Shown: piece by piece, positions 1-64,000 of the stretch
Layout of the letters: the number at the start of each line of letters is the position of its first letter
Position numbering within the stretch: position 1 is the stretch's first letter
Source: Candidatus Micrarchaeota archaeon
GTDB taxonomy: Archaea > Micrarchaeota > Micrarchaeia > Anstonellales > Bilamarchaeaceae
Assembly (NCBI GenBank): GCA_043821365.1
Contig: JBDRCX010000006.1
Coordinates: 384,001-448,000 of the forward strand
Reading direction: 5' to 3'
DNA: 64,000 nt
Program-made: the position numbers and the translations under genes
Notes under the pieces: model-generated
Databases searched by the model: none
What the model saw: only the letters and a program-made list of their open reading frames with translations
Told to the model about the DNA's origin: nothing

Positions 1-1782
1 GGTTTGCCTGCAGTGGTGACTCTTGCACTTTCCATTGCAACAAATCGCATGCTAAAACAAAATGCATTGATGAGGCGGCTTTCTACAGTGCAAGATCTTG
101 GTTCTGTTGATATTATATGTACTGATAAAACAGGTACACTAACCGAAAATACAATGACTGTTGTCAGAATGTATGTTCCAGATACTCATTTTGATATTCT
201 TGGAAAAGGACATGAGACTGATGGAAAATTTGTTGTTCGTGGTGATGGGAACAACACAAATATAGACATGCTTCTAAGGTGTGCCATTCTTTGTAATGAT
301 GCACATAAGACTGAAGGCGGAAAATTCAAGGGAGATCCAACTGAAGTTGCAGTTCTTATTCCTGCCTATAAGGCAGGCCTAAATGTAGATCAAATACGTA
401 AAAAATTCAAAAAAGTAGGTGAAGTTTCTTTTTCTGGAGATCGAAAAATGATGTCAACAGCAAATAATGATGCTAAGACATCCTATTCTTTTGTGAAAGG
501 TGCTCCAGAAGTTGTCATCTCAAGATGTAATAAGGTCCTTATAGACGGTAAAATTAAGAAGCTTTCAAACAAGGATCGTTCATTCCTCATAAAACACAAT
601 ACAAATATGGCATCAGATGCACTAAGGGTACTTGCATTTGCCTATAAAGAAAAACCAAAATCTTTCGAAGAAAAGGACATGGAAAATGACCTTGTATTTC
701 TTGGTTTGATGGGCATGATTGATCCACCTCGTGCAGGTGTAAAAGAAGCAATTGCTGATTGTCGTTCTGCAGGTATAAGAGTGATTATGGTCACAGGTGA
801 CAATATCCATACTGCTTCTGCAATTGGCAAGGGCCTTGGTTTTGCAGGTGCAAGTCTTAATGGTAATGAACTTGATAAGATGTCAGAAGAAGAAATCAAG
901 CGAGTTATAGAAAGGGTTGACATCTATGCAAGAACTAGTCCAAAACATAAAGTTCTCCTTTTGAAGGCATTACAAAGCAACAATCACATCGTGTGTATGA
1001 CTGGTGATGGTGTAAATGATGCTGCAGCTATCAAAAATTCTGATGTTGGTATTGCAATGGGCATTAGAGGTACAGAAGTTACCAAACAGGCAAGTGACAT
1101 CGTTATTCTTGATGATAATTTCATAACAATAAGAAATGCAATATCTGAGGGCAGAAGCACATTTGACAACATAAGAAAATTTGTTGTTTATCTTTTGGGT
1201 GCCAATATTGCAGAAGTTATTATTGTTTTCATAGCCACTGTTACTGCTCTTGGTATATCTCCAAAAATTGCTGTTCAGCTTTTATGGATAAATCTTGTTA
1301 CTGATGGTCTTCCTGCTCTGGCCCTTGGTGTTGATCCTGCTCCTGAAAATGTTATGAAGAGAGGTCCAAGAGAAAAAAGCGAGAGGATGGTAAACAAACA
1401 AACAATCTATTTCCTTGCAATACTTGGTCTTAGTGGTGCGATTGCTTTACTTGGTCTTTATTCCCATATGCTTGCACTTGGCGATGCAGTAAGGGCATAC
1501 TCATTATTATTCACATCTTTTGTTGTAATGGAGATGGTAACAGTCTATGTTGTGAGGTGGAGATATAACACTGCACTTCTCTCAAACAAATGGTTACACT
1601 CGGCAGTACTTATGTCGTTTGTTCTTCAGCTTGCTCTTATCTACGGGCCATTTGGCAGTCTATTTGGAGTTGTACCATTGATCCTAGATGATTGGTTAAA
1701 ATTAGGTATAACAATGATTGGTTATCTAGTTCTGGTTTTCGCAGCAATCGGGCTTGAAAAAATTATAATAAAAAATAAATAA
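1..1782 (+). CDS. P-type cation-transporting ATPase (type IIA/Ca2+-ATPase-like), 5'-truncated
   Basis: DKTGTLT phosphorylation motif, TGDN and GDGVND motifs, C-terminal TM helices. The frame is open from base 1 (GLPAVVT). Confidence 0.95.
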   Translation, partial: GLPAVVTLALSIATNRMLKQNALMRRLSTVQDLGSVDIICTDKTGTLTENTMTVVRMYVPDTHFDILGKGHETDGKFVVRGDGNNTNIDMLLRCAILCNDAHKTEGGKFKGDPTEVAVLIPAYKAGLNVDQIRKKFKKVGEVSFSGDRKMMSTANNDAKTSYSFVKGAPEVVISRCNKVLIDGKIKKLSNKDRSFLIKHNTNMASDALRVLAFAYKEKPKSFEEKDMENDLVFLGLMGMIDPPRAGVKEAIADCRSAGIRVIMVTGDNIHTASAIGKGLGFAGASLNGNELDKMSEEEIKRVIERVDIYARTSPKHKVLLLKALQSNNHIVCMTGDGVNDAAAIKNSDVGIAMGIRGTEVTKQASDIVILDDNFITIRNAISEGRSTFDNIRKFVVYLLGANIAEVIIVFIATVTALGISPKIAVQLLWINLVTDGLPALALGVDPAPENVMKRGPREKSERMVNKQTIYFLAILGLSGAIALLGLYSHMLALGDAVRAYSLLFTSFVVMEMVTVYVVRWRYNTALLSNKWLHSAVLMSFVLQLALIYGPFGSLFGVVPLILDDWLKLGITMIGYLVLVFAAIGLEKIIIKNK

Positions 1783-1790
1783 AAATTAGG

Positions 1791-2243
1791 CTAAGAACAT
1801 TTACCAACAAGTGCTTTTGTTCCTGTTTGTTTTATAGCGGTAATTGTCCCTTTGTTGTATGTAATAACAACATTATCATAGGTGAATGGGGTACCTGCTG
1901 CACCACATGTTGAACCTAGGGTTGCTGTTACTGTTGCAACTTCACCACTGGTAAAGTTCTTTGCAGTTGAATAAACAGAAGCGCCACCGACGGATATGTC
2001 TGTAACTTCTAATCTATCTAAATCATTATTTGCCAATTCTAACTGCATCGTAGTTCCACTTACTACAAATGTTTTTATAGCAAACGGAGAGGTTGATCCC
2101 CAATAGTTTTTACTTTGGGTTTCAAGTGAACCGGCACCAAGGCCTGCGAATCCACCTACGAGGTATACAACAATCAATGCCACAACCAGCACAACTGCCA
2201 GTATGACCAGATATTCTGTCGAAACTTGTCCTTTTCTAAACAT
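1791..2243 (-). CDS. Archaeal type IV pilin (probable major pilin) with class III signal peptide
   Basis: MFRKG/QVSTEYLVILAVVLVV class III signal peptide. RBS GGAGGTG lies 4 nt before the ATG at 2243. Confidence 0.85.
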   Translation of the reverse strand: MFRKGQVSTEYLVILAVVLVVALIVVYLVGGFAGLGAGSLETQSKNYWGSTSPFAIKTFVVSGTTMQLELANNDLDRLEVTDISVGGASVYSTAKNFTSGEVATVTATLGSTCGAAGTPFTYDNVVITYNKGTITAIKQTGTKALVGKCS

Positions 2244-2321
2244 ACTACACCTCCTAATTGCTTGACTATTCATCTGAACACTTAAAAATCTTCTGTCTAG
2301 CTCTATTCTTTGGATTATTAA

Positions 2322-3353
2322 TTATATGTCTCCAAAACCAGACAAAAGTGTTCCTACAACGAATTTAGCCAATAAGTAAAATGCTATTGAACATGCGGAA
2401 AATATTGGGAAATATTTCACTCCATAAATTACCCTACCCCTACCTATTATGCCTATTAAACACGACATAAGCAGGCTAGTTAAAACTAAAACTACCAAAG
2501 ATGTTAGATACATCTGGTCAGGAGTTATAAGTACCTTACCTGAAAAAGATGGAAGACTGGCAATCCCAACATCAGCAACATCATTTTCTGGTTGTATCTT
2601 CAAGAAAACAGTAAGAAAGTGGGTTGATACTGATAACAAAAATGGCATGACCAGAATGACTATGAACCCAAGAAAAATAGTATAGCTTCTTGTGGTTGTT
2701 GTCAGTTCTGCTCTTAGGTCTTGTATTTTTCTAATCTCATCTGCACTTGAATTAAGAAGCCTGGCGAGATGGCCACCAGATCGAATACCTTTTATGAATA
2801 GATTAATAGTTCTTTTCAATATTGAAGAATCAAAATACACTTCTATTGTTTGTAAAGAATCAATCATGGAAGCGGTCCCACTTGCTTTTCCAGTACTTAA
2901 TCTAATTTCTTCATAAAGAGCTCCGAATTCTGGCCTTGCTGCTTTTGTAAATGCCATAAATGGGCTCATACCTGCTCTCATATTTGAAGCAGTCAATAGG
3001 AGAAAATCCGGCAGAACCTTTTCTAATGAAGTTGTTCTGTCAGCTATTTTGAAATACAACCTCAAATATGCTACAGTAAACACCGGAACTGCAGTACCAA
3101 AAAACAACCCAAGTGCAATTAGTCCAGTTTCTAAGTTTGCAATGGGATTATACCATATCAAATACAGTAATACAAGAATCATTCCAAGTGCCAAACTAAG
3201 CAGAACTCTTTTCCCAGCCCATGTTTCAGGGTCCTCTCTTATACCTGCATGGTTAAGTTTTCTACCAAAAAATTTAATCAAACCAGTTGGCAAAGCACAG
3301 CCTATTCTTCGATATGGTCTTTGTTCCATTATTGGGTTTTTTTTCTTAGCCAT
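2322..3353 (-). CDS. Type IV pilus platform protein (T2SS F / TadC / FlaJ family)
   Basis: LPDFLLLTASNMRAGMS-type T2SSF segment and multiple TM helices. Lies in the pilus operon. Confidence 0.85.
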   Translation of the reverse strand: MAKKKNPIMEQRPYRRIGCALPTGLIKFFGRKLNHAGIREDPETWAGKRVLLSLALGMILVLLYLIWYNPIANLETGLIALGLFFGTAVPVFTVAYLRLYFKIADRTTSLEKVLPDFLLLTASNMRAGMSPFMAFTKAARPEFGALYEEIRLSTGKASGTASMIDSLQTIEVYFDSSILKRTINLFIKGIRSGGHLARLLNSSADEIRKIQDLRAELTTTTRSYTIFLGFIVILVMPFLLSVSTHFLTVFLKIQPENDVADVGIASLPSFSGKVLITPDQMYLTSLVVLVLTSLLMSCLIGIIGRGRVIYGVKYFPIFSACSIAFYLLAKFVVGTLLSGFGDI

Positions 3354-3354
3354 A

Positions 3355-4248
3355 TCAACCACCAAAAAGTTCTGGTCTAGTAGAATTCATGTATCCGATC
3401 ATGACTATTTGAAGAAATGCTGATCCGCCAACTAGAAGACCAACAGTAAATAAGTCAACGCCTAATCCACCGAATGCAGATAAAAGTACCATGAATGTAA
3501 CTCCCAATGAAGGTACTACTGCTGCCACGAGCATATACATCAAAAGCATAAAATTCAGGTTTGCAGAATAATTTTTTATTTCCCTATAGTTGGCAGCTTC
3601 AAGTGCATCGGCAATGCCTCCAAGTGCATTTTTCATGCTTGCACCTGACTCAAGTGCGTTTACCATCTGCCAAACTGTTCTTTTTGTGTATTCACTCTCA
3701 CTTTTCAATGCAAGGTGTTTGAGTGCATCAATCTCTGATGTTCCAGTTTCTATTTCCCTAACTACGGTGTCCATTGCTGCAGACACCTGCCTGTAATCAC
3801 TTGTTGCAACATTCTTTATTGAATCAAAAAGCGGAATACCACTGTCAACATCCATTATTATTTCACGAAGTGCAAACAAAAGGTCTTTGTTTTCAAGCAT
3901 AGCTATTTTTTTTAATAGTATGGCAGGATAGATGAGATGAAGCATGAAAAAAACAGTCATTATTCCTAACCCAGCCCCAAGCGAAGTACGTATGATCTCA
4001 TCCAAATCTGGTTTGGTTGAAAGTGCCAGAAGCATAATTAAACAAAAGAAAAAACCATATAAAAATGATGAAATAAATGATCCAACAACATAGCTTTCTG
4101 CGCTAAAGTCATACCCTAATTTGGATATTGTTGTTTTAAGTCCTGGCTGCAAACTAATCAAAATTTTCCCAAGCCCTCGTAATCTTCTTCCTAGTCTTCC
4201 AACTGCTCTAAATGATATTAATAAGAATGGTATTCTAGGTGGATTCAT
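3355..4248 (-). CDS. Second type IV pilus platform protein (TadB/TadC family)
   Basis: ALREIIMDVDSGIPL T2SSF-like segment and TM helices. TGATG overlap with the upstream ATPase stop. Confidence 0.85.
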   Translation of the reverse strand: MNPPRIPFLLISFRAVGRLGRRLRGLGKILISLQPGLKTTISKLGYDFSAESYVVGSFISSFLYGFFFCLIMLLALSTKPDLDEIIRTSLGAGLGIMTVFFMLHLIYPAILLKKIAMLENKDLLFALREIIMDVDSGIPLFDSIKNVATSDYRQVSAAMDTVVREIETGTSEIDALKHLALKSESEYTKRTVWQMVNALESGASMKNALGGIADALEAANYREIKNYSANLNFMLLMYMLVAAVVPSLGVTFMVLLSAFGGLGVDLFTVGLLVGGSAFLQIVMIGYMNSTRPELFGG

Positions 4249-5975
4249 CAAAGCACCTTTGATGGAGTGGCTTTATTTGAAACTGACTTTAGAAAACCAG
4301 CTTCATCAGCATAATATGCTTTCATTACCTTCCCTATTTCTTCAATATGTTCAAGCTTGTGTTTTACCATCCACTGAAGAACCATTTGTTTGTCTTTTTG
4401 ATCATCTTCAACTTCTTTTTCAGTCATACCTGTGTGTATATTCATCTGCTCAACATATCTGTGAGGTGATTTAACAAACTGGAAACTATCGTTTCTTGGC
4501 CTCCACAAATATATTTTATTTACCTCAGGATTACCACTACTTGATGCGATCTCTGAAACCTCTAATGTCCTTCTAATATTTCTTCTTCTATCTCTATATT
4601 GTACTACTAGCAAATGAATATCTTCAATTTCAGAAGCAGGAACCTCTATTGGTGGTTCAACAAGTCTTTTGATAACTTGCGAACCAGTGTCTGCGTGAAT
4701 TGTAGAGTAAACACTGTGTCCAGTGTGCATTGCTTCAAAAAGAACTTCAGCTTCTTTTTTCCTTCTAATTTCCCCCATGACTATTCTATCTGGTCTCATT
4801 CTCAATGCATTAACAACAAGGTCAAGCATTGTTACTTCTCCTGCCCCTTCTGGATTCGGGAGTCTGGTTACCAGAGGTACCCAATTCCATTGATAAGTTG
4901 GGAGCATAAGTTCTCTTGTATCCTCTATAGTCACTATCCTCTGGAATGGTTGGATCAATGACAAAAGTCCATTGAGTGCACTTGTTTTTCCGCTTGCCGT
5001 TCCACCTGCAATAAGAACATTCATCTCATATTGCATTGCCTGCCAAAGTAATGCAGCCATTTCAGTTGACATTGAAGTATTTTCTGGTTTTAGGTAACTT
5101 ACAATGGTCCACGGGTTCTTTGCAAACAATCTCATTGTTATTGTATTTCCATGTGCAGAAACAGGATAAAGTGTTGCATTGACTCTGTCACCATTGGCAA
5201 GGTGTGCATCAAGTATTGGGTTAAGCATACTTATTTGCCTCCCAACTTTTCTTGCTATTTGTTCTGAATAATTTCTTGTTGCTTCTTCGGTGTTCAAATA
5301 GATGTTTGTCCTCATCCATCCATACTTCTTATGATAAACAGCAACAGGAAGATTGCATGAATTTATGATTATCTCCTCAAGTTTTGGGTCACCTATCAAA
5401 AGTTCCAGTTCGCCAAGACCATACATCTCATTTACTACAAGATCGGAAATTAATTCAAGTGCATCTGATTTTGGATTAAGATCTTTCTTTATTCTTTGTT
5501 TTATCAGTTCTCTTCTGTATAAGAATTTCTCACTCATACCTTCTTCACTTGAAGTTGTTTCAATTGGCAAATCCTTTGCAATATCCATTTTTAGATATTC
5601 AAGATAGACTCGAGTATGGGGCGTTACCCGCGGTCTCCGTATGCTATACATTGGCCTTCTTTCTTCTTCTGATTTAAGAACCCAAATAGATTCGCTTGTG
5701 TGGGCTCCAGTTGCAGGTATCAAATATTCCTCTATTTTTTTTCCATCCTCGTGTTTTGTCTCTTCTTTTGGCAAGTCTTTTATTGTCATCCATGGTTGTT
5801 CAATCATGTTTGCAGCATAATGAGTTTTTGCAAGTCCTGCTTTCTCAAGTAAAAGTGCCACTCTTTCCACGCTTTCTTCTTCCCACGGTAATTCTCTTGC
5901 TAATTTTCTATAATTCGCTTTCTTGTTTTTTCGAACAATCTCAACCATCTTATCTATTATCGTGGTTACTAGCAT
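4248..5975 (-). CDS. Type IV pilus assembly ATPase (CpaF/VirB11/PilB family)
   Basis: Walker A GGTASGKTS, TIEDTREL Asp box, LRMRPDRIVMGEIR Walker B, HTGH His box. Confidence 0.92.
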   Translation of the reverse strand: MLVTTIIDKMVEIVRKNKKANYRKLARELPWEEESVERVALLLEKAGLAKTHYAANMIEQPWMTIKDLPKEETKHEDGKKIEEYLIPATGAHTSESIWVLKSEEERRPMYSIRRPRVTPHTRVYLEYLKMDIAKDLPIETTSSEEGMSEKFLYRRELIKQRIKKDLNPKSDALELISDLVVNEMYGLGELELLIGDPKLEEIIINSCNLPVAVYHKKYGWMRTNIYLNTEEATRNYSEQIARKVGRQISMLNPILDAHLANGDRVNATLYPVSAHGNTITMRLFAKNPWTIVSYLKPENTSMSTEMAALLWQAMQYEMNVLIAGGTASGKTSALNGLLSLIQPFQRIVTIEDTRELMLPTYQWNWVPLVTRLPNPEGAGEVTMLDLVVNALRMRPDRIVMGEIRRKKEAEVLFEAMHTGHSVYSTIHADTGSQVIKRLVEPPIEVPASEIEDIHLLVVQYRDRRRNIRRTLEVSEIASSSGNPEVNKIYLWRPRNDSFQFVKSPHRYVEQMNIHTGMTEKEVEDDQKDKQMVLQWMVKHKLEHIEEIGKVMKAYYADEAGFLKSVSNKATPSKVL

Positions 5976-6009
5976 GTTCTATCCTCTCCTAGTAGGTTTT
6001 AATTTATTC

Positions 6010-6843
6010 TTATTTTCCAATTCGTCTTGTTATGCTGAATGGTCCCTGCGTGTAATCTATAGTTGCATCATATTCATACCCTTTTTTTGTGGCTGGGTCT
6101 ATCGGAGGCAAGGTTACTTTCCATGAAGTTTCAGCTCTTATGTCCTCAGAATTCATATACAATGAACCAAAATTACTGCTTTGCTGCCCAACTTTTATGG
6201 TCATAGCACTACCACCCACATATTCTACTTTGAAAGTGTTTACTTGATTTGGAAAAACCTTTCCTTCTTCAACTTCAGTACCGTTCAAATCTGTATAAGT
6301 TATGGTGACGTTCAACGTTCCGTTTTCATCAAATGCCATGTGTGTAACATTTTCACGTACTGCAGTTATTGTAAAGTTTATCTCGTATGATGTGGCATCA
6401 GTACCACCATCCTTTGTGAATAATGTCTCATTTGTGGCATGATCATTTGTGTAAACATACTCCTCATTTATGAAAATTCTTATGGTTCCATTTGTAAGAT
6501 TGGTAAAATTGGTGTTTATTGTGCTTGCAGTCTGTATTGCAACTTCACTTACTAAAAATGCTTCATAGGCAGAAATCTGAGATGAAAAATTCTGACTTTC
6601 GAGTGTGTCTGCTATTGTTAGCTCAGTGCTGGTATTCTTCTGGTCAATATAGAGTTGAGGTCCAATAATCGAATTAAGTTCATAAGCAATATCATCAAGC
6701 AGGAATGCACCGTATGTTAGTGGCAATGGTTCAAGCAAAGTTCTTTCAGTACTAAGCTGTCCGTTACGTAAAGATATCACTAACATTATGAGTACCATGA
6801 TCAAGCTTACAGACAAAATGGTTATTACAAATCCACGGCGCAT
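6010..6843 (-). CDS. Pilin-like protein with class III signal peptide
   Basis: MRRG/FVITILSVSLIMVLIML N-terminus, followed by a beta-rich domain with many N-x-T/S sequons. Confidence 0.6.
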   Translation of the reverse strand: MRRGFVITILSVSLIMVLIMLVISLRNGQLSTERTLLEPLPLTYGAFLLDDIAYELNSIIGPQLYIDQKNTSTELTIADTLESQNFSSQISAYEAFLVSEVAIQTASTINTNFTNLTNGTIRIFINEEYVYTNDHATNETLFTKDGGTDATSYEINFTITAVRENVTHMAFDENGTLNVTITYTDLNGTEVEEGKVFPNQVNTFKVEYVGGSAMTIKVGQQSSNFGSLYMNSEDIRAETSWKVTLPPIDPATKKGYEYDATIDYTQGPFSITRRIGK

Positions 6844-6856
6844 TCATACACTCTTT

Positions 6857-7261
6857 TTATGGCTCTTTTCTAAGCCATGATTCTGATTTTATTATATACC
6901 TGCTATTTTCGTAGATAATAGGGCTTGCAGTTGTTTGCACATCGAGTCCAAATGTCTCATTACAGTCGTTTTTAATCGCATTTGTTATGACATATCCTTT
7001 ATCATCTATTATTGTTATCTCTATACACGCAAGGTTTGGTGTTGCTTCTATAACATCCTGCATCAAAGTAGTATTGCCTTCAATTGCATAGTCGAGTCTT
7101 CCTGTTTTTTGAAGAACAGTAACTGTATCCATTGTGAGTTGTTTTAGGTATACTCCTTCTGGTGCTCTCGGATTGTGACTTTGGCTTGCAATTATTATCA
7201 TTGCAAACATGATAACTGATATTGCAACTGTTGCATCAAGTGTGATTGCAAATCCTTTCAT
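6857..7261 (-). CDS. Minor pilin-like protein
   Basis: MKG/FAITLDATVAISVIMF class III-like signal. ATGA overlap with the upstream gene. Confidence 0.65.
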   Translation of the reverse strand: MKGFAITLDATVAISVIMFAMIIIASQSHNPRAPEGVYLKQLTMDTVTVLQKTGRLDYAIEGNTTLMQDVIEATPNLACIEITIIDDKGYVITNAIKNDCNETFGLDVQTTASPIIYENSRYIIKSESWLRKEP

Positions 7262-7767
7262 CCTCCCCAAACCTCCATGTGTACTATTACTGGTTCTCCG
7301 TCCAAAATAGCAAGTCGATCAAAGTTCAGGGAATTATTGAGTGCAACTTCAAAATTACCAAATTCATAGTGTATTATGTTTCCAGTGATATCTGTGATCC
7401 GCATTGCAAACTCATATTTTTGCATGCCAAGTCTATCCTTTACAGTTGAATACGCAGTTGCATTTTCTGCAACTAATTTTTCAATTTTTAATCTGTTCAG
7501 TTCATTTCTTCCATTTACAAGTCCTATTGCTTTTACCTCGCCATCTATTTGAGGGAGCATCTCCCAACTTTCTGGTTCTCCTGGTGTTGCCAGTAAGGAT
7601 TCAGATGCAAAAAATGCACTTGTTTCCATTGCAGTTTGTTTATTGGCAAGATTCCATCGTATTCCGACAATATTCCACATGGCAAGATAAAGCAGTAGTA
7701 TGAACATCAACGCGGCAAGACCTACAGTGAAGTCAAAAGTCCATATCTGTCCTTTACTTGATGATAT
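7258..7767 (-). CDS. Minor pilin-like protein, inferred ATA start
   Basis: In-frame extension upstream of the tracked TTG (7710) gives (M)SSSKG/QIWTFDFTVGLAALMF. It is bounded by an in-frame TAG at 7770-7768, and GGTGA lies 5 nt upstream of the ATA at 7767. Confidence 0.65.
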   Translation of the reverse strand: MSSSKGQIWTFDFTVGLAALMFILLLYLAMWNIVGIRWNLANKQTAMETSAFFASESLLATPGEPESWEMLPQIDGEVKAIGLVNGRNELNRLKIEKLVAENATAYSTVKDRLGMQKYEFAMRITDITGNIIHYEFGNFEVALNNSLNFDRLAILDGEPVIVHMEVWGG

Positions 7768-8143
7768 CTATCTCACCTTGGTTGTTTGTTACTATCACTT
7801 CTTTTTCATCAAGTGTGCTCTCATTTACGTTTCCATTAATTAGAGGTGCACTTCCTGATGCATATGGTCGGTATGATGTAACTGCATGGTCAGTTATTGT
7901 GATGTTCTCTTCATTCAAAACATTTGTTACTGTGAAATTGTAACTTGCCCCATCCCCAGCAAGGTAAACATAATTGATTACAGCAGCTACTGAATTTGCA
8001 TTTCTAAAAGAATTTATTTTATCTTGAGTTTGAAAAAGATTAAGGCCACCATCATAGTAAATTGCAAAAACCACAAGAAAAATTGTAAACAATGCCGAAT
8101 AAACTATCATGAATTCTGATGAAACTTGTGCTCTCATCATCAT
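7754..8143 (-). CDS. Minor pilin-like protein
   Basis: MMMRA/QVSSEFMIVYSALF class III signal peptide. Confidence 0.7.
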   Translation of the reverse strand: MMMRAQVSSEFMIVYSALFTIFLVVFAIYYDGGLNLFQTQDKINSFRNANSVAAVINYVYLAGDGASYNFTVTNVLNEENITITDHAVTSYRPYASGSAPLINGNVNESTLDEKEVIVTNNQGEIDIIK

Positions 8144-10383
8144 CTACCTATGTTTTGGAATATGTAAGTAAGAGTTTGTGCATTTGGTGCAAAATAATAA
8201 TCTCCGTGTGTAAGCAAGGCAATATTAGTTAATTCAACTTCATCCACATCATACCCAAATCCTATTGTGTAAACAACTATGTCCCTGTCTCTACAATAAA
8301 CTGCGCCAGTTATTGAATTTCCTGTATTTGCTTTTCCATCAGTAAGTAAAACTATAACTTTGTTTGCCTCAGGTCTTGCTCTTGCAGAGGTAAGTTCATC
8401 TGCTGCATCTTCTAAACCACACTGGATACATGTATTCCCATATGGACTGAGCGTATCAATTGCATTTTTCAATGCTTGTTGGTTTGCCGGATCCATATCT
8501 TTCAATAGTTCATCAAGTGTTGAGCTTGTGCTATAAGATACAAGGCCTGCTTGGATATTGTTACCAGCAATATCAATGAAGATTTTCGATGAATTCTTTG
8601 TTGCTGCCATCTTTGTTGGTGGTTGTTGGAATGAAAATTCTCTATTATACGCATAGCATCCGCTTGAGCTTCTCTTCAACCAAAGATCTATGGTAAATGG
8701 TGTTTCATATCCGGAAATATCCACCTCTTCTGTCAAAAATCCATAGTATGTGGAGGTTCTACTCCCAGTTGCTATTTCATTCCCATCGATAGTTGCACGG
8801 TAATAAACTGTACATCCCCATGAACTTGCTCTGATTTCTGTTGAAAGGTCTGCAATATCTCCATCTGTCTGCTCTATTGTTATACTCTTCACCCATGACC
8901 ATCCAGTACTAGATGCCCATACACTGTTACTATTGGTTACCTCGGTAATATATTCGTCCATCGACCCTGATCTATCAAGCACAAGCATTAAGTCAACATC
9001 AACAATTCCAAAACTATCATTGTAAATCCCACCAATGTTTCCTAGAGAATCAGTGCATTGATGGTAAGCAGTATGGTATCCAACTGGTAGGGGACCAACA
9101 TTGTATGTAAAGTTCTCTGTTGGTGAATCCCACGATCCATCTGTTGGGAGGGAAGGGGACCACATACCATCATCTATTTTTACATTACATCCTTGCATGT
9201 CACTATTCCCAGTGTATGCATCTGTTGCGGTTCCACCAACTGTAATATTTGAAAGTGTTGTTGGCCATTCTGTATGGTTCATACTTATCACAATTGGCCC
9301 AAGCACATCCGATTCACTTACCATAAAATAGTAATATGCTATTGGTCCAAGATTGTTCCAAACATCAGTACATCTTGTTCTAATCGTGTGTGGACCAAGT
9401 GCAAAACCTTCAGTATAATTGTAAACTGACAATTCTATGGTTTCATCATATGCTCCATCCATTGGAAGCATATCTTGCCAACTATCCTCGTTATCAGCAT
9501 CAATTTCACAACCTTTTATTGTACTGTTCCCAGTAAGCTCATCGCTTGCATTTACAAATATTGCAAGTGGTTCTAGTTTGATTGCAGGTGTCGGATCCTG
9601 GTAAATGTTCACAACAAACGGTCCAAGCAAATCCTCTTCTGGTTCAGGTTCATAATAAGGAATAACATAAACAGTCACAGGTACATCAACATTCTCAGTA
9701 TACCCCAAAGAGTCTAATGCAATCAGTTCTATTTTTCCAACATAGGTTCCACCTGCATCAAATGTTGATGTAAATTCCAAATCTATTGTTTCAGAATCAT
9801 CAACAGTTAAGGAAAATGAACTTGGGACCCCGGTCATTTGTACATCCGGATTGTTCCATGTTGTTACTGTATTAACATCAAAATCTCTCACCCAAATATT
9901 TTTTACTGAAAATGAAATGCTTTCTGTGCTATTGCTATCCATTACAACATAAATTCTATTTTTACTAAGTTCCATCATAGCGTCCCCTATACGGACTCTA
10001 TTACCCTCAGATACCACCCAGACCCAATGGCCACCTGGGCTTGATGGAAGATACCCTCTTACATTAAAATTTTCAAGTGAAACATGATCAGTTCCAGCTG
10101 CTCTTATTCTAATTGATTTATTGACAACTACTGAATATTCAGGTTCATACGTACTTGGTAGTTGTACGTATACTAATTTTTTGGAACCTTCGCCTTGGGC
10201 ATAAACTTCTTTTGCAGCTGAGCTTAAATCCAATAAAGAATTTCTTGCATTGGTGTTATCATTCATATTCTGTATTGTCGTTATTTGTCCTTGTGACATT
10301 ACAACTATTACAATAAGTACAAGCATGGCAATTGTTAAGATTATAAGAAACTCCATGCTTGTTTGAGCTTTAGAACTTTGCAA
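8140..10383 (-). CDS. Large pilin-like adhesin with two Ig-like repeats and a C-terminal vWA domain
   Basis: MQSSKA/QTSMEFLIIL class III signal. Two repeats of D(L/V)LGP..TGNS..GC..DG..D..E..HT..CTD..N.G. vWA MIDAS LVLDRSGSM and LLTDG. Confidence 0.85.
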   Translation of the reverse strand: MQSSKAQTSMEFLIILTIAMLVLIVIVVMSQGQITTIQNMNDNTNARNSLLDLSSAAKEVYAQGEGSKKLVYVQLPSTYEPEYSVVVNKSIRIRAAGTDHVSLENFNVRGYLPSSPGGHWVWVVSEGNRVRIGDAMMELSKNRIYVVMDSNSTESISFSVKNIWVRDFDVNTVTTWNNPDVQMTGVPSSFSLTVDDSETIDLEFTSTFDAGGTYVGKIELIALDSLGYTENVDVPVTVYVIPYYEPEPEEDLLGPFVVNIYQDPTPAIKLEPLAIFVNASDELTGNSTIKGCEIDADNEDSWQDMLPMDGAYDETIELSVYNYTEGFALGPHTIRTRCTDVWNNLGPIAYYYFMVSESDVLGPIVISMNHTEWPTTLSNITVGGTATDAYTGNSDMQGCNVKIDDGMWSPSLPTDGSWDSPTENFTYNVGPLPVGYHTAYHQCTDSLGNIGGIYNDSFGIVDVDLMLVLDRSGSMDEYITEVTNSNSVWASSTGWSWVKSITIEQTDGDIADLSTEIRASSWGCTVYYRATIDGNEIATGSRTSTYYGFLTEEVDISGYETPFTIDLWLKRSSSGCYAYNREFSFQQPPTKMAATKNSSKIFIDIAGNNIQAGLVSYSTSSTLDELLKDMDPANQQALKNAIDTLSPYGNTCIQCGLEDAADELTSARARPEANKVIVLLTDGKANTGNSITGAVYCRDRDIVVYTIGFGYDVDEVELTNIALLTHGDYYFAPNAQTLTYIFQNIGR

Positions 10384-11089
10384 CGTTCTTCAACTCCTTT
10401 CCAATCGCTATTCCGTTATCTGTAAGTTTAAATGTTCTTACTTGGTCAGTGTGCCTTGTGTCTCTCATTTTTACTATTTCAAGTGCTCTTATCCGGTGCC
10501 TTCCATCTCTAAGATTATATGTTTGTATAATACCATCACTTAAGAATCCTGATCGCCCTCTGTGTGGGTCATTTGGCATTATTGGTGTTTCTGATGTGAC
10601 TAAAGTTGTTGCATCCCAAGCTCGTAACATTTCAAACAAACCAAGTATCGATACATTTGCCCTGTATCTTTTTTCGAATAACATTTCAAATGCTGTTAAT
10701 GAATCAACTACTATTCTTTTTGCACCAAGAGATTCTACCGTATCTCTTATTGATCCTCCGCCTTCTTCCATAATTTTAAGTACTTCGTGGGGTTCATAGC
10801 GGATTATAGTAAACATTTTTTTCTTTTCAAGTGCATCCAAATTCCATCCAAAACCATGAGCATGTTGGTGTATTTGTTGTTTTGATTCTGCAAAACTTAT
10901 CAAAACTCCTGGGTCTTTGTACTTACTTGCACCAAAATAAAGATATTGTAAACATAATGTTGTTTTGCAGGTTCCAGTGCCTCCACGTATCATTATTGCA
11001 CTATTTTTTGGCAACCCACCATTCACCATCTCATCCAGTCCATTGATGCCAGATGGGATTCTTTCTAGGATACAGGGTTTTTTTACCAT
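10370..11089 (-). CDS. KaiC/RecA-superfamily single-domain ATPase
   Basis: RIPSGINGLDEMVNGGLP, Walker A GGTGTCKTT, IVVDSLT, RALEIVKMR. First gene of the pilus locus. Confidence 0.85.
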   Translation of the reverse strand: MVKKPCILERIPSGINGLDEMVNGGLPKNSAIMIRGGTGTCKTTLCLQYLYFGASKYKDPGVLISFAESKQQIHQHAHGFGWNLDALEKKKMFTIIRYEPHEVLKIMEEGGGSIRDTVESLGAKRIVVDSLTAFEMLFEKRYRANVSILGLFEMLRAWDATTLVTSETPIMPNDPHRGRSGFLSDGIIQTYNLRDGRHRIRALEIVKMRDTRHTDQVRTFKLTDNGIAIGKELKNVAKF

Positions 11090-11180
11090 GGCATTTACTC
11101 TACATTATCTTTTATAAAAACTCGTTATTGACAAATTTTGAAACTAGTATTTATAAACATTAACAACCATAGGAGAACAC

Positions 11181-12548
11181 ATGAATCCAAAACCACCACT
11201 GTCACGTAGGTTTATTGATGTTCCAAAAATAGTTTCAGAGGGTCGTACAAGAGAATTTTTTCCAAGACTTTTACCGAACATTGAAACTATTAGAGGTACT
11301 GATTTCCCTCTTTTTGGTGCAAATGGTAGGGTGTACCTTGATTCAGGTGCTACAAGCCAAGAACCAAAAACTGTTATGGAACGTATGATGAATTATCGTA
11401 CTAGTACTATTAGAGGGAGTAATCACTCGAAAATGTCTGTTGAAGCACGAAGAGCGCAAGAAGAATATGAAAATGCCAAATCAAAGCTTCGAAGATTCTT
11501 TGAAGCTAATAATTATCATATAGTGTTTACCAGTGGTACAACTGGTTCATCAAATCTTCTTGCAACTCGTTTTGCATATGATAGGGACACTGTTGTTCTT
11601 ATGACTGGGGCAGAACACAATTCACAAATCGTTACAGCTAGGAATTTTGCATCTGCTTCTGGGGTTAGGTATGGTTATGTGCCAGTTTCATTAGATGGAC
11701 GTATGGACATTGATAAATTAAGATACGTTACCCGACAACATACTGGTACTATACTGCTTAATCTTGTTCATGTTTCAAATGTAACCGGCGTAGTAAATGA
11801 TGTTGAAATGATCCGAAAAGCAGTTGGAGATAGAGTTTTTATATATCTTGATATGGCACAATCTGCTGGCCATATACCAATTGATCTTGATTCTCTAGGT
11901 GTTGATTTTGCTGGGGTCTCTGCACATAAAATGTATGGACCAACTGGTATTGGAGCGTTTTTTGTAAGTGAAAGAGGAGAACGCCATCTAACTAATTTAG
12001 TGAGTGGTGGCAGTGCAGTAAATTTGGTTTCAGAAAATGTAATTGCTTATGCTAATAGCCCTGAACGTTTTGAACCAGGCACACAAAACATAGAAGGAGC
12101 TATAGAATGGGGCTATGCACTTGATTATTTATCTTATATTGGAATGGTAAAAATTGCAGCTCATGATGAAGAACTCGGTGAATACTTTGGTCAAGAATTA
12201 GCTAAGATTGGAGGTCTTATTCTACATTCGCCAAATACTACAGAAGGCCGTGTTCCAATTTTTGTCTTCAACATGCGATCTCTTCACTATACTGATCTTG
12301 CAAAAGAACTAGACGATCGCGGTATTAGTGTTAGGGATGGTTGTTTTTGTGCTCATTTGCTCATGTCAAGATTATTGGGCAAACCACCAGAAGTTATGGA
12401 TTTAATGGCTTCATTATTCGCTGCAACTGGTGGAGATCCAAGCATGCTTCCAGGGGCTGTTCGTGCTTCATTTGCATTTTACAATAATCTTCAAGACGCA
12501 CATAAAGCAGTTATGACGATTAATGCCATTGCGGAGAGATATTGGTAG
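11181..12548 (+). CDS. Class V PLP aminotransferase / SufS-like cysteine desulfurase
   Basis: YLDSGATSQ, SAHKMYGPTG (PLP lysine), RDGCFCAH, VRASFAFYN. Confidence 0.85.
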   Translation: MNPKPPLSRRFIDVPKIVSEGRTREFFPRLLPNIETIRGTDFPLFGANGRVYLDSGATSQEPKTVMERMMNYRTSTIRGSNHSKMSVEARRAQEEYENAKSKLRRFFEANNYHIVFTSGTTGSSNLLATRFAYDRDTVVLMTGAEHNSQIVTARNFASASGVRYGYVPVSLDGRMDIDKLRYVTRQHTGTILLNLVHVSNVTGVVNDVEMIRKAVGDRVFIYLDMAQSAGHIPIDLDSLGVDFAGVSAHKMYGPTGIGAFFVSERGERHLTNLVSGGSAVNLVSENVIAYANSPERFEPGTQNIEGAIEWGYALDYLSYIGMVKIAAHDEELGEYFGQELAKIGGLILHSPNTTEGRVPIFVFNMRSLHYTDLAKELDDRGISVRDGCFCAHLLMSRLLGKPPEVMDLMASLFAATGGDPSMLPGAVRASFAFYNNLQDAHKAVMTINAIAERYW

Positions 12549-12606
12549 TATTTAAAAATTCTCCCTTGTACATTATTTCAATACTTGTTCTCCCGAAGTG
12601 ATTTTG

Positions 12607-13233
12607 ATGGATAATCAAAAAGAAGCTATACAGACCGGTACTACGACAGTCGGTTTGGTATGTAAAGATGGTGTCGTTTTAGCCAGTGACCGAAGAGCCA
12701 CAATGGGGTATCTTATTGCAAGCAAAGATATTGATAAAGTCTATCAAGTTTCTGATCGTATTGCAATGACTATTGCAGGTGGAGTCGGTGATGCACAAAC
12801 ATTAATCAGATGGATGACTGCAGAACTTAAACTCTATGAACTTAAGAATGAAAAACCAGCAACAGTTGAAGCAGCAGCCACATTATTGGCAAACATACTC
12901 ACACAATATAAGTTCTATCCATTTTTTGTCCAACTGCTTATCGGTGGTATGGATGAAAGACCAAGGCTTTTTTCAGTTGATATGCTTGGTGGTGTTACTG
13001 AAGAAAAATTAACATCAACTGGAAGTGGTTCTCCTATTGCCTATGGTGTTTTGGAAGAACTTTATAGAGAGGATAAAGATATTCACTCAAACCTTACCAT
13101 TGCTGCAAAAGCAGTAAGTGCAGCTATGAAAAGAGATGCTGCAAGCGGTGAACGTGTTGATTTGACGATGGTAACAAAAACAGGTTTCACGAGATTATCA
13201 AAAGACGAAGTCTCAAAACTTCTAAATGCATAA
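12607..13233 (+). CDS. psmB: Proteasome beta subunit
   Basis: TG/TTTVGLVCKDGVVLASDRRAT propeptide cleavage site and Ntn-hydrolase motifs. Adjacent to aCPSF1, as is usual in archaea. Confidence 0.95.
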   Translation: MDNQKEAIQTGTTTVGLVCKDGVVLASDRRATMGYLIASKDIDKVYQVSDRIAMTIAGGVGDAQTLIRWMTAELKLYELKNEKPATVEAAATLLANILTQYKFYPFFVQLLIGGMDERPRLFSVDMLGGVTEEKLTSTGSGSPIAYGVLEELYREDKDIHSNLTIAAKAVSAAMKRDAASGERVDLTMVTKTGFTRLSKDEVSKLLNA

Positions 13234-13311
13234 TTTTTTTGTTTTTTAATTTATCTGTCTTTTCATTACTTCCAAGTAATCTATATAAAATAAAAAATCA
13301 GAGGTGTTTCA

Positions 13312-15207
13312 TTGCACTACAAAGACATTGTAAAAAGAATAAGCGAAATAATGCCTCCTCAATGTGAGGTTACAAAAGTTGAACCAGAAGGTCTATCTAC
13401 AGTCATATATATAAAAAATATAAATGCTTTTTATTCAAATGATCGTTTGATAAAAGAACTAGCCAGTGCACTTAAGAAAAAGGTAACGATAAGAGTTGAC
13501 CCAACTGAACTTACTGAAATTAGTGAAGCGAAATCAATCATCGAATCAACTGTTCCAAAAGAAGCAGATATCAAGAACATAACATTTGTTCCTGAAATGT
13601 GCGAAGTACGTATAGAAGCAATAAAACCAGGGCTTGTTATTGGTAAAGGGGGATCAGTACTCAAAGAAATTATGCTCAAAACAAGATGGGCACCAGTTAC
13701 ATTGCGTTCGCCTACCATGCCTTCAGCAACAATTGATGGTATCCGTAAGATCAATGTTCTTGAGGCTCCAGAACGCAAAAAATTCTTAGTTAATATTGGT
13801 AAAAAAATCTGCCAGCCAACTCCTGCAGGTGATTGGATAAGAATAATGGCTCTTGGTGGTTTTAGGGAAATCGGTCGTTCATGTTTACTTGTACAGACTC
13901 CAAACAGCAAAGTTTTGCTTGATGTTGGTGTAAACACTGCAACATCAGATCCAACTCGCGCCTATCCATATTTGAATATGGCAGGGTTTTCTCTTGAAGA
14001 AATTGATGCTGTAGTGATAAGCCATGGGCATATGGATCACATGGGCTTTTTACCCTATTTGTATGCCTATGGGTATAATGGCCCCGTCTATTGCACTCCT
14101 CCAACAAGAGACTTCATGGTGCTTTTACAACAAGATTATCTTAATTTGTGCAAAAAAGCATTCAATGTCGATGCACCATATACAAAAAAAGACATTTACA
14201 AGGAACTTCGAAATGTGATAACTGTTGATTATGAAGAAGTAGTTGACATTACCCCCGAAATCAAAATGACCCTCTACAATGCAGGTCATATATTGGGCAG
14301 TGCAAGTATACATCTTCATATCGGAGAGGGTGCACACAATCTTGTTTATTCTGGTGATATTAAATTTGGTTTTACAAGACTGTTCGATCCTGCAACAACT
14401 CATTTCCCAAGGCTTGAAACATTGCTTATTGAAAGTACATATGGGGGCAGAAATGACATTTCAGTAAACAGATTTGATAGTGAAACAAAATTATTCAATA
14501 TAATAAAGGAAACAATTGCAAAAAGGGGAAAAGTTCTTATTCCTGTTTTTGCTGTTGGTAGATCTCAGGAAATTATGCTTGTTCTTGAGGATCTTGTAAG
14601 GAGAGAACCAGATTTCAACATACCAATTTATATCGACGGTATGATTCTTGAAGCATCTGCAATACACACTGCATATCCAGAATATTTAAGAGAACAACTC
14701 CAGCGCAGAATTCTCTCTGACCGCAGTCCTTTTGAGTCTCCACTGATAAAAGTTGCAAAAGGAACATCCAAAGAGGAAATTGTTAATGGAGAACCAGCAA
14801 TCATTCTTGCCCCATCAGGTATGCTTACTGGTGGTCCTTCATACGAATACCTTAAGCTCATGTCTGACAATCCAAACAATACTCTTGTTTTTGTTGGTTA
14901 TCAAAGTGCACTTTCATTAGGTAGCAAAATACAACAGGGAATGAAAGAATTACCTATTCTTGGGGACGATGGTAAGATGAAGACATTGAAAATCAATATG
15001 CGTGTTGAAACTGCAGAAGGGTTTTCAGGACATAGTGATCGGGCCCAACTTATGGCATATCTTAAAAATCTTCGTCCAACTCCTGAAAGAATAATGACAA
15101 TGCACGGAGATTGGGGTAAAACTGAAGAATTTGCCCGTTCAATTGGCATGATGCTGAGAAAGGATTCGAGGGCTCTTGCTGATCTTGAAGCAACTAGGCT
15201 AAAGTGA
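13312..15207 (+). CDS. fttA: aCPSF1/FttA KH-domain beta-CASP ribonuclease (transcription termination factor)
   Basis: N-terminal KH domains (PGLVIGKGG), SHGHMDH MBL motif, AGHILGSA, FSGHSDR. TTG start with an AGAGGTG RBS. Confidence 0.93.
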   Translation: MHYKDIVKRISEIMPPQCEVTKVEPEGLSTVIYIKNINAFYSNDRLIKELASALKKKVTIRVDPTELTEISEAKSIIESTVPKEADIKNITFVPEMCEVRIEAIKPGLVIGKGGSVLKEIMLKTRWAPVTLRSPTMPSATIDGIRKINVLEAPERKKFLVNIGKKICQPTPAGDWIRIMALGGFREIGRSCLLVQTPNSKVLLDVGVNTATSDPTRAYPYLNMAGFSLEEIDAVVISHGHMDHMGFLPYLYAYGYNGPVYCTPPTRDFMVLLQQDYLNLCKKAFNVDAPYTKKDIYKELRNVITVDYEEVVDITPEIKMTLYNAGHILGSASIHLHIGEGAHNLVYSGDIKFGFTRLFDPATTHFPRLETLLIESTYGGRNDISVNRFDSETKLFNIIKETIAKRGKVLIPVFAVGRSQEIMLVLEDLVRREPDFNIPIYIDGMILEASAIHTAYPEYLREQLQRRILSDRSPFESPLIKVAKGTSKEEIVNGEPAIILAPSGMLTGGPSYEYLKLMSDNPNNTLVFVGYQSALSLGSKIQQGMKELPILGDDGKMKTLKINMRVETAEGFSGHSDRAQLMAYLKNLRPTPERIMTMHGDWGKTEEFARSIGMMLRKDSRALADLEATRLK

Positions 15208-15242
15208 AAAGAAACCAAGGTTTCCTTTCTAACCTTCCTTTG

Positions 15243-16238
15243 CTATTCTAACATTATTCCTTCTTTTATTTCAATTAATCTTCCTAATGCTTCATCAAGA
15301 GTTTCAACTTCTATAGCTTTGATTCCAATGCTTTTTGGAGTCACATTTAGGTTTGTTTCTATTTCTTTTACTGCTATTATGGGTATTTTCTTTTTCATGG
15401 ACTCAAATACTGGTATCCCACCGCATGCAGAATGTGGAATGACAAGCGCAGAAACATCTTCAATTCCAATTCCTTTTTTAGATATTTTAGGTGCTCTGGA
15501 AAGTCCAATTAACACGCAACCTAAGTAAGCAGGGGATATTGCTTCTTCACCTGCTCTCCAATAAACTACTTCATCTTTGAGATTCAGTTTCCAATCTTTT
15601 TCAGAAACAAGAGGAGCATGCGCAGCTGGCATCTTGTATTTCTTTACTACATAATGGGAAACAACGGCTTCCAGTGCACCGACTGGGTTTGGTAGTTTTC
15701 CTTTGTAATATTCTTCCCATAGCTTAGGATCAGAATCTATCTGGATGCTGAGTGCTATGCTTTGTGCTCCTTTTGCAATTAATTTTTTGATTGGTTTGTC
15801 GAATTGTGTTAGGTCTTTTATGCTGCCATAGGCAACTCCATTTTTTATTATTGCTTCAGCACCAACTTTTTTCCCTGTCATTTCAATTCCAACAACATTT
15901 ATGCCGCCATCTGCATGCAATCCATTCACTGTATTTTTTAGTAATGCCATTGCACCTTTATCATCATTTTTTTCAACTACAACGCCTATTCTGTTTCCTT
16001 TTGACGGATCTAATTTTATCTCTCCTCGAAAAAACATATCAAAAAGAGTTCCTTCAGTATACACAATATTCTCTCTCATAAGATTGAGGACGCCACCATT
16101 TACTACATTTGGATGTGTTATTGTATAATCTGAAATAGAAGCTATCAGATTTGCAAATGGTGTGGCATCACCTAAGTATCCACCTACCGAAGCCTTTATT
16201 CCAGTTGGAATCATTAATGTGGTTATGAATGCGCACAT
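15243..16238 (-). CDS. DUF3326-family protein
   Basis: MIPTGIKASVGGYLGDA...ITHPNVVNGG and GALEAVVSH...PAAHAP resemble DUF3326 as I recall it. Confidence 0.7.
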   Translation of the reverse strand: MCAFITTLMIPTGIKASVGGYLGDATPFANLIASISDYTITHPNVVNGGVLNLMRENIVYTEGTLFDMFFRGEIKLDPSKGNRIGVVVEKNDDKGAMALLKNTVNGLHADGGINVVGIEMTGKKVGAEAIIKNGVAYGSIKDLTQFDKPIKKLIAKGAQSIALSIQIDSDPKLWEEYYKGKLPNPVGALEAVVSHYVVKKYKMPAAHAPLVSEKDWKLNLKDEVVYWRAGEEAISPAYLGCVLIGLSRAPKISKKGIGIEDVSALVIPHSACGGIPVFESMKKKIPIIAVKEIETNLNVTPKSIGIKAIEVETLDEALGRLIEIKEGIMLE

Positions 16239-16372
16239 AGTATCGTTACTCCATTTTTCTCAACTCTGATTACACCACTGCGAAGACATTTCATTTTTTT
16301 CATTGCTTTATCTATTGTTTTCCAGTTTTTTGATTTTACAAATATGAAATCTGTTTTTGCTTTTTTACCCAT
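16223..16372 (-). CDS. Small basic hypothetical protein (49 aa), not in the ORF track
   Basis: MGKKAKTDFIFVKSKNWKTIDKAMKKMKCLRSGVIRVEKNGVTILCAHS. RBS GGGTGA and a TATA-like TATATAAA upstream; it overlaps the start of the DUF3326 gene. Confidence 0.6.
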   Translation of the reverse strand: MGKKAKTDFIFVKSKNWKTIDKAMKKMKCLRSGVIRVEKNGVTILCAHS

Positions 16373-16469
16373 GATTTGTTCACCCAGTGTGGCTTTTTAT
16401 ATACTTAACGCAATTCAAGAAGCTTTAAAAGACTTTTTACGTTATACCTTCAATTCTTAGGTAGATACT

Positions 16470-16553
16470 ATGAAACCATTGTCCATAGACGAAGAAGATT
16501 TTGATGAGGACGACGATTTCGAAGAAGATGAATGGGGCGAAGAGGATGATTGA
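16470..16553 (+). CDS. Ultra-acidic micropeptide 1 (27 aa)
   Basis: MKPLSIDEEDFDEDDDFEEDEWGEEDD. AGGT-type RBS; paralogous to the next two ORFs. Confidence 0.7.
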   Translation: MKPLSIDEEDFDEDDDFEEDEWGEEDD

Positions 16554-16554
16554 T

Positions 16555-16638
16555 ATGATATTTAAAATCGATGAAGAAGACGATTTTGATGAAAATGATG
16601 ATTCAGAAGATGAATGGACAGACGAGGAAGATGATTAA
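16555..16638 (+). CDS. Ultra-acidic micropeptide 2 (27 aa)
   Basis: MIFKIDEEDDFDENDDSEDEWTDEEDD. The ATG is 1 nt after the previous stop, with GGATGA upstream. Confidence 0.7.
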   Translation: MIFKIDEEDDFDENDDSEDEWTDEEDD

Positions 16639-16715
16639 TGCGTCCCTTATCCATTGATGAAGAAGAAGACCTAGATGATGATTTCGAAGATGAAGATTGG
16701 GGCGAGGAAGATTAA
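16638..16715 (+). CDS. Ultra-acidic micropeptide 3 (25 aa)
   Basis: MRPLSIDEEEDLDDDFEDEDWGEED. TAATG overlap with the previous stop; followed by a T-rich terminator-like tract. Confidence 0.7.
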   Translation: MRPLSIDEEEDLDDDFEDEDWGEED

Positions 16716-16787
16716 TTTTTATTTTTTCTAATGTTTTTAAACCTCTCTTAGGATAATATAACCTATTCTTGAGTGTTTCTCAGGTGT

Positions 16788-16990
16788 GGGCCCGTAGCTC
16801 AGTGCGGTTTTTTGGAAAAAAAAGCGCGAGTAGCTTGGATAGAGCGGCAGCCTTCTAACTTAAGGAAAAGATAAATGGCCAGTTTTGGTTCAACATTTTC
16901 CTAAAAGGTTGAAAGCTGTAGGCCAGGGGTTCAAAAGCTTTGCGCTGGCGCGCAAAATTTGCCAGCAAGCTGACAATCCCCTCGGGCCCG
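16788..16990 (+). tRNA. tRNA-Arg(UCU) with three introns (15/16: 16803-16833; 37/38: 16858-16913; 59/60: 16936-16976)
   Basis: Removing the three BHB-like introns leaves a 75-nt cloverleaf: GGGCCCG/CGGGCCC acceptor stem, anticodon TCT at 16854-16856, Arg identity elements A20 and G73, TTCAAAT T-loop. Confidence 0.93.
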
Positions 16991-17002
16991 TTTTGGTTTG
17001 TT

Positions 17003-17022
17003 TGTGGAACCAAGGTTCCACA
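17003..17022 (+). terminator. Hairpin TGTGGAACC-AA-GGTTCCACA downstream of the tRNA
   Basis: Perfect 9-bp inverted repeat after a T-rich tract. Confidence 0.4.
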
Positions 17023-17075
17023 CCTCATTTTATTTATTGGGAGTAGACTAATTACAAGAACCAAAGATCAAAAAT

Positions 17076-17666
17076 CTAACTCATCACATCAGATAAAATT
17101 TGATATGCTCTTGCAGTGTCTGCTTGTTTTACCACTAATATTGTATCAGTGTAGCACGAAATAAATTCAACTATATTTATTCCTTCTGAAGCAAGTGCAC
17201 TCAGAATATGGGATATTACACCAGGAACTTCTTCAAGATCTTCTGGACTTTCTATTGTTATTAAATTAAGATTTTCTTCGCTTTTCCAAATCATCTTTTT
17301 CGGAATTTTTTCAAAATCTTTTTGTTCAAGTATATAAGTCACATGCCTACCAGATTTTGCATGGGAAAGTGGTTTTAGTTCATCAATCTCTTTTTTTGTT
17401 ATGGCGACAACTACTTTATTTTTTATTATCATCGAACTCTTTTTCAAGACATTCAATATTCTTCCTTCCAAATCATCCTGCATTTTTTCTATTCTTTTAC
17501 TGCTTCTGATGAGTGCCATTTTTATTGCATCTTCATTCTCACTGCCTATGTCGTCAGCTATTTTTCTGGCCAGTGAAGAATAATTGACAATCCCAGCACG
17601 AATAATATCTTTGAGAAAAGGGCGTTGCTTTAAGTATAACCAAACCAACTCAGATGTACTTGTCAT
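17076..17666 (-). CDS. ACT-domain protein with N-terminal HTH-like segment (putative amino-acid-responsive regulator)
   Basis: VNYSSLARKI helix-turn-helix-like segment; C-terminal ACT PGVISHILSALASEGINIVEFISCYTD. Confidence 0.72.
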   Translation of the reverse strand: MTSTSELVWLYLKQRPFLKDIIRAGIVNYSSLARKIADDIGSENEDAIKMALIRSSKRIEKMQDDLEGRILNVLKKSSMIIKNKVVVAITKKEIDELKPLSHAKSGRHVTYILEQKDFEKIPKKMIWKSEENLNLITIESPEDLEEVPGVISHILSALASEGINIVEFISCYTDTILVVKQADTARAYQILSDVMS

Positions 17667-17748
17667 AGTTCTATTTGGAACAAGTATGTCTATAAATGTA
17701 ACATCTGTCGCGTAATATTTAAATATGAATTTTTACCCACACTCTACC

Positions 17749-19098
17749 ATGAAAGATGCACTAATAAAATTTCTCACTAGTTTAGGTCTTCAAAATGAGC
17801 TTGAACTTTACCTACGCTTGTTCAAGCAAGTGCAACCACACAAATTCGCAGTTGTAAAAATAAGTGGAGCTACACTTTCAGAAAAAATGGATACAGTTGC
17901 AGAAGATCTTGCGTTTCTTTCCAAGTTAGGTCTTTGTCCAATAGTTATTCACGGTGGCGGCAAACCGATAGATGAAGCTCTTAATAAAAAAGGATTAGAA
18001 ATCAAAAAAGTCAATGGTATGCGTATTACTAATAAGGAAGTAATGCTTGTAACCTCTAAAGTTCTAAATAAACTCACAAATCAACTCGTTTCTCTTATTA
18101 ACAAGAAAGGCGGTCATGCTTTGAATATCAATGATTTTGGCATGATTAAACTCAAAAAAAGTGGATCGGTTGGTGGGGTTGACCTTGGCCTTGTAGCAGA
18201 AATAACTGACATAAATATAAATAAGTTTAAGGAATTGTGCGATTTCGGGTATATGCCTGTTCTAGCATCCATGGGTAATATTGATGGCACTTCATTCAAT
18301 GTCAATGCTGATATTCTTGCAAATGCCATTGTCAAAAAAACCAGACCAAAGAAATTTATCCTACTTACTGATACTGGTGGAATATTGGATAAACAAGGGC
18401 AAATAATTTCAGTTATTGATGTTCAATATGATCTTGAACAATTGGTCAATGGAAAGATTATCAGCGATGGCATGCTTTTAAAAGTGCGAGAAATAAAAAA
18501 ACTTCTCCAATTTGTTCCGGATACTGTAGTGGAAATCTGTTCACCTGAAAATCTTCTAAAAGAACTTTTTACTGTCAAAGGAAGTGGGACATTTGTTCGC
18601 TATGGTGGCAATTTTTTGGTCAAGAATAACTTTAAGGAACTGAATACAAAAAAGATCCAGAAGCTTTTGGTAGATAGCTTCTGCAAGGTTCTTAGTGACG
18701 ATTACTTTGACCAACCTATTGATCTTGTAATAGCTGATAAGGATTATTCAGCTGTTGCAATAATAAAGAAAATCTCGGGGCAGCCCTATTTGGATAAATT
18801 TGCAGTTTCAAAAAATGCACAGGGAAATGGTCTTGGCAAAACCGTTTGGTCTATTGTCAAAAAACACTATCCTTCGCTGATATGGCGTTCAAGTTTGGAC
18901 AATCCTATAAATAGCTGGTACTTCAAGAATGCAGATGGAGTTCATAAGAGTGATAAGTGGGCTATTTTTTGGTATAATCTACAACCTTCAACAGTACTGA
19001 TTCAAACAATTTCTAACATAGTTCCTACGTTGGTGAAAAAATGCGATGTGTTTTTTCTGAACCAAAACAACAATTTTGATATGGTGAAAAAATGTTAA
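17749..19098 (+). CDS. argB: Acetylglutamate kinase fused to a DUF619/NAT domain (NAGS/K-type)
   Basis: AVVKISG, IHGGG and NVNAD kinase motifs. C-terminal YLDKFAV..QGNGLG..LIWRS..NPINSWYF NAT domain. The start is placed at 17749 because a TATA box abuts the ATG at 17725. Confidence 0.85.
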   Translation: MKDALIKFLTSLGLQNELELYLRLFKQVQPHKFAVVKISGATLSEKMDTVAEDLAFLSKLGLCPIVIHGGGKPIDEALNKKGLEIKKVNGMRITNKEVMLVTSKVLNKLTNQLVSLINKKGGHALNINDFGMIKLKKSGSVGGVDLGLVAEITDININKFKELCDFGYMPVLASMGNIDGTSFNVNADILANAIVKKTRPKKFILLTDTGGILDKQGQIISVIDVQYDLEQLVNGKIISDGMLLKVREIKKLLQFVPDTVVEICSPENLLKELFTVKGSGTFVRYGGNFLVKNNFKELNTKKIQKLLVDSFCKVLSDDYFDQPIDLVIADKDYSAVAIIKKISGQPYLDKFAVSKNAQGNGLGKTVWSIVKKHYPSLIWRSSLDNPINSWYFKNADGVHKSDKWAIFWYNLQPSTVLIQTISNIVPTLVKKCDVFFLNQNNNFDMVKKC

Positions 19099-20231
19099 TC
19101 CAAGAAGAGAAAAAATATATCATGAGTGCCTATACTCGTTATCCATTAACAATAATAACTGGGGTTGGGTGTCATGCGTATGCTTCAGATGGAAATTGGT
19201 ACTTGGACATGGTTGGTGGCATTGCGTGTTGTCCGTTGGGTCATCAACACCCAGCAGTAAAAGATGCAATTTTGAGCCAGGTCAATAAGCTTACTAATGT
19301 TAGTAATCTTTTCTATACTGAGGAACAAATTGAACTGGCAAAAAAACTTGTCTCTCTTTCTGGATTGAAAAAATGTTTTTTTAGTAACAGTGGTACTGAG
19401 GCTAATGAGGCCGCAATTAAACTAGCAATTGCCAGCACTAAGAAACACGAATTCGTGGTTTGTCAGAATTCTTTTCATGGTCGTACATTTGGTAGTTTAT
19501 CTGCTACGTACGGTAAAAATTACACACAAAAATTTAGCCCACTTCTATCAAAGTTTGATTTTGTTCCATATGGTGATCTATCTGCAATATCAAACGCAAT
19601 AAATGAGAAAACAGCAGCAATACTACTTGAACCAATACAAGGCGAAGCAGGAATTATACTGCCCCATCATGATTATCTAAAAGAATTATCTGAACTTTGT
19701 GAATCAAAGGGAGTGCTATTTATGTTAGATGAAGTCCAAACAGGCAATGGGCGGACCGGTACCTATTTTGAATATCTTTCCCATGGCATAAAACCAGATA
19801 TTGTTACAACTGCAAAAGGTCTGGCAAATGGTCTTCCAATTGGAGTAACATTATCAAATGGTGTTGATTTTGAACCAGGTGACCATGCATCTACATTCGG
19901 AGGCAATTCATTTGTTTGTGCCGTTGCATCTTCTGTTGTTTCAACTATTTCAAAAAATGGGATGATGGAAAATGCTGCAGTTCAGGGAGACTATATTAAA
20001 AATCAAATTCTTAAATTTGATAAAAAAGAAGTAAAGGAAGTTCGGGGCAAGGGACTTATGATTGGTATTGAATTAGATAAACCAGCAAAAGAAAAAATAT
20101 CTAAATTTATGAAACACGGAGTGTTGGTAAATGTTGTAAATGAGAATACCATCAGATTACTTCCGCCTCTTATACTGGTTCAAAAACAAGCAGATCAATT
20201 CCTTTCTGCATTTAACGAGGTAGTATCATGA
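19092..20231 (+). CDS. argD: Acetylornithine aminotransferase
   Basis: FHGRT, EPIQGEAG, DEVQTG, TAKGLANG class III aminotransferase motifs; arg operon context. Confidence 0.9.
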   Translation: MLIQEEKKYIMSAYTRYPLTIITGVGCHAYASDGNWYLDMVGGIACCPLGHQHPAVKDAILSQVNKLTNVSNLFYTEEQIELAKKLVSLSGLKKCFFSNSGTEANEAAIKLAIASTKKHEFVVCQNSFHGRTFGSLSATYGKNYTQKFSPLLSKFDFVPYGDLSAISNAINEKTAAILLEPIQGEAGIILPHHDYLKELSELCESKGVLFMLDEVQTGNGRTGTYFEYLSHGIKPDIVTTAKGLANGLPIGVTLSNGVDFEPGDHASTFGGNSFVCAVASSVVSTISKNGMMENAAVQGDYIKNQILKFDKKEVKEVRGKGLMIGIELDKPAKEKISKFMKHGVLVNVVNENTIRLLPPLILVQKQADQFLSAFNEVVS

Positions 20232-21130
20232 TCAAAGCAGCGGTTTTGGGTGCTTCTGGTTATTCTGGTAATGAATTAGTCAGCATTTTAGCTAATCATC
20301 CACAGGTTGATCTTGACTTCATACAAAGTAAAAATAATATTGGTAAAAAAGTAACTGGCATCTATCCAGATTCAAAAGTAAATCTCACCTACTCTGATCC
20401 ATCTCTAGAAGAACTCAACAAAGTCGATGTTGTTTTCCTTGCCCTTCCAAAAGAAGAATCACTACGTCTAGCATCAAAACTATCAACTCTAATCATCGAT
20501 CTGAGTCCGGCACATCGATTTCATTCTGAGTATGTTTATGGTCTCCCAGAAATTAATAGAGAAAAAATCAAATCAGCCAATAAAATAGCCAACCCTGGAT
20601 GTTATGCAACTGTTTCGCTTCTGGGTATTTTGCCGTTAACCAAAGTCCAAGTCAATGCCATTGCTTTTGATTGTAAAAGTGGCTATTCAGGTGGTGGTAA
20701 GAGTGTAAAATATGATTTCCAGGAAAATTCTATCCCATACTCTCTTGTTGATCACTATCAAAAACCAGAAATTGCCCAATTTGTTGATGTTCCTTTTTCA
20801 TTTACACCTCATGTTGTTAATGCGTTTCGTGGTCTGATAGCAACTGTTCACATATTTGGTGAATTTGATGATTTGGAATTATTATACCAAAAATTCTACG
20901 AAAAAGAACCGTGTGTTAAAGTTATCAATAGCATACCTGATTTCAAATCAGTTTCTAAGACCCCCTATTGCATGATCGGTGGGATTTCTAAGATGAAGGA
21001 CCATCACATTCTAATAAGTGCTATTGATAATTTGCTAAAAGGTGCTGCTTCACAGGCAGTTCAGAATATGAATATTCGATTTGGTTTTGATGAAAAAACC
21101 AGTTTAGATATTTTTGAGGTGAACTTATGA
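20228..21130 (+). CDS. argC: N-acetyl-gamma-glutamyl-phosphate reductase
   Basis: [16 protein letters not shown] catalytic Cys, [17 protein letters not shown]. Confidence 0.92.
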
Positions 21131-22365
21131 ATAAAAAAGTAGTTTTGGCATATTCGGGAGGTTTGGATACCTCGTGTATCCTTAAGTGGTTAGTGGAAAA
21201 AGGATATGAAGTCATAGCATATGTTGGAGATGTTGGGCAGAATGAAGACTTTGAAGTAGTGAAGAAAAAAGCTCTTGAAATTGGTGCATCTAAAGTCTAT
21301 GTTGAAAATTTGCAAAAAGAATTTGTAACTGATTTTATTTTTCCAGCAATAAAAGCAAATGCAATTTATGAAAGTAGATATCTTCTTGGTACTTCACTTG
21401 CACGTCCAGTGATTGCAAGAAAGCAGATGGAAATTGCAGAGAGAGAAAATGCAGAATATGTTTCTCATGGTGCAACCGGGAAAGGCAATGATCAAGTTCG
21501 TTTTGAGCTTACTTATTACGCTCTCAATCCAAAAATCAAGGTCATAGCACCATGGAAAGACTCAGACTTCTTAGCCAAATTCAAAGGCAGAAAAGATCTT
21601 ATTAATTATGCAAATGAAAAAGGGATTCCAATCAAAGCAACTCATGACAAACCATACAGTACTGACGCAAACCTTATGCACATAAGTTATGAATCTGGGA
21701 TGTTAGAAGATCCAAAAACTGCTCCAACTCCGGCAATGTTTGAGTGGACAAAATCACCAAAAGATGCTCCTGATAAAGAAACACACCTTGAAATTCATTT
21801 CAAAGATGGACTTCCAATTAAGGTTGTGAATAAGGAAAATGGGGCTGCAGTGACAGATCCTCTCGAGCTATTAGTTTATTTGAATGAAGTCGGAGCAGAA
21901 AATGGTGTTGGTCGTATTGATATTGTAGAGAACCGTTTTGTTGGTATAAAATCACGTGGAGTTTATGAAACTCCTGGAGTTACGATCTTACGTGCTGCAC
22001 ATTTGGATATAGAATCCATTGCAATGGATCGAGAAGTTATGCGATTGCGTGATATGCTTGAACCAAAATTCTCAGAATTTGTCTATAATGGTTTTTGGTT
22101 TAGTCCTGAGATGGATTTTCTAAATGCTGCAATAAATAAAAGTCAAGAACTTATTGACGGTGTTGTGTATCTTAGTTTGTACAAGGGTAACATAACAATA
22201 ATTGGTAGAGAATCACCAAGTTCACTTTACGACAAGGATCTTTCAAGCATGGATATTGAAGGTGGATTCAATCAAAGTGATTCAGCAGGGTTTATTAAGA
22301 TCAATGCAATTCGATTGATGGCACACAATGCGATTATACATCATAAGAAAAAGCACGGTAATTAG
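21127..22365 (+). CDS. argG: Argininosuccinate synthase
   Basis: [32 protein letters not shown]. Confidence 0.96.
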
Positions 22366-22379
22366 TGCAGGTGGTTTTG

Positions 22380-23573
22380 ATGCTTTGGGGAGGAAGATTT
22401 TCTAAAGATCCTAAGAAAAATTTGCTGTTATTCAACAGTTCAGACAATATTTCTGTTGATGAAAAACTTGTTGGATACGATATTGTGGGGAGCATTGCAC
22501 ATGTTAAAATGCTTAATAAGCAAAAGCTTCTCAACAATACTGAAGCAAATGCAATAATCAAAGCACTAAATGAAGTTCTTGCTGAATGGAAATCTGGCAA
22601 ATTTAAATTAGACCCAAATCTTGAAGATGTGCACATGAATGTTGAAGTTGCAGTTACAAAAAAAACACCATTTGGCAAAAAAATGCATACTGCAAGATCA
22701 AGAAATGATCAAATAAATTTAGATATGCGTTTGTACATGCGCGATAATGTGACTAAATTTATTTCGTCATTAAGAACTCTTCAAAAAGCATTCAATTCCC
22801 AAAATAAAATCGAAATACCTGCCCATACCCACACCAGAGTAGCTCAGCCAATTACAACTAAACTCTATTACGATGGCTATTCAACTTCTCTGAATAAAGA
22901 TATCGAACGCCTTAACCAGCTTTACAAAAGAATAAACAAATCACCATTAGGTGCATGTGCAATTTCAGGAACCACCCTTCCAATAGACAGAGATTATACT
23001 GCCAATTTACTTGGTTTTGATGGTATTGAAAAAAATCCAGTCGAAACAATAAGTTCAAGAGGGGAATTGGAAGCAGAATTTGCTTTCATATGCACTCTTA
23101 TTGCCATACAATTATCTCGTTTTGCAGAAGATATGATCTGGTTCAGTTATGTTGGTTTAGTTGAACTACCAGAAGAATACTGTACTGGTAGTAGCATAAT
23201 GCCAAACAAATCAAATCCAGATGTTTTTGAGCTTATTCGTGGGAGATCTGCAAAAGTCCAAGGGAATCTTGTTACTTTACTCACTCTTTTGAAAGGAACT
23301 CCAACAGGACACAATGCAGATACTCAAGAATCAAAAAAAGCAATTATGGAATCAATTGAAACAGTTTCTAGCTGCACTGCTATCCTAGCTGACATAATAC
23401 CGCAGATAAAATGGAATAAAAAGAAAGCCAAAAAGCTGATAGATCAAGGATATGCAAGAGCCACTCTTCTTGCAGATGATCTTGTAAAAAAAGGGATCTC
23501 ATTTAGAGAAGCTCATGAGAAAATTGGTAAATTGATAAAAAGACTCGAAAAAGAAGGAAAATATATCGAGTAA
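22380..23573 (+). CDS. argH: Argininosuccinate lyase
   Basis: LWGGRF N-terminus, TARSRNDQ, GSSIMPNKSNPD signature. Confidence 0.92.
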   Translation: MLWGGRFSKDPKKNLLLFNSSDNISVDEKLVGYDIVGSIAHVKMLNKQKLLNNTEANAIIKALNEVLAEWKSGKFKLDPNLEDVHMNVEVAVTKKTPFGKKMHTARSRNDQINLDMRLYMRDNVTKFISSLRTLQKAFNSQNKIEIPAHTHTRVAQPITTKLYYDGYSTSLNKDIERLNQLYKRINKSPLGACAISGTTLPIDRDYTANLLGFDGIEKNPVETISSRGELEAEFAFICTLIAIQLSRFAEDMIWFSYVGLVELPEEYCTGSSIMPNKSNPDVFELIRGRSAKVQGNLVTLLTLLKGTPTGHNADTQESKKAIMESIETVSSCTAILADIIPQIKWNKKKAKKLIDQGYARATLLADDLVKKGISFREAHEKIGKLIKRLEKEGKYIE

Positions 23574-24194
23574 CTAATCATCGTGGTGTATACTGTTTCT
23601 GAATAGTAAAAACAAAATGATCAATGCAGCAACACCTAAAAGTAATACAACTGGTAATAAAAATCCAAGGGGATTTTCTGTACCTGTTTTTACAATAACG
23701 TTTTCCAATCCCTCATTTTGTGGTTCTTGGTTATTTTGTGGTGGTTGAGTATTGTTAACTGCTGGTGGTTCTTCATCTGGAATAACCACTGGTTCTTCTG
23801 GTATTATGGTTGGTTCTTCTGATTGCTCCTCTGGTTCAGTTATATTCTGTCCAGGGAATACATCCGGGGCATCTGATTCCCCACATTGTTCTTCTTGTGG
23901 GCAATAATTTGGTATCATCATCTGCATACATTCTGCGCCCATTTCACTAGGTGACACAACAGGACATTCAACCACTCTACCATCTGGTTTGTAGAATGTA
24001 CTTCCTGCTCCTGGTAATGAAGAAACTACTCTTACAACATTTCCATTACATGTGTAAACTGCTTCTACATTTGCTTCTTTACATTTTGCTGCTGCTGTAT
24101 CCTTAGCAAATTGCTCCCCATTGTCACCTGATTCCCAAATTACAGCAAAACTAAGGGTTAGCATCAATAATACAAATAACACATGCTTTTTCAT
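23574..24194 (-). CDS. Hypothetical surface protein: signal peptide, six-Cys domain, Pro/Glu-rich linker, C-terminal TM anchor
   Basis: MKKHVLFVLLMLTLSFA signal; EEP/VVIP-rich linker; hydrophobic C-terminal helix. Confidence 0.6.
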   Translation of the reverse strand: MKKHVLFVLLMLTLSFAVIWESGDNGEQFAKDTAAAKCKEANVEAVYTCNGNVVRVVSSLPGAGSTFYKPDGRVVECPVVSPSEMGAECMQMMIPNYCPQEEQCGESDAPDVFPGQNITEPEEQSEEPTIIPEEPVVIPDEEPPAVNNTQPPQNNQEPQNEGLENVIVKTGTENPLGFLLPVVLLLGVAALIILFLLFRNSIHHDD

Positions 24195-24228
24195 ATACAC
24201 CAATTTATGAAGCAGGCAAATTAAAAAT

Positions 24229-24504
24229 CTACCTCTTAGCCGTAACCATAATCAAATGATATCCAAATTCTGTTTTTACAGGCTTTGATACCACTCCAAC
24301 TGGCAATGAAAAGGCTGCTTCTTCAAATTCCTTTACCATCTGCCCCTTTCCAAAGAATCCTAGTTTTCCTCCATTTTCTCCGCTTGGGCATTTGGAGTGC
24401 TTTTTTGCAATCTTTACAAAATCTGCTCCGTTGTCAATCTCTTTTTTCAACTTATTTGCTGTTTTTTCATCATCCACTAAAATGTGGCTTGCGTTTACCT
24501 GCAT
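24229..24504 (-). CDS. ppiC: Parvulin-type peptidyl-prolyl isomerase
   Basis: [44 protein letters not shown]. Confidence 0.92.
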
Positions 24505-24559
24505 GATTTCCCCCCAGAGGCAATGCCTCTAGAACCCCTAATTTATGAGGTTGTTAATA

Positions 24560-25735
24560 TCAAGGTTGTATCCATTCAATTTCATAATATTCATATTCGC
24601 TTCCAGGAAGATCAATTGCTTTTATCACGTAATAAGTGACACTGCTTTCCCTATCTCCAATCCCCATTATCATTTCCAGTCCGTATTGGTTACACTCTGC
24701 CAAAGCCTTTGCAAGTTCTTCTCCACCAATGCATTCATCCTCAGTGAGCGAGTACATCAAATATCGTGGTGTTCCGTCTTTTGGAGTTTCTATCCCTCCT
24801 TTTTTACGGTGATAACAAACAAAATCTAACCTTGGTTTTTTCGGATTAATTTCTATCGAAGTCTTCTTTCCTGGAATTGCAAGTATGAATGTTTTTTTCA
24901 CACTATGAGCTACTCTAATAGCCCTTGCCCATTCCGAAATTATCTGTTTATGCTTTCTTGGGAAAACATGAATAACGTGTTTGGAGTGCATCCATTCGTC
25001 TTCACTTCTTATTGGCGATGCACCTGGGAAATATATTCTGAAATGAGTACCGAATTTGAACCCAGTTTTTATTACATACCCTCGTTTTCTCCAATCCTCA
25101 TATACAGAATACATATCTGAGAAAAACTTCATTCGCTTTTTTGCTATTTTTTCTACATCTCCTACTTTTAGATTTTTTAAGGTTAATTCACCATGCTTCA
25201 GGAGGTAAATTGTTTCGTAAATATCAAGTTTTGATATTTTGCCTCTATGTGCTGCTTTGTAAGTTCCAAATTGTCCTATCCAATACCTTTCATATAATTC
25301 CTTTCCAACTCTTTCATCATCAACTATTGTGATGAGGTCATTTGGGAAGAAAAGTCCTTGGAATGAATACGAATCTATGTCGAAATGCCCTCCTTTGTAC
25401 TTAACGGATATGGATCTCCCATAATTTCCTTCTGCTTCTGTTGCATTCCTGAGTATTAGTCCTTTATCACGATAATCTTTATAGGTCAAATATCTTGCTA
25501 GTAACCTCTTATTTTTTACAAATAGTGCTGCAACGTCATTAAAACCAAATTCATTCCCAACATCATCATAGCATCTGCCATTGCGAATATCCATGATATA
25601 CAGAGCTTCCTCTGGTGTTAGGTAAATTATCCCCCTTTTCATCTGGCCGTAAAAACCGTTTTGTAGAGAAGAAACAGCTGATGGTTCCTTCACAAACAAA
25701 GTACGCTTTTTTCGGTCCAGCTCAAGTTTTATCAT
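24560..25735 (-). CDS. endA: tRNA splicing endonuclease, three-unit ARMAN/epsilon2-like
   Basis: About 391 aa; GFKFGTHFRIY, HSKH and VKK catalytic Tyr/His/Lys; GTYK loop 75 aa upstream of the Tyr. Confidence 0.9.
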   Translation of the reverse strand: MIKLELDRKKRTLFVKEPSAVSSLQNGFYGQMKRGIIYLTPEEALYIMDIRNGRCYDDVGNEFGFNDVAALFVKNKRLLARYLTYKDYRDKGLILRNATEAEGNYGRSISVKYKGGHFDIDSYSFQGLFFPNDLITIVDDERVGKELYERYWIGQFGTYKAAHRGKISKLDIYETIYLLKHGELTLKNLKVGDVEKIAKKRMKFFSDMYSVYEDWRKRGYVIKTGFKFGTHFRIYFPGASPIRSEDEWMHSKHVIHVFPRKHKQIISEWARAIRVAHSVKKTFILAIPGKKTSIEINPKKPRLDFVCYHRKKGGIETPKDGTPRYLMYSLTEDECIGGEELAKALAECNQYGLEMIMGIGDRESSVTYYVIKAIDLPGSEYEYYEIEWIQP

Positions 25736-25834
25736 ACACAAACCTCTCGAGCGGAAATTCCGAATTACAATAATTATCTGTGGCTAAGGGTATTAAGCCC
25801 TTTTGGTCTCCTGTTTTTGGGATTACAAACTCCA

Positions 25835-26476
25835 TTATTCGAATTTCAAATCCATAAGTTCTGTGAAGTCTGTTATTACCATCGTCCCTTCATTCACTGT
25901 TATTCTAGCAGGAGATTTTACAATTATCAACTTCATATTTGCTGCCAAAACTGCTTTTGCACCAGAAACAGAATCTTCAATTGCAACACACTCTTCTGGT
26001 TTTAATCCTAATTTTCTTGCTGCATGTAAAAATGGTTCAGGGTCTGGTTTGCGTTTTTCCAATTCATCTCCGCTTACAATAAGATCAAAAAACTTACTAA
26101 GGTTAAAAATGTCAAGTGCAGCCTGTACGTTTGTTCTATGACTACCAGAAACAATTGCGATTTTTAATTTTTTTTCTTTAATTTTTTCAAGAAATTTAAC
26201 TATTCCTGGGGTTAGTGTCAATCTTCCTTCCCTAACTGCTTTTTCATAATTTGATTTTCTTTTTTGTACGAGGTCATCTACTTTTTCAGGTATTTTATAT
26301 TCATCTACCAAAACTTCAAAGATATGTTTAGATCCTGTACCTGCAAACTCATTATACCATCTCTCTTCACTTACCTCAACACCATAAGGTTTAAGAAGCT
26401 CTAAAAACGTCTCCATATGTAGCTTTTCTGATTGCACTACCACGCCGTCAAAATCAAAAAGTATGCCTTTTATTAT
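25835..26476 (-). CDS. HAD-family phosphatase (beta-PGM-like), inferred ATA start
   Basis: Motif I FDFDGV lies upstream of the tracked GTG; also RKPDPEPF and AIEDS. In-frame TAA at 26479-26477 directly precedes ATA ATA AAA GGC. Confidence 0.85.
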   Translation of the reverse strand: MIKGILFDFDGVVVQSEKLHMETFLELLKPYGVEVSEERWYNEFAGTGSKHIFEVLVDEYKIPEKVDDLVQKRKSNYEKAVREGRLTLTPGIVKFLEKIKEKKLKIAIVSGSHRTNVQAALDIFNLSKFFDLIVSGDELEKRKPDPEPFLHAARKLGLKPEECVAIEDSVSGAKAVLAANMKLIIVKSPARITVNEGTMVITDFTELMDLKFE

Positions 26477-26528
26477 TTAATCATCTCCAAACATGCATTT
26501 TATTAACCATAGGTTACAATAAAATTTC

Positions 26529-27257
26529 ATGAGATTAATCATATTAAGCTTACTGGTTTTTGGATTATTGCTATTCGGATGCTTTGAACCACCAATAGAT
26601 CAAAATCAAACAAACACTACTAATAACACAACAATTATTCAACCAGTTAAAACACCATCATTTACTATCACAAGTCCAACTTCCTATGAATCAATCTACA
26701 CCCAAGAAGAAACTGCAGATGTGACTTTGTCTTTCAATACTCAAAATCTTGTTCTAAAACAACCTGGAGGAGTTGCGAAAAGTGGCGAAGGCCATTTCAA
26801 AGTAACTGTGGATGCTGATCCAGCTGTAACAATAACCTCGAAGAATTATGTTATCGCAGGTTTGGGGCTTGGAGAACACACCATAAGCGTTGATCTGTGG
26901 ACAAATGACAAAAAATCATATGGCATTTCAAAACAAGTAACTTTCACAGTGGAGAAAGAAGAATTGCCAGCATACGAACCACAAACCTATACAGTTACAA
27001 TAAATGATTTCTCTTACAGTCCAGCCGAATTAACTGTAAAAAGAACTGATAGTGTCATCTTTGTGAACTCAGGCAATTTCCCAAGATCCGCAACATGTTT
27101 TATTGGTGGTGCGGAAGTATTCGATACTGAGGTTCTTGGGCCTGGTAAAAATGCCACAATTGTCATGAATGAAGTATTGTCATGTGAGTACTACGCAGTT
27201 ACCCATCCAATAATGAAAGGAATGATAATTGTTGAACCAAATGGTAGAGAAGATTAG
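26529..27257 (+). CDS. Lipoprotein with an Ig-like domain and a C-terminal cupredoxin-like domain
   Basis: LLLFGC lipobox; INDFSYSPAELTV and HPIMKG cupredoxin-like motifs. Confidence 0.65.
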   Translation: MRLIILSLLVFGLLLFGCFEPPIDQNQTNTTNNTTIIQPVKTPSFTITSPTSYESIYTQEETADVTLSFNTQNLVLKQPGGVAKSGEGHFKVTVDADPAVTITSKNYVIAGLGLGEHTISVDLWTNDKKSYGISKQVTFTVEKEELPAYEPQTYTVTINDFSYSPAELTVKRTDSVIFVNSGNFPRSATCFIGGAEVFDTEVLGPGKNATIVMNEVLSCEYYAVTHPIMKGMIIVEPNGRED

Positions 27258-27526
27258 TATTCTATCTCTACTTCTCCTTTTTTTATCCAAATTTGACAGG
27301 CCAATCTTTCATTAGTTTGGCAACTTTTTTTTGCTAAAAGAAGTTCCTCAGTTGGACTTTTACCATTTAGATTTTCCATCCCCTTAATTATCTTGCATAT
27401 GCAAGTTCCGCATGTTCCAGACTCACAACCAAAAAGCATTCCTGTGTCCCTTACATGGTCTAAGAGCCTAGATCCATCTGGAATATCAAGTGTAATATTA
27501 TCATTGATTATCTTTACTTTTGCCAT
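27254..27526 (-). CDS. 2Fe-2S ferredoxin
   Basis: CESGTCGTC...RLACQ. Confidence 0.88.
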   Translation of the reverse strand: MAKVKIINDNITLDIPDGSRLLDHVRDTGMLFGCESGTCGTCICKIIKGMENLNGKSPTEELLLAKKSCQTNERLACQIWIKKGEVEIEY

Positions 27527-27552
27527 AAAAATCTCCTTTGATTTTTATTATT

Positions 27553-27678
27553 GTTGAGAATGCGTCGCATTCTCGACTGTCATGGAGTTTTGCTCCATAG
27601 CATGATTGTTTCGTAATTGTTCGAATTTCGAACAATTTGCGCCTTGAAATAGCATTTCAAGTGCGTAACGATCAATGC
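27553..27678. other. Densely structured intergenic element (four hairpins plus a closing helix), possible ncRNA or UTR element
   Basis: Inverted repeats at 27553-27577, 27582-27598, 27615-27637, 27643-27661, and 27603-27610 paired with 27667-27674. Confidence 0.45.
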
Positions 27679-27684
27679 ATAGGA

Positions 27685-28326
27685 TCACTCTGGTTCGTCA
27701 TTAAACAATTTCGTCTGTTTTATTCTCTCCATTGTTTTCCATCGTTTTCTTGTAAATGGGTCTAGAAGCTTCCTTTTTTCTTTATTTTTAAGTGCACCTA
27801 TTGTTCTTTGGTCAGATGGATATCCACTACCAAATTCGCCTGTTATGTGTGCTATATCAACAATCTTTTTATCTCTTATAACTTTTGCACATATTGATGC
27901 TGCAGCAACAATGGGATATTTCTCATCTGCTTTATGTTCTGCTTCAAATTTCTTTATTCCGAACTTTTCCATTCTTTTTCTAAAAGTCCACGAGTATCTA
28001 TCCGGCATGTCTATCATTACGTCGCCATCTTCAGCCTTTTTTATAAGGTCAGCCATAACTTGCGCTTCAATATCATTCAGACTCATTGTTTTCATTAGTT
28101 TATCAAGATCAGTTGCACTTACTTCAATCCATTTGAACAGACAGAACTTTTTCAGTTCCTCATAAACAGTTTCCCTTTGTTTTGGTGTAAGTGCTTTAGA
28201 ATCTTTTGTTGCGGTTTTTTTTAATAATTTTTCGTGTTCACGCTTACAAAGAGCAATACATATGACTAATGGACCTATGACAGATCCTCTTCCAGCTTCA
28301 TCAATTCCGGATATATATGAGAACAT
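27685..28326 (-). CDS. rnhB: Ribonuclease HII
   Basis: GIDEAGRGSVIGPL, KDSK, KADEKYPIVAAASICAKVIRD, FGSGYPSD. Confidence 0.95.
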   Translation of the reverse strand: MFSYISGIDEAGRGSVIGPLVICIALCKREHEKLLKKTATKDSKALTPKQRETVYEELKKFCLFKWIEVSATDLDKLMKTMSLNDIEAQVMADLIKKAEDGDVMIDMPDRYSWTFRKRMEKFGIKKFEAEHKADEKYPIVAAASICAKVIRDKKIVDIAHITGEFGSGYPSDQRTIGALKNKEKRKLLDPFTRKRWKTMERIKQTKLFNDEPE

Positions 28327-28391
28327 AAGTAGGAAATATTAGGCAATAATAGATTAAAAATAAAGAGGTTGAAAGCCAAAGGCTTTCCTAT

Positions 28392-28649
28392 CTAGTATGT
28401 TATGTTTCTTTTTTCTACGATGATAAAGTCCCCAACTGCCAAAACGCTTTCGTATGGGACGTGGACCAATCCATCGTCTTTTTTCAATTTTGAGGCTAAA
28501 TTGCTGTCTGGGTTTGGTTCAATCACTAGCGTTTCAATCTTCCCACTAGACTCATTGACTTCAAGGTCTACCAATCTTCCAAAATCGTCTCCTTCGTTTG
28601 TGACTAATTTCTTCCCAGAAAGTTGTCTTGCTATAAGATACTTGGCCAT
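28392..28649 (-). CDS. PRC-barrel domain protein
   Basis: LSGKKLVTNEGDDFGRLVDL...VPYESVLAVGDFIIV; GGTGA RBS. Confidence 0.85.
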   Translation of the reverse strand: MAKYLIARQLSGKKLVTNEGDDFGRLVDLEVNESSGKIETLVIEPNPDSNLASKLKKDDGLVHVPYESVLAVGDFIIVEKRNITY

Positions 28650-28717
28650 TCTATCACCATTCAAATAAATGTTCTATTGGCGATTTGCAGTTTAACTTTA
28701 TAAATATTCCTTAAATT

Positions 28718-30151
28718 TTATGCTCCGGATTTAAAATCCAGCGTATGTAATCGAACTTGTTTCATTTCATATACTGGAACTAGGGCAGGGGTTGGTACAT
28801 GCCCCTGTTTTATCTGAAAATCTGTTCTATCCTGGAATGTCCCTGAATTTATAACTAATGTTCCTCTGTATTGGGTGTACCCGTTCTTATGGACATGGCC
28901 GCAATGGAAAACGTCAGGGGGGTCGTCTATTATCATATAATCGTTGTCTTCGGGAATTATCAAATTCCCGCCGTAAATCGGTGATAAATGTCTTCTTTTT
29001 AGATATTCAACCATTACTTTTTCAGGATGAGTATATGTCGTCTGTGGAATATTTGCTATCATGGAGTCTATTGAGGTTCCGTGATACATAAGGTGTTTTA
29101 TTCCTTCCACATTGAAGCATGATGGGTTACCAACTCGTGTTACATTTGATGTCACATACTCCTTGCTTATTGCTGGTTGTGGTTCTCCTCTTCTTACTGC
29201 ATCATGATTTCCTGGACCAACTATAACTTCAATGTAATCAGGCAAATTTTCGATAAAATCATCAAACATCTTATATTGTTGGAATACGTCCTTTACAATA
29301 AGTTCATTTTCTTGGTTTGGATAAATTCCAATCCCATCAACAATATCGCCTGCAATTGCAAGGTATTTCACTTTTCCTGCAAGTTCTTTTGCCTCTCCTT
29401 TTCCATGAAGCCAGTCAACAAAGACATTCAAATATTTATCGAGGAAATATCTACTTCCAAAATGTATATCTGATAGATATGCTATTGCAACATCATTCTC
29501 TACTTTTTTCTTCTCTCTTATAACTGGCAAGTCTGGCCATTCTATATCCTCTGCAATAAGGTATGGTTCAAGTACTTTTCCAGTTATTGCTATAATATCG
29601 TCTAATATCACAGACTTGGCCTTTCCCATGACTTTTTCATTGAATTTTGATGATGAGATGACAACCTTAAACGTTCCGCTCAGATCCTCAATTTCAAACA
29701 ATAAATTGCCTTTTTTCGTTTCTCTTTTATTACTTATAAAAACAATTACCCGTACGCGTTCATTAAGATGTTTTTTTATATCTGCAAGATCTGCTGTGGG
29801 TACTGAATTACTTCGTCTAAGCATTTTTGAAATCCTTTCAAATCTGTTTCTGAAGTGTGCTATAAAATTATCAACTTCGCCTTTTGTTCTTGATTTTCCT
29901 GTTACGTCTAATGAGTGGTTTATTTTTACGTCTGAAGAATATTCTTTTGCAACTGGTGAAAACTCCGCCTTTCTTATGACTTCAACTTGCGATTCTTTCT
30001 TTGGTTTAATTAGTTCTTCTATGTCTTCTTTTGAAACAAATGGTTTACCCAATCCAATTATCTTCTTTAATAATTCATCCGATGAATTGGCTTTCAAAAA
30101 ATTTTCTGCATCGACAGTAAGTCTGATTCCTTTTCCAACTAATTCATCCAT
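28718..30151 (-). CDS. polD1: DNA polymerase D small (proofreading) subunit DP1
   Basis: OB fold plus calcineurin-like motifs SDIH, AGDIVDG, PGNHD, YHG, GHVH. Confidence 0.93.
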   Translation of the reverse strand: MDELVGKGIRLTVDAENFLKANSSDELLKKIIGLGKPFVSKEDIEELIKPKKESQVEVIRKAEFSPVAKEYSSDVKINHSLDVTGKSRTKGEVDNFIAHFRNRFERISKMLRRSNSVPTADLADIKKHLNERVRVIVFISNKRETKKGNLLFEIEDLSGTFKVVISSSKFNEKVMGKAKSVILDDIIAITGKVLEPYLIAEDIEWPDLPVIREKKKVENDVAIAYLSDIHFGSRYFLDKYLNVFVDWLHGKGEAKELAGKVKYLAIAGDIVDGIGIYPNQENELIVKDVFQQYKMFDDFIENLPDYIEVIVGPGNHDAVRRGEPQPAISKEYVTSNVTRVGNPSCFNVEGIKHLMYHGTSIDSMIANIPQTTYTHPEKVMVEYLKRRHLSPIYGGNLIIPEDNDYMIIDDPPDVFHCGHVHKNGYTQYRGTLVINSGTFQDRTDFQIKQGHVPTPALVPVYEMKQVRLHTLDFKSGA

Positions 30152-30158
30152 TTACCCA

Positions 30159-30404
30159 CTAACGTTCATTGTGGCTTTCTAGAGCACTGATAACTGCCCA
30201 TATCTGAGTCCTAGCATGGGCTGGCATGTTTATGTCCTCAGTTATTCCCTCGATAATGTAGATCGCAGCACTGATTTTCACGCTTTTTTCTTCTTCACTA
30301 TCAAGACGTGCTTTTGCTTCAGTTAATGCTCTTCTTATATTCTTTGGAATTCCGGTATCATTAGCTAGTTCGCCTACCATCCCACTTATTTCTTCTAACT
30401 CCAT
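30159..30404 (-). CDS. UPF0147 family protein
   Basis: DTGIPKNIRRA...DINMPAHARTQIWAVISALES. Confidence 0.85.
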   Translation of the reverse strand: MELEEISGMVGELANDTGIPKNIRRALTEAKARLDSEEEKSVKISAAIYIIEGITEDINMPAHARTQIWAVISALESHNER

Positions 30405-30501
30405 AACATCACCTGGAAGGCATAAATATTTGCCAAAATTGGTAATAGGAGATTTAATTGCAAAAGTAATTTAAATTAGCCCTTAAATATGGATAAAAAA
30501 T

Positions 30502-30790
30502 TGGGCCTGCTGAGAGCCGCATGATTTCAAGTCTAAACCAGAAATCATTTTGAATACCTGTGCGACTTTTTAGGAAAAAGTCGCCCAAAAACGTGCTTGC
30601 TAATTTTCGCAAAGCGAAAATGGTTTACACCGAAAATCCGAAAGGATTTTCAAACAACCAATTTTTGGGCGCTTTTTTTTCAAAAAGCGCACCTCAGGAC
30701 CTACGGCTTTCATAGGTACTCGCCAGTCTTATACTGTGCTAGAACGTGCCATATAAGACCGTCGCTCTAACCTGGCTGAGCTACAGGCCC
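30502..30790 (-). tRNA. tRNA-Ile(UAU) with three introns (37/38: 30709-30751; 53/54: 30555-30692; 59/60: 30516-30548)
   Basis: Splicing gives a 75-nt cloverleaf: GGGCCTG/CAGGCCC acceptor stem, A73, anticodon TAT at 30755-30753, CTGAG/CTCAG T-stem. All three junctions are BHB-like. Confidence 0.88.
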
Positions 30791-30835
30791 AATAGGATAT
30801 GGTGTGTTGCTCAACTTTTTTAAATGAAAGCGAAA

Positions 30836-31681
30836 TTATATTGCAACCAGTACGACGCCCAGAATTAGCAAAAAGAGCGCAGAAATTTTCAAAACCAAGC
30901 TTTTTCTGTCTATTTCCTCCTTCAAAAGTTTTGGATTTAGTTTAGTTATTAATGTAGCTCCTAAGAATACAAATAATGCCTGGGTTGTGGTGAAAGCAGT
31001 AACCAACGAAACAAAAGCAATGCTACATGCAACTATGTAGAGATATGATGCAACATCTGATAATAATCCAGTTCCAATTGCAAATGTTGTAAGTTTTTTG
31101 GATATGAAATCTATTTTTTTACGCCATATAAAGAAAAGAACAATCAAAATTGGTATTGCTGCCATTCTCACCCAAAAAAGTACGGTTATTGAATCTGCTT
31201 CTGAAAGTGCCATCTTTGCTCCAACATCACTAAATGCAAAAAGAATACTTGATGCTAGGACAATAACTGCTTCTTTTCTGAAAACACTTCCCTGAAAAGA
31301 AAGCAATATTGCACCCAGAACAGAAACTAAAATTCCAAAATACTGTACTGTAGTTAAGATTTCACCAAGCATAATAGCTGAAACTATTGCAGTGAATATG
31401 GGATTGGTTAAAAGAAGTGCTGATGTTTTTGACACCTCACTTTCACTCAGACCACTAAAATATGCATAGTAAGCACCATACCAAAAAATACCAGAAATTA
31501 ATGCAATTGCTGAAAATGAAACTGGAAATATGGGATAAATTATAGCAACAGTAATAATGCTACTTATGAGCATTCCTATCATTGTTGTTTGTTTATTGAT
31601 TTTGAAAAGAGTATATTTGCTGATGAGATTTCCAGTTGCCCATAGGAAAGCAGCACCTATGGCAAGCAATGCCCAAATCAT
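30836..31681 (-). CDS. EamA/DMT family transporter
   Basis: Duplicated five-TM architecture; NPIFTAIVSAIMLGE motif. Confidence 0.85.
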   Translation of the reverse strand: MIWALLAIGAAFLWATGNLISKYTLFKINKQTTMIGMLISSIITVAIIYPIFPVSFSAIALISGIFWYGAYYAYFSGLSESEVSKTSALLLTNPIFTAIVSAIMLGEILTTVQYFGILVSVLGAILLSFQGSVFRKEAVIVLASSILFAFSDVGAKMALSEADSITVLFWVRMAAIPILIVLFFIWRKKIDFISKKLTTFAIGTGLLSDVASYLYIVACSIAFVSLVTAFTTTQALFVFLGATLITKLNPKLLKEEIDRKSLVLKISALFLLILGVVLVAI

Positions 31682-31732
31682 AGGTTAGTATATCATCGAA
31701 ACCGTAATAAAGCGGTTTGGAGAATATTATTT

Positions 31733-32569
31733 ATGTACAAATCTCTTACTGGTAAAGAACCTGCAGCTAGCATACTGGAAGATGCTCAAAATTCTCTTAT
31801 AAAATTAGGAAAAAAACCAGTACTTGCAATTGTTTTAGCAGGAAATGATCCTGCATCTGAAGTCTATGTAAAAAAGAAAATAGATCGGGCAGCTGCTATT
31901 GGCATTGAAACAAGATTGGAACGTCTTCCTGATAATGTAAGTGAAAAAGAATTACTTGATCTTGTAAAAAGACTCAATACAGACAATTCTGTGGATGGTT
32001 TTATTGTACAGTTTCCAATTCCAAAACACATAAATTATTATGATGTTGTGGAAGCAATTGATCCAAAAAAGGATGTTGATGGGTGGACATCTACGAATAT
32101 TGGACAAATGTTTCTTGGTTTTAAGGAACCATTTATGCCAGCAACACCAATGGGAGTAATAAAAATGCTTGAATTTTATGGTGTTGATTTTGTTGGCAAA
32201 AACGTCACTGTTATAGGAAGGGGGAATGTTGTTGGGAAACCTTTGGCATTTTTGCTTCTTGCCAGGCATGCAACTGTGACTATATGTCATTCAAAGACAA
32301 AAAATCTTTCAGAACACACAAAAAATGCAGATATATTAATTTCAGCAGCAGGAGCACCTGGTTTGGTAAAAGCAGATATGGTGAAAGAAGGTGCATACGT
32401 TATTGATGTTGGGACCACCAAAGTTGGCGACAAGATAAAAGGGGATGTTGATTATGAAAATGTTATCAGGAAAGCCAATTGTTCACCAGTTCCACATGGT
32501 GTTGGTCCAATGACTGTTGCAATGCTTCTTCACAATACAGTAAAAGCTGCCAAATCAAAATTTTTGTAA
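31733..32569 (+). CDS. folD: Methylenetetrahydrofolate dehydrogenase/cyclohydrolase
   Basis: ASEVYVKKK, KDVDG, PATPMG, GRGNVVGKP, VPHGVGPMTVAML. Confidence 0.95.
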   Translation: MYKSLTGKEPAASILEDAQNSLIKLGKKPVLAIVLAGNDPASEVYVKKKIDRAAAIGIETRLERLPDNVSEKELLDLVKRLNTDNSVDGFIVQFPIPKHINYYDVVEAIDPKKDVDGWTSTNIGQMFLGFKEPFMPATPMGVIKMLEFYGVDFVGKNVTVIGRGNVVGKPLAFLLLARHATVTICHSKTKNLSEHTKNADILISAAGAPGLVKADMVKEGAYVIDVGTTKVGDKIKGDVDYENVIRKANCSPVPHGVGPMTVAMLLHNTVKAAKSKFL

Positions 32570-33028
32570 TACTTCTTCTAGTTTCTTTAGTGCATCTGGT
32601 TTTCTCTCTTCCTTAGATATTCTTAGCAGAACTTTACTTTCCTCTCCATCTAAGTTGACGAACCAAACCTCAGCAGAACCATCTCTGAAATTTTCACTTA
32701 TTCTGGTGGGCAATTCAAAGAAACCCGAATTCTTTATGGTCTCCTTTATTTTATCTAATTGAGTTTTGTTGATTTTTCTTATCTTTGTCCATTGGCCTGA
32801 TTCATTTTGATGTCCTTCGTTTGCCATCGTCCAAATTTCTCCGTTCAATCTAATCAATGTGCCTCGTTGGTAGATTGGCCAACCATGTACCTCATGTCTA
32901 ATTAATACACTTCCCTCTGGAACTTGCGTACTGCTTTCAGTAAAACGAAAACCTCCAATCTCTAAATGCTCCCCTTCTGAATGTCTTTTGAATTTCTCCT
33001 CCCTACTCTCATGTTTTATTTTAGACAT
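32555..33028 (-). CDS. Hypothetical protein (weak emfourin/DUF6438-like resemblance)
   Basis: 157-aa ORF with an AGGTGTG RBS; contains IKNSGFFELP...RDG...V. Confidence 0.55.
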   Translation of the reverse strand: MSKIKHESREEKFKRHSEGEHLEIGGFRFTESSTQVPEGSVLIRHEVHGWPIYQRGTLIRLNGEIWTMANEGHQNESGQWTKIRKINKTQLDKIKETIKNSGFFELPTRISENFRDGSAEVWFVNLDGEESKVLLRISKEERKPDALKKLEEVLQKF

Positions 33029-33085
33029 ATAGTATCACACCTGTAGGGTATTGCAGCGTCCATAATTAATCCTAGTAGGTATGCA

Positions 33086-33847
33086 TTATGCAGGAGGATA
33101 AAGTCTATTTAGTTCGCCACTGTATCTTTTCAGTAATTTATGTGTTCCCGAACCATACTGCATTGCTTTTTTTCGTCTCATTACTGCACATGCGGGAACC
33201 CCAAGCATCCTGGCAGCTTCTCTAAGGATTCCTTTTTTCAATTCACGTTCATGCATTCTTTCTTCAAGAGGTATTGAGAACATGAATTTTGCAAGTTCTT
33301 TGTTGTAAAATGGAAATCTTGCATCAATACCAAATTTTCTGCAAATTTTTTTTGTCCATGTTATCTCTCTTTGCGGTAATGTTTTGTACTCTTCTTTAAG
33401 CAAGGCTTCAAGATCGTTGCCTTCATCAAGATATTTGTAATATCTTTCATACCCGACAAAAAGCTCCTCTGCCGCAGTTCCAAATAACAAAACGTTATGG
33501 CCTTTTTTTGCAGCTTCTTCAGCTACACAATAAACAGGAACCAGTATGCCCAATCTCAAGAAGTCGAGTTTTAGCATTTCATAGCATTTACCATATGCTT
33601 GCATTACCATTTTTTTATCGATTATAATGGCGTTCAAAGTCATTTCCATTTCCTTTGCTGCTGACCGTGATGATTCCACATCATCACTGTTTGCAACTCC
33701 TGCTGTGAAAAGTTCTATCTGAGAATGTTTTTTTGCAACACTTGCAATTATTGTTGAATCAAGTCCACCTGAAAAAGAAATGGCTGTGCGATCTTCGAGG
33801 CTTTCTTCTATTGCACGGCTAAGTAATTCTGTTAATTCAGGAATCAT
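33086..33847 (-). CDS. Asparagine synthase C-terminal-domain protein (PP-loop ATPase, no glutaminase domain)
   Basis: SFSGGLDST, GTAAEELFVGY, RFPFYN, KGILREAA, KKAMQYGSG. Confidence 0.8.
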   Translation of the reverse strand: MIPELTELLSRAIEESLEDRTAISFSGGLDSTIIASVAKKHSQIELFTAGVANSDDVESSRSAAKEMEMTLNAIIIDKKMVMQAYGKCYEMLKLDFLRLGILVPVYCVAEEAAKKGHNVLLFGTAAEELFVGYERYYKYLDEGNDLEALLKEEYKTLPQREITWTKKICRKFGIDARFPFYNKELAKFMFSIPLEERMHERELKKGILREAARMLGVPACAVMRRKKAMQYGSGTHKLLKRYSGELNRLYPPA

Positions 33848-33903
33848 AGGATGGAATTTAGTAGTTGGGATTATAAAATATATCTTAATATTTTTAGAAA
33901 AAA

Positions 33904-34044
33904 CGGGCCCGGTGAGATTTGAACTCACGACCTTCGCCTCTCATCTCTTTGGCAAAAAAACCACATTGCCAAAAATTAGGAGAGCGTCACTCTATCCAAA
34001 GTACTCGCGCTTTTTACTAAAAAAGCGCACTGAGCTACGAGCCC
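33904..34044 (-). tRNA. tRNA-Arg(CCU) with two introns (15/16: 34001-34029; 37/38: 33940-33976)
   Basis: Splicing gives a 75-nt cloverleaf with anticodon CCT at 33980-33978, A20, G73 and GTGAG-TTCAAAT-CTCAC T-arm. There is one A27-A43 mismatch. Confidence 0.92.
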
Positions 34045-34045
34045 A

Positions 34046-35086
34046 TCAATCCTTTATTTTCTTCCTGAATTTAATATAGGTTGCATAATCAATGTACTTT
34101 TTGTTATTAATGTAATCCTTTGTTTTCGGAGCTTTGTCTCTTACTTCATCAATTTTGTCAGTGACCATGATGGCAAACGAATCGCTTCCTGCCCCTGACC
34201 CATATGAAGTAACTAAAATTCTATCTCCTGGTTTTGCTTCATCCAAAACAGCAGAAAGACCTAGCATTGACGCTCCTGAATAAGTATTGCCAATTAAAGG
34301 CGTAAGCAATCCAGTCTTCAATTTTTCTATTGGGATGTCAAATCTTTTCCCTGCTTCAAGTGGAAATCTTCCGTTTGGCTGGTGAAACACTACATGATCA
34401 TAATCTGTCATCTTTGTTCCTGTTTTTTCTAGAAGTCCGTTTGTCGCAGCAATAACATGCTTGAAATAAGCTGGTTTCCCAGTAAATCTTCCACCATGAG
34501 TTGGATAATCTGCGTGTTGTCTTCTCCAGAAATCTGGTGTATCAGTTGTAAATGAAAAAGTTGATTCTATTATGGCAACTGACTCTTTTTTTGGACCAAC
34601 AATAAATGCAGCACCGCCAGAAGCTGCAGAATATTCCAAAGCATCTCCTGGTCTTCCCTGTGCAGTATCAGCTCCTATTGCCATACCATATTGTATCATT
34701 TCAGAGTCTACCATTCCACATACTATCTGCAATCCAGCAGTTCCTGCTTTACATGCAAATTCAAGGTCTGCAGTTGTAAGATTAGGTGTTGCTCCGATGG
34801 CTTCAGCAACAATGGTACCAGTTGGTTTTACTGCATATGGATGCGATTCGCTTCCAACATACAATGCACCTAATTTTTTTGGTTCTATTTCAGCTCGTAA
34901 TATTGCATTTCTTGCAGCTTCAACTGATATTGTTGTGGTGTCCTCATCAACACCTCCAACTGCTTTTTCAATAATTCCAAGGCCCTTTTCTATTCTATTA
35001 GTTTCTTCTCCCCATACCTTTGCTATATCCCCACTTTTAATTCTGTAAACTGGAATATAAGAACCATATCCAACAATGCCTGCCAT
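34046..35086 (-). CDS. hmgS: Archaeal hydroxymethylglutaryl-CoA synthase
   Basis: [19 protein letters not shown] catalytic Cys, [22 protein letters not shown]. Confidence 0.93.
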
Positions 35087-35115
35087 GAATTTTCACCTCT
35101 AATTAGTATGTTTTT

Positions 35116-35850
35116 TTATTTTTTAACGCTTCTCTTTTTTTTCGTTTCAGTTGGCTTTCTCTTTTTCGATGAAATCATAAATAAATATGCAACTACTAAT
35201 AACACTATAATACCAAGAATAGCAATCAAATACCCATAGTTAATTTCCTTACTCACAACTACAACTGGTTGCGATCCTTTCATAGCCTCTACAACATCAA
35301 AAGTGACTGTTGACCCTTGGGCAGTTCCTATTGAGGCACTGTCTATCTCTGATGGCATTTCAACTGTGTATGTAATATTAACTTTAAGGACTTCAAGTGT
35401 TGTAACTAAATTTTGGTTAGTTTCTTGATCTCTTAGATTGATTGGATTTGGATTATCATTACTTGCATTTGCCTCTCCAATTGCTACTAATATTGATTCT
35501 AATTTTTGACTAAATACGTTTGTTGGTATCCTCTCTATCTCCAAAATATATGTCGTGTGGGGCACTCCATAATCAGCAGAAAATCCATAATAAATTCCAG
35601 AAGAAAATTTTTCAGTTATTGTGACTGTTTTTTTGTCAACATCAACACTACAATCAATATCCATAGTGTTATCACAATATTGTTTCATATTAGTAAATGC
35701 ATTTTTGCTTAATTGCCCTGAAAAAATAGATATGTCCATTGTTTTCTCGATTGTTGCAGCTCCATTTCTGTTCATATCATGTGTATAACTCTGATCAAAA
35801 GAAGCAAATACAATGGAAAAAATCATTAAAGCAAAAATCAATCTTTTCAT
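35116..35850 (-). CDS. Hypothetical exported protein with a C-terminal TM anchor and basic tail
   Basis: MKRLIFALMIFSIVFA signal; C-terminal TM helix followed by a K/R-rich tail. Confidence 0.6.
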   Translation of the reverse strand: MKRLIFALMIFSIVFASFDQSYTHDMNRNGAATIEKTMDISIFSGQLSKNAFTNMKQYCDNTMDIDCSVDVDKKTVTITEKFSSGIYYGFSADYGVPHTTYILEIERIPTNVFSQKLESILVAIGEANASNDNPNPINLRDQETNQNLVTTLEVLKVNITYTVEMPSEIDSASIGTAQGSTVTFDVVEAMKGSQPVVVVSKEINYGYLIAILGIIVLLVVAYLFMISSKKRKPTETKKKRSVKK

Positions 35851-35872
35851 GTTCCTAATTCTCCAAAAAGTT

Positions 35873-36772
35873 TTATAATTGCCCCCTTAATTCATTTATT
35901 ATCTCTTTTATCCCATTTTCCAGTAATTTTGGCTTAAAACCAAGTTCTTTTTCTGCTTTTGAACAGTCGAAAACACGATCATACAATAAAACTCCGATGT
36001 GCTCTTTGCTTAGTGAAGGTGTTTTTCCAGTTAGTTTATACCAGATCTCGTTTATGGTTGCAATTAACATTGCATTTGAAGCTGAAATATTTTCTTTTGG
36101 AGGTTCCACATCTAAATTTTTTGCAGCAATTGTATAAATTTGTTTTTGTGTAAGCGGTTCGCCTGTAAGTAGGTATATACCGTTGCCCTTACATATGGTC
36201 TTTTTGAAAACTTCTGCAACATCATTCACATGGACAAATGGAATGTGGTTTTCCCCATTCCCAACTATTTTCATTTTCCTATTCTTAATCTTTGATAATA
36301 TTCTTTGATAATCTGCAAATTGCGGGCCATATAATGTTCCAATTCTAAGTATTACGTGGTCTTTGTGATTGGCAACAAGTTTTTCTGCTTCAAATTTTGT
36401 TTTTGAATAATCAGAGTCTGGATTTGGTTTAGTTTTTTCATTAGTAGGTTTTTCTGTCAATTCTTTTCCATAAACAGAAATCGAACTTGCAAATATTATT
36501 CTGCTTTTTTTCGGCGCCGCATTAACTAGTCTTCTAGTGAGTTCAACATTTCCTTCTTGCAGTTTTTTTCTATTGTAAGTTTCTACTGACCCTGCAAGAT
36601 GTATAATAACCTCAGCATCTTTTAATATTTTCTTTAACTGTCCTTCCGAAAAATCAGTAATTATTTCGTTTTTCAAGCCACTTGGAGCTAGAACAAGTGG
36701 AATGCCATCTACTTTTTGTAAAACTGATCTTCCCAGTCTACCGCTTGCTCCAGTTATGTATATCTTAACCAT
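35873..36772 (-). CDS. NAD-dependent epimerase/dehydratase (extended SDR)
   Basis: ITGASGRLG, SSISVYG, YSKTK, FVHVNDVA. Confidence 0.87.
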   Translation of the reverse strand: MVKIYITGASGRLGRSVLQKVDGIPLVLAPSGLKNEIITDFSEGQLKKILKDAEVIIHLAGSVETYNRKKLQEGNVELTRRLVNAAPKKSRIIFASSISVYGKELTEKPTNEKTKPNPDSDYSKTKFEAEKLVANHKDHVILRIGTLYGPQFADYQRILSKIKNRKMKIVGNGENHIPFVHVNDVAEVFKKTICKGNGIYLLTGEPLTQKQIYTIAAKNLDVEPPKENISASNAMLIATINEIWYKLTGKTPSLSKEHIGVLLYDRVFDCSKAEKELGFKPKLLENGIKEIINELRGQL

Positions 36773-38369
36773 ACTTCTTCGCTATCTCCTCTAATCTTTT
36801 ATCTATTCTTTTTTCTGCATCAAGTCGTTCAAATTCATAATCTTTCATATCCATAAATTTCATTCCTGATGATAAATTAGGATGCACTTTTTCAATTTCT
36901 TTAAACATTTTTTGGGCAATTTCACGATAATCTCTATGTCCCTGCATCGCGCTTCTTAATTCAAGTAAATGGTATGCTTCTCTAAGGTTTAAACTCATAT
37001 ACCATCGTATGTTATATGCAAGTGGAACAACATACTGGGCTTCTTTTGGGTATTTCTTTTCTATTTTTTCGTATGCATCTTTTGTTTTGTCCATAACTGC
37101 TCTGAATTCTTTTTCAAATCCAGCCTGAACAATTTCGTGTGGTATTTTATAGCCTAAATACGGTGTCAGTGGTTGTCTTTGTTGTGTTAAAATTCTGTGG
37201 CGATGAAGATCTCTGTAGGCACCATAATTCCCACAAATATCAAATGTATAAAATATATGTTCGAATGCTCTTCCTGGTCTGTGTCTACGATTTTGCCTTT
37301 CACCTACATATGTTTTAATGATTGCATTCTTTTCCTCATTTGTCATATTTTCTACTATTGTTTCGATTTCGTTCATTGGTTTTTGTAAATGAGGGTAAAG
37401 TATTGTTGTGATTGCTTTTTTCTCAGCATTTTTCTCATATTCAACTAATTCTACTCCTTCGCCACCGTTTGCACCAGCATATTTTTGCACCAGTGCATCA
37501 GTTTCGTTTCTAACTTTCTTAAGATAATCCTGCATCAAAATACCAAATTCACCATTAGATCGTTTTACAAATGATGGTATGATATTAGCAAGTTCACCCT
37601 GCATGGCGCTGGCAAGATCCCTTATCTCTGCCAAATCATCCCCAAACATTTTTGTTAGTAAATATTCGTATGCCCGTCCGTCACCAAAAAATCCCATATT
37701 TGTAAGTGTTGATGCAGGTAACAATCCTCTAAGCAAATCACATGTTTTAGCTCTTATTGTGGATTTGTATGCCCTATCTGATGTATCGTCTTCTTTTGGT
37801 GATCTTTTCATCACCCATTCGGATACTTTTGGGATAAGATCTGCATAAGTCTGGAAACAAAAATCACATGTTTCCTGATAAATTTCTGCAAACTCAGAAC
37901 CCATCAATGTTTTTTCGCGAAGATACATCCACTTACCATTTTTTTTCGTGTCAAAATAAACATACCTTGTTGATTTTTCCAAGGGGGAAAGCCCTATTCT
38001 AGCATCTTCAACTATTTTTGTCGCTATAATTGAGACATCTTCCAATGCAATGTGTGCTCCTGCCAATTCAGCAACAGAGTCATCACCATATCCAACTAAA
38101 ACTCTCTCATAAAATTCTTCTGCTTTTGCTGTTTGTACCGGAGTCTGTTGTTTTGGTGATATGTTTAATTTTTCTCTAAGTCCTATCTCAGGTGCAAGCA
38201 TGAATTCGTCAAGTAAAACTCTTCGTAAACTTTTTGTACTTCTGCTATATCTTGAAAATAAAGCCCCCTTGACTACTTCTGGTAGGTTTGTAAGTACGAA
38301 AACTGGTTTGTCTAGATTGCTTACGAATGGTTCAAGTAGTTTCTTCTCGTCATTTGAAAATTCGTCCAT
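36765..38369 (-). CDS. thyX: FAD-dependent thymidylate synthase, tandem two-domain type
   Basis: ALFSRYSRS, EKSTRYV, DLHRHR, ELRS...GHRDYR. Confidence 0.9.
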   Translation of the reverse strand: MDEFSNDEKKLLEPFVSNLDKPVFVLTNLPEVVKGALFSRYSRSTKSLRRVLLDEFMLAPEIGLREKLNISPKQQTPVQTAKAEEFYERVLVGYGDDSVAELAGAHIALEDVSIIATKIVEDARIGLSPLEKSTRYVYFDTKKNGKWMYLREKTLMGSEFAEIYQETCDFCFQTYADLIPKVSEWVMKRSPKEDDTSDRAYKSTIRAKTCDLLRGLLPASTLTNMGFFGDGRAYEYLLTKMFGDDLAEIRDLASAMQGELANIIPSFVKRSNGEFGILMQDYLKKVRNETDALVQKYAGANGGEGVELVEYEKNAEKKAITTILYPHLQKPMNEIETIVENMTNEEKNAIIKTYVGERQNRRHRPGRAFEHIFYTFDICGNYGAYRDLHRHRILTQQRQPLTPYLGYKIPHEIVQAGFEKEFRAVMDKTKDAYEKIEKKYPKEAQYVVPLAYNIRWYMSLNLREAYHLLELRSAMQGHRDYREIAQKMFKEIEKVHPNLSSGMKFMDMKDYEFERLDAEKRIDKRLEEIAKKYG

Positions 38370-38450
38370 AAGATTTTTCTTATTGAAAGGGTTTATATGG
38401 CTGATAGGTTGTCTTTTAAATTGTTTTAATTTAACTAATTCTGTGGTTTA

Positions 38451-39008
38451 ATGCGAAGGCTTTTTTTATCCGGACCTTCTAAAGTTGCGATGGTCACAGC
38501 CCTTGCAGTAACAGTTGCTAGTTGCGGTGCCACGGCAAGTATGATAAGGGATAGGCCAAGTGAAAAACCACAAACTACTTTTGGTGCACCACTCCATGAA
38601 CAGCATGTTCTTAGTCTTTGGAGTAAGGGAGTTTGTACTTATTCTGGTGGGTATGTCACATATTCCTCAAATAACTCGGGACAAATAGGTGAACTAAAGC
38701 TTGATGTTGATCTTTTCAATCCACAAGAAATTCTATGTTCAGATAAATTCACTGTTATTTTTGATAATGATTTTGCAATTGTAGCACTTGGTTCTGAAAA
38801 GATTCTTGAAGGTGTTCCTTCCTTTGGGGTAGTGTCTGGTTCATTTGTTGCTGCCAACTCGTACAAATTAAGGCTAGGTCTAATCATGGAAGATGGCGGC
38901 ATCAATAAAACGTCTATTGATGGTAATACTCTCACCGTATTTTCAAATAATGGAAATAGTTGGCAACTTGATCTTTCTAATCCTCATGATGGTTGGAGTA
39001 TTTATTAA
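38451..39008 (+). CDS. Hypothetical putative lipoprotein
   Basis: Hydrophobic N-terminus ending in VASC, then a beta-rich body. Confidence 0.5.
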   Translation: MRRLFLSGPSKVAMVTALAVTVASCGATASMIRDRPSEKPQTTFGAPLHEQHVLSLWSKGVCTYSGGYVTYSSNNSGQIGELKLDVDLFNPQEILCSDKFTVIFDNDFAIVALGSEKILEGVPSFGVVSGSFVAANSYKLRLGLIMEDGGINKTSIDGNTLTVFSNNGNSWQLDLSNPHDGWSIY

Positions 39009-39029
39009 TTTGTTTAGGTCATATCTTTC

Positions 39030-39647
39030 ATGGCAAATCCAGTTTTGAAAAAACCAAAGAAAAAAGCTCCAGCAGACATAGTAATACCCCGTATAAGTGA
39101 ACAAGAAACCCGAAAAAGAGCAGCCGCAGGTTTTGATATTGCAGTAACAAGACTGGTGAAAGAAGAATTTAGCCGATCCCCACCTGCTTCAGAAATGGCT
39201 GCATTCAAAAAATTATTTCTAGCAAAACAAAAATCTGATGGGGAGTTCTTTGTTGATGATGTTGTTCAAGAATTTATTGAAAACAATCCGGATTCAGTTA
39301 TTGAAAGATATTATAATCTAGCTGGAAATGCAAGATTTCTTCTAAAAGGAAATCAAGTTGCATTCAATTTAAAAGAACTACAAGGCGCTGTAAAAACCTA
39401 TATGTCCCCGTTGCGTGATTCTGTTATATCTAGCATTGTAAAATTATCAGATCCTGAAAATAGGGGGGTGTCCTTCAGTATTCCTGATATGGATGCTGGG
39501 ATACTGTCAAGTTTTTCTTCAAGACTTTCTACTATTTATGGTATTGGTAAAACTCAAGTTCCAGTTGAAATTAAATGCAGTGGAATGAAATTAACATTTA
39601 ATTCCAAATTACCTCCACCAACACAGTCATTTGATTTTGACAAATGA
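39030..39647 (+). CDS. Hypothetical protein
   Basis: 205-aa ORF filling the gap exactly up to the convergent GGR stop. Confidence 0.55.
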   Translation: MANPVLKKPKKKAPADIVIPRISEQETRKRAAAGFDIAVTRLVKEEFSRSPPASEMAAFKKLFLAKQKSDGEFFVDDVVQEFIENNPDSVIERYYNLAGNARFLLKGNQVAFNLKELQGAVKTYMSPLRDSVISSIVKLSDPENRGVSFSIPDMDAGILSSFSSRLSTIYGIGKTQVPVEIKCSGMKLTFNSKLPPPTQSFDFDK

Positions 39648-40871
39648 TTACTTCCCAGGTATCAATGTACTTAATACGCCTAATAGCTGCGGTCTTCCAG
39701 CCAATACTTTAGCAACTGGTTTTGCAAAATTCCCATCCATCAAATCTTTCAAATCTCTATCAGTCAATGCATTGAAAACATAATTAAGGTCATCATCACT
39801 GATTTTTTCAGTTACTTTTCTTAATGTCAATCTTTTTGCAACGGTCTTTCCAGGTCCTGATCTCCATTGTTTTTCATATGGCATTAATGCTTGCTTACTG
39901 TAATCTTTTTTCTTATGCGCTTCTATTGCAATTTGAGCTGCCATAAACCCTGTTTCCATTGCAAGACCAATTCCACCACCATGTATTGGGTCAACCTGCT
40001 TTGCCGCAGTTCCAATAACCATGCAGTTGTCTTGCACAAATTCATTTATTGGTGCACCTACTGAAATAACCCCTCCAAAATCAAGGAGAGTACTAGAATC
40101 TTTAAGTTGTTCATTATTTTTTATAAATTCATCAAGCAATGGTTTTGGTGCAGCACCATCAACACCACCTAATTTTTTTCCATTATTGACATTACCTCCA
40201 ATCCCAATGCCAACATTTGCTTTTTTCTCATCTTTTGGAAATATCCAAACATAACCTCTTGGTGCAATTTTGTTGCCAAAATAAAGTTCAATCAGATGAT
40301 CATGTTCATATGGTTTCATCTCATATTCATAACAAGTATCAACATCATAAAGCGAATGAACAGTCTTGAATCCCATCTGCCTTGCCATCAGTGATTCCAT
40401 ACCTTCTGCTGAAACAATAAGAGGTGCATGAAGTTCGTATGGTTCTCTTCCACCATGGGTAACTTTTACTCCATTTGGTTTTCCTTTCCCATCTTTAATG
40501 ATTTCAAATGCACGTGTATACGTTTTTACCTTCGCTCCTTTTTCTACTGCCTTTTCACATAACCATTTATCAAAAACATTTCTATTCAAAACCCAACCTT
40601 TGGTACCAGCATCTCTCCAAACAATTGACTTTCCATTTGGTGCTACAACCTTTGCACCATCAATATGAGTAGAATAACAGCCTTTTGGAAGATCTAACCC
40701 CTGCTTTATCAGTTCTATTGTTCCAAGTCCTTCTCCACATCTTACTGGTACTCCTATTTCTTTTCTTTTATCCACAACAAGAACATCCATTCCTGCTCCT
40801 GCGACAATGCGAGCAAAGCTCGCACCTGCTGGCCCCCCACCAATTACAATAACATCGTGGTCATTTTTCAT
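39648..40871 (-). CDS. Geranylgeranyl reductase (digeranylgeranylglycerophospholipid reductase family)
   Basis: GGGPAG FAD motif, PVRCGEG, PRGYVWIFP, HGGGI. Confidence 0.9.
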   Translation of the reverse strand: MKNDHDVIVIGGGPAGASFARIVAGAGMDVLVVDKRKEIGVPVRCGEGLGTIELIKQGLDLPKGCYSTHIDGAKVVAPNGKSIVWRDAGTKGWVLNRNVFDKWLCEKAVEKGAKVKTYTRAFEIIKDGKGKPNGVKVTHGGREPYELHAPLIVSAEGMESLMARQMGFKTVHSLYDVDTCYEYEMKPYEHDHLIELYFGNKIAPRGYVWIFPKDEKKANVGIGIGGNVNNGKKLGGVDGAAPKPLLDEFIKNNEQLKDSSTLLDFGGVISVGAPINEFVQDNCMVIGTAAKQVDPIHGGGIGLAMETGFMAAQIAIEAHKKKDYSKQALMPYEKQWRSGPGKTVAKRLTLRKVTEKISDDDLNYVFNALTDRDLKDLMDGNFAKPVAKVLAGRPQLLGVLSTLIPGK

Positions 40872-40874
40872 AAG

Positions 40875-41090
40875 TCACACCGTTGCTTCTGGAGGCAGAT
40901 CCTTTGGATTTTTTACTCCTTTATGCATGCAAATAACATTTGCAGGGCAAATTTTCACACAAAGTCCGCAGTCAATGCATTTTTCTGGAAAATGCTTCAT
41001 TCTTGTTCCAACAACTTCTATTGCACTGGTTGGACATACTGAAGAGCAACCAACGCATAAAATACATCCATCATGTTTTATGGTAATCAT
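40875..41090 (-). CDS. 2x[4Fe-4S] ferredoxin
   Basis: CILCVGCSSVCP and CIDCGLCVKICP; directly upstream of GGR. Confidence 0.9.
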   Translation of the reverse strand: MITIKHDGCILCVGCSSVCPTSAIEVVGTRMKHFPEKCIDCGLCVKICPANVICMHKGVKNPKDLPPEATV

Positions 41091-41186
41091 TGAAAACCCT
41101 CAACGTCTTTAGTTATGGTGTTTTTCATCCCCATCATATATTTTATAATGTTTATTAAAAACCCTCAAAAATTGTTTACGCCAGCA

Positions 41187-41702
41187 TTATTTTTTTAATG
41201 CATCTATAAGTGCAGTACCAAACTTACCTGCGCTCATGGGGCCATCTGCAGTAATGATATTCCCATCTACTACTACATTTTCAGCCAAATATGTTGCACC
41301 ACTCTGTCTAAGTAATACTATTGCATTTCTGTCGGGGTAAACAGTTGCTTTTTTATTTGCTAAAACTCCTGCAGTTGCCAATGCCATTACTCCTAAACAA
41401 ATCCCCCCAACAACTTTGCCTGCACTATTTGCTGCGTTTAATAAATCTCGTACTTCTTTTTTTTCTGCAAGCATCGGTGAATTAGGACCTCCGACGATTA
41501 TAATTCCTTTGAAATATTCGGGATTTGCTTCAAAAACAGCCATATCTGGTTGCAAAACCATCCCCTTTGATCCTGTTGCTTTTGTTCTATTTATGCTTGC
41601 AACGACTATGGTGTACCCATGCTTTTCTAGCATTTCCTTTGGTACTGCAAATTCCTCATCTCTAAACCCATCCTGCGCAACTACCATCAATATTTTAGTC
41701 AT
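41187..41702 (-). CDS. DJ-1/PfpI family protein
   Basis: GFRDEE, VGGPN, GGICLG, VVVDGNIITADGP; GAGGTG RBS before 41702. Confidence 0.88.
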   Translation of the reverse strand: MTKILMVVAQDGFRDEEFAVPKEMLEKHGYTIVVASINRTKATGSKGMVLQPDMAVFEANPEYFKGIIIVGGPNSPMLAEKKEVRDLLNAANSAGKVVGGICLGVMALATAGVLANKKATVYPDRNAIVLLRQSGATYLAENVVVDGNIITADGPMSAGKFGTALIDALKK

Positions 41703-41794
41703 AATTAGCACCTCAATTGGGGTATGGGGTTCCAGCCCCATCAACAAACTAAAATCACATTGAATATTTAAATTGTTTATTACTAATAGCTTTC

Positions 41795-42646
41795 ATGTAC
41801 CTTGTTTCTCCTAATTTCTCAGATTTAATGGAACCAAACATTGAATTTAAGACATTTCCTGATGGGGATAGCTATGCTCGTATAAATGAGATTGACAAGT
41901 GTCAGGGTGAAGATGTTATACTCTTTCACCGTCTGTATCCAAAACAAAATACTGCAATCTTTAATACTACTCAGATTTTACACACATTAAAAAGAGTTGG
42001 CGCAAGGGTTACACTTGTCTCTCCTTATGTTCCATACTCTCGTCAGGATAAGACATTTTTGATGGGAGAATCATTGTCTGCTCAGGTACTTTGCAAACTT
42101 CTCAATGATTTTGGTTCTGTTAAATTAGTAACAGTAGATTGCCATTTCCTGAAAAAAGAAGGAGAATCAGAATATTCTAATTTAAAAATCCAGAACGTCA
42201 GTGCAAACAAACTTCTTGTTGAGCATGCACGTAAAAAATTAGGCTTGGAGCAGCTTGAAATCATTTCACCTGACCAAGGTGCAAATTATCTTATTTCTGA
42301 GTTTGGTGGAAAGAGCATGAACAAAGTTAGGGGGAAATACGACGATGGAAAAGGCGAGGAAGCCTATCGTTCAGTTCAAAAAGTTGAGAGGGAATTCGAG
42401 GTCAAAGGTAAAAATATTCTGATTTTAGATGATATGATTTCAACTGGCGGTACCATGATAAAAGCAGTTGAAAATGTAAAAAAAGGAGGAGCAAACAAGG
42501 TTCTATGCGCTGCAACTCATGGTTTCTTTTTGAATGACTCACTTACAAAATTAAAAAGCATGTGCGACTATGTTTTCACTACAAATTCAATTCCAAATGA
42601 AGTTGCAGAGGTTGATGTTCTTCCTTTGCTGAAATCTCAGTTATAA
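41795..42646 (+). CDS. prs: Ribose-phosphate pyrophosphokinase
   Basis: FPDGDSY, PYVPYSRQDK, ISPDQGA, LDDMISTGGT. Confidence 0.88.
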   Translation: MYLVSPNFSDLMEPNIEFKTFPDGDSYARINEIDKCQGEDVILFHRLYPKQNTAIFNTTQILHTLKRVGARVTLVSPYVPYSRQDKTFLMGESLSAQVLCKLLNDFGSVKLVTVDCHFLKKEGESEYSNLKIQNVSANKLLVEHARKKLGLEQLEIISPDQGANYLISEFGGKSMNKVRGKYDDGKGEEAYRSVQKVEREFEVKGKNILILDDMISTGGTMIKAVENVKKGGANKVLCAATHGFFLNDSLTKLKSMCDYVFTTNSIPNEVAEVDVLPLLKSQL

Positions 42647-42701
42647 TGGATTTTTCATTGTTTTAGTTTTAGTTAAAAAATGCACCGTTTTTATTCTATT
42701 T

Positions 42702-43187
42702 ATGGGAAGACCAGCATTTAGTGAAGAACATGCCAGTGCTATTCATGCAGACCAGCTTGAAAACCTTCTGGATTATGGTTTTACTCATGGTGAAACCAAA
42801 CAAATTATACTTGGAAGACCAACAGTATTGTCTATAAGTGATGAAAACATTCTGGGTAAGCTTCAAAATTTAGAAGCACCTCGTTTTACTACGCACAACA
42901 ATACATTTGCCCTTACAAGAGAGGAAGTAATACAATTCGTACTTAGTTTTCCGCGTGTTCTTGGTCTAGATTGTGAACGTAATGGGAACATGGATAGAAA
43001 ATTACGGTTGATGGCACTTATAACTGATGGAGATAAACAAGCAATGCTTGAAAATGCACAGAGGTTCATTCAAGGTCCTGCAAAAACACTTGCACGAATA
43101 AAACATTTGAAATCAAGCGGAGTTAATTGGAAAACCCCAGGTGCATTGTTTGTTTCTGAAGCTACATTCAGAAGACGATATCACTAA
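42702..43187 (+). CDS. Hypothetical protein with mTERF-like repeats
   Basis: LLDYGFTHGETKQIILGRPTVLSISDENILGKLQNL / LTREEVIQFVLSFPRVLGLD / LFVSEATFRRRY. Confidence 0.55.
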   Translation: MGRPAFSEEHASAIHADQLENLLDYGFTHGETKQIILGRPTVLSISDENILGKLQNLEAPRFTTHNNTFALTREEVIQFVLSFPRVLGLDCERNGNMDRKLRLMALITDGDKQAMLENAQRFIQGPAKTLARIKHLKSSGVNWKTPGALFVSEATFRRRYH

Positions 43188-44551
43188 ACCCTACACATCT
43201 CTTTATATTCATCAACTAGTTTCTGTGCGTCTTCTTTTGTTTTTGCCTCAGCAAATATTCTAACATAATTTTCTGTTCCAGATGCTCTTACTATTACCCA
43301 ACTGTCATTGAAATTTATTCTGACACCATCTATGTCAACAAAATCAAGTTTGTTATCCTTCGCATGGGAAAGAATCTTTTCAACAATTTTTATCTTTTTT
43401 TCACTATCTGCCTCAACCTTAATCTTAAAATTGAAATATTCCGGAACTTCTTCAAGCCATTCATCTAGTGGCTTGTCGCATATTGATTCTGCCATCATTG
43501 CTGCAGTAAACATACCATCTTTTGCCAAACTTATCTCTGGCCAAATTACTCCGCCAACTTCTTCCCCTCCTATGATTGCATTTGGTTTGGCAGTACCATC
43601 CTTTGCAGGTTTTATTTTTACCATTTCTTCGCATAAATACGGTGCACCAATGGCAGTGTATCTTACTTTGCTTTCGTATTTCTTTGCAACATCCTCTATT
43701 ATTTTGCTTGTTGCGACTGTGGTAACAACATCTCCCTGCTGATCTTTTTTAGTAAATTTCCAGATTATTGAAAGAGCATAGACCTTATCTCCAATAATAT
43801 ACCTGCCTTCTTTATCAACAAAAATTACTCTATCTCCATCGCCATCCCATGCAATTCCAGCATCAGATTTGCTACTCTTTACCATTGCAATTAGTTGTTT
43901 TACATTAACTTCAGTTGGTTCTGATGGTCTTCCTGGAAATGTTCCGTCCATATGTGAATTTAAGCTTAGAAATTCAACACCCATTTTTCTAAATAAAAGC
44001 GGTGCAATTGTTGCTGCCGTACCGTTCCCACAGTCAATCACTATTTTTGGTTTTTTTATGGATGCTTTTCTTGTACCAATAACACTAAGAATTTCTTGAA
44101 TATGATCTTCAACTGCATTTTCATAAATTGTTATTTTTCCAACTCTATTCCATTCAACAAGTGCTGGTTTTTTTATTAGTTTTTCTATTTCCTCTCCACG
44201 TTCTTTTGATATTGCAATTCCCTTTCCGTCAATAACTTTCAGTGCATTCCACTCGGGGGGGTTGTGTGATGCACTTACTATTATGCATCCATTTGTCTTG
44301 AGTTTTTTAATCATATATTCTGCAGTTGGTGAACTTACAATTCCAATATCTATTACGTCACATCCAACAGATGCCAGACCAGCAACAACTGCTGATTTTA
44401 TTGTCTCACCAGTTAATCTACAATCTCGTGCAACTATCATTTTTCCTTTTTTAAGATAGGTTCCTATTGCTTGTGAAAGTTTTAGCGAGAGTTCTGGTGT
44501 TAATTCATTGAATTTACCACGAACTCCATTTGTTCCAAAATATTTTGCCAT
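43184..44551 (-). CDS. glmM: Phosphohexomutase (phosphoglucosamine mutase / PMM-PGM family)
   Basis: KYFGTNGVRG, SASHNP phosphoserine, DGDGDR, GEE, RASGTE. Confidence 0.88.
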   Translation of the reverse strand: MAKYFGTNGVRGKFNELTPELSLKLSQAIGTYLKKGKMIVARDCRLTGETIKSAVVAGLASVGCDVIDIGIVSSPTAEYMIKKLKTNGCIIVSASHNPPEWNALKVIDGKGIAISKERGEEIEKLIKKPALVEWNRVGKITIYENAVEDHIQEILSVIGTRKASIKKPKIVIDCGNGTAATIAPLLFRKMGVEFLSLNSHMDGTFPGRPSEPTEVNVKQLIAMVKSSKSDAGIAWDGDGDRVIFVDKEGRYIIGDKVYALSIIWKFTKKDQQGDVVTTVATSKIIEDVAKKYESKVRYTAIGAPYLCEEMVKIKPAKDGTAKPNAIIGGEEVGGVIWPEISLAKDGMFTAAMMAESICDKPLDEWLEEVPEYFNFKIKVEADSEKKIKIVEKILSHAKDNKLDFVDIDGVRINFNDSWVIVRASGTENYVRIFAEAKTKEDAQKLVDEYKEMCRV

Positions 44552-44556
44552 AGTAC

Positions 44557-45033
44557 CTACTTCTTGTCTTTGTTAATCGCACCTATTTTTTTGTACAATT
44601 CCTCATGCACACTATTAATCTCATTATAATCAAGGCCATTGCATATTATCTCATATCCAGTGCTACCACTTGTACTTATGTTTAATGTCGCAAATCCAAA
44701 CAGTCTTGCTCTAAGTCCTCGTGTTATTGATGAATCAGTTACCATGTTTATGGGGACTTTTTTCTTTCGTGTTGATACTATTCCTGTTTCATAAACTATT
44801 TTCTCATCACTGAAGTAGATTGAAGTTGTATGTGCTTTTAGTTTTGAAAGGATTATCGTCACTATAAGTATTGCAATTCCAAGAACTATCAATGCAATTC
44901 CCACGGTATCCAATATGTTTATTGTGCTTAAATATACTGCACCGCCAGCAATGATAAGAATCACTGCCACAATATCAAGAAAAAAATAATTCTCAATTAA
45001 GCATCCCAATAACTTTGGTTTTATCTTTTCCAT
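44557..45033 (-). CDS. Membrane protein with a bacterial PH (bPH_2) domain
   Basis: Two N-terminal TM helices, then YETGIVS...FGFATLNISTSG. Confidence 0.7.
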   Translation of the reverse strand: MEKIKPKLLGCLIENYFFLDIVAVILIIAGGAVYLSTINILDTVGIALIVLGIAILIVTIILSKLKAHTTSIYFSDEKIVYETGIVSTRKKKVPINMVTDSSITRGLRARLFGFATLNISTSGSTGYEIICNGLDYNEINSVHEELYKKIGAINKDKK

Positions 45034-45092
45034 TTTTCTCCCGCTATTATATGCAAATCTACTTTTTAAAACAATCTAGATTATGTTTATTT

Positions 45093-45614
45093 ATGGAAAT
45101 TAAAATCCTTCGCCTTGGTCATCGTCTTCCAAGAGATGAAAGAATCTCTACTCATGTTTGCTTAGTTGCAAGAGCATTCGGTGCAAACTCAATTGTTTAT
45201 TCTGGTCAGCATGATTCTGGTTTGGAAGATAGCATAAAAAAAATTGGTGAACATTGGGGCGGCGAATTACCAATTATCTATGAAAAAAATGCAGTTAAAT
45301 TTGTTAAAAAATGCAGGGAATCTGACTATACTATTGTTCATTTGACCATGTATGGTATGCCTATTCAAGACAAAAGTCTGCAAATTAAAAAACACAAAAA
45401 ATTATTGATCATTGTTGGTTCAGAACAGGTTCCTGGACAAATTTATGAACTTGCTGATTTTAACATTTCAGTAACAAACCAACCTCATAGCGAAGTGGCA
45501 GCACTGGCAATTGTTTTAGATAGAATTTTCGATGGAAAAGAACTTGAAAAACATTTCAATGGAAAAATGAAAATAATCCCATCTGAAAAAGGGAAGAAAA
45601 TCCTCAAAAGTTAG
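45093..45614 (+). CDS. trm56: tRNA (cytidine56-2'-O)-methyltransferase
   Basis: LRLGHRLPRDERISTHVCLVARAFGA, VHLTMYG, VTNQPHSEVAALA. Confidence 0.93.
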   Translation: MEIKILRLGHRLPRDERISTHVCLVARAFGANSIVYSGQHDSGLEDSIKKIGEHWGGELPIIYEKNAVKFVKKCRESDYTIVHLTMYGMPIQDKSLQIKKHKKLLIIVGSEQVPGQIYELADFNISVTNQPHSEVAALAIVLDRIFDGKELEKHFNGKMKIIPSEKGKKILKS

Positions 45615-45644
45615 CTTTTTTAACCTTAAACATGTTATCTTGGT

Positions 45645-46067
45645 ATGAAACTCAAAGCAATTAAATTTTACGGGGTTGATGCTCAGCATCTTAAAGAAGA
45701 TAGATTCACAAACCTTGCAGTTAATTTAAGCATGCAGGAAGGTAAACCTGTTGGCTCTGATTTTCGTTCTGATTTTATTTTCACAGTGATGTATGATCCT
45801 AATATTGCAACAATGAAATTCAGTGGGTATGTGCTTATTGAAGGTACAAAAACAGAAATAAACGAACTCACAACTATTTGGAAAAAACAAAAGGTTCTTC
45901 CAAAAGAGATTACCGAACATCTCATAAACACAATTACTTTCCAAGGACAAACAAATGGTGTTTTGGTTGCCAAAGCATTGTCGCTAACTCCACCATTACT
46001 TTCACCAAAAATACAAGTACAAGTTAAACCATCTTCAGCACAATCAAAGCCTTCAAAGAAGAAATAA
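45645..46067 (+). CDS. Hypothetical protein
   Basis: 140-aa ORF with plausible coding composition, followed by a hairpin. Confidence 0.6.
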   Translation: MKLKAIKFYGVDAQHLKEDRFTNLAVNLSMQEGKPVGSDFRSDFIFTVMYDPNIATMKFSGYVLIEGTKTEINELTTIWKKQKVLPKEITEHLINTITFQGQTNGVLVAKALSLTPPLLSPKIQVQVKPSSAQSKPSKKK

Positions 46068-46079
46068 TTTTAGTTTATT

Positions 46080-46095
46080 GTGGGGCAAGCTCCAC
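46080..46095 (+). terminator. Hairpin GTGGGG-CAAG-CTCCAC after the 45645-46067 gene
   Basis: 6-bp stem with one G-U pair, followed by a pyrimidine/T-rich tract. Confidence 0.35.
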
Positions 46096-46183
46096 ATCCT
46101 CTATTTTTATATATTTAATTCTGTGAGATTCAAATTAATTCATCAATTACTTTTATGTCTGTTGCTTTACCCTATTCAATGGG

Positions 46184-46206
46184 GTTCGAGGGGGCACCCC
46201 TCGAAC
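46184..46206 (-). terminator. GC-rich hairpin GTTCGAGGGG-GCA-CCCCTCGAAC just downstream of the 1624-aa gene
   Basis: Perfect 10-bp inverted repeat 16 nt past the stop, preceded by an oligo-T tract on the minus strand. Confidence 0.5.
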
Positions 46207-46221
46207 AAACAAAATAAAAAA

Positions 46222-49200
46222 CTAGAATGTTGCTTTAAGCTCCAATGTACCACTGATGTCTAATTGTTCAGTTGTTACTGGGCCAACCTCTTGCAATACT
46301 CTATCTACATTGAAGTTTAATTGGAGGTATGGATCTATCCATGTGCCCCAAAATCCTCTTTTTGAAATTATTACACTGGTACCCACTCCAGTACGCATTT
46401 CACTGCCAGTTGTTAACCATTGCTGATATTGTCTACCTAATAAATCTGCTCTTACTTGTGTTGTTGCATCGGTAAACATTGCTCCTCCTCTTAACTCTAA
46501 TTGATATGCTTGTGCATCAATTGCTTCATCTTCCTGGTACATCCCAGTTATCCACCCATATATGTTTCCAAGTTGCATTCCTCTTTGCGGGTCAAGTGGA
46601 AATGTGTAAAATAATGGTATCCCTGCTTCCAACTGCCAAGTTCCACTTTGTGCAGTTGAAATCTCACCAGTTGGGCTTACTTGGATTGATGGGTCTGAAT
46701 ACATATCTTCACTCCCTGAAAATAATATACCCATTATTAATCTCCTGTCAAGTGTAAGTGGTATTCTAAAACCAAGGTGGGCACCATATGCTACTCTATC
46801 TAAATATCCACCACCAAATACAGTGTCAACTGGAGGAGCAAATACTTTTACTTCGCCCAAACCTGGGAAATAACCGTCTACTTTCAAACGTACTTGGTCA
46901 TTTGCTATCCAGTCTGTTGAAGCTCCAATTATAGGTAATGTGATGTGTTCTCCGCCAGAATCAAGCGGATCTCCGCCTACTTTCTTGTGAACAACTGCTG
47001 CAGTAAGTCTCATCTTTGTAAATGTTGATCCCATCGGTGTCCAATCATATTGTACAAACCCTCCCCCTTCATTCGGAGTGAAATCCCAAAGTGCACCAAC
47101 TTCAAGTCCATGTTGTGCAGCCAACCATCTTCTAAATCCTGCTGCAATAAGTATTTGTTCACCCACTGGCGTACTTACTACTTCCTGGTCTGTTAATTCT
47201 GGATGTTGTGCATCAATTGCATCATCTAATGCAGGATTTGAAGAGTCTTCTATACCCAAATTACCCAACGGTGTGGTTCCGGCTAATCCTTGTTGAACGC
47301 TATATTTTCTATATAATCCAGATGCAACAAATCCACCAAGCATGTCACTTTGTATTCCGTATAATCTTCCACCACTTAAGTCATCGACAAATTGATTTGT
47401 TGGATCTCCACTTCTTCTTATTAATCGTCCACCACCTATACCAACATGTCCATATCCAAGAACAGGTTCTCTAAGTGCATGATTTACAATTGCCACACCT
47501 TGAAGATCATTTGCAGCCATATCTTCTTCTCTGTCACTGAAACCAACAAATGCTTTTATTTCTGTTCTACTAACTTTTATGTACTGGCCTTCTAAATAAA
47601 TTTTATTTCCTGCTTGAGGATCACCATATTTGAAACCATCCCCCGAGATTCTTCCAATCCACAATGATTGGTCTTCAGGTCTGAAATTTCCAAAAGCAGC
47701 TGCACCTCTTCGTCCTCTTGTTTCTTCATAATCAACATAACCCCCCCAACCTGCTTTTTGGAATGCAGCTCCAGCACCTTGGAACTGTTCCCATTCGGTT
47801 TCTGGTTCACCTGTGAATGGGCCAGAGAATAAGAATGCACCGTCAAGTTGTGCTATGACATCTCCTTCTTGCACTCTTCCTCCTGTATATAATCTTTGCA
47901 TCGGTCTTTCTATTGTCTGCCAGTATAATGATTCGGCAGTTTCTTTAGGCAAAGTTACTGTGTCTATTTCCACAAAGCTTCCATTTGCAAATCTTTGGAA
48001 TAAGTGAGCTGTAAGTGCAACATCACCTGGAACTACTGTTCCATCTGTACCAACAGTGTCTCTTGCCTGTGTTCTTTTGAAATAAATTAATGTGTCAGCT
48101 CCTGCAGGTGCCATACCTGAGAAATAGGTACCAACTGCTGATACTCTTGGGTCAGTTCCTGTTCCTGCTTCTTCACCCTGTGCTACTACTGGTGGCTCTT
48201 CTATAACTTGTATGTCTCCAGTAAATGTGTTGATATTATACGGTGTACTACCTTCAGGTGCGATCCTCAATTGTTGCAATTCCAAATACCCGACATGCTT
48301 TTTCTCTCCAGACACTACTCCTTCAGTATCAGTTGCAGTTTGCGCAGTTATTTCATATCTTTGTTTTGCAGTTGTTACTTGTCCTTCTCTTGTAAACTCT
48401 TCAGTAAATTCTACGCTTCCCTGCTGTGTTTCTGATGATTGTCTTCCTGCATCGCCAAGATCAGTTTCAACTCTATGCATCTCATACTCAGTTGTGCTCG
48501 CTATTCGCATTCCAATTAATTCTCCAACATCTGGGAATTGGTCTGGTGCAAGGAAACCAAGATTATTCATTAAAAGTGGCAATCGTGTCCATGGGAATGG
48601 GATTGTAGTACGTACATTTACCATTGATTCATCAAAAAAGACACCCATTGTTCTGAACAAATCTGCTGAAGCTGCTGGATCATCGACTATTCTTGGGGCC
48701 TGAGTTATAGTAAGGCCATATTTCTGTGTCCATGTTTCATATATTCTTTTTGGTACTCTTATTATCATCTGTGCAGCTGGTATCATCACTTCGCCGTAAT
48801 CTGCTTCTGGCGGCATTCGTATTCTGACATCTTTTGTCGGCTCTCTACGATCAGATTGCATTGCAGTTATATCTGGGAATAATTTCTCGAGTTTTTTTGG
48901 CAGGTCCTCATAATATGCTTGTAGTAATCTGTAGTGATCCCCAACAATAAACATTTGGCTGTACTGAGTTATTGCTTTTGTTATGGCGATTATTGATGCT
49001 TCATCATATCTTTCAAGAAGAGTATCAGTTGTTTTTGCATAAGCAAGTGCTGCATATCCTGCTGGAAGCCCGCTATATCCCACTATCAATGAACATACTC
49101 TAGCCATCTCTTCTGGGTTTCCAAATTGCGTACTTAGGTCTTTGTATTTACTTTGCAATGCTTGATATAATGCATATTTACTTTGTAATGGTAATCCTGC

Positions 49201-51096
49201 AAAAGTTTGTATTGCAGTTTGTGCAGTTGCAATTCTTGAACTCTGCATATATCTTTCTCCTTCTGTTGCTGCTGGCTGTGCAGTTAAATTGCTTAGATGT
49301 ACTCCCAATGTATCTGTGAATGTTTGGCTAAATGTAAGGAATTTAGGATCGCCTGCAATCGTTTCATACATTCTAACCATATCTGCCACTGGGTCATCAC
49401 TTTGAATAGCAATATACTGTCTCATAAATCTGACTGCCACGCTCTTTTTCAATGCTTGCCATTCATCACTTCCACGTGTTAATCCGCTGAATGCAGCAAG
49501 ACTGTCAGTTATTGCTTCAACTTGGGTTGTTAGAAGTATGTTTAATTGAGTTACTCGTTGTGCACGCAAATCAGCAGTACTTGTACCTGCAGCATCCTGT
49601 GCTCCAAGTGTTCTTAGGTCAGTATCCAATGTTTCAATAGCTGCAGGAACTGCTGTATTTGCCTGTCTTGTTGTCTCAAGAAGAGCATGCAATTTGTCTC
49701 TATCGATATTATGTTTTCTCATAAATGTTTTTGCAAAGACCCCAATTCTGGAATCCAATGCATAACTATCAACTTGACTAAGGTAACTTTCTAATCGTGG
49801 TATGAATATTCTCGCTCCAATCACTTCATAGAAACTTCCAGTACCTGCTATCAAATTGTTTATTCTTCTTGCTCTTATTGCAGTTACTTTTTCTATTTGT
49901 TCAAGTTCGTCTTCAGTTGGTATTTGGCTATTCAATATATCTAATTTTTTCTGGTTAGGACTTGCCTGAAGTTCGTCTCTCCATGTTTTAATATGTGCTG
50001 CAAGCATTTCTTCTGGTGTTGTTGCACCTGCTGCTGGCAATGTGATGCCTTTTTCCCGTAAGAATTCTTCAATATCGCTTACACGCGTTAAAAGATCATC
50101 AACAGTTATTACTTTCTTTGGAACAAGGCTAAGCATATATGCACTAGTTGCTGTTGTCAAACCAGTCCCATGTATTCTTGCAAGTGTTGTCATATCTGTT
50201 TGTGAAACTTGAAGCTGAGCCATAACTGGAAGTAAGTGTTCATTAAACAATTCGCCAACTTGTTCTGGAGTTAAATTTTCAACAGTGGTTTTTTTATCTG
50301 TTGCATAGCCAGTAAGTATGGCTGCTATTTTTGGATCTTGTGTATTTACTGCAGCAAAAAATTCCTTCATATACTCTGCAGGAAACACTCCCCCATTTCC
50401 AGTAACATCTGCATTTATTCTTCTCCATAAATCAACTGCTATTTCTTTTCTTGCTTCTCTTTCTCTTGCTCTTATAAGTCCAACAAAAAGGCTTGCATTT
50501 GTCTGTGCAGAAGCAAGTGTTTCTGGAGAACTTCCAATCAGATCTCCTCTTCCGGCAAGATTAACAATAGGTACAACAACATTGTCAAACATCGTTTCGT
50601 TGTACTCACTTTGCAATGCTTGTATCCCTGGGCGTCCTGCTTTTATCGCAGTATGAATTTTATCAAATATTACTATAAGTTGATCAAGATCTATTGTTCC
50701 TGTTATCTCACCAACTGATCTTATTATTGGTCCAGTTGGTTCTGGTCTTAATTGTGTTAAAAATTCCTGTCTAAGTAATTCAAGAAATGCAGGAGATCTG
50801 TCTTGTAAAATTTCTAAGACCCGTGCTTTTTTAGCAGGATCTCCTGTTAACATAAATTGTTTGAATGTAGTGATACCTTCTTCTGCCTTTCTTTTCAGTG
50901 CCGCTTCAGGCGGGGCGCGCCTTCTTTCTGCCATAGCAGTATTAACTCCAAAGTTGTTTATATTTATTCCGTTAAAGAAAGTAAAAGTTCCAAGTGCTAT
51001 TGCTGCAGCGAATTTTCCAAAAACAGCACGTTTTCTTCTTAATGAAGGTTCTCTTACCTCCCTCTGGTCTTCTCGAAATAATCTTGGCCCACCCAT
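46222..51096 (-). CDS. Giant exported protein (1624 aa): helical N-terminal half plus a predicted C-terminal transmembrane beta-barrel
   Basis: Signal-like RRKRAVFGKFAAAIALGTFTFF...TAMA. The last ~735 aa are amphipathic Gly/aromatic-rich strands ending ISGTLELKATF. Confidence 0.75.
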   Translation of the reverse strand: MGGPRLFREDQREVREPSLRRKRAVFGKFAAAIALGTFTFFNGININNFGVNTAMAERRRAPPEAALKRKAEEGITTFKQFMLTGDPAKKARVLEILQDRSPAFLELLRQEFLTQLRPEPTGPIIRSVGEITGTIDLDQLIVIFDKIHTAIKAGRPGIQALQSEYNETMFDNVVVPIVNLAGRGDLIGSSPETLASAQTNASLFVGLIRAREREARKEIAVDLWRRINADVTGNGGVFPAEYMKEFFAAVNTQDPKIAAILTGYATDKKTTVENLTPEQVGELFNEHLLPVMAQLQVSQTDMTTLARIHGTGLTTATSAYMLSLVPKKVITVDDLLTRVSDIEEFLREKGITLPAAGATTPEEMLAAHIKTWRDELQASPNQKKLDILNSQIPTEDELEQIEKVTAIRARRINNLIAGTGSFYEVIGARIFIPRLESYLSQVDSYALDSRIGVFAKTFMRKHNIDRDKLHALLETTRQANTAVPAAIETLDTDLRTLGAQDAAGTSTADLRAQRVTQLNILLTTQVEAITDSLAAFSGLTRGSDEWQALKKSVAVRFMRQYIAIQSDDPVADMVRMYETIAGDPKFLTFSQTFTDTLGVHLSNLTAQPAATEGERYMQSSRIATAQTAIQTFAGLPLQSKYALYQALQSKYKDLSTQFGNPEEMARVCSLIVGYSGLPAGYAALAYAKTTDTLLERYDEASIIAITKAITQYSQMFIVGDHYRLLQAYYEDLPKKLEKLFPDITAMQSDRREPTKDVRIRMPPEADYGEVMIPAAQMIIRVPKRIYETWTQKYGLTITQAPRIVDDPAASADLFRTMGVFFDESMVNVRTTIPFPWTRLPLLMNNLGFLAPDQFPDVGELIGMRIASTTEYEMHRVETDLGDAGRQSSETQQGSVEFTEEFTREGQVTTAKQRYEITAQTATDTEGVVSGEKKHVGYLELQQLRIAPEGSTPYNINTFTGDIQVIEEPPVVAQGEEAGTGTDPRVSAVGTYFSGMAPAGADTLIYFKRTQARDTVGTDGTVVPGDVALTAHLFQRFANGSFVEIDTVTLPKETAESLYWQTIERPMQRLYTGGRVQEGDVIAQLDGAFLFSGPFTGEPETEWEQFQGAGAAFQKAGWGGYVDYEETRGRRGAAAFGNFRPEDQSLWIGRISGDGFKYGDPQAGNKIYLEGQYIKVSRTEIKAFVGFSDREEDMAANDLQGVAIVNHALREPVLGYGHVGIGGGRLIRRSGDPTNQFVDDLSGGRLYGIQSDMLGGFVASGLYRKYSVQQGLAGTTPLGNLGIEDSSNPALDDAIDAQHPELTDQEVVSTPVGEQILIAAGFRRWLAAQHGLEVGALWDFTPNEGGGFVQYDWTPMGSTFTKMRLTAAVVHKKVGGDPLDSGGEHITLPIIGASTDWIANDQVRLKVDGYFPGLGEVKVFAPPVDTVFGGGYLDRVAYGAHLGFRIPLTLDRRLIMGILFSGSEDMYSDPSIQVSPTGEISTAQSGTWQLEAGIPLFYTFPLDPQRGMQLGNIYGWITGMYQEDEAIDAQAYQLELRGGAMFTDATTQVRADLLGRQYQQWLTTGSEMRTGVGTSVIISKRGFWGTWIDPYLQLNFNVDRVLQEVGPVTTEQLDISGTLELKATF

Positions 51097-51210
51097 TTGT
51101 TATCCTCTCTGATCCCCTTATAATTATCTGTGGGCAAAAGGATTAAAAGGTGTGTCACAACCTGAGGCTAATCATGTTCCTAGGATCTGAACCTCCTAAT
51201 CTAACAAAAA

Positions 51211-53409
51211 TCAAAAACCATCAATCAAAATTCGTGGAGGTTTCTCAGCTCTAATCCCTATGCTTTCTCCCCATTTTCCAATGTCTTCATTTGGATTTGT
51301 TTCTCTCCATCTATAAAGTGCCATTGCACTTAAAGTTAAAGTAAGATTTTGAGGATCAACTCTTATTTTCTGTGCATTACCAAGCCCAAGTTTTTCTTGT
51401 AATTTGGCGATATCTCCTCCAAGTCTGGTGCTGCCACCAACTCTTTCATTTAAAAATTCCTGAACTGCTTTTGCATATACTCTTAATGTTCTGCTATTTG
51501 TTTCATCTGTCATCTGTGTAATTTCTCCTCGTTTAGTGAAACTTCTATATTTTACTAACATAAATCTTTTGAATTCAGGATCTGCACAAAGTTCGTTGAA
51601 AGAACCTGCAAATGCTTTTTTATTATCTTGTGCAGATACAGTCTCTCTCATTTCAATTATTCTTGCAGGATTTCTTGCTGTAATTGCAGCTATCATCTCA
51701 TCTGCTTTTGTTTGCACTGGTTCTTCCATTCTTTCTAGTGGAATTTCTATTCTTGGTCTTCTATCTGCTATTCCAAATGCAACTTGTGCTATTTGTCTTG
51801 CTATTTCTTCTTTTCCTGCTTTGTTTGGGTGTAAATGGTCTCCTGAATCAAATTCAGGTTTTAATCTTCTTCCCTGAGCAAGAATTGAAAGATCAATAAC
51901 AGTTACTCCATCCTCTCTTTTGGCCAAAAGCCATTTGTTATATTCATCTGTTTTTTGTTGATTTCTTTGCGACCATGTTCCATAACCTTCCCATGGTGTA
52001 ACAGTAAGAAGTACTACTCTCAGTCCTGCGCCTTTTGCCATTGCTATCATTTCATCAATGTTTCCTTGTATTTCGTTTAGTGGCCTACCACCAGCAATAT
52101 CATTTACTACCCCACCCTGTATGACGACTGTGTATCCCTTGTCTATTATGTCTCTTTTAAATCTTCTTTTCATTTGATAAGTTCCTTCTCCGGAATGCGC
52201 AGTTGTTTCAACTACTGCATCAGAAGTTTGCGATCGTAATAATTTTTGTAGTTCTTTACCAAGTATTCCATCTGCTGCAGATGAACTTCCTATTATGCCA
52301 ACATAAACTGCTGGTCTTCTTGGTGATGGTTGTGCTTCTTCGATGGCAACTGGTGTTCTCCAGATTGGTATATCATCTGATCTTTTTGCTCTTCCACTTG
52401 TTGGGTGAGTGAGGTACCATCTTCTCATATGCAGTTGTGCAGCCATTATAGTATCACTATCAATTGGTCTTTCCATTGCTGTTTTTCTTGCCAGCGGTCT
52501 TGCTTCTATTATTGCTCTTACCTTTTCCAATTGGGTTATCTCTTGTCTATAGTTCTGATCCATCCCACCGAAATTTGTCAAGTAATATCTAATATACAAA
52601 TCAGCAGCTTGCAATATTTTTGCATCTGTTCTTTTGTCTATTCTTTTTCCAGATTCAATATGTTGTAATAAATTCCCAAGCTCTGGGTGAGTCTCTGCTT
52701 CCTGTGCTGCTGCAGTTGTCAAATAAAGTTCAAATGCAGGTATTTTTCTCAATTCACTAAAAAGTGCTACAGTTATTTCTTTTTGCGCTGTTGTTCTTGC
52801 TGTTCCTCTTTGTCCTTTTGCCAAGACTTTGTCAATAGCTGTTCTGTTTGTAAATAAAGTAGTTGTTGCTGTTTCTCTATCTGATGAAGTTATTTGTTTT
52901 AATATAAATCTTTGATTGATTGTTGGGCCTCTTATTCTAGTTCGTGAACTTGCTGTTCTCACAGGTTCAGCTCGCCTTTCTGGTTCTGTTCTAGTTGGCT
53001 GGGCGTCTTCTATAACTGGTTCTATTCTTACAGGTGGTTTGTCCCGTACCTCTGGTTCTACTCTAGGTACTGAACGTTCCTCGATAGGTGGGGTAAATAC
53101 TCTTGGTTCTACTCTTACTGGCTTATCTTCTGGTACTACAACTGGCTCTGTTCTCACAGGTTCAGCTACTTTTATTTGTGCTTTAAGTTGTTGTGCTAAT
53201 GTTGTTGTTGCTCTTATTGCAACTATTTCTGATTTTTTATCAGAGTCACTTGAATATGCTTTGAAAGCCTCTCCTAATACTCTGCTTATTTTTGCTTTTA
53301 CTGCATCATCGCTTTCTTCCCTAGTTATTCTTGTTGATGATGTGTAAACTGTACCATCAGAAAATTTTATTATTATGGCATTAGTCCCATTCAATCTAGC
53401 TGTTGCCAT
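51211..53409 (-). CDS. 732-aa protein with a central SGNH/GDSL hydrolase domain
   Basis: Blocks IIGSS (Ser), HSGEGT (Gly), GGVVND (Asn), DSGDHLHPN (Asp-His). N-terminal PxRxEP repeat region. Confidence 0.8.
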   Translation of the reverse strand: MATARLNGTNAIIIKFSDGTVYTSSTRITREESDDAVKAKISRVLGEAFKAYSSDSDKKSEIVAIRATTTLAQQLKAQIKVAEPVRTEPVVVPEDKPVRVEPRVFTPPIEERSVPRVEPEVRDKPPVRIEPVIEDAQPTRTEPERRAEPVRTASSRTRIRGPTINQRFILKQITSSDRETATTTLFTNRTAIDKVLAKGQRGTARTTAQKEITVALFSELRKIPAFELYLTTAAAQEAETHPELGNLLQHIESGKRIDKRTDAKILQAADLYIRYYLTNFGGMDQNYRQEITQLEKVRAIIEARPLARKTAMERPIDSDTIMAAQLHMRRWYLTHPTSGRAKRSDDIPIWRTPVAIEEAQPSPRRPAVYVGIIGSSSAADGILGKELQKLLRSQTSDAVVETTAHSGEGTYQMKRRFKRDIIDKGYTVVIQGGVVNDIAGGRPLNEIQGNIDEMIAMAKGAGLRVVLLTVTPWEGYGTWSQRNQQKTDEYNKWLLAKREDGVTVIDLSILAQGRRLKPEFDSGDHLHPNKAGKEEIARQIAQVAFGIADRRPRIEIPLERMEEPVQTKADEMIAAITARNPARIIEMRETVSAQDNKKAFAGSFNELCADPEFKRFMLVKYRSFTKRGEITQMTDETNSRTLRVYAKAVQEFLNERVGGSTRLGGDIAKLQEKLGLGNAQKIRVDPQNLTLTLSAMALYRWRETNPNEDIGKWGESIGIRAEKPPRILIDGF

Positions 53410-53413
53410 CTTA

Positions 53414-56400
53414 TCACTCCGCTCTCTGTCCTGCTCTTCTTGCAGCTGCTTTTATTCTACTTCCTAAAAATGCTGGAGACTTATCTTCATCCAATGTTAT
53501 CGTTAATTGTCCACCTTCAGCAAATGTGAGTTTTATTCCACCTCTTTCATAAAGTTGTTTATCCTGTGAAACTGTTTTTGCCCTCAATATCTCAGCATAA
53601 ATCTCCCTTGTAATTTCTCTAGTTGCATGTGCTAATGCGTCTGCATCTGAAACTCCAGGTGCTTTGTATCTCTGGATTAATGCAGCTATGTCTGGGTCTG
53701 CCTTTTGTCTTTCTGTTGAAGCTTCAATATCTTGTGCAATTTTAAGTCCTTCCATACTGTCCATGAAGCCTGTTAGTTCTTGATCACTTACTGTTGAGAC
53801 GTCTGTTCTTGGAGCTGCAGTTCTTACTGGTGTTAATGTTGCCCATTTTGGATAATGTCTTCTGAGTTCTTCCTCATCTCTTACTTGCTGGCTTGGTTTC
53901 TGTCCGCTTTGTTGTGCTCTATGTCTTCTAGCTGCTTCTGGAGTTCTTGGCACTCTCTCATTTGCCCTCATCAATTTTCTACTTTCAAACTGTCCCATTA
54001 AACTATCTAAATATGTTGTAAGTGCCTGTTGTTCTGTTGGAAGGCTGGATTTATTCAGTTCCAAATATCTGAGTACAGCAACTAAATTTATTCCATATCC
54101 AATATCTCTCTTCCCTTCAATCCAAGTCATGATCAAAGGATTTTTCTGAGCAAATGTTAACAGATCCCTGTGTTCAAGAATTTGTGGATCAATGTCACCG
54201 TAAGATGCTCGTAATATCCAACCTTCTCGTTGTGCTTCTGCCTTGAGGTTAAATGGAGGCAATTTTCCTCTTTCTCTTTCTGGTGTTCCATCAAATAATT
54301 GTTTTCTCTCTCTTGTTTTTGTTACAATCCACGTTGCAAATTCTGTAAGGTCACCATAAACTGCTTCGTTTGCATCAAGTGTTAAACTATCAAGAGCTCT
54401 TAGGGCATCTGGGTCACCTTTATAGAGTGTTAAGATTTCTCTTACTGTTGTTTCTAATGCAGGGTTTCTAGTCATTGCTTCTCTATCCAAATATCCAAGA
54501 ATAGCATTGTGTGACAATCCCCTTGTTTGCCCTTCTTGTTCTTCAGGTATTTCCAAAACCCAACCTTTTTCTCTTAAGAATACGTACATTCCTTCTTCTA
54601 AGGTTTGTTCGCCTTGCAATCCTGTTCTTATTCCAGCTATTACTCCTGGTTTTGATAATTCTATTATTGCATCTCTTGAATATACTACTGGTAGACTTCC
54701 GTTATGTACTAAATTCCAAAGAGCAACAAATGCATCCCTATCTTGATTTAGGAACATGTGGACTTTGTCACTGAATGCTCCTTCTGCGGTTGCACTAGTT
54801 GATAAACTTAAAAGGAATGATGCTTGCGTAACATCTCTTGGTGGTTTTTTACCACCTGAGGCCATCTCATTAAGTGATAGAAATTCTTCAACAACTACTG
54901 AAAGTTTTTTCTCATCAATTTCTGCTTTTAATCTTAGTCTTTCTATCACACCAGTTCCAGCCAACATGCTAGCTGCCATTTGTGCATTTCCGTATGGTAC
55001 TTTTCCACTTTTCATTAATGTCCACAATACATCGTAGACATCGGCATTTTGTGTGAAAACTTCAAACTCTCTTTGATGGTCAGTTACTCCACAATCATAA
55101 AGAAAGGAGCTTACTATTGCACTGCCAAAAGTGAAAGCATATCCTTTGTCAACCCAATCCCCTGTTTTTCTTAAGTCAACAAGATCCATCATCTCTAAAT
55201 CAATTCCAGTATCTCGTTTCTTTATTCTTGCTCTTCCTATAAGTTGATCATAGCTTATTCCCCATGGTTCTATTATTGCTCTTAGTTTTCCTTCATATTT
55301 TCTATCAGGATCATCGTTGCCATTTATTCTTGTAACATAATCATTTATGTCATCTATTTGTCCTGACATCTCTCTAACATCATCTAACACTCTGTCAACC
55401 ATGGCAGGGTGTATATACCCTCCCTCTCGTTGCATTGCTTCTTCTAAGTTTTGTGGTCTGCGTTCATCTCCTTTTGGATAAATATATGGGAGCATGTCTA
55501 CGAACATTCTAACATTTGGGTCTTTGATTATTGCCTTTGCATTGTCTTCTGATATGTCAACATCGAATTTTTCTTTTATCAGTCTTCTTCCTTCTGTAAT
55601 GGATTTTGTTTGGAATAAGCATTCTGATATTGTACCATAGGTCCATTCTATTGGCCCCTGCTCTGGATCACCTGTGATCTTTCTACCCCACCAATATTCC
55701 ATAAGTGCTACATCTGCTGCCCATAAGCCAAATTGAGCTACAACTAATGCTGTTCCCCATGCACGTTTTGACCCTTCAACTAATTCTCCTGATCGTATTG
55801 CATCTTCTCTGATTGCCATTCCTCTACGTCTGAGGGGACCCAATCTTCCTCCTCTGCCCCAACCTCTTACTGGTAAAATGTAATCTAATGCACTTATCAA
55901 TCCTGTTGGAACTCTTCCTTTGGCCCAATGCCAAGCATCAACACCTGCTGATCCATACTCTGGCACTGCTACTTCAGGGTTACTTCTATAATTTGTTAAT
56001 GCTTCAGCATATTTTCCTAGTGCATTAAAGTTGTCGCTAAATCCTCTCACTTCAGTTGCAAAATCAGCCAATTCACTGTCAATTCCTCTTATTTCTTCTA
56101 TTGCTTGTTCTACTTTTGTTCTTTGTTGTCTTGGATTTTTACTATTCCACTCTTCCAATGCTAGGTCAAGTTTTGCATCTGATAGTGCTTCCCTGTATGC
56201 TGCTTCTTTACGTCCTAGTGCTTCCATCACTGGTTCGCTTTTTAAAACACCAAGCAATATTTCATCTGCATTTCCACCTCTAGCAACTCTTTCAAGCACT
56301 CTTTGTTGTGCAACTTGTGCAGCTTGTGAATCTGCAGATAAATCTGCTATTGTTCTTTCAGTGTAGTATTGAAGTCCTCTTGCTTCTCCTTCAATAATAG

Positions 56401-59400
56401 GCTCTCTCATTTTTCCTTCAGTCAATAATCTTGCAAACATTTCTGCTTTTGCTGTTTCTCCAAATCTAGTTGCCAACATTCCTTCAGTTGCAACTAGTGG
56501 TTGGTTTCTAGCATCTTGTATCTGTTGAGTTGCTTCGTATATTGTTCTTTCTGCTCCTTCTAATCTTGTGTTATACCCTTCCAAAGTTTTCAATGGCTTT
56601 CTTATTGCTTTATCCCATGCAGTTCTTGCAGTTCCTAATGGAGCCACATCAATTCCTTGAGATCCAAGAGTTCCAAGATCTTCATGTACAGAACCCAATT
56701 CTCTCTGGATTCTTTGTAATGATTCTCCAATTCTTTGTGTTGTTCTAAGTAATTCTCTTGGACTTGTTCTTTGTAAGTTTGTCTCTCTTAAAAATGCAAT
56801 CTCATCTACCACAGTTCCAAGTCTTTCTTGTATATATCCTAGACTTGCATCAAGTGCTTCTATTCTTGCTATCTGGTTTGTTAGTTCTGCTGCACGGGGG
56901 TTTGTTGCATCCAATCCTCTAAGTTCTGTTCGCAATACCTCGATTTCACCATAGCTTTCACGCTCAGCTGTTAATGCACCATGCTGTTCAATTGCTGTTT
57001 CTACTGCTTTATCTGCCCCTCTCAAGTAACTTTCTCTTGGTGATGTTTCTGCACGTGCGAGTTTTGGTCTTAGTGTTTCTATCTGCCCCTCAACTTCCAC
57101 TCTTGTTCTTTGTGCACTAGCTTCTGCTGCTCGTGCTTGTTCAACCATCCTAATTACTGGGGCTTCTAATGTATCTAAAATAAGGCCAGTTTCTGTTTCT
57201 GTAAATAGTTTTCCTTCCTCTCTAACTCCTAATCTCCTATAATGTTCTTCCAATGTTGTTCCTGTTCTTCTTATTGTTTCTGCTGCAGTACCTTCTGAGC
57301 TTCTTATTGCTCTTTGAATGTCAACATTTCCTTCTGCTGCTTCTCTAAGTACGTTTCTAACATTCTCTCTAGCATACATCTTTTGCATGATTCTTGCCAA
57401 TTCTGTTCTTAAAGCTGATGGAACATCTCTGCTTGTTGATCTTTCGTAAAGTGTCCTGAATAATTCAACTACTCTCAAATTTGCTAGTTCAACTGCTTGT
57501 GCATCGGTAATATCCATTGTAACTCTTTCTGCAGATGGTCTGGCAGTGTCAAGTATTCTTTCAAGCCCCATGCTTGCTTCAGTTGCAAAATCTTGTGGTG
57601 CAGTTACTCCTTCTCTTGCTCTTACTTCTGCTTCTACTGCTCTTGCACTTCTTCCTTCTCTATAACCTCTATATGAATCAAGAACTCGTCCTGGCACATT
57701 CAACCTACTTCTTCCACCAGTTGGTGGTCTTACTTGGCCTCCACCATCTACAGGGCCTCCGCCTCCCGGTGGATCAGTACTTGCTCTTATTTGTGTTCTT
57801 GTAACTCCTTCTATTGGAGCTCCTCGTTCACCCATAGTCGGAGGCCTTCCCATCATTTGTATTGGTTCTCCACCAACTACTTGTAATTCATAAACTTCCA
57901 TTGCCTGAACTTCAACTTGTAAAATTTCTTTTGGAACAACTGCTTCCAAATCTGTAAGTGCTTTTCTAAATGCAGCTTCAGATGCAGGATTTAATCCTCT
58001 ATCATATGATAATCTTACAAAATCATTACTTACAAGTCTATCAACTATTCTTGCAACTTCTGGATTTTGCGATCGTATTTGTTCCAATCTTGCTGTTGCA
58101 AGTGCTTCTCCATGAACAAGGTCACCAACAAAATCACGTAGTGTAACTCCTCTTGTTGCAAGCCAATTTGCTGCTTCATATAATGGTCCTGTATTTCTTG
58201 GACCTGGTGTTGTCGGAGGTGGTCTTTCAAATCCTCTTATTGCTGCTCTCATTGCTTCTTCTGCTTGTAAAAATGTTACTGATGTGTCTGGTGCGCGAAG
58301 TGCTTCTGTCATTGCAGGATTTCTTGCTAAATCACCAAGAACAGTTCTAGCATGTTCTGGTATTCTAGCCATCATGCTTTCTTTTACAATTGGGTCAGCT
58401 CTTGTGTATGCTCTTAAAAATTCCAATAATTTTGCCGGGCTTCTTAACTCAGCAACTCTTGCAGCTTCAGGAACCCTTGTTGGTTCAATTTCAATTGCAG
58501 GTCTTTCTATTGCTGGTGCAAGTTCTTCTACAACTGCCTCAAGATCCACTGCTTTTGCTCTTGCAGTTTCAGCACTTCTTACTCTTGCTGCTCTATATCG
58601 TGCACCTCCCATATGCGCCCACGGGAAAAGTGCAACCATTCCAGTAAATACTGCTTCTTTGTACTGTCCACTTTGCCATGCTCTATAGGATTCATATCCC
58701 ATATACCCAGTCATTCCAATTCCAATTCCAACATTGGCCATAGTTATTGCTCTTGCTCTTCCTAACATTCTTGTTGCAGTGGCAAGCTGACCAAGTCTCT
58801 CTGCTTCTACTGCTCCTCTTCCAAGAGAACCAACCCAACTTCCAAGACCAACAGTTACAACTGTCAGTCCCATCATAGCCCAACTTGTTGCTGATACTGC
58901 TCCTTCAACATGGTATTCAGTATAAGCATGATCTGCCTGCTGTGCAAGTATCATCGGAATTCCAATTTCTGGTTGGAGTACTGTTACCCCTAATGCAACA
59001 ACTGTATAAGCTGCATTTCCTGCAAATCCAATTATCCCTGACCATTTTTCCATTTGTTCTACTATTACTTTAGCCTCTGCTAATTTTTGTTCTCCTAAAT
59101 CACTTTGTCCTGTTCTGTATGCTCCTGCAGCACTTAAACACGCCTCTCTTACTTGATCTTGCCTTCCTGCATAATCTTGATTAGCTATGCTTTGACTAGT
59201 GTTTCTTGCTGGAATGCTGAACATAGCTATATCTATCATTCTTGCTGCCTCAAGTCTCTTACCATGCATTTTTATTCTGTCAGTTCTTCCTGGAGTTTCA
59301 TCTCCAAATAATATTTCCCTCAGTGCCTGTTTGTGGATTAATAAATATTTGACATACTGATCATCTCTTCCAGCTACTATCTCTCTTCTTCTATCATTTA

Positions 59401-62400
59401 TAATATCTGAAAGTGTTTCATGTCCAAATGCTGATGCCATCATTTCAGCGTCAGAATCAATACTAACGGTTACAAAAATATCTGTTTCAGTTCCATATCT
59501 TTTCATTGCACTGATTCTCAGGTTTATTCCGTTGCTATATGCTAGCATTGCTCTTTCTCCATCTCCTATTACTATGAGGTCTAGTGCTTTTTGTAATTCA
59601 GCTTCACTTCTATCAAGGAGTCCTCTGGTTTCATATGTTGCTCCTTCAAACAAATCATCAAGAGGGCCTGAAGTTTGTGCAGCCATTGATCGGTATGCAG
59701 GACTAATCTTCAATTCGCCATTCACAGTTGCATAAGCAGTAACTAATCTCTCTTCTTTTCTAAAATCTGCCATGAGTGTGCGATAGTCTTCTAAGAGGCT
59801 TTCTTCAACTCCTCCTCGGTGTCTTACCTGCTCTATTCTTGCTACTAATTCTGCTCTTCTTCTTTCTAATACAAGTAATCTATCTCTAACTTGAGTTGGT
59901 ATAGTTGGTTCTACAGTTTGCGTTACTGTTTCTGCAGGTTTTATGAGTGTTGGTTTACCTACGGTTCTCCATCCACCGCCTGGCATATCAACTGTATCTA
60001 CGCTACTGTAGTCATATCTTGCAGGACTCACAACATCCTGCCTTCTCATCACTTGCCCATCTTGCCATACATAACCATGCACTTTTTTCACATGGGTTGG
60101 TGGTTCATCATACATTCCATAAACAGTTGAAGTTGCGACTTGTAATGCATCTAGTGATTCAACAAGTTGGTCATACGTTTGTGATCTTGATGTTGCTTGT
60201 ACCACTCTTCCAAATCTCAGATTGTATGCAGTTACTGCGGTGTTAAAACCCTCAATATTTCCCTGTCTTGCAGCTACTTCGATATCTCTTAAAATATCCT
60301 TCAATGGTCTTCCTGCTTCCAATAAAGGATCTCTTGGTTCTGCTCCCTCTCTTGTATCATATGCTCTTAGATCTGCCATATCCAAGTAAACTTTCTTTCC
60401 TGCTTGGTCTTCCCCAATTAAAATTTTTCCTGCAGCAGTTTGTTCATTTACGGCCCTCTCCCCTCTATAAACACCTAATATCTCTTGATATCCCTGCATA
60501 AGATTGTGGGTGTTTTCAACTAAAATAATTCCTTCAATAAGTTTATCTGCAGCAGTTCTGTGTTGTGTTGCAGTTATTGATATTGTTTCTAATCTAATTG
60601 CTTCAAGCATTTTTGCTCTACCGCTAACAATACCCGGAACTGTGCTTCTTGCAAAAATATCATATCTTCCGCCTTCTTTTCTTGCTTCTACTGCAGGCGT
60701 ATCTCCTTCTGCAGGAATTGCACGTATCTCAATTCCATAAAAATCAGCTACCTGTGACAAAAGTATTTTTGCACCTTCAAAATCTTTTCTTTCTGCTCTT
60801 TTTCTTGCAGTTTGAATTGCGAATGTTATATCTTCTCTTCCAAATTCTCTTGTTGATGCCAATCCTTCTAATCTTACGGATTCTCTTTGTATGTTTAGGC
60901 TGTATGCTCTATTGAAACTGTCCATAAAAACAGCTTCAATCTCAGTCCCATCAACTTGTTCTTCACCTGCAACAATGGCACCAAGTGCTCGTTCCATTCC
61001 ACGAACAACTGAAACATCTGATCTTGCTAATGAATGTATTTGTCCTCCTCTCCTTGTTGCAATTACCTCTACACCATCAATGTACATTGTAAGTAGCATA
61101 AGAACTTTTGCAGCTTGTTCTGCTTTTCCTTCTCTTGCAAGTCTCTCACCCTGAGCCAAACTGTCTCGAATAACTTTTCGTTGCATTACCATGCCAGACC
61201 CCCAGTCTGACAATAGTTCATTCAAGCGTCCAGAATCAACTTTGAAACTATGGTAAACTAAACTTGCATTGAATTCTTGTAATGCATTTCCACCACCAAT
61301 TTCAATAGCAAGAGCTGCTTCCATTTCTTTTGATCCATCCCATCTTCTGCCATTTGTTTGGATCATATCAATGTAAGTCTTAACCATGCTAAGCAATCTA
61401 CGTGCTCCAAGTGGGTCTGTTTCAAGTCTTTCTAATATTTTTTGTGCAGCTTCTCTTATTCTATCATTTTGTTCTCCTCTTTTTTCTGGTGGATAATCTG
61501 CAACTAATCGATCTGTTTCTGCTTTGATATTTCCAAATTGCAATTCTGCTGTCATTCTAGCAAGCATACCGGGGCTAGGTGTTCTCTTATTTCTTATGAT
61601 GTCCATCACTTCGCCATATGAGGTTGGAAGATATTCTCTAAGTCTGTCAAGTGATGTTTTATCCAACTGACCAACCATTATACAAAGTGCTGCAAGTGTT
61701 CTGTTATTATCATCAATTGCTCTTAGTGCCTGGAGACCAAACCATGCCGGAGTTCCTTCTTCTATTCTACTTTCACGTCCTGTTCCTCTTAGTACCTGCG
61801 CACTTTGTCTTAGAATTTCAATTCTCTCTCGGCCCATTGGCACATCAGTTCTTCCAGAAAGTGCAAAATAACCAGCAGTTAATCTGTTTATCTCATCATA
61901 GGTTGCAAGTGCTGTTGGATGTCTTGTTAATCTTTTTGTAAGTTCTTGTGTTTCATCTCTCCATCTATAATACTGATCCATTGCAGCAGCTGCACTTGCC
62001 TCTCTCATCTCTCTTGCTGGCACTAAAGATGCCACCATTCCTTCCAAATATACAAGTGTTTTCTCTCTCACCTGTCTCCTAATGTCAGCAAAATTATGTT
62101 CAAATTGTGCAAGTGTTCTTGTATCCTCTTGCTGTTGTTGTGCAGTATACTCTTCTCTTGCTTGTAATTGTGCCGCTTTGCTGGTTACGAATACAGTTGC
62201 GCTTCTAAATTCTTCAGCAGTTGCACTGTCATCAAAAATAAATATATCAAAATTTTGAGTAACTAATACAAATCCTTTCAATGTAGCTCTTGCTAACAAA
62301 TCCTGTTCTCCCCCAAGTTCAAGAATAGCAAGTTCAGCTGAATCTTGCAACATGGTAAATGTTTGTTCTGGTCCACTTGGCCCAATAAAATAGGTGTCTG

Positions 62401-62818
62401 GCAATCCAGCTTGTATTATTTTTGAACTACGTACAAACACATCTCCAAGCATCTGCAACTGTTCTTGTGCTACTGTTAATTGTCTCCATGCTTTTTCAAT
62501 ATCTCCTTCTCTTTTTGCCTGTTGTATGAATGCCCTAATGTGATCTATTTCATTGTCAAATCGTTCTCTGAATATTGGAACTGATTCAAGTTTCATTTTT
62601 TCAAGTATGCCTAGCAATCGCTTTGCTTCTCTGTCTATTTGGGCTGCTCTTGTTGGTACTGGCCTGCTTGAAATAGTTGCAGAATATTCTCGCAATTCTC
62701 TAATTGCAGTTTGTGTTTCTTGAAGTGCTCTATCTAAGCTTTGTAATTCTGTTCTATCATAACTTTTACGTGGTATAATTCCACTTCTATGTCGGGGATC
62801 TTCGGTTCTTTGTGCCAT
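53414..62818 (-). CDS. Giant hypothetical protein (3134 aa), mostly alpha-helical with hydrophobic hairpins
   Basis: Uninterrupted 9.4-kb ORF with a GGTGA RBS 4 nt before the ATG. Its stop overlaps the RBS of the next gene. Confidence 0.85.
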   Translation of the reverse strand: MAQRTEDPRHRSGIIPRKSYDRTELQSLDRALQETQTAIRELREYSATISSRPVPTRAAQIDREAKRLLGILEKMKLESVPIFRERFDNEIDHIRAFIQQAKREGDIEKAWRQLTVAQEQLQMLGDVFVRSSKIIQAGLPDTYFIGPSGPEQTFTMLQDSAELAILELGGEQDLLARATLKGFVLVTQNFDIFIFDDSATAEEFRSATVFVTSKAAQLQAREEYTAQQQQEDTRTLAQFEHNFADIRRQVREKTLVYLEGMVASLVPAREMREASAAAAMDQYYRWRDETQELTKRLTRHPTALATYDEINRLTAGYFALSGRTDVPMGRERIEILRQSAQVLRGTGRESRIEEGTPAWFGLQALRAIDDNNRTLAALCIMVGQLDKTSLDRLREYLPTSYGEVMDIIRNKRTPSPGMLARMTAELQFGNIKAETDRLVADYPPEKRGEQNDRIREAAQKILERLETDPLGARRLLSMVKTYIDMIQTNGRRWDGSKEMEAALAIEIGGGNALQEFNASLVYHSFKVDSGRLNELLSDWGSGMVMQRKVIRDSLAQGERLAREGKAEQAAKVLMLLTMYIDGVEVIATRRGGQIHSLARSDVSVVRGMERALGAIVAGEEQVDGTEIEAVFMDSFNRAYSLNIQRESVRLEGLASTREFGREDITFAIQTARKRAERKDFEGAKILLSQVADFYGIEIRAIPAEGDTPAVEARKEGGRYDIFARSTVPGIVSGRAKMLEAIRLETISITATQHRTAADKLIEGIILVENTHNLMQGYQEILGVYRGERAVNEQTAAGKILIGEDQAGKKVYLDMADLRAYDTREGAEPRDPLLEAGRPLKDILRDIEVAARQGNIEGFNTAVTAYNLRFGRVVQATSRSQTYDQLVESLDALQVATSTVYGMYDEPPTHVKKVHGYVWQDGQVMRRQDVVSPARYDYSSVDTVDMPGGGWRTVGKPTLIKPAETVTQTVEPTIPTQVRDRLLVLERRRAELVARIEQVRHRGGVEESLLEDYRTLMADFRKEERLVTAYATVNGELKISPAYRSMAAQTSGPLDDLFEGATYETRGLLDRSEAELQKALDLIVIGDGERAMLAYSNGINLRISAMKRYGTETDIFVTVSIDSDAEMMASAFGHETLSDIINDRRREIVAGRDDQYVKYLLIHKQALREILFGDETPGRTDRIKMHGKRLEAARMIDIAMFSIPARNTSQSIANQDYAGRQDQVREACLSAAGAYRTGQSDLGEQKLAEAKVIVEQMEKWSGIIGFAGNAAYTVVALGVTVLQPEIGIPMILAQQADHAYTEYHVEGAVSATSWAMMGLTVVTVGLGSWVGSLGRGAVEAERLGQLATATRMLGRARAITMANVGIGIGMTGYMGYESYRAWQSGQYKEAVFTGMVALFPWAHMGGARYRAARVRSAETARAKAVDLEAVVEELAPAIERPAIEIEPTRVPEAARVAELRSPAKLLEFLRAYTRADPIVKESMMARIPEHARTVLGDLARNPAMTEALRAPDTSVTFLQAEEAMRAAIRGFERPPPTTPGPRNTGPLYEAANWLATRGVTLRDFVGDLVHGEALATARLEQIRSQNPEVARIVDRLVSNDFVRLSYDRGLNPASEAAFRKALTDLEAVVPKEILQVEVQAMEVYELQVVGGEPIQMMGRPPTMGERGAPIEGVTRTQIRASTDPPGGGGPVDGGGQVRPPTGGRSRLNVPGRVLDSYRGYREGRSARAVEAEVRAREGVTAPQDFATEASMGLERILDTARPSAERVTMDITDAQAVELANLRVVELFRTLYERSTSRDVPSALRTELARIMQKMYARENVRNVLREAAEGNVDIQRAIRSSEGTAAETIRRTGTTLEEHYRRLGVREEGKLFTETETGLILDTLEAPVIRMVEQARAAEASAQRTRVEVEGQIETLRPKLARAETSPRESYLRGADKAVETAIEQHGALTAERESYGEIEVLRTELRGLDATNPRAAELTNQIARIEALDASLGYIQERLGTVVDEIAFLRETNLQRTSPRELLRTTQRIGESLQRIQRELGSVHEDLGTLGSQGIDVAPLGTARTAWDKAIRKPLKTLEGYNTRLEGAERTIYEATQQIQDARNQPLVATEGMLATRFGETAKAEMFARLLTEGKMREPIIEGEARGLQYYTERTIADLSADSQAAQVAQQRVLERVARGGNADEILLGVLKSEPVMEALGRKEAAYREALSDAKLDLALEEWNSKNPRQQRTKVEQAIEEIRGIDSELADFATEVRGFSDNFNALGKYAEALTNYRSNPEVAVPEYGSAGVDAWHWAKGRVPTGLISALDYILPVRGWGRGGRLGPLRRRGMAIREDAIRSGELVEGSKRAWGTALVVAQFGLWAADVALMEYWWGRKITGDPEQGPIEWTYGTISECLFQTKSITEGRRLIKEKFDVDISEDNAKAIIKDPNVRMFVDMLPYIYPKGDERRPQNLEEAMQREGGYIHPAMVDRVLDDVREMSGQIDDINDYVTRINGNDDPDRKYEGKLRAIIEPWGISYDQLIGRARIKKRDTGIDLEMMDLVDLRKTGDWVDKGYAFTFGSAIVSSFLYDCGVTDHQREFEVFTQNADVYDVLWTLMKSGKVPYGNAQMAASMLAGTGVIERLRLKAEIDEKKLSVVVEEFLSLNEMASGGKKPPRDVTQASFLLSLSTSATAEGAFSDKVHMFLNQDRDAFVALWNLVHNGSLPVVYSRDAIIELSKPGVIAGIRTGLQGEQTLEEGMYVFLREKGWVLEIPEEQEGQTRGLSHNAILGYLDREAMTRNPALETTVREILTLYKGDPDALRALDSLTLDANEAVYGDLTEFATWIVTKTRERKQLFDGTPERERGKLPPFNLKAEAQREGWILRASYGDIDPQILEHRDLLTFAQKNPLIMTWIEGKRDIGYGINLVAVLRYLELNKSSLPTEQQALTTYLDSLMGQFESRKLMRANERVPRTPEAARRHRAQQSGQKPSQQVRDEEELRRHYPKWATLTPVRTAAPRTDVSTVSDQELTGFMDSMEGLKIAQDIEASTERQKADPDIAALIQRYKAPGVSDADALAHATREITREIYAEILRAKTVSQDKQLYERGGIKLTFAEGGQLTITLDEDKSPAFLGSRIKAAARRAGQRAE

Positions 62819-62931
62819 TATATCACCTTGTAAGAATTATTTTTCCAAAGGAAAAAATGTTTGTGCATTTTTACACCGTCGAAAATTTCTTTGAAATTTT
62901 TGAAAAGTAAAAATGTCCTCATTTTTACACC

Positions 62932-63252
62932 TTAGGAATACATTTTACAAATAAATACAAAATCCCGCAATCTTCGTGTGCGGGTTTCGTCATCAACGTT
63001 TTTTGTTTCAGTTACGTTTTTTTGCCATGATTCTAATGCATGACAAAATCTTCTTATCCTAACAACGTGGGGGTACATTGCATCAGGTTTTGTTTTTGAT
63101 GCATCCCACTTTGTGAGAAAATATTCAAGAGTAGAAATAGTTTTTTCAACACGTCTAATTGTTTCCTGTTCAACAGATGTAACGTCTGTTTTCTTTGGTA
63201 TACTAACAACCTTTTTTGGTTTAGCCTTAATGGCAGTTTTTTTCTTCGCCAT
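62932..63252 (-). CDS. Small hypothetical protein (106 aa) with a basic N-terminus
   Basis: GGGTG RBS before the ATG at 63252; TTTATAAAT upstream. Confidence 0.6.
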   Translation of the reverse strand: MAKKKTAIKAKPKKVVSIPKKTDVTSVEQETIRRVEKTISTLEYFLTKWDASKTKPDAMYPHVVRIRRFCHALESWQKNVTETKNVDDETRTRRLRDFVFICKMYS

Positions 63253-63361
63253 GATACGCACCCGCAATTAAATTATACCTCTGGTTATTTATAAATCTGC
63301 CTACCGTCTGATGGATGCGAATCAGGCTAAGTTGTTATTTAAAAATTAGAAAAATAAAGAA

Positions 63362-64000
63362 TTAGTTTGTTTGTTTTACAAATCTCAAAACTTCACGACC
63401 AAGTATTATTGGTGCTTTGTCATCATCTACTTGTACTTCCAAACCACTTTCAGTTGTTGTCACTGTTAATCCATTTGCTTTTAAGTAAGCACTTTGTGTT
63501 GAGTTTGTTGTTGCCCTTGTAAGTCTTGTAAACCAGTCTGCTCTGATTGCCTGCATGAATTGCTCCTTATCGCCGCCATACTTCGAAACAAGAACTTCCT
63601 GTACCGTTGCACCGTTTGGTCCAGATGCATCAAAGAGTTTTTGGACTGCTTCATCTAATCTTGCACCAAATATGCTGTTCTGGAAAAATGTTTGGCCTTC
63701 TGCGCTAAGTACTTCAGTAGTCACCACACTCTGAGCAGTCGGTTCGCTTATTTGTACTATTAACCCAGTTCCTTTTGCCCATTCCACTCTTGATCCTTGT
63801 GGATATCCAAATGGATCGTAATCGCCTAACTGCCCTCCGTCTCTTTTATGTTGAACTAACAATTGAACAAATTCATCTGATCTTTCAACATTAAGTCTGT
63901 ATGGTGATGCAGTTTGTTTGAATCCTAGGAGGAATTCTTTTACATCAGTTTGTACTACACAAACATCCAATGAAGCTTCGTGGAGTCCTAATCCACTAAG
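63362..64000 (-). CDS. C-terminal part of a further large protein related to the 3134-aa protein (5'-truncated by the window)
   Basis: The frame stays open to base 64000, and the C-terminal motif aligns with the end of the 3134-aa ORF. Confidence 0.75.
   Translation of the reverse strand, partial: LSGLGLHEASLDVCVVQTDVKEFLLGFKQTASPYRLNVERSDEFVQLLVQHKRDGGQLGDYDPFGYPQGSRVEWAKGTGLIVQISEPTAQSVVTTEVLSAEGQTFFQNSIFGARLDEAVQKLFDASGPNGATVQEVLVSKYGGDKEQFMQAIRADWFTRLTRATTNSTQSAYLKANGLTVTTTESGLEVQVDDDKAPIILGREVLRFVKQTN

Follow-up and report, generated by a model that had tools for sequence, protein, structure and literature searches.

Between positions 16470 and 16715 of the 64,000-nucleotide stretch of DNA analyzed here (the window), a Candidatus Micrarchaeota (DPANN) metagenome-assembled genome from groundwater or biofilm contains three short, closely packed reading frames in which most codons specify aspartate or glutamate. 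The locus raises the question of whether such frames are genes and, if they are, what peptides of this composition might do in the cell. An initial annotation of the window had interpreted them as an operon of translationally coupled micropeptides missed by ORF calling, and had listed functions that ranged from nucleic acid mimicry to the supply of modified-peptide precursors. Our analyses support the part of that interpretation that posits a real and undescribed micropeptide family, and disfavor the modified-peptide precursor. The genome spans 1.2 Mb in 6 contigs, has a G+C content of 36%, and is 87% complete; the sequencing runs listed as containing the locus include no RNA run and are exclusively DNA runs of groundwater or biofilm metagenomes.

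Organization of the Locus

The three ORFs, as read from the sequence and the ORF list, lie on the plus strand at 16470–16553, 16555–16638, and 16638–16715, and are referred to here as micropeptide genes 1, 2, and 3. Genes 1 and 2 each encode 27 residues and gene 3 encodes 25. Our recount of Asp plus Glu agrees with the values first reported (17/27, 17/27, and 15/25); these 15–17 acidic residues per peptide fall within residues 6–27, and about 63% of residues carry a carboxylate. Genes 1 and 2 are joined by TGA-T-ATG (16551–16557) and genes 2 and 3 overlap at TAATG (16636–16640), the two junctions from which translational coupling had been proposed. A Shine–Dalgarno-like sequence is found before each ORF, as the initial annotation had claimed: AGGTAGAT (16459–16466) precedes gene 1 and is represented by AGGTGGAT or GGTGA in relatives, while GAGGATGAT (16543–16551) and GAGGAAGATGAT (16624–16635) are formed by the last acidic codons of ORF1 and ORF2, respectively. 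Gene 2 has a second in-frame ATG at 16546; its start at 16555 is backed by an M-I-[FL]-[KR]-[IV]-D head that is kept in the two related genomes G015 and G024.

Upstream of gene 1, a TATA-like box, TTTAAAAG (16424–16431, plus strand), is located about 40 nt 5′ of the ORF and at an equal distance in orthologous loci. It is followed by a conserved block, CGTTATACC (16440–16448, plus strand), that is identical in the window, G015, and G024, occurs in most loci of the genus, and is probably an initiator or the start of the 5′ UTR; the 5′ region as a whole is nearly identical across the three closest genomes. Directly 3′ of the last stop codon is a T5-A-T6-C-T run (16716–16729, plus strand; T5-A-T6 spans 16716–16727) that resembles an archaeal oligo-T terminator, in keeping with the T-rich terminator noted previously.

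The composition of the three ORFs is exceptional in this genome. Of the 16,897 ATG-initiated ORFs of 15–70 aa in the whole genome, none apart from these three, counting their nested starts, contains at least 45% Asp plus Glu, which indicates that they exceed chance. The initial annotation had described units of about 84 bp that diverged in DNA sequence, and Tandem Repeats Finder (TRF) indeed detects no repeat of this period at the ORFs, a result that fits divergence of the units at the DNA level. The Asp and Glu codons of the ORFs are more mixed than those of the genome, with GAC at 56% compared with 21% and GAG at 36% compared with 19%.

Evidence That the Reading Frames Are Genes

The purine-rich, low-complexity composition of the locus is what would be expected if it were not a gene but a GA-rich non-coding repeat or RNA element in which open frames are incidental. 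The substitution pattern argues against this explanation. For 35 members aligned by codon (580 between-genome pairs), pooling gives a pN/pS of 0.23 in the ORF frame and of 2.05 and 0.99 in the other two frames, which contain 50 and 90 stop codons, and purifying selection is thus specific to the ORF frame, as the inference of selection at the protein level had implied. Indels between orthologs are multiples of three. A six-frame search with the family profile described below gave 87 matches in 62 genomes, all 87 of them stop-free and within open frames of 26–177 aa, where the 177-aa frame belongs to a lone weak match in genus g15; the loss of reading frame in orthologous regions that the initial annotation had named as evidence against a coding function is not seen.

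Expression signals are conserved together with the start codons. Compared with random positions in the same loci, a TATA-like word at −65 to −31 is present in 32 of 39 unique loci versus 5% (at least 6-fold), a Shine–Dalgarno-like word at −16 to −4 of the first ORF in 34 of 39 versus 12% (7-fold), and a run of at least five T within 45 nt of the last stop codon in 27 of 39 versus 11% (6-fold). No Rfam family matches the locus, and the absence of a TRF repeat likewise counts against a non-coding repeat, which we regard as scarcely credible. We conclude that the three ORFs are very probably real coding genes. Judged by these sequence measures, the genes are coding and conserved, are accompanied by expression signals, and have no detectable relatives outside the family.

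Distribution and Copy Number

The first relatives were found through orthologs of the DUF3326 gene that is divergent from the acidic ORFs, which led to two sister genomes with two and three acidic ORFs at the same site. A profile built from 8 sequences matched 23 of 40 genomes of the genus; one built from 37 matched 38 of 39 genomes of the genus, 59 of 98 genomes of the family, 2 of 19 genomes of a sister family, and 16 of the 48 genera of the order. The gene is present in genera g1, g16, g18, g19, g21–g25, g27, g28, and g32–g36; searches of g17, g29, and g30 did not find it, and g15 gave only the weak match mentioned above. Conservation and copy-number variation, for which the initial annotation had suggested a search, are thus both apparent by profile, with one to three copies per locus. 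In a phylum-wide draw of 401 genomes the matches are confined to these two families, and the approximately 265 genomes from other orders of the phylum yielded none, a specificity control that shows that an acidic stretch as such does not trigger the profile. Inspection by eye of the region 5′ of tRNA-Arg revealed two further divergent members in genera that the profile had missed. In the sister family one genus carries the peptide gene; these are clearly copies of the same gene, in which Phe or Val takes the place of the second Trp.

Outside the genus the gene is present as one copy, while genomes within the genus usually have two and three genomes have three. At two-copy loci of the genus, one copy is of a type with Ser/Thr at the middle anchor position and the other has Phe. 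The ancestral form is single-copy, and tandem duplication produced the two or three copies of the genus; the trio in the window is derived from an ancestral gene that was single-copy and had two Trp residues, a relationship that the initial annotation had overlooked. The two-copy locus of G024 (L002:1096–1267, minus strand) resembles the three-copy locus of the window with one unit of about 84 nt removed, the head of gene 2 being joined to the tail of gene 3. This comparison of sequences suggests that copy number changes by unequal crossing-over.

In genomes that lack the peptide gene, no remnants of it were seen 5′ of tRNA-Arg. At one such locus of the same family (genus g32; L150:1520–1845, plus strand), the region upstream of tRNA-Arg contains a duplicated A/G-rich non-coding repeat that has a GC-rich, hairpin-like core and no acidic ORF.

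Conserved Features of the Peptides

Members of the family are hyper-acidic peptides of 23–31 residues with a net charge of about −17. Their consensus begins with a short head, M-[KR]-P-L-x-[ILM], which is wholly absent from one subclade, and continues with a core in which D-E-E-E-D leads to an aromatic position, occupied by Trp in most lineages; a middle anchor, Phe or Ser/Thr, follows after four acidic residues, and a Trp after a further four. The core contains neither Lys nor Arg, which makes the peptides, with expected masses of about 3.0–3.3 kDa, invisible to tryptic proteomics. The tail consists of Glu and Asp, extends 3–9 residues beyond this Trp, and ends in a variable residue (D, E, G, Y, F, L, T, Q, or S). 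In the ancestral form, Trp, Phe, and Trp are placed at a fixed spacing of five residues among the Asp/Glu runs. The aromatic positions together with D7 and E8 are near-invariant, W22 being nearly invariant, which fits a role as anchor residues and not as mere carriers of charge. These anchors tolerate change, given that several copies, those of the window included, have Phe, Leu, Ile, or Pro instead of the first Trp, and that the sister-family genus has Phe or Val instead of the second; in the subclade of the window Phe or Leu now occupies the first Trp position, and the anchors of gene 1 are Phe, Phe, and Trp. Structure prediction using AF2 with the alignment gave a pLDDT of 65, a pTM of 0.13, and no secondary structure, and the peptide is accordingly predicted to be disordered.

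Several of these features could be explained if the peptide were an abundant soluble polyanion that buffers Mg2+, Ca2+, Fe3+, or polyamines, or binds a mineral surface, by bulk charge. The high proportion of carboxylate residues and the freedom with which tail length and the order of Asp and Glu vary are consistent with this explanation, and tandem amplification fits a dose-dependent bulk function. However, ion binding does not need fixed spacing, near-invariant aromatics, or a conserved head, no signal peptide is present for an extracellular (mineral) role, and no transporter or metal gene is a conserved neighbor. We therefore think bulk cation or polyamine binding unlikely, and weaker than a specific ligand or mimic.

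The family has escaped annotation. A Pfam search with the 37 members at E values up to 1 returned a single chance match, to an unrelated family, and when 1.84 billion representative proteins were searched exhaustively with an HMM, the 19 matches were all stand-alone proteins of 29–65 aa that belong to the same family; this search found no longer protein with the motif. The three peptides of the window are absent from a collection of 15 billion proteins, which bears out the view that they are missed by annotation, and relatives that have been called in public data are unnamed or labeled "hypothetical protein." Look-alikes in the ESM Atlas score at most 0.81 and are unnamed. We found no description of the family in the literature on acidic microproteins in archaea or Micrarchaeota, and the proposal of an undescribed system stands insofar as no known family was matched. 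Public calls (P0019, P0003, P0006, P0008, P0010, and P0015) are often over-extended to an upstream in-frame start; such calls translate the 5′ UTR or an overlapping frame of the preceding copy and acquire spurious Arg/Gly-rich N-termini.

Gene Neighborhood

The initial annotation overlooked the genomic context of the peptide genes, which includes tRNA-Arg(UCU), UPF0147-PolD DP1, and FttA. Genomes of the genus typically show the order psmB, FttA/aCPSF1, a 153-aa phosphoribosyltransferase on the opposite strand, the peptide gene or genes, tRNA-Arg(UCU), UPF0147, and PolD DP1. The FttA neighborhood is found only in this genus and a few relatives: the peptide gene lies 3′ of FttA on the same strand at 26 of 80 FttA loci, with FttA identity of at least 74% in all 26. 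The link to UPF0147-DP1 reaches more widely, 15 of 23 matches from outside the genus being located 300–900 nt 5′ of UPF0147. The tightest link is to tRNA-Arg: in 37 of 40 unique loci its 5′ half (GGGYYCGTRGCKCAG) occurs no more than 900 nt downstream, the median distance from the last stop codon being 61 nt, and in 34 of 40 the UCU anticodon arm is present. This link persists even at loci from which UPF0147 is no longer close by. In the window, for example, UPF0147 (30159–30404, minus strand) and PolD DP1 (28718–30151, minus strand) are 13 kb distant on the other strand, from which we conclude that a rearrangement separated them from the peptide-tRNA pair in this subclade.

The tRNA-Arg(UCU) gene of the window (16788–16990, plus strand) has its own TATA-like box and is a conserved downstream neighbor outside the peptide unit. 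It contains several introns and is missed by ARAGORN and by Rfam at the gathering score; its orthologs have differing sets of introns, and the G024 copy lacks the D-loop insertion. ARAGORN detects no tRNA, and Rfam no family, anywhere in the 64-kb window, which also encodes a long tRNA-splicing endonuclease of 393 aa (24560–25741, minus strand); the lack of ARAGORN tRNAs together with this endonuclease gene suggests that tRNA genes in this genome are generally rich in introns.

The position of the ORFs, 27–277 nt 5′ of a tRNA gene in 37 of 40 loci, invites comparison with leader peptides of the intrinsic ribosome destabilization (IRD) type such as MgtL, which likewise have an extreme Asp/Glu run within their first 30 residues; MgtL-type sensing is a bacterial process. 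The peptide genes might thus be a cis-acting leader in which the Asp/Glu run destabilizes the ribosome and drop-off controls read-through into tRNA-Arg or other genes. In bacteria and eukaryotes, N-termini rich in Asp and Glu cause translation to abort, and proteomes avoid them (PMC9718836, PMC12673854); however, this avoidance is not seen in the archaeon Pyrococcus furiosus (PMC9718836). Unlike IRD-type leaders, the micrarchaeal peptides are predicted to have no downstream ORF on the same transcript, are followed by a terminator-like T-run, and contain conserved aromatics. The tRNA is set apart from the ORFs by the T-run and a second TATA-like box; the gene that comes next yields a tRNA and not an mRNA, and conserved aromatics and two or three coupled copies are not expected of a sensor. 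A connection to tRNA-Arg(UCU) by way of AGA codons was also considered and rejected, given that AGA accounts for 7 of the 21 Arg codons in the ORFs compared with 57% in the genome, and this lack of enrichment is a further argument against a leader. On balance, a cis-acting leader is distinctly unlikely.

Adjacent to the acidic trio, and divergent from it, are a gene for a basic 49-aa protein and a DUF3326 gene whose start it overlaps (15243–16372, minus strand). This pair is found at the peptide site only in genomes G000, G024, and G015, with 65–78% identity in the small gene; no further relative of the 49-aa protein at comparable length is present in the protein collection, and the literature assigns no known function to DUF3326. 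We rejected the pair as partners of the peptides: it accompanies them in these three genomes only, and two genomes have DUF3326 without nearby acidic ORFs. On the other side, a divergent ACT/DUF7523 gene is followed by an argB-NAT fusion, argD, argC, argG, and argH (17076–23573), a cluster from which argJ, argE, and argF are absent. DUF3326, the basic 49-aa gene, and this arginine operon owe their position to an insertion or rearrangement confined to the three genomes. UPF0147 was rejected as a co-distributed partner as its distribution is uninformative (170 of 176 genomes of the order). No acidic micro-ORF adjoins the ABCE1 gene of this genome.

Genomes without the peptide have the genes for tRNA-Arg, UPF0147, PolD DP1, FttA, and the phosphoribosyltransferase in the same arrangement, and these genes are predicted to be separate transcription units, each with its own signals. 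For both of these reasons we take the synteny to mark the site at which the peptide gene originated and not to be evidence of its function; the conserved neighbors look like inherited gene order.

Comparison with Known Acidic Proteins

The small acidic carrier proteins LysW/ArgW are a possible precedent, given that some micrarchaeal copies, among them copies 1 and 3 of the window, contain a D/E-W-G-E string reminiscent of the EDWGE motif of LysW, and that arginine biosynthesis genes are located 1 kb away. By this analogy the peptide would be a carrier or scaffold to whose acidic C-terminus an amino acid is ligated, or else a RiPP-like precursor, since tandem small genes are typical of precursor peptides. 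LysW contains a zinc ribbon (Cys4/Cys3) and ends in an invariant EDWGE, the last Glu of which is the site of attachment by the ATP-grasp enzymes LysX/ArgX (PMC10433800). None of these defining features (zinc ribbon, terminal EDWGE, LysX/ArgX) is found with the micrarchaeal peptides, which are 23–31 aa in length compared with about 54 aa for LysW/ArgW, have no Cys in 37 aligned members, and carry the motif at a position that is not C-terminal, with a variable last residue. A search of the genome with TIGR01206 scored three candidates, none past an E value of 0.001, while the controls matched; the RimK/LysX-type ATP-grasp model (PF08443) has no match in the 87%-complete genome, with matches to the controls in 13 of 14. 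The clear ATP-grasp matches in the genome are all in one 1069-aa open frame, probably CarB on the basis of its size and two ATP-grasp matches, and there is a weak, sub-cut-off match in a 366-aa frame on the same contig, 76 kb from the peptides. The arginine cluster, moreover, is of the acetyl type (ArgB-NAT fusion) and is absent from most loci that encode the peptide. As for a precursor, no modifying enzyme is among the conserved neighbors, DUF3326 being present in only three genomes; together with the variable C-terminus, this disfavors the modified-peptide precursor listed in the initial annotation. We consider a carrier or precursor highly improbable.

A second precedent is provided by acidic mimics. 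The C-terminal tips of Hfq, the tails of SSB, and acidic activation domains combine Asp/Glu tracts with aromatic or hydrophobic residues and are disordered, and such acidic tails bind basic surfaces that otherwise bind nucleic acids. These tails are parts of larger proteins, whereas the micrarchaeal motif is the whole gene product.

The closest likeness is to DSS1/Sem1, a eukaryotic protein of the proteasome lid, BRCA2, TREX-2, and Integrator-PP2A complexes. DSS1/Sem1 and the micrarchaeal peptides are small, free-standing, very acidic, and disordered, with conserved Trp/Phe residues. The DSS1 partners INTS7 and the PCI subunits are not known from archaea. DSS1 is a flexible protein of 70 residues in which W39 is critical for docking in a hydrophobic groove of INTS7 (PMC12228764). 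The two differ in length, with 70–90 aa in DSS1/Sem1, and in the spacing of their aromatics, and homology to DSS1/Sem1 (PF05160) is not supported, given the lack of a Pfam family match at E values up to 1. The genes of the genus follow psmB-FttA, and FttA is by Pfam a β-CASP nuclease of the CPSF73/INTS11 family, which forms a curious parallel with two of the client machines of DSS1. By analogy, then, DSS1/Sem1 is the system that the family would most resemble in its mode of action, without being a member of it. We classify the peptides as a new, lineage-restricted gene family that is placed loosely among small acidic disordered cofactors.

Proposed Function

With a non-coding repeat, a carrier, and a precursor set aside and a cis-acting leader opposed by the evidence, a trans-acting peptide is what remains. 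We tentatively favor a disordered polyanionic ligand that acts in trans, either as a mimic of nucleic acid or of an acidic tail or as a DSS1-like cofactor or chaperone, and that docks via its Trp/Phe residues. The combination of fixed aromatic anchors with a disordered polyanion is, by comparison with the systems above, a signature expected of peptides that dock on basic or hydrophobic surfaces. In the mechanism that we posit, the three genes would be transcribed as a unit, separately from their neighbors, and their translation would be coupled; the product would act in trans as a small polyanionic ligand; its aromatic side chains may insert into hydrophobic pockets flanked by basic surface on a putative partner protein; and the tandem copies would raise the dose. 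N-terminal Asp/Glu runs are hard to translate in bacteria and eukaryotes (PMC9718836), which counts against a trans-acting peptide. Prediction of a complex between FttA and a 30-aa member of the family, run without controls, gave a score of 0.00 in two runs, which speaks neither for nor against such a complex.

A bolder extension, which we hold to be rather doubtful, is that the peptide is the smallest known free-standing acidic-aromatic interaction module, a DSS1-like or nucleic-acid-mimicking cofactor that consists of the motif alone, is needed by a core machine of DPANN archaea, and represents one branch of a wider, recurring class of archaeal hyper-acidic Trp microproteins. The core machine would be that of transcription termination, replication, or translation.

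Implications

With lengths of 75–95 nt, the genes fall below the cut-offs of standard gene callers, so that the annotation of dozens of public Micrarchaeota genomes omits the whole family. The family offers a clean test case, with 23–31 residues, three anchor positions, natural variation in copy number, and natural variants that lack the head or have Phe in place of Trp, and it is suited to asking how a minimal polyanionic peptide gains a specific cellular role. As an extreme natural ORF that is expected to be hard to translate, it is also useful for the question of whether Asp/Glu runs destabilize the archaeal ribosome. If a partner is found, the peptide would represent an unknown regulator or cofactor in the reduced genomes of DPANN archaea, which keep few dispensable genes.

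Follow-up and report, generated by a model that had tools for sequence, protein, structure and literature searches.

P0001, a 1624-aa protein encoded on the minus strand of the window (the whole 64,000-nt stretch of DNA that was analysed), is predicted to possess a signal peptide and a large outer-membrane-type β-barrel, the last strand of which resembles that of outer-membrane proteins (OMPs) and ends in Phe. This assignment is supported by structure modelling, structure and language-model comparisons and the sequence statistics of the family.

Archaea are not known to make the large pore barrels of outer membranes. Membrane β-barrels are taken to mark bacterial outer membranes and the organelles descended from these, and Omp85 proteins are generally considered necessary for their assembly. 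A confidently predicted barrel of ~29 strands in an insertase-free archaeon challenges both ideas and reopens the question of a second membrane in some Micrarchaeota. It is also a specific candidate, open to cloning, for one of the as yet unknown proteins joining DPANN symbionts to their hosts, and makes the target membrane of the barrel a testable question for a tiny groundwater archaeon.

We give somewhat better than an even chance to the view that this lineage makes true outer-membrane-type transmembrane β-barrels without Omp85, either for a second membrane of its own or for insertion into another cell. If the former were true, these would be diderm archaea with an independently evolved barrel proteome; if the latter, the barrel would be the pore of a cell-to-cell bridge. 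The specific explanation that we favour, tentatively and at less than an even chance, is that P0001 is a Sec-exported, Micrarchaeota-specific protein whose barrel of ~28–30 strands lies in a bilayer other than the archaeon's cytoplasmic membrane, most likely at host contact and probably as a plugged conduit.

Domain layout and predicted fold of P0001

The gene was present in one copy in this genome. The following features were distinguished (window coordinates).

46222..51096 (-): whole gene P0001, 1624 aa (ORF translation)
50929..51096 (-): residues 1–56, predicted signal peptide with a basic n-region, hydrophobic core (24–42), NINxF and an AMA↓E cleavage-type site
48847..50928 (-): residues ~57–750, all-α domain of ~33 helices (AF2, pLDDT mostly 80–95)
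47899..48846 (-): residues ~751–1066, Pro-rich segment followed by long low-confidence β hairpins (alignment consensus, AF2)
46225..47898 (-): residues 1067–1624, predicted OMP-like β-barrel of ~29 antiparallel strands of 7–20 residues (AF2, structure searches, family statistics)
46225..46278 (-): residues 1607–1624, final strand with alternating hydrophobics and terminal Phe (sequence; family comparison)

An earlier note on this DNA had singled out 46222–48430, corresponding to the final ~735 residues of P0001 plus the stop, as a predicted barrel in a protein with an apparently cleavable signal peptide. All the strand motifs that it quoted (WGGYVDYEE, IYLEGQYIK, LEVGALWDF, GGFVQYDWT, YGAHLGFRIPL, YQLELRGGAMF and PYLQLNFNVD) are present in the protein, as is the C-terminal end ISGTLELKATF. 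The signal-peptide features were borne out: a basic RRKR and the hydrophobic segment at 24–42 are followed by a conserved NINxF...(A/I/V)MA↓E/Q, which fits a signal-peptidase-type site, and the motif is common to at least 12 full-length homologues.

P0001 was assigned to no Pfam or NCBIfam family, and residues 1–1066 gave no Pfam match. PDB sequence and profile searches returned no match, none of the Pfam OMP families matched the C-terminal regions of 21 homologues below E=0.5, and Rfam gave no match over the window. For the helical domain, Foldseek gave no match at E<1e-3, the weak leading rows being TcdA1, Integrator and lipid-transfer proteins, and a structure search with VIA found no known fold, its top Z of 7.2 being at noise level. 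The Pro-rich segment is the most conserved sequence of the family, with invariant or near-invariant Pro, Gly and aromatic columns in the alignment consensus. Residues ~751–1066 had AF2 pLDDT values of 38–66; of these, residues 880–1066 are β-rich and poorly modelled (pLDDT about 35–62, lowest before residue 981). Distant homologues align chiefly over ~980–1280, partly within the ~751–1066 region, which could form a plug or additional barrel strands.

From residue ~1067 to the C-terminus, AF2 placed about 29 long consecutive antiparallel strands (DSSP count), with a mean pLDDT of 71.9 and a pTM of 0.56 from a shallow input alignment of 21 sequences; many 10-residue strand blocks had a mean pLDDT of about 90 or more, and the five models agreed (mean pLDDT 68.5–71.9). 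The leading Foldseek matches to this region were TonB-dependent receptors, Deinococcus SlpA, porins and LptD. An unbiased VIA search of 48,161 PDB chains returned membrane β-barrels for all of the best 50 chains (Z 9.9–15.6), and the best 50 of a second pass, with Z up to 16.1, were again all membrane barrels. Shape matches in the ESM-Atlas were exclusively bacterial OMPs, the best being a 500-aa bacterial protein (TM 0.60, 409 residues aligned at 5.6 Å), which argues for a single large barrel. The protein-language-model neighbours were solely OMP families, namely the SlipAM, OMP_b-brl, CymA, Porin_O_P and PgaA_barrel clusters at 0.92–0.93. These lines of evidence agree with the earlier note on a large outer-membrane-type barrel and move its confident start from near residue 890 to near 1067.

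We judge it improbable that the shallow alignment of this Gly- and aromatic-rich sequence led to a false barrel prediction and that the true fold is a different one. The small number of aligned sequences, the overall pLDDT and pTM, and the high rmsd to known barrels in VIA (mostly 4–10 Å, up to about 20 Å) would fit such an error. The rmsd is, however, what would be expected when barrels of 16–22 strands are superposed on one of about 29, and the agreement of the five models, the strand blocks near or above pLDDT 90 and the same class obtained from independent language-model features all speak against it, as do family sequence statistics that do not depend on the three-dimensional packing of the model.

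Membrane-barrel-like features and comparison with known barrels

The amphipathic strand pattern was conserved over 21 homologues. In strands 13–29 (1307–1624), one parity carries hydrophobic runs of 2–7 residues (mean about 4.5), reaching 5–7 alternate residues in many strands, with <10 % charged residues, whilst the opposite parity is polar or charged; aromatics are enriched at the ends of these runs (0.29 vs 0.13). Hydrophobic runs were weaker in the first 12 strands (1067–1269), so that the belt is perhaps discontinuous. The earlier note had made a continuous hydrophobic belt the test of the barrel assignment; judged at the sequence level, a belt-like signature is clear in the later strands and weaker in the earlier ones.

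The two rims also differed. Over 28 connections in 18 homologues, those on the rim on the C-terminus side averaged 4.2 residues (SD 1.6) and those on the opposite rim 8.6 residues (SD 5.1). Such an asymmetry, with short turns set against long variable loops, is classical for OMPs. The amphipathicity and loop statistics are independent of the three-dimensional packing but use the AF2 strand boundaries. The final residue, following alternating hydrophobics, was F, W or Y in 21 of 26 family members, compared with 60 of 826 ORFs (7 %) in the genome background. The aromatic end described in the earlier note therefore holds across most of the family, whereas its proposed function as a bacterial-style BAM signal is unsupported, no Omp85, POTRA or TamB having been found in the genome (see below); the conserved end may be purely structural.

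Soluble sheets can also alternate hydrophobic and polar residues, and the β region might lie outside membranes altogether, as a large amphipathic sheet or barrel with its hydrophobic face shielded by protein, be it region 750–1066, the helical domain or adjacent subunits in a surface lattice or cocoon. The weak runs of the first 12 strands, the conserved residues 750–1066, which AF2 left unplaced and which could fill a wide lumen, and the lack of a detected insertase are in keeping with this arrangement, and Rhs and teneurin shells do appear low in the Foldseek list. We nevertheless consider it unlikely. The shells had probabilities of only 0.04–0.12 and were absent from the VIA best 50, the language-model neighbours were confined to OMP families, and the long alternating, charge-poor runs with aromatic ends in many of strands 13–29, together with the turn/loop asymmetry and the terminal aromatic, are hallmarks of membrane barrels and not of a sandwich or cocoon.

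Comparison with known barrels showed likenesses to several classes. The SlpA barrel of Deinococcus radiodurans has 30 strands. The SlpA/OmpM tethers (8ae1, 7zgx, 8agd; OmpM1 8bys/8bym) possess a giant single-chain C-terminal barrel of the kind predicted for P0001. Like P0001 they end in an aromatic residue and have a long N-terminal α part, which in the tethers spans the space beneath the outer layer. SlpA gave the best Foldseek TM by query with P0001, though only 0.30–0.32, and was absent from the VIA top 50. Unlike these tethers, to which it has no sequence similarity, P0001 lacks an SLH or other wall-binding domain, its N-terminal part is modelled as a globular or solenoid domain of 33 helices and not as a trimeric coiled coil, and its organism is an archaeon without a known outer membrane or peptidoglycan.

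The SlpA-like architecture is one of the points in favour of a somewhat unlikely alternative, that the barrel lies in an outer lipid layer belonging to the archaeon. P0001 would then serve both as a large channel and as a tether of the SlpA/OmpM type, its helical domain reaching back to the cytoplasmic membrane and the giant membrane proteins there. The fold evidence from AF2, VIA and the Atlas is identical for this alternative, and long variable loops at the far rim are to be expected of a face exposed to the environment. P0001 would, however, be without an anchor of its own, as it has no SLH-like anchor and its signal peptide looks cleavable.

The highest VIA Z scores (14–16.1), with whole chains covered, were given by porins (OmpT 6ehe/5oyk of Vibrio cholerae, Omp32 1e54, OccD/OccK and maltoporin). 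These have the antiparallel meander predicted for P0001 and share with it the short turns on one rim, the long loops on the other and the terminal aromatic; they have 16–18 strands compared with about 29, the rmsd of 7–10 Å being a curvature mismatch, and P0001 differs in having no Pfam porin match and in being fused to 1000 further residues. The 22-strand TonB-dependent transporters (FyuA 4epa, BtuB 3rgn/1nqe, FhuA and BauA 6h7f) gave the longest alignments (320–360 residues, Z 13–15). They possess an N-terminal plug domain, and residues 750–1066 of P0001 may play a similar role; no match to Plug (PF07715) or TonB_dep_Rec was found at E≤0.1 in P0001 or at E≤1 in the C-terminal regions of the family. 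The 36-strand SprA of the type 9 secretion system (6h3i; Z 13.8, rmsd 6.0 Å) and the 26-strand LptD of the Foldseek list are, like the barrel predicted for P0001, single-chain barrels too wide for simple solute pores. They transport macromolecules or lipids, and plugs or partner proteins keep them closed; they have no sequence relation to P0001, and they need BAM and partner lipoproteins that are absent here.

Distribution of the family and neighbouring genes

Members of the family were found in 17 of 301 Micrarchaeota genomes and in five of the 21 other genomes of the same genus, where they shared only about 25–60 % identity; no sequence relative was found outside Micrarchaeota. No account of the family, or of OMP-type barrels in Micrarchaeota, came up in the literature searched, and a possible PopA relative in Altiarchaeales is mentioned in one sentence (PMC12228718). 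The sequencing runs listed as containing the sequence were all DNA runs, from metagenomes of groundwater and biofilm, with no RNA run among them.

Bacterial contamination of the bin was rejected, since the 798-kb contig that carries the barrel gene also bears archaeal hallmark genes. The gene cluster is flanked by FtsY, prefoldin, eIF6 and ribosomal protein genes and by aTrm56/PGM, and even in homologues only 19–28 % identical the barrel gene stays beside a small ORF and, in several loci, near Trm56. An integrated mobile element or virus was rejected because of these housekeeping flanks and the retained position, which also indicates that the barrel gene is an old resident and no recently gained weapon. 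The neighbouring genes within the window are as follows.

45645..46067 (+): small ORF, 140 aa, adjoining the barrel gene and kept beside it in three other loci (L024, L033 and L034)
51211..53409 (-): 732-aa protein with an SGNH/GDSL hydrolase domain (~370–540; PF13472, 1.1e-17) and a Pro/Glu-rich spacer
53414..62818 (-): 3134-aa helical protein with hydrophobic helices near 1262–1330 and 2355
63362..64000 (-): 3' end of a 1296-aa protein that continues past the window and has a single hydrophobic helix near residue 721

The barrel gene is the end of a run of giant orphan genes and the SGNH hydrolase gene, which is conserved in genome G288 and partly in G287 and G134. The hydrolase gene lies directly upstream of the barrel gene here and also upstream of it in G288, and G287 gave a partial match to the 732-aa protein (residues 220–360, outside the hydrolase domain). 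Homologues of the 3134-aa protein, which matched no Pfam family and lacks a hydrophobic segment at its N-terminus, were found upstream of the barrel gene in all three genomes; its C-terminal motif is similar to that of the 1296-aa protein. No signal peptide or hydrophobic stretch was seen by eye in the 140-aa ORF. Its shape matched (TM 0.63) an Atlas cluster with SecB in 13 % of its members; sequence searches gave no support for SecB, and a SecB-like fold is a possible assignment, to be taken as a lead only.

Candidate membranes for the barrel

The earlier note had pointed to Omp85-type insertases as proteins to look for in the genome, and none was found: the genome, which is 87 % complete, yielded no match to Omp85 (PF01103), POTRA (PF07244) or TamB (PF04357) in searches that detected the control genomes. 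OMP_b-brl and the other Pfam OMP families were likewise without a match in the genome. S_layer_N (PF05123), the S-layer protein family of Ca. Micrarchaeum harzensis (preprint 10.1101/2021.04.28.441871), was found neither in P0001 nor anywhere in the genome. A second, small OMP-like candidate is encoded in the same genome; it occurred in six of the 301 genomes which, this one apart, are not those carrying the large-barrel family, arguing that there is no shared core set of outer-membrane proteins.

The earlier note had proposed two locations, an outer layer of the cell and the host envelope. For an outer layer of the archaeon's own, the small candidate, the missing S_layer_N protein and the old, stable locus are further points in favour, as is early cryo-electron tomography of ARMAN cells, once interpreted as two membranes (reviewed in preprint 10.1101/2021.04.28.441871). 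Against it stand the patchy detection of the family within genus and phylum, the separate distribution of the small and large barrels, the lack of Omp85, POTRA, TamB and OMP_b-brl matches, and the S-layer that forms the outer layer, with no outer membrane, in the two cultured Micrarchaeota examined (preprint 10.1101/2021.04.28.441871; PMC11329633).

Under the favoured explanation of a barrel at host contact, P0001 would be exported by Sec and its signal peptide removed, leaving the ~700-aa helical domain outside the cytoplasmic membrane. The C-terminal ~560 residues would close into a very large outer-membrane-type barrel of roughly 28–30 strands and embed in a lipid bilayer other than the cytoplasmic membrane of the archaeon, most likely where it touches the host cell; insertion would be spontaneous or aided by unknown factors, because an Omp85-type insertase is absent. 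The barrel would form a wide conduit, probably plugged, with the helical domain connecting it to the giant membrane proteins whose genes lie immediately upstream. The membrane embedding, the host location, the plug and the link to the neighbouring genes are the steps that we infer. The host-contact reading is based on the patchy detection of the family, on the low identity amongst members of one genus, on the conserved run of giant orphan genes with the SGNH hydrolase, and on the host-attached life of the cultured Micrarchaeota, with their S-layer and no outer membrane (preprint 10.1101/2021.04.28.441871; PMC11329633). The weaker hydrophobic runs of the first 12 strands, the shallow alignment and the lack of an insertase count against this explanation, as do further points: the long variable loops are on the side that has to cross the membrane and, in a host membrane, would point into the host, a less natural arrangement than loops exposed to the environment from an outer layer of the archaeon's own; the gene position is old and stable; and an unplugged barrel of such width would be lethal to any membrane, the plug being a putative one.

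Very improbable, finally, is a partner or prey that is a diderm bacterium whose BAM takes the exported barrel into its outer membrane. All cultured Micrarchaeota have archaeal hosts (preprint 10.1101/2021.04.28.441871; PMC11329633), and BAM works from the periplasmic side, which would be hard for an external protein to reach. The conserved terminal aromatic after alternating hydrophobics and the lack of an insertase in the archaeon would nevertheless suit such a route. Ester bonds are absent from archaeal ether lipids and present in bacterial lipids and acetylated glycans, and it is ester bonds that the adjacent SGNH hydrolase would cut. The genome also has an NlpC/P60-domain protein that passes the Pfam cut-off and an SLT-like domain that falls below threshold, although these peptidoglycan-hydrolase matches were weak (26.2 and 19.4 bits).

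The gene of the predicted barrel, its genome and the layout of its product

P0001 is encoded by a minus-strand ORF of 1624 aa (46222..51096), present as a single copy in this genome, which comprises 1.2 Mb in six contigs and is 87 % complete. Because the window and its contig carry archaeal marker genes (aTrm56, geranylgeranyl reductase, FtsY, prefoldin, eIF6, L31e, S19e and fibrillarin), and because the nearest homologue, 59–64 % identical, belongs to Ca. Bilamarchaeum dharawalense of the Micrarchaeota, order Anstonellales (PMC8561730), the organism is an archaeon. DNA of the gene was present in groundwater and biofilm metagenomes. All the strand motifs listed in the earlier note, and the terminal ISGTLELKATF, were found in the translation.

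Layout of P0001
Residues 1–56 (window 50929–51096, minus strand): signal-peptide-like segment with a basic stretch, a hydrophobic core (24–42), NINxF and (A/I/V)-M-A followed by E/Q
Residues ~57–750: helical domain of about 33 helices, pLDDT mostly 80–95 (AF2 on the 22-sequence alignment A2)
Residues ~751–860: Pro-rich segment, the most conserved sequence of the family, with many invariant Pro; poorly modelled by AF2
Residues ~860–1066: long hairpins, low-confidence AF2 model
Residues 1067–1624: beta region, confidently modelled by AF2

At least 12 full-length homologues show the same N-terminal pattern, in agreement with the signal peptide proposed earlier. The NIN(D/N)F motif, which follows the hydrophobic core and precedes the predicted cleavage site, is conserved in at least 12 members of the family; it is unusual for the c-region of a signal peptide and may mark the protein for sorting or processing. 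Structural searches with the model of residues ~57–750 gave no significant neighbour.

Among 1.8 billion representative proteins, searched exhaustively, only 20 relatives were found, mostly of 1000–2200 aa with the same layout, a few being short fragments. The family was detected by profile scan in 17 of 301 phylum genomes, none of them from the two largest taxonomic families (75 and 54 genomes); it was present in 11 of the 64 other genomes of its own taxonomic family and in five of the 21 others of the genus. Homologues only 19–28 % identical still adjoin the same ~140-aa ORF, several of them near Trm56 and PGM, and the locus is therefore old. Literature searches found no published description of the family, the nearest being a single sentence that mentions a possible relative of PopA in Altiarchaeales (PMC12228718).

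Predicted fold of the C-terminal region

Residues 880–1624 were modelled by AF2 with 21 homologues (alignment A1), giving a mean pLDDT of 71.9 with many strand blocks at ~90 or higher. DSSP assigned 29 consecutive antiparallel strands of 7–20 residues to residues 1067–1624. Foldseek against the PDB matched the beta region to TonB-dependent receptors, Deinococcus SlpA (a giant-barrel tether protein), porins and LptD, with SlpA the best by query TM (0.30–0.32); Rhs and teneurin shells appeared only at probability 0.04–0.12. In an unbiased VIA-align comparison with 48,161 chains the best 50 were all membrane barrels, including OmpT (Z 15.6), FyuA (14.8), SprA (13.8), VDAC, Tom40 and TamA, and a second look gave Z as high as 16.1. 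Shape matches in the ESM Atlas were bacterial outer-membrane proteins (OMPs) throughout. The top match aligned 409 residues (TM 0.60 by row, 5.6 Å) to a single 500-aa protein, which argues for one large barrel, not two small ones.

Protein-language-model features of residues 1060–1624, which are independent of AF2, lay nearest to the SlipAM, OMP_b-brl, CymA, Porin_O_P and PgaA_barrel clusters (0.92–0.93); that the barrel is a mis-prediction is very improbable. Pfam, NCBIfam and PDB profile searches were empty, so that the barrel resembles OMPs without sequence homology. An OMP-type barrel fold of the C-terminal region is well supported, and we infer that the barrel is closed and its hydrophobic side faces outward. 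The earlier note had assigned the last ~735 aa to such a barrel; the fold is confidently modelled for residues 1067–1624, the hairpins at ~860–1066 being of low confidence.

Membrane-like features

Sequence tests used strand boundaries from the AF2 model together with the 21-sequence alignment, leaving aside the model's 3D packing. In nearly every strand, one parity was conserved as hydrophobic and the other as polar or charged. Strands 13–29 (1307–1624) had hydrophobic runs of 2–7 alternate residues (mean ~4.5) with <10 % charged, and aromatics were commoner at run ends (0.29) than mid-run (0.13), an enrichment that looks like an aromatic girdle; runs in strands 1–12 (1067–1269) were shorter, at 2–5 residues. 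Connections were short and constant on the rim with the C-terminus (mean 4.2 residues, SD 1.6) and longer and variable on the opposite rim (mean 8.6, SD 5.1), which is the classical OMP topology. The terminal residue was F/W/Y in 21 of 26 family members, some only 17–24 % identical, and in 60 of the 826 genome ORFs of at least 200 aa. The terminal strand is best described as OMP-like, as the earlier note had it, but its Phe should not be called a signal for BAM, the bacterial insertase.

Such charge-free, aromatic-edged runs, turn/loop asymmetry and a terminal aromatic, all family-wide, typify membrane barrels and not sandwiches or cocoons, so the barrel is likely to be embedded in a membrane. 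The same features make a non-membrane beta structure unlikely. Omp85, sought as the earlier note had proposed, was absent from the 87 %-complete genome, as were POTRA, TamB and OMP_b-brl; control genomes were detected.

The possible membrane, and the neighbouring genes

Features beside the barrel gene and elsewhere in the genome
Window 51211–64000 and extracted locus L022:1363–5253, minus strand: giant orphan run upstream of the barrel gene (1296, 111, 3134 and 732 aa)
Window 51211–53409, minus: SGNH/GDSL hydrolase domain in a 732-aa protein (PF13472, 1.1e-17)
Window 45645–46067, plus: 140-aa ORF, no signal peptide or hydrophobic stretch by eye
Window 42702–43187, plus: 161-aa protein, borderline Pfam mTERF match (23.3 bits vs cut-off 23.1, E 3.6e-5)
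Locus L036:1411–2196 (G000:C2), minus: NlpC/P60-domain protein, 261 aa (26.2 bits, over cut-off)
Locus L035:712–3213 (G000:C1), minus: SLT-like stretch in an 833-aa protein (19.4 bits, sub-threshold)

A pore at the contact with a host is our tentative preference, favoured by the patchy, fast-diverging distribution and by the clustering of giant orphan genes; that cultured Micrarchaeota have S-layer envelopes and live attached to hosts (PMC11329633) was also counted for it. No S_layer_N domain, which belongs to the S-layer protein of cultured Ca. Micrarchaeum harzensis (preprint 10.1101/2021.04.28.441871), was found in the genome. NlpC/P60 and SLT-like domains are of peptidoglycan-hydrolase type and, in an archaeon, hint at dealings with bacteria. 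Insertion into a bacterial outer membrane by the partner's BAM seems very improbable.

Residence in an outer layer of the archaeon itself is possible, if doubtful: it would fit the SlpA-like layout, the variability of the far-rim loops, the age and stability of the locus and a second, small OMP-like candidate. This candidate is also patchy, however, occurring in only six of 301 phylum genomes, of which none except this genome has the P0001 family. It is a 239-aa, beta-rich protein encoded outside the window (G000:C2:190420–191139, minus strand; L023:4421–5140, minus strand), with a signal peptide ending AQA before NS and the C-terminal end FGWNLGGFVSKTF. Its Pfam search was without match, and language-model scores to the bacterial small-barrel clusters DUF2490, KdgM, CopB and OMP_b-brl were 0.93–0.96.

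The barrel gene is the last of a co-oriented run (1296, 111, 3134, 732 and 1624 aa). The 3134-aa and SGNH genes likewise lie upstream of it in genome G288, and related giant proteins do so in G287 and G134. A simple hydropathy scan and visual inspection placed the hydrophobic helices of these long, helical proteins in their interior, towards the middle, and showed no hydrophobic segment at their N-termini.

The 140-aa ORF, a member of a widespread, functionally uncharacterised archaeal family, is conserved next to the barrel gene at three distant loci (30–39 % identity, either orientation). Its Atlas model matched a SecB-named cluster (TM 0.63) and the product could be an export chaperone; sequence searches gave no support for SecB.

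mTERF proteins have been described mostly in eukaryotic organelles. GC content is slightly higher in the giant-gene run (0.37–0.40) than in the preceding 10 kb (0.34–0.37). The 3134-aa and 1296-aa proteins share a similar end motif (..L.V/I..D.DK.P..LG..), echoed at the start of the 732-aa SGNH protein, which lacks an N-terminal hydrophobic segment and has a long Pro/Glu/Val/Arg-rich spacer (~85–165), in an organism with ether lipids.
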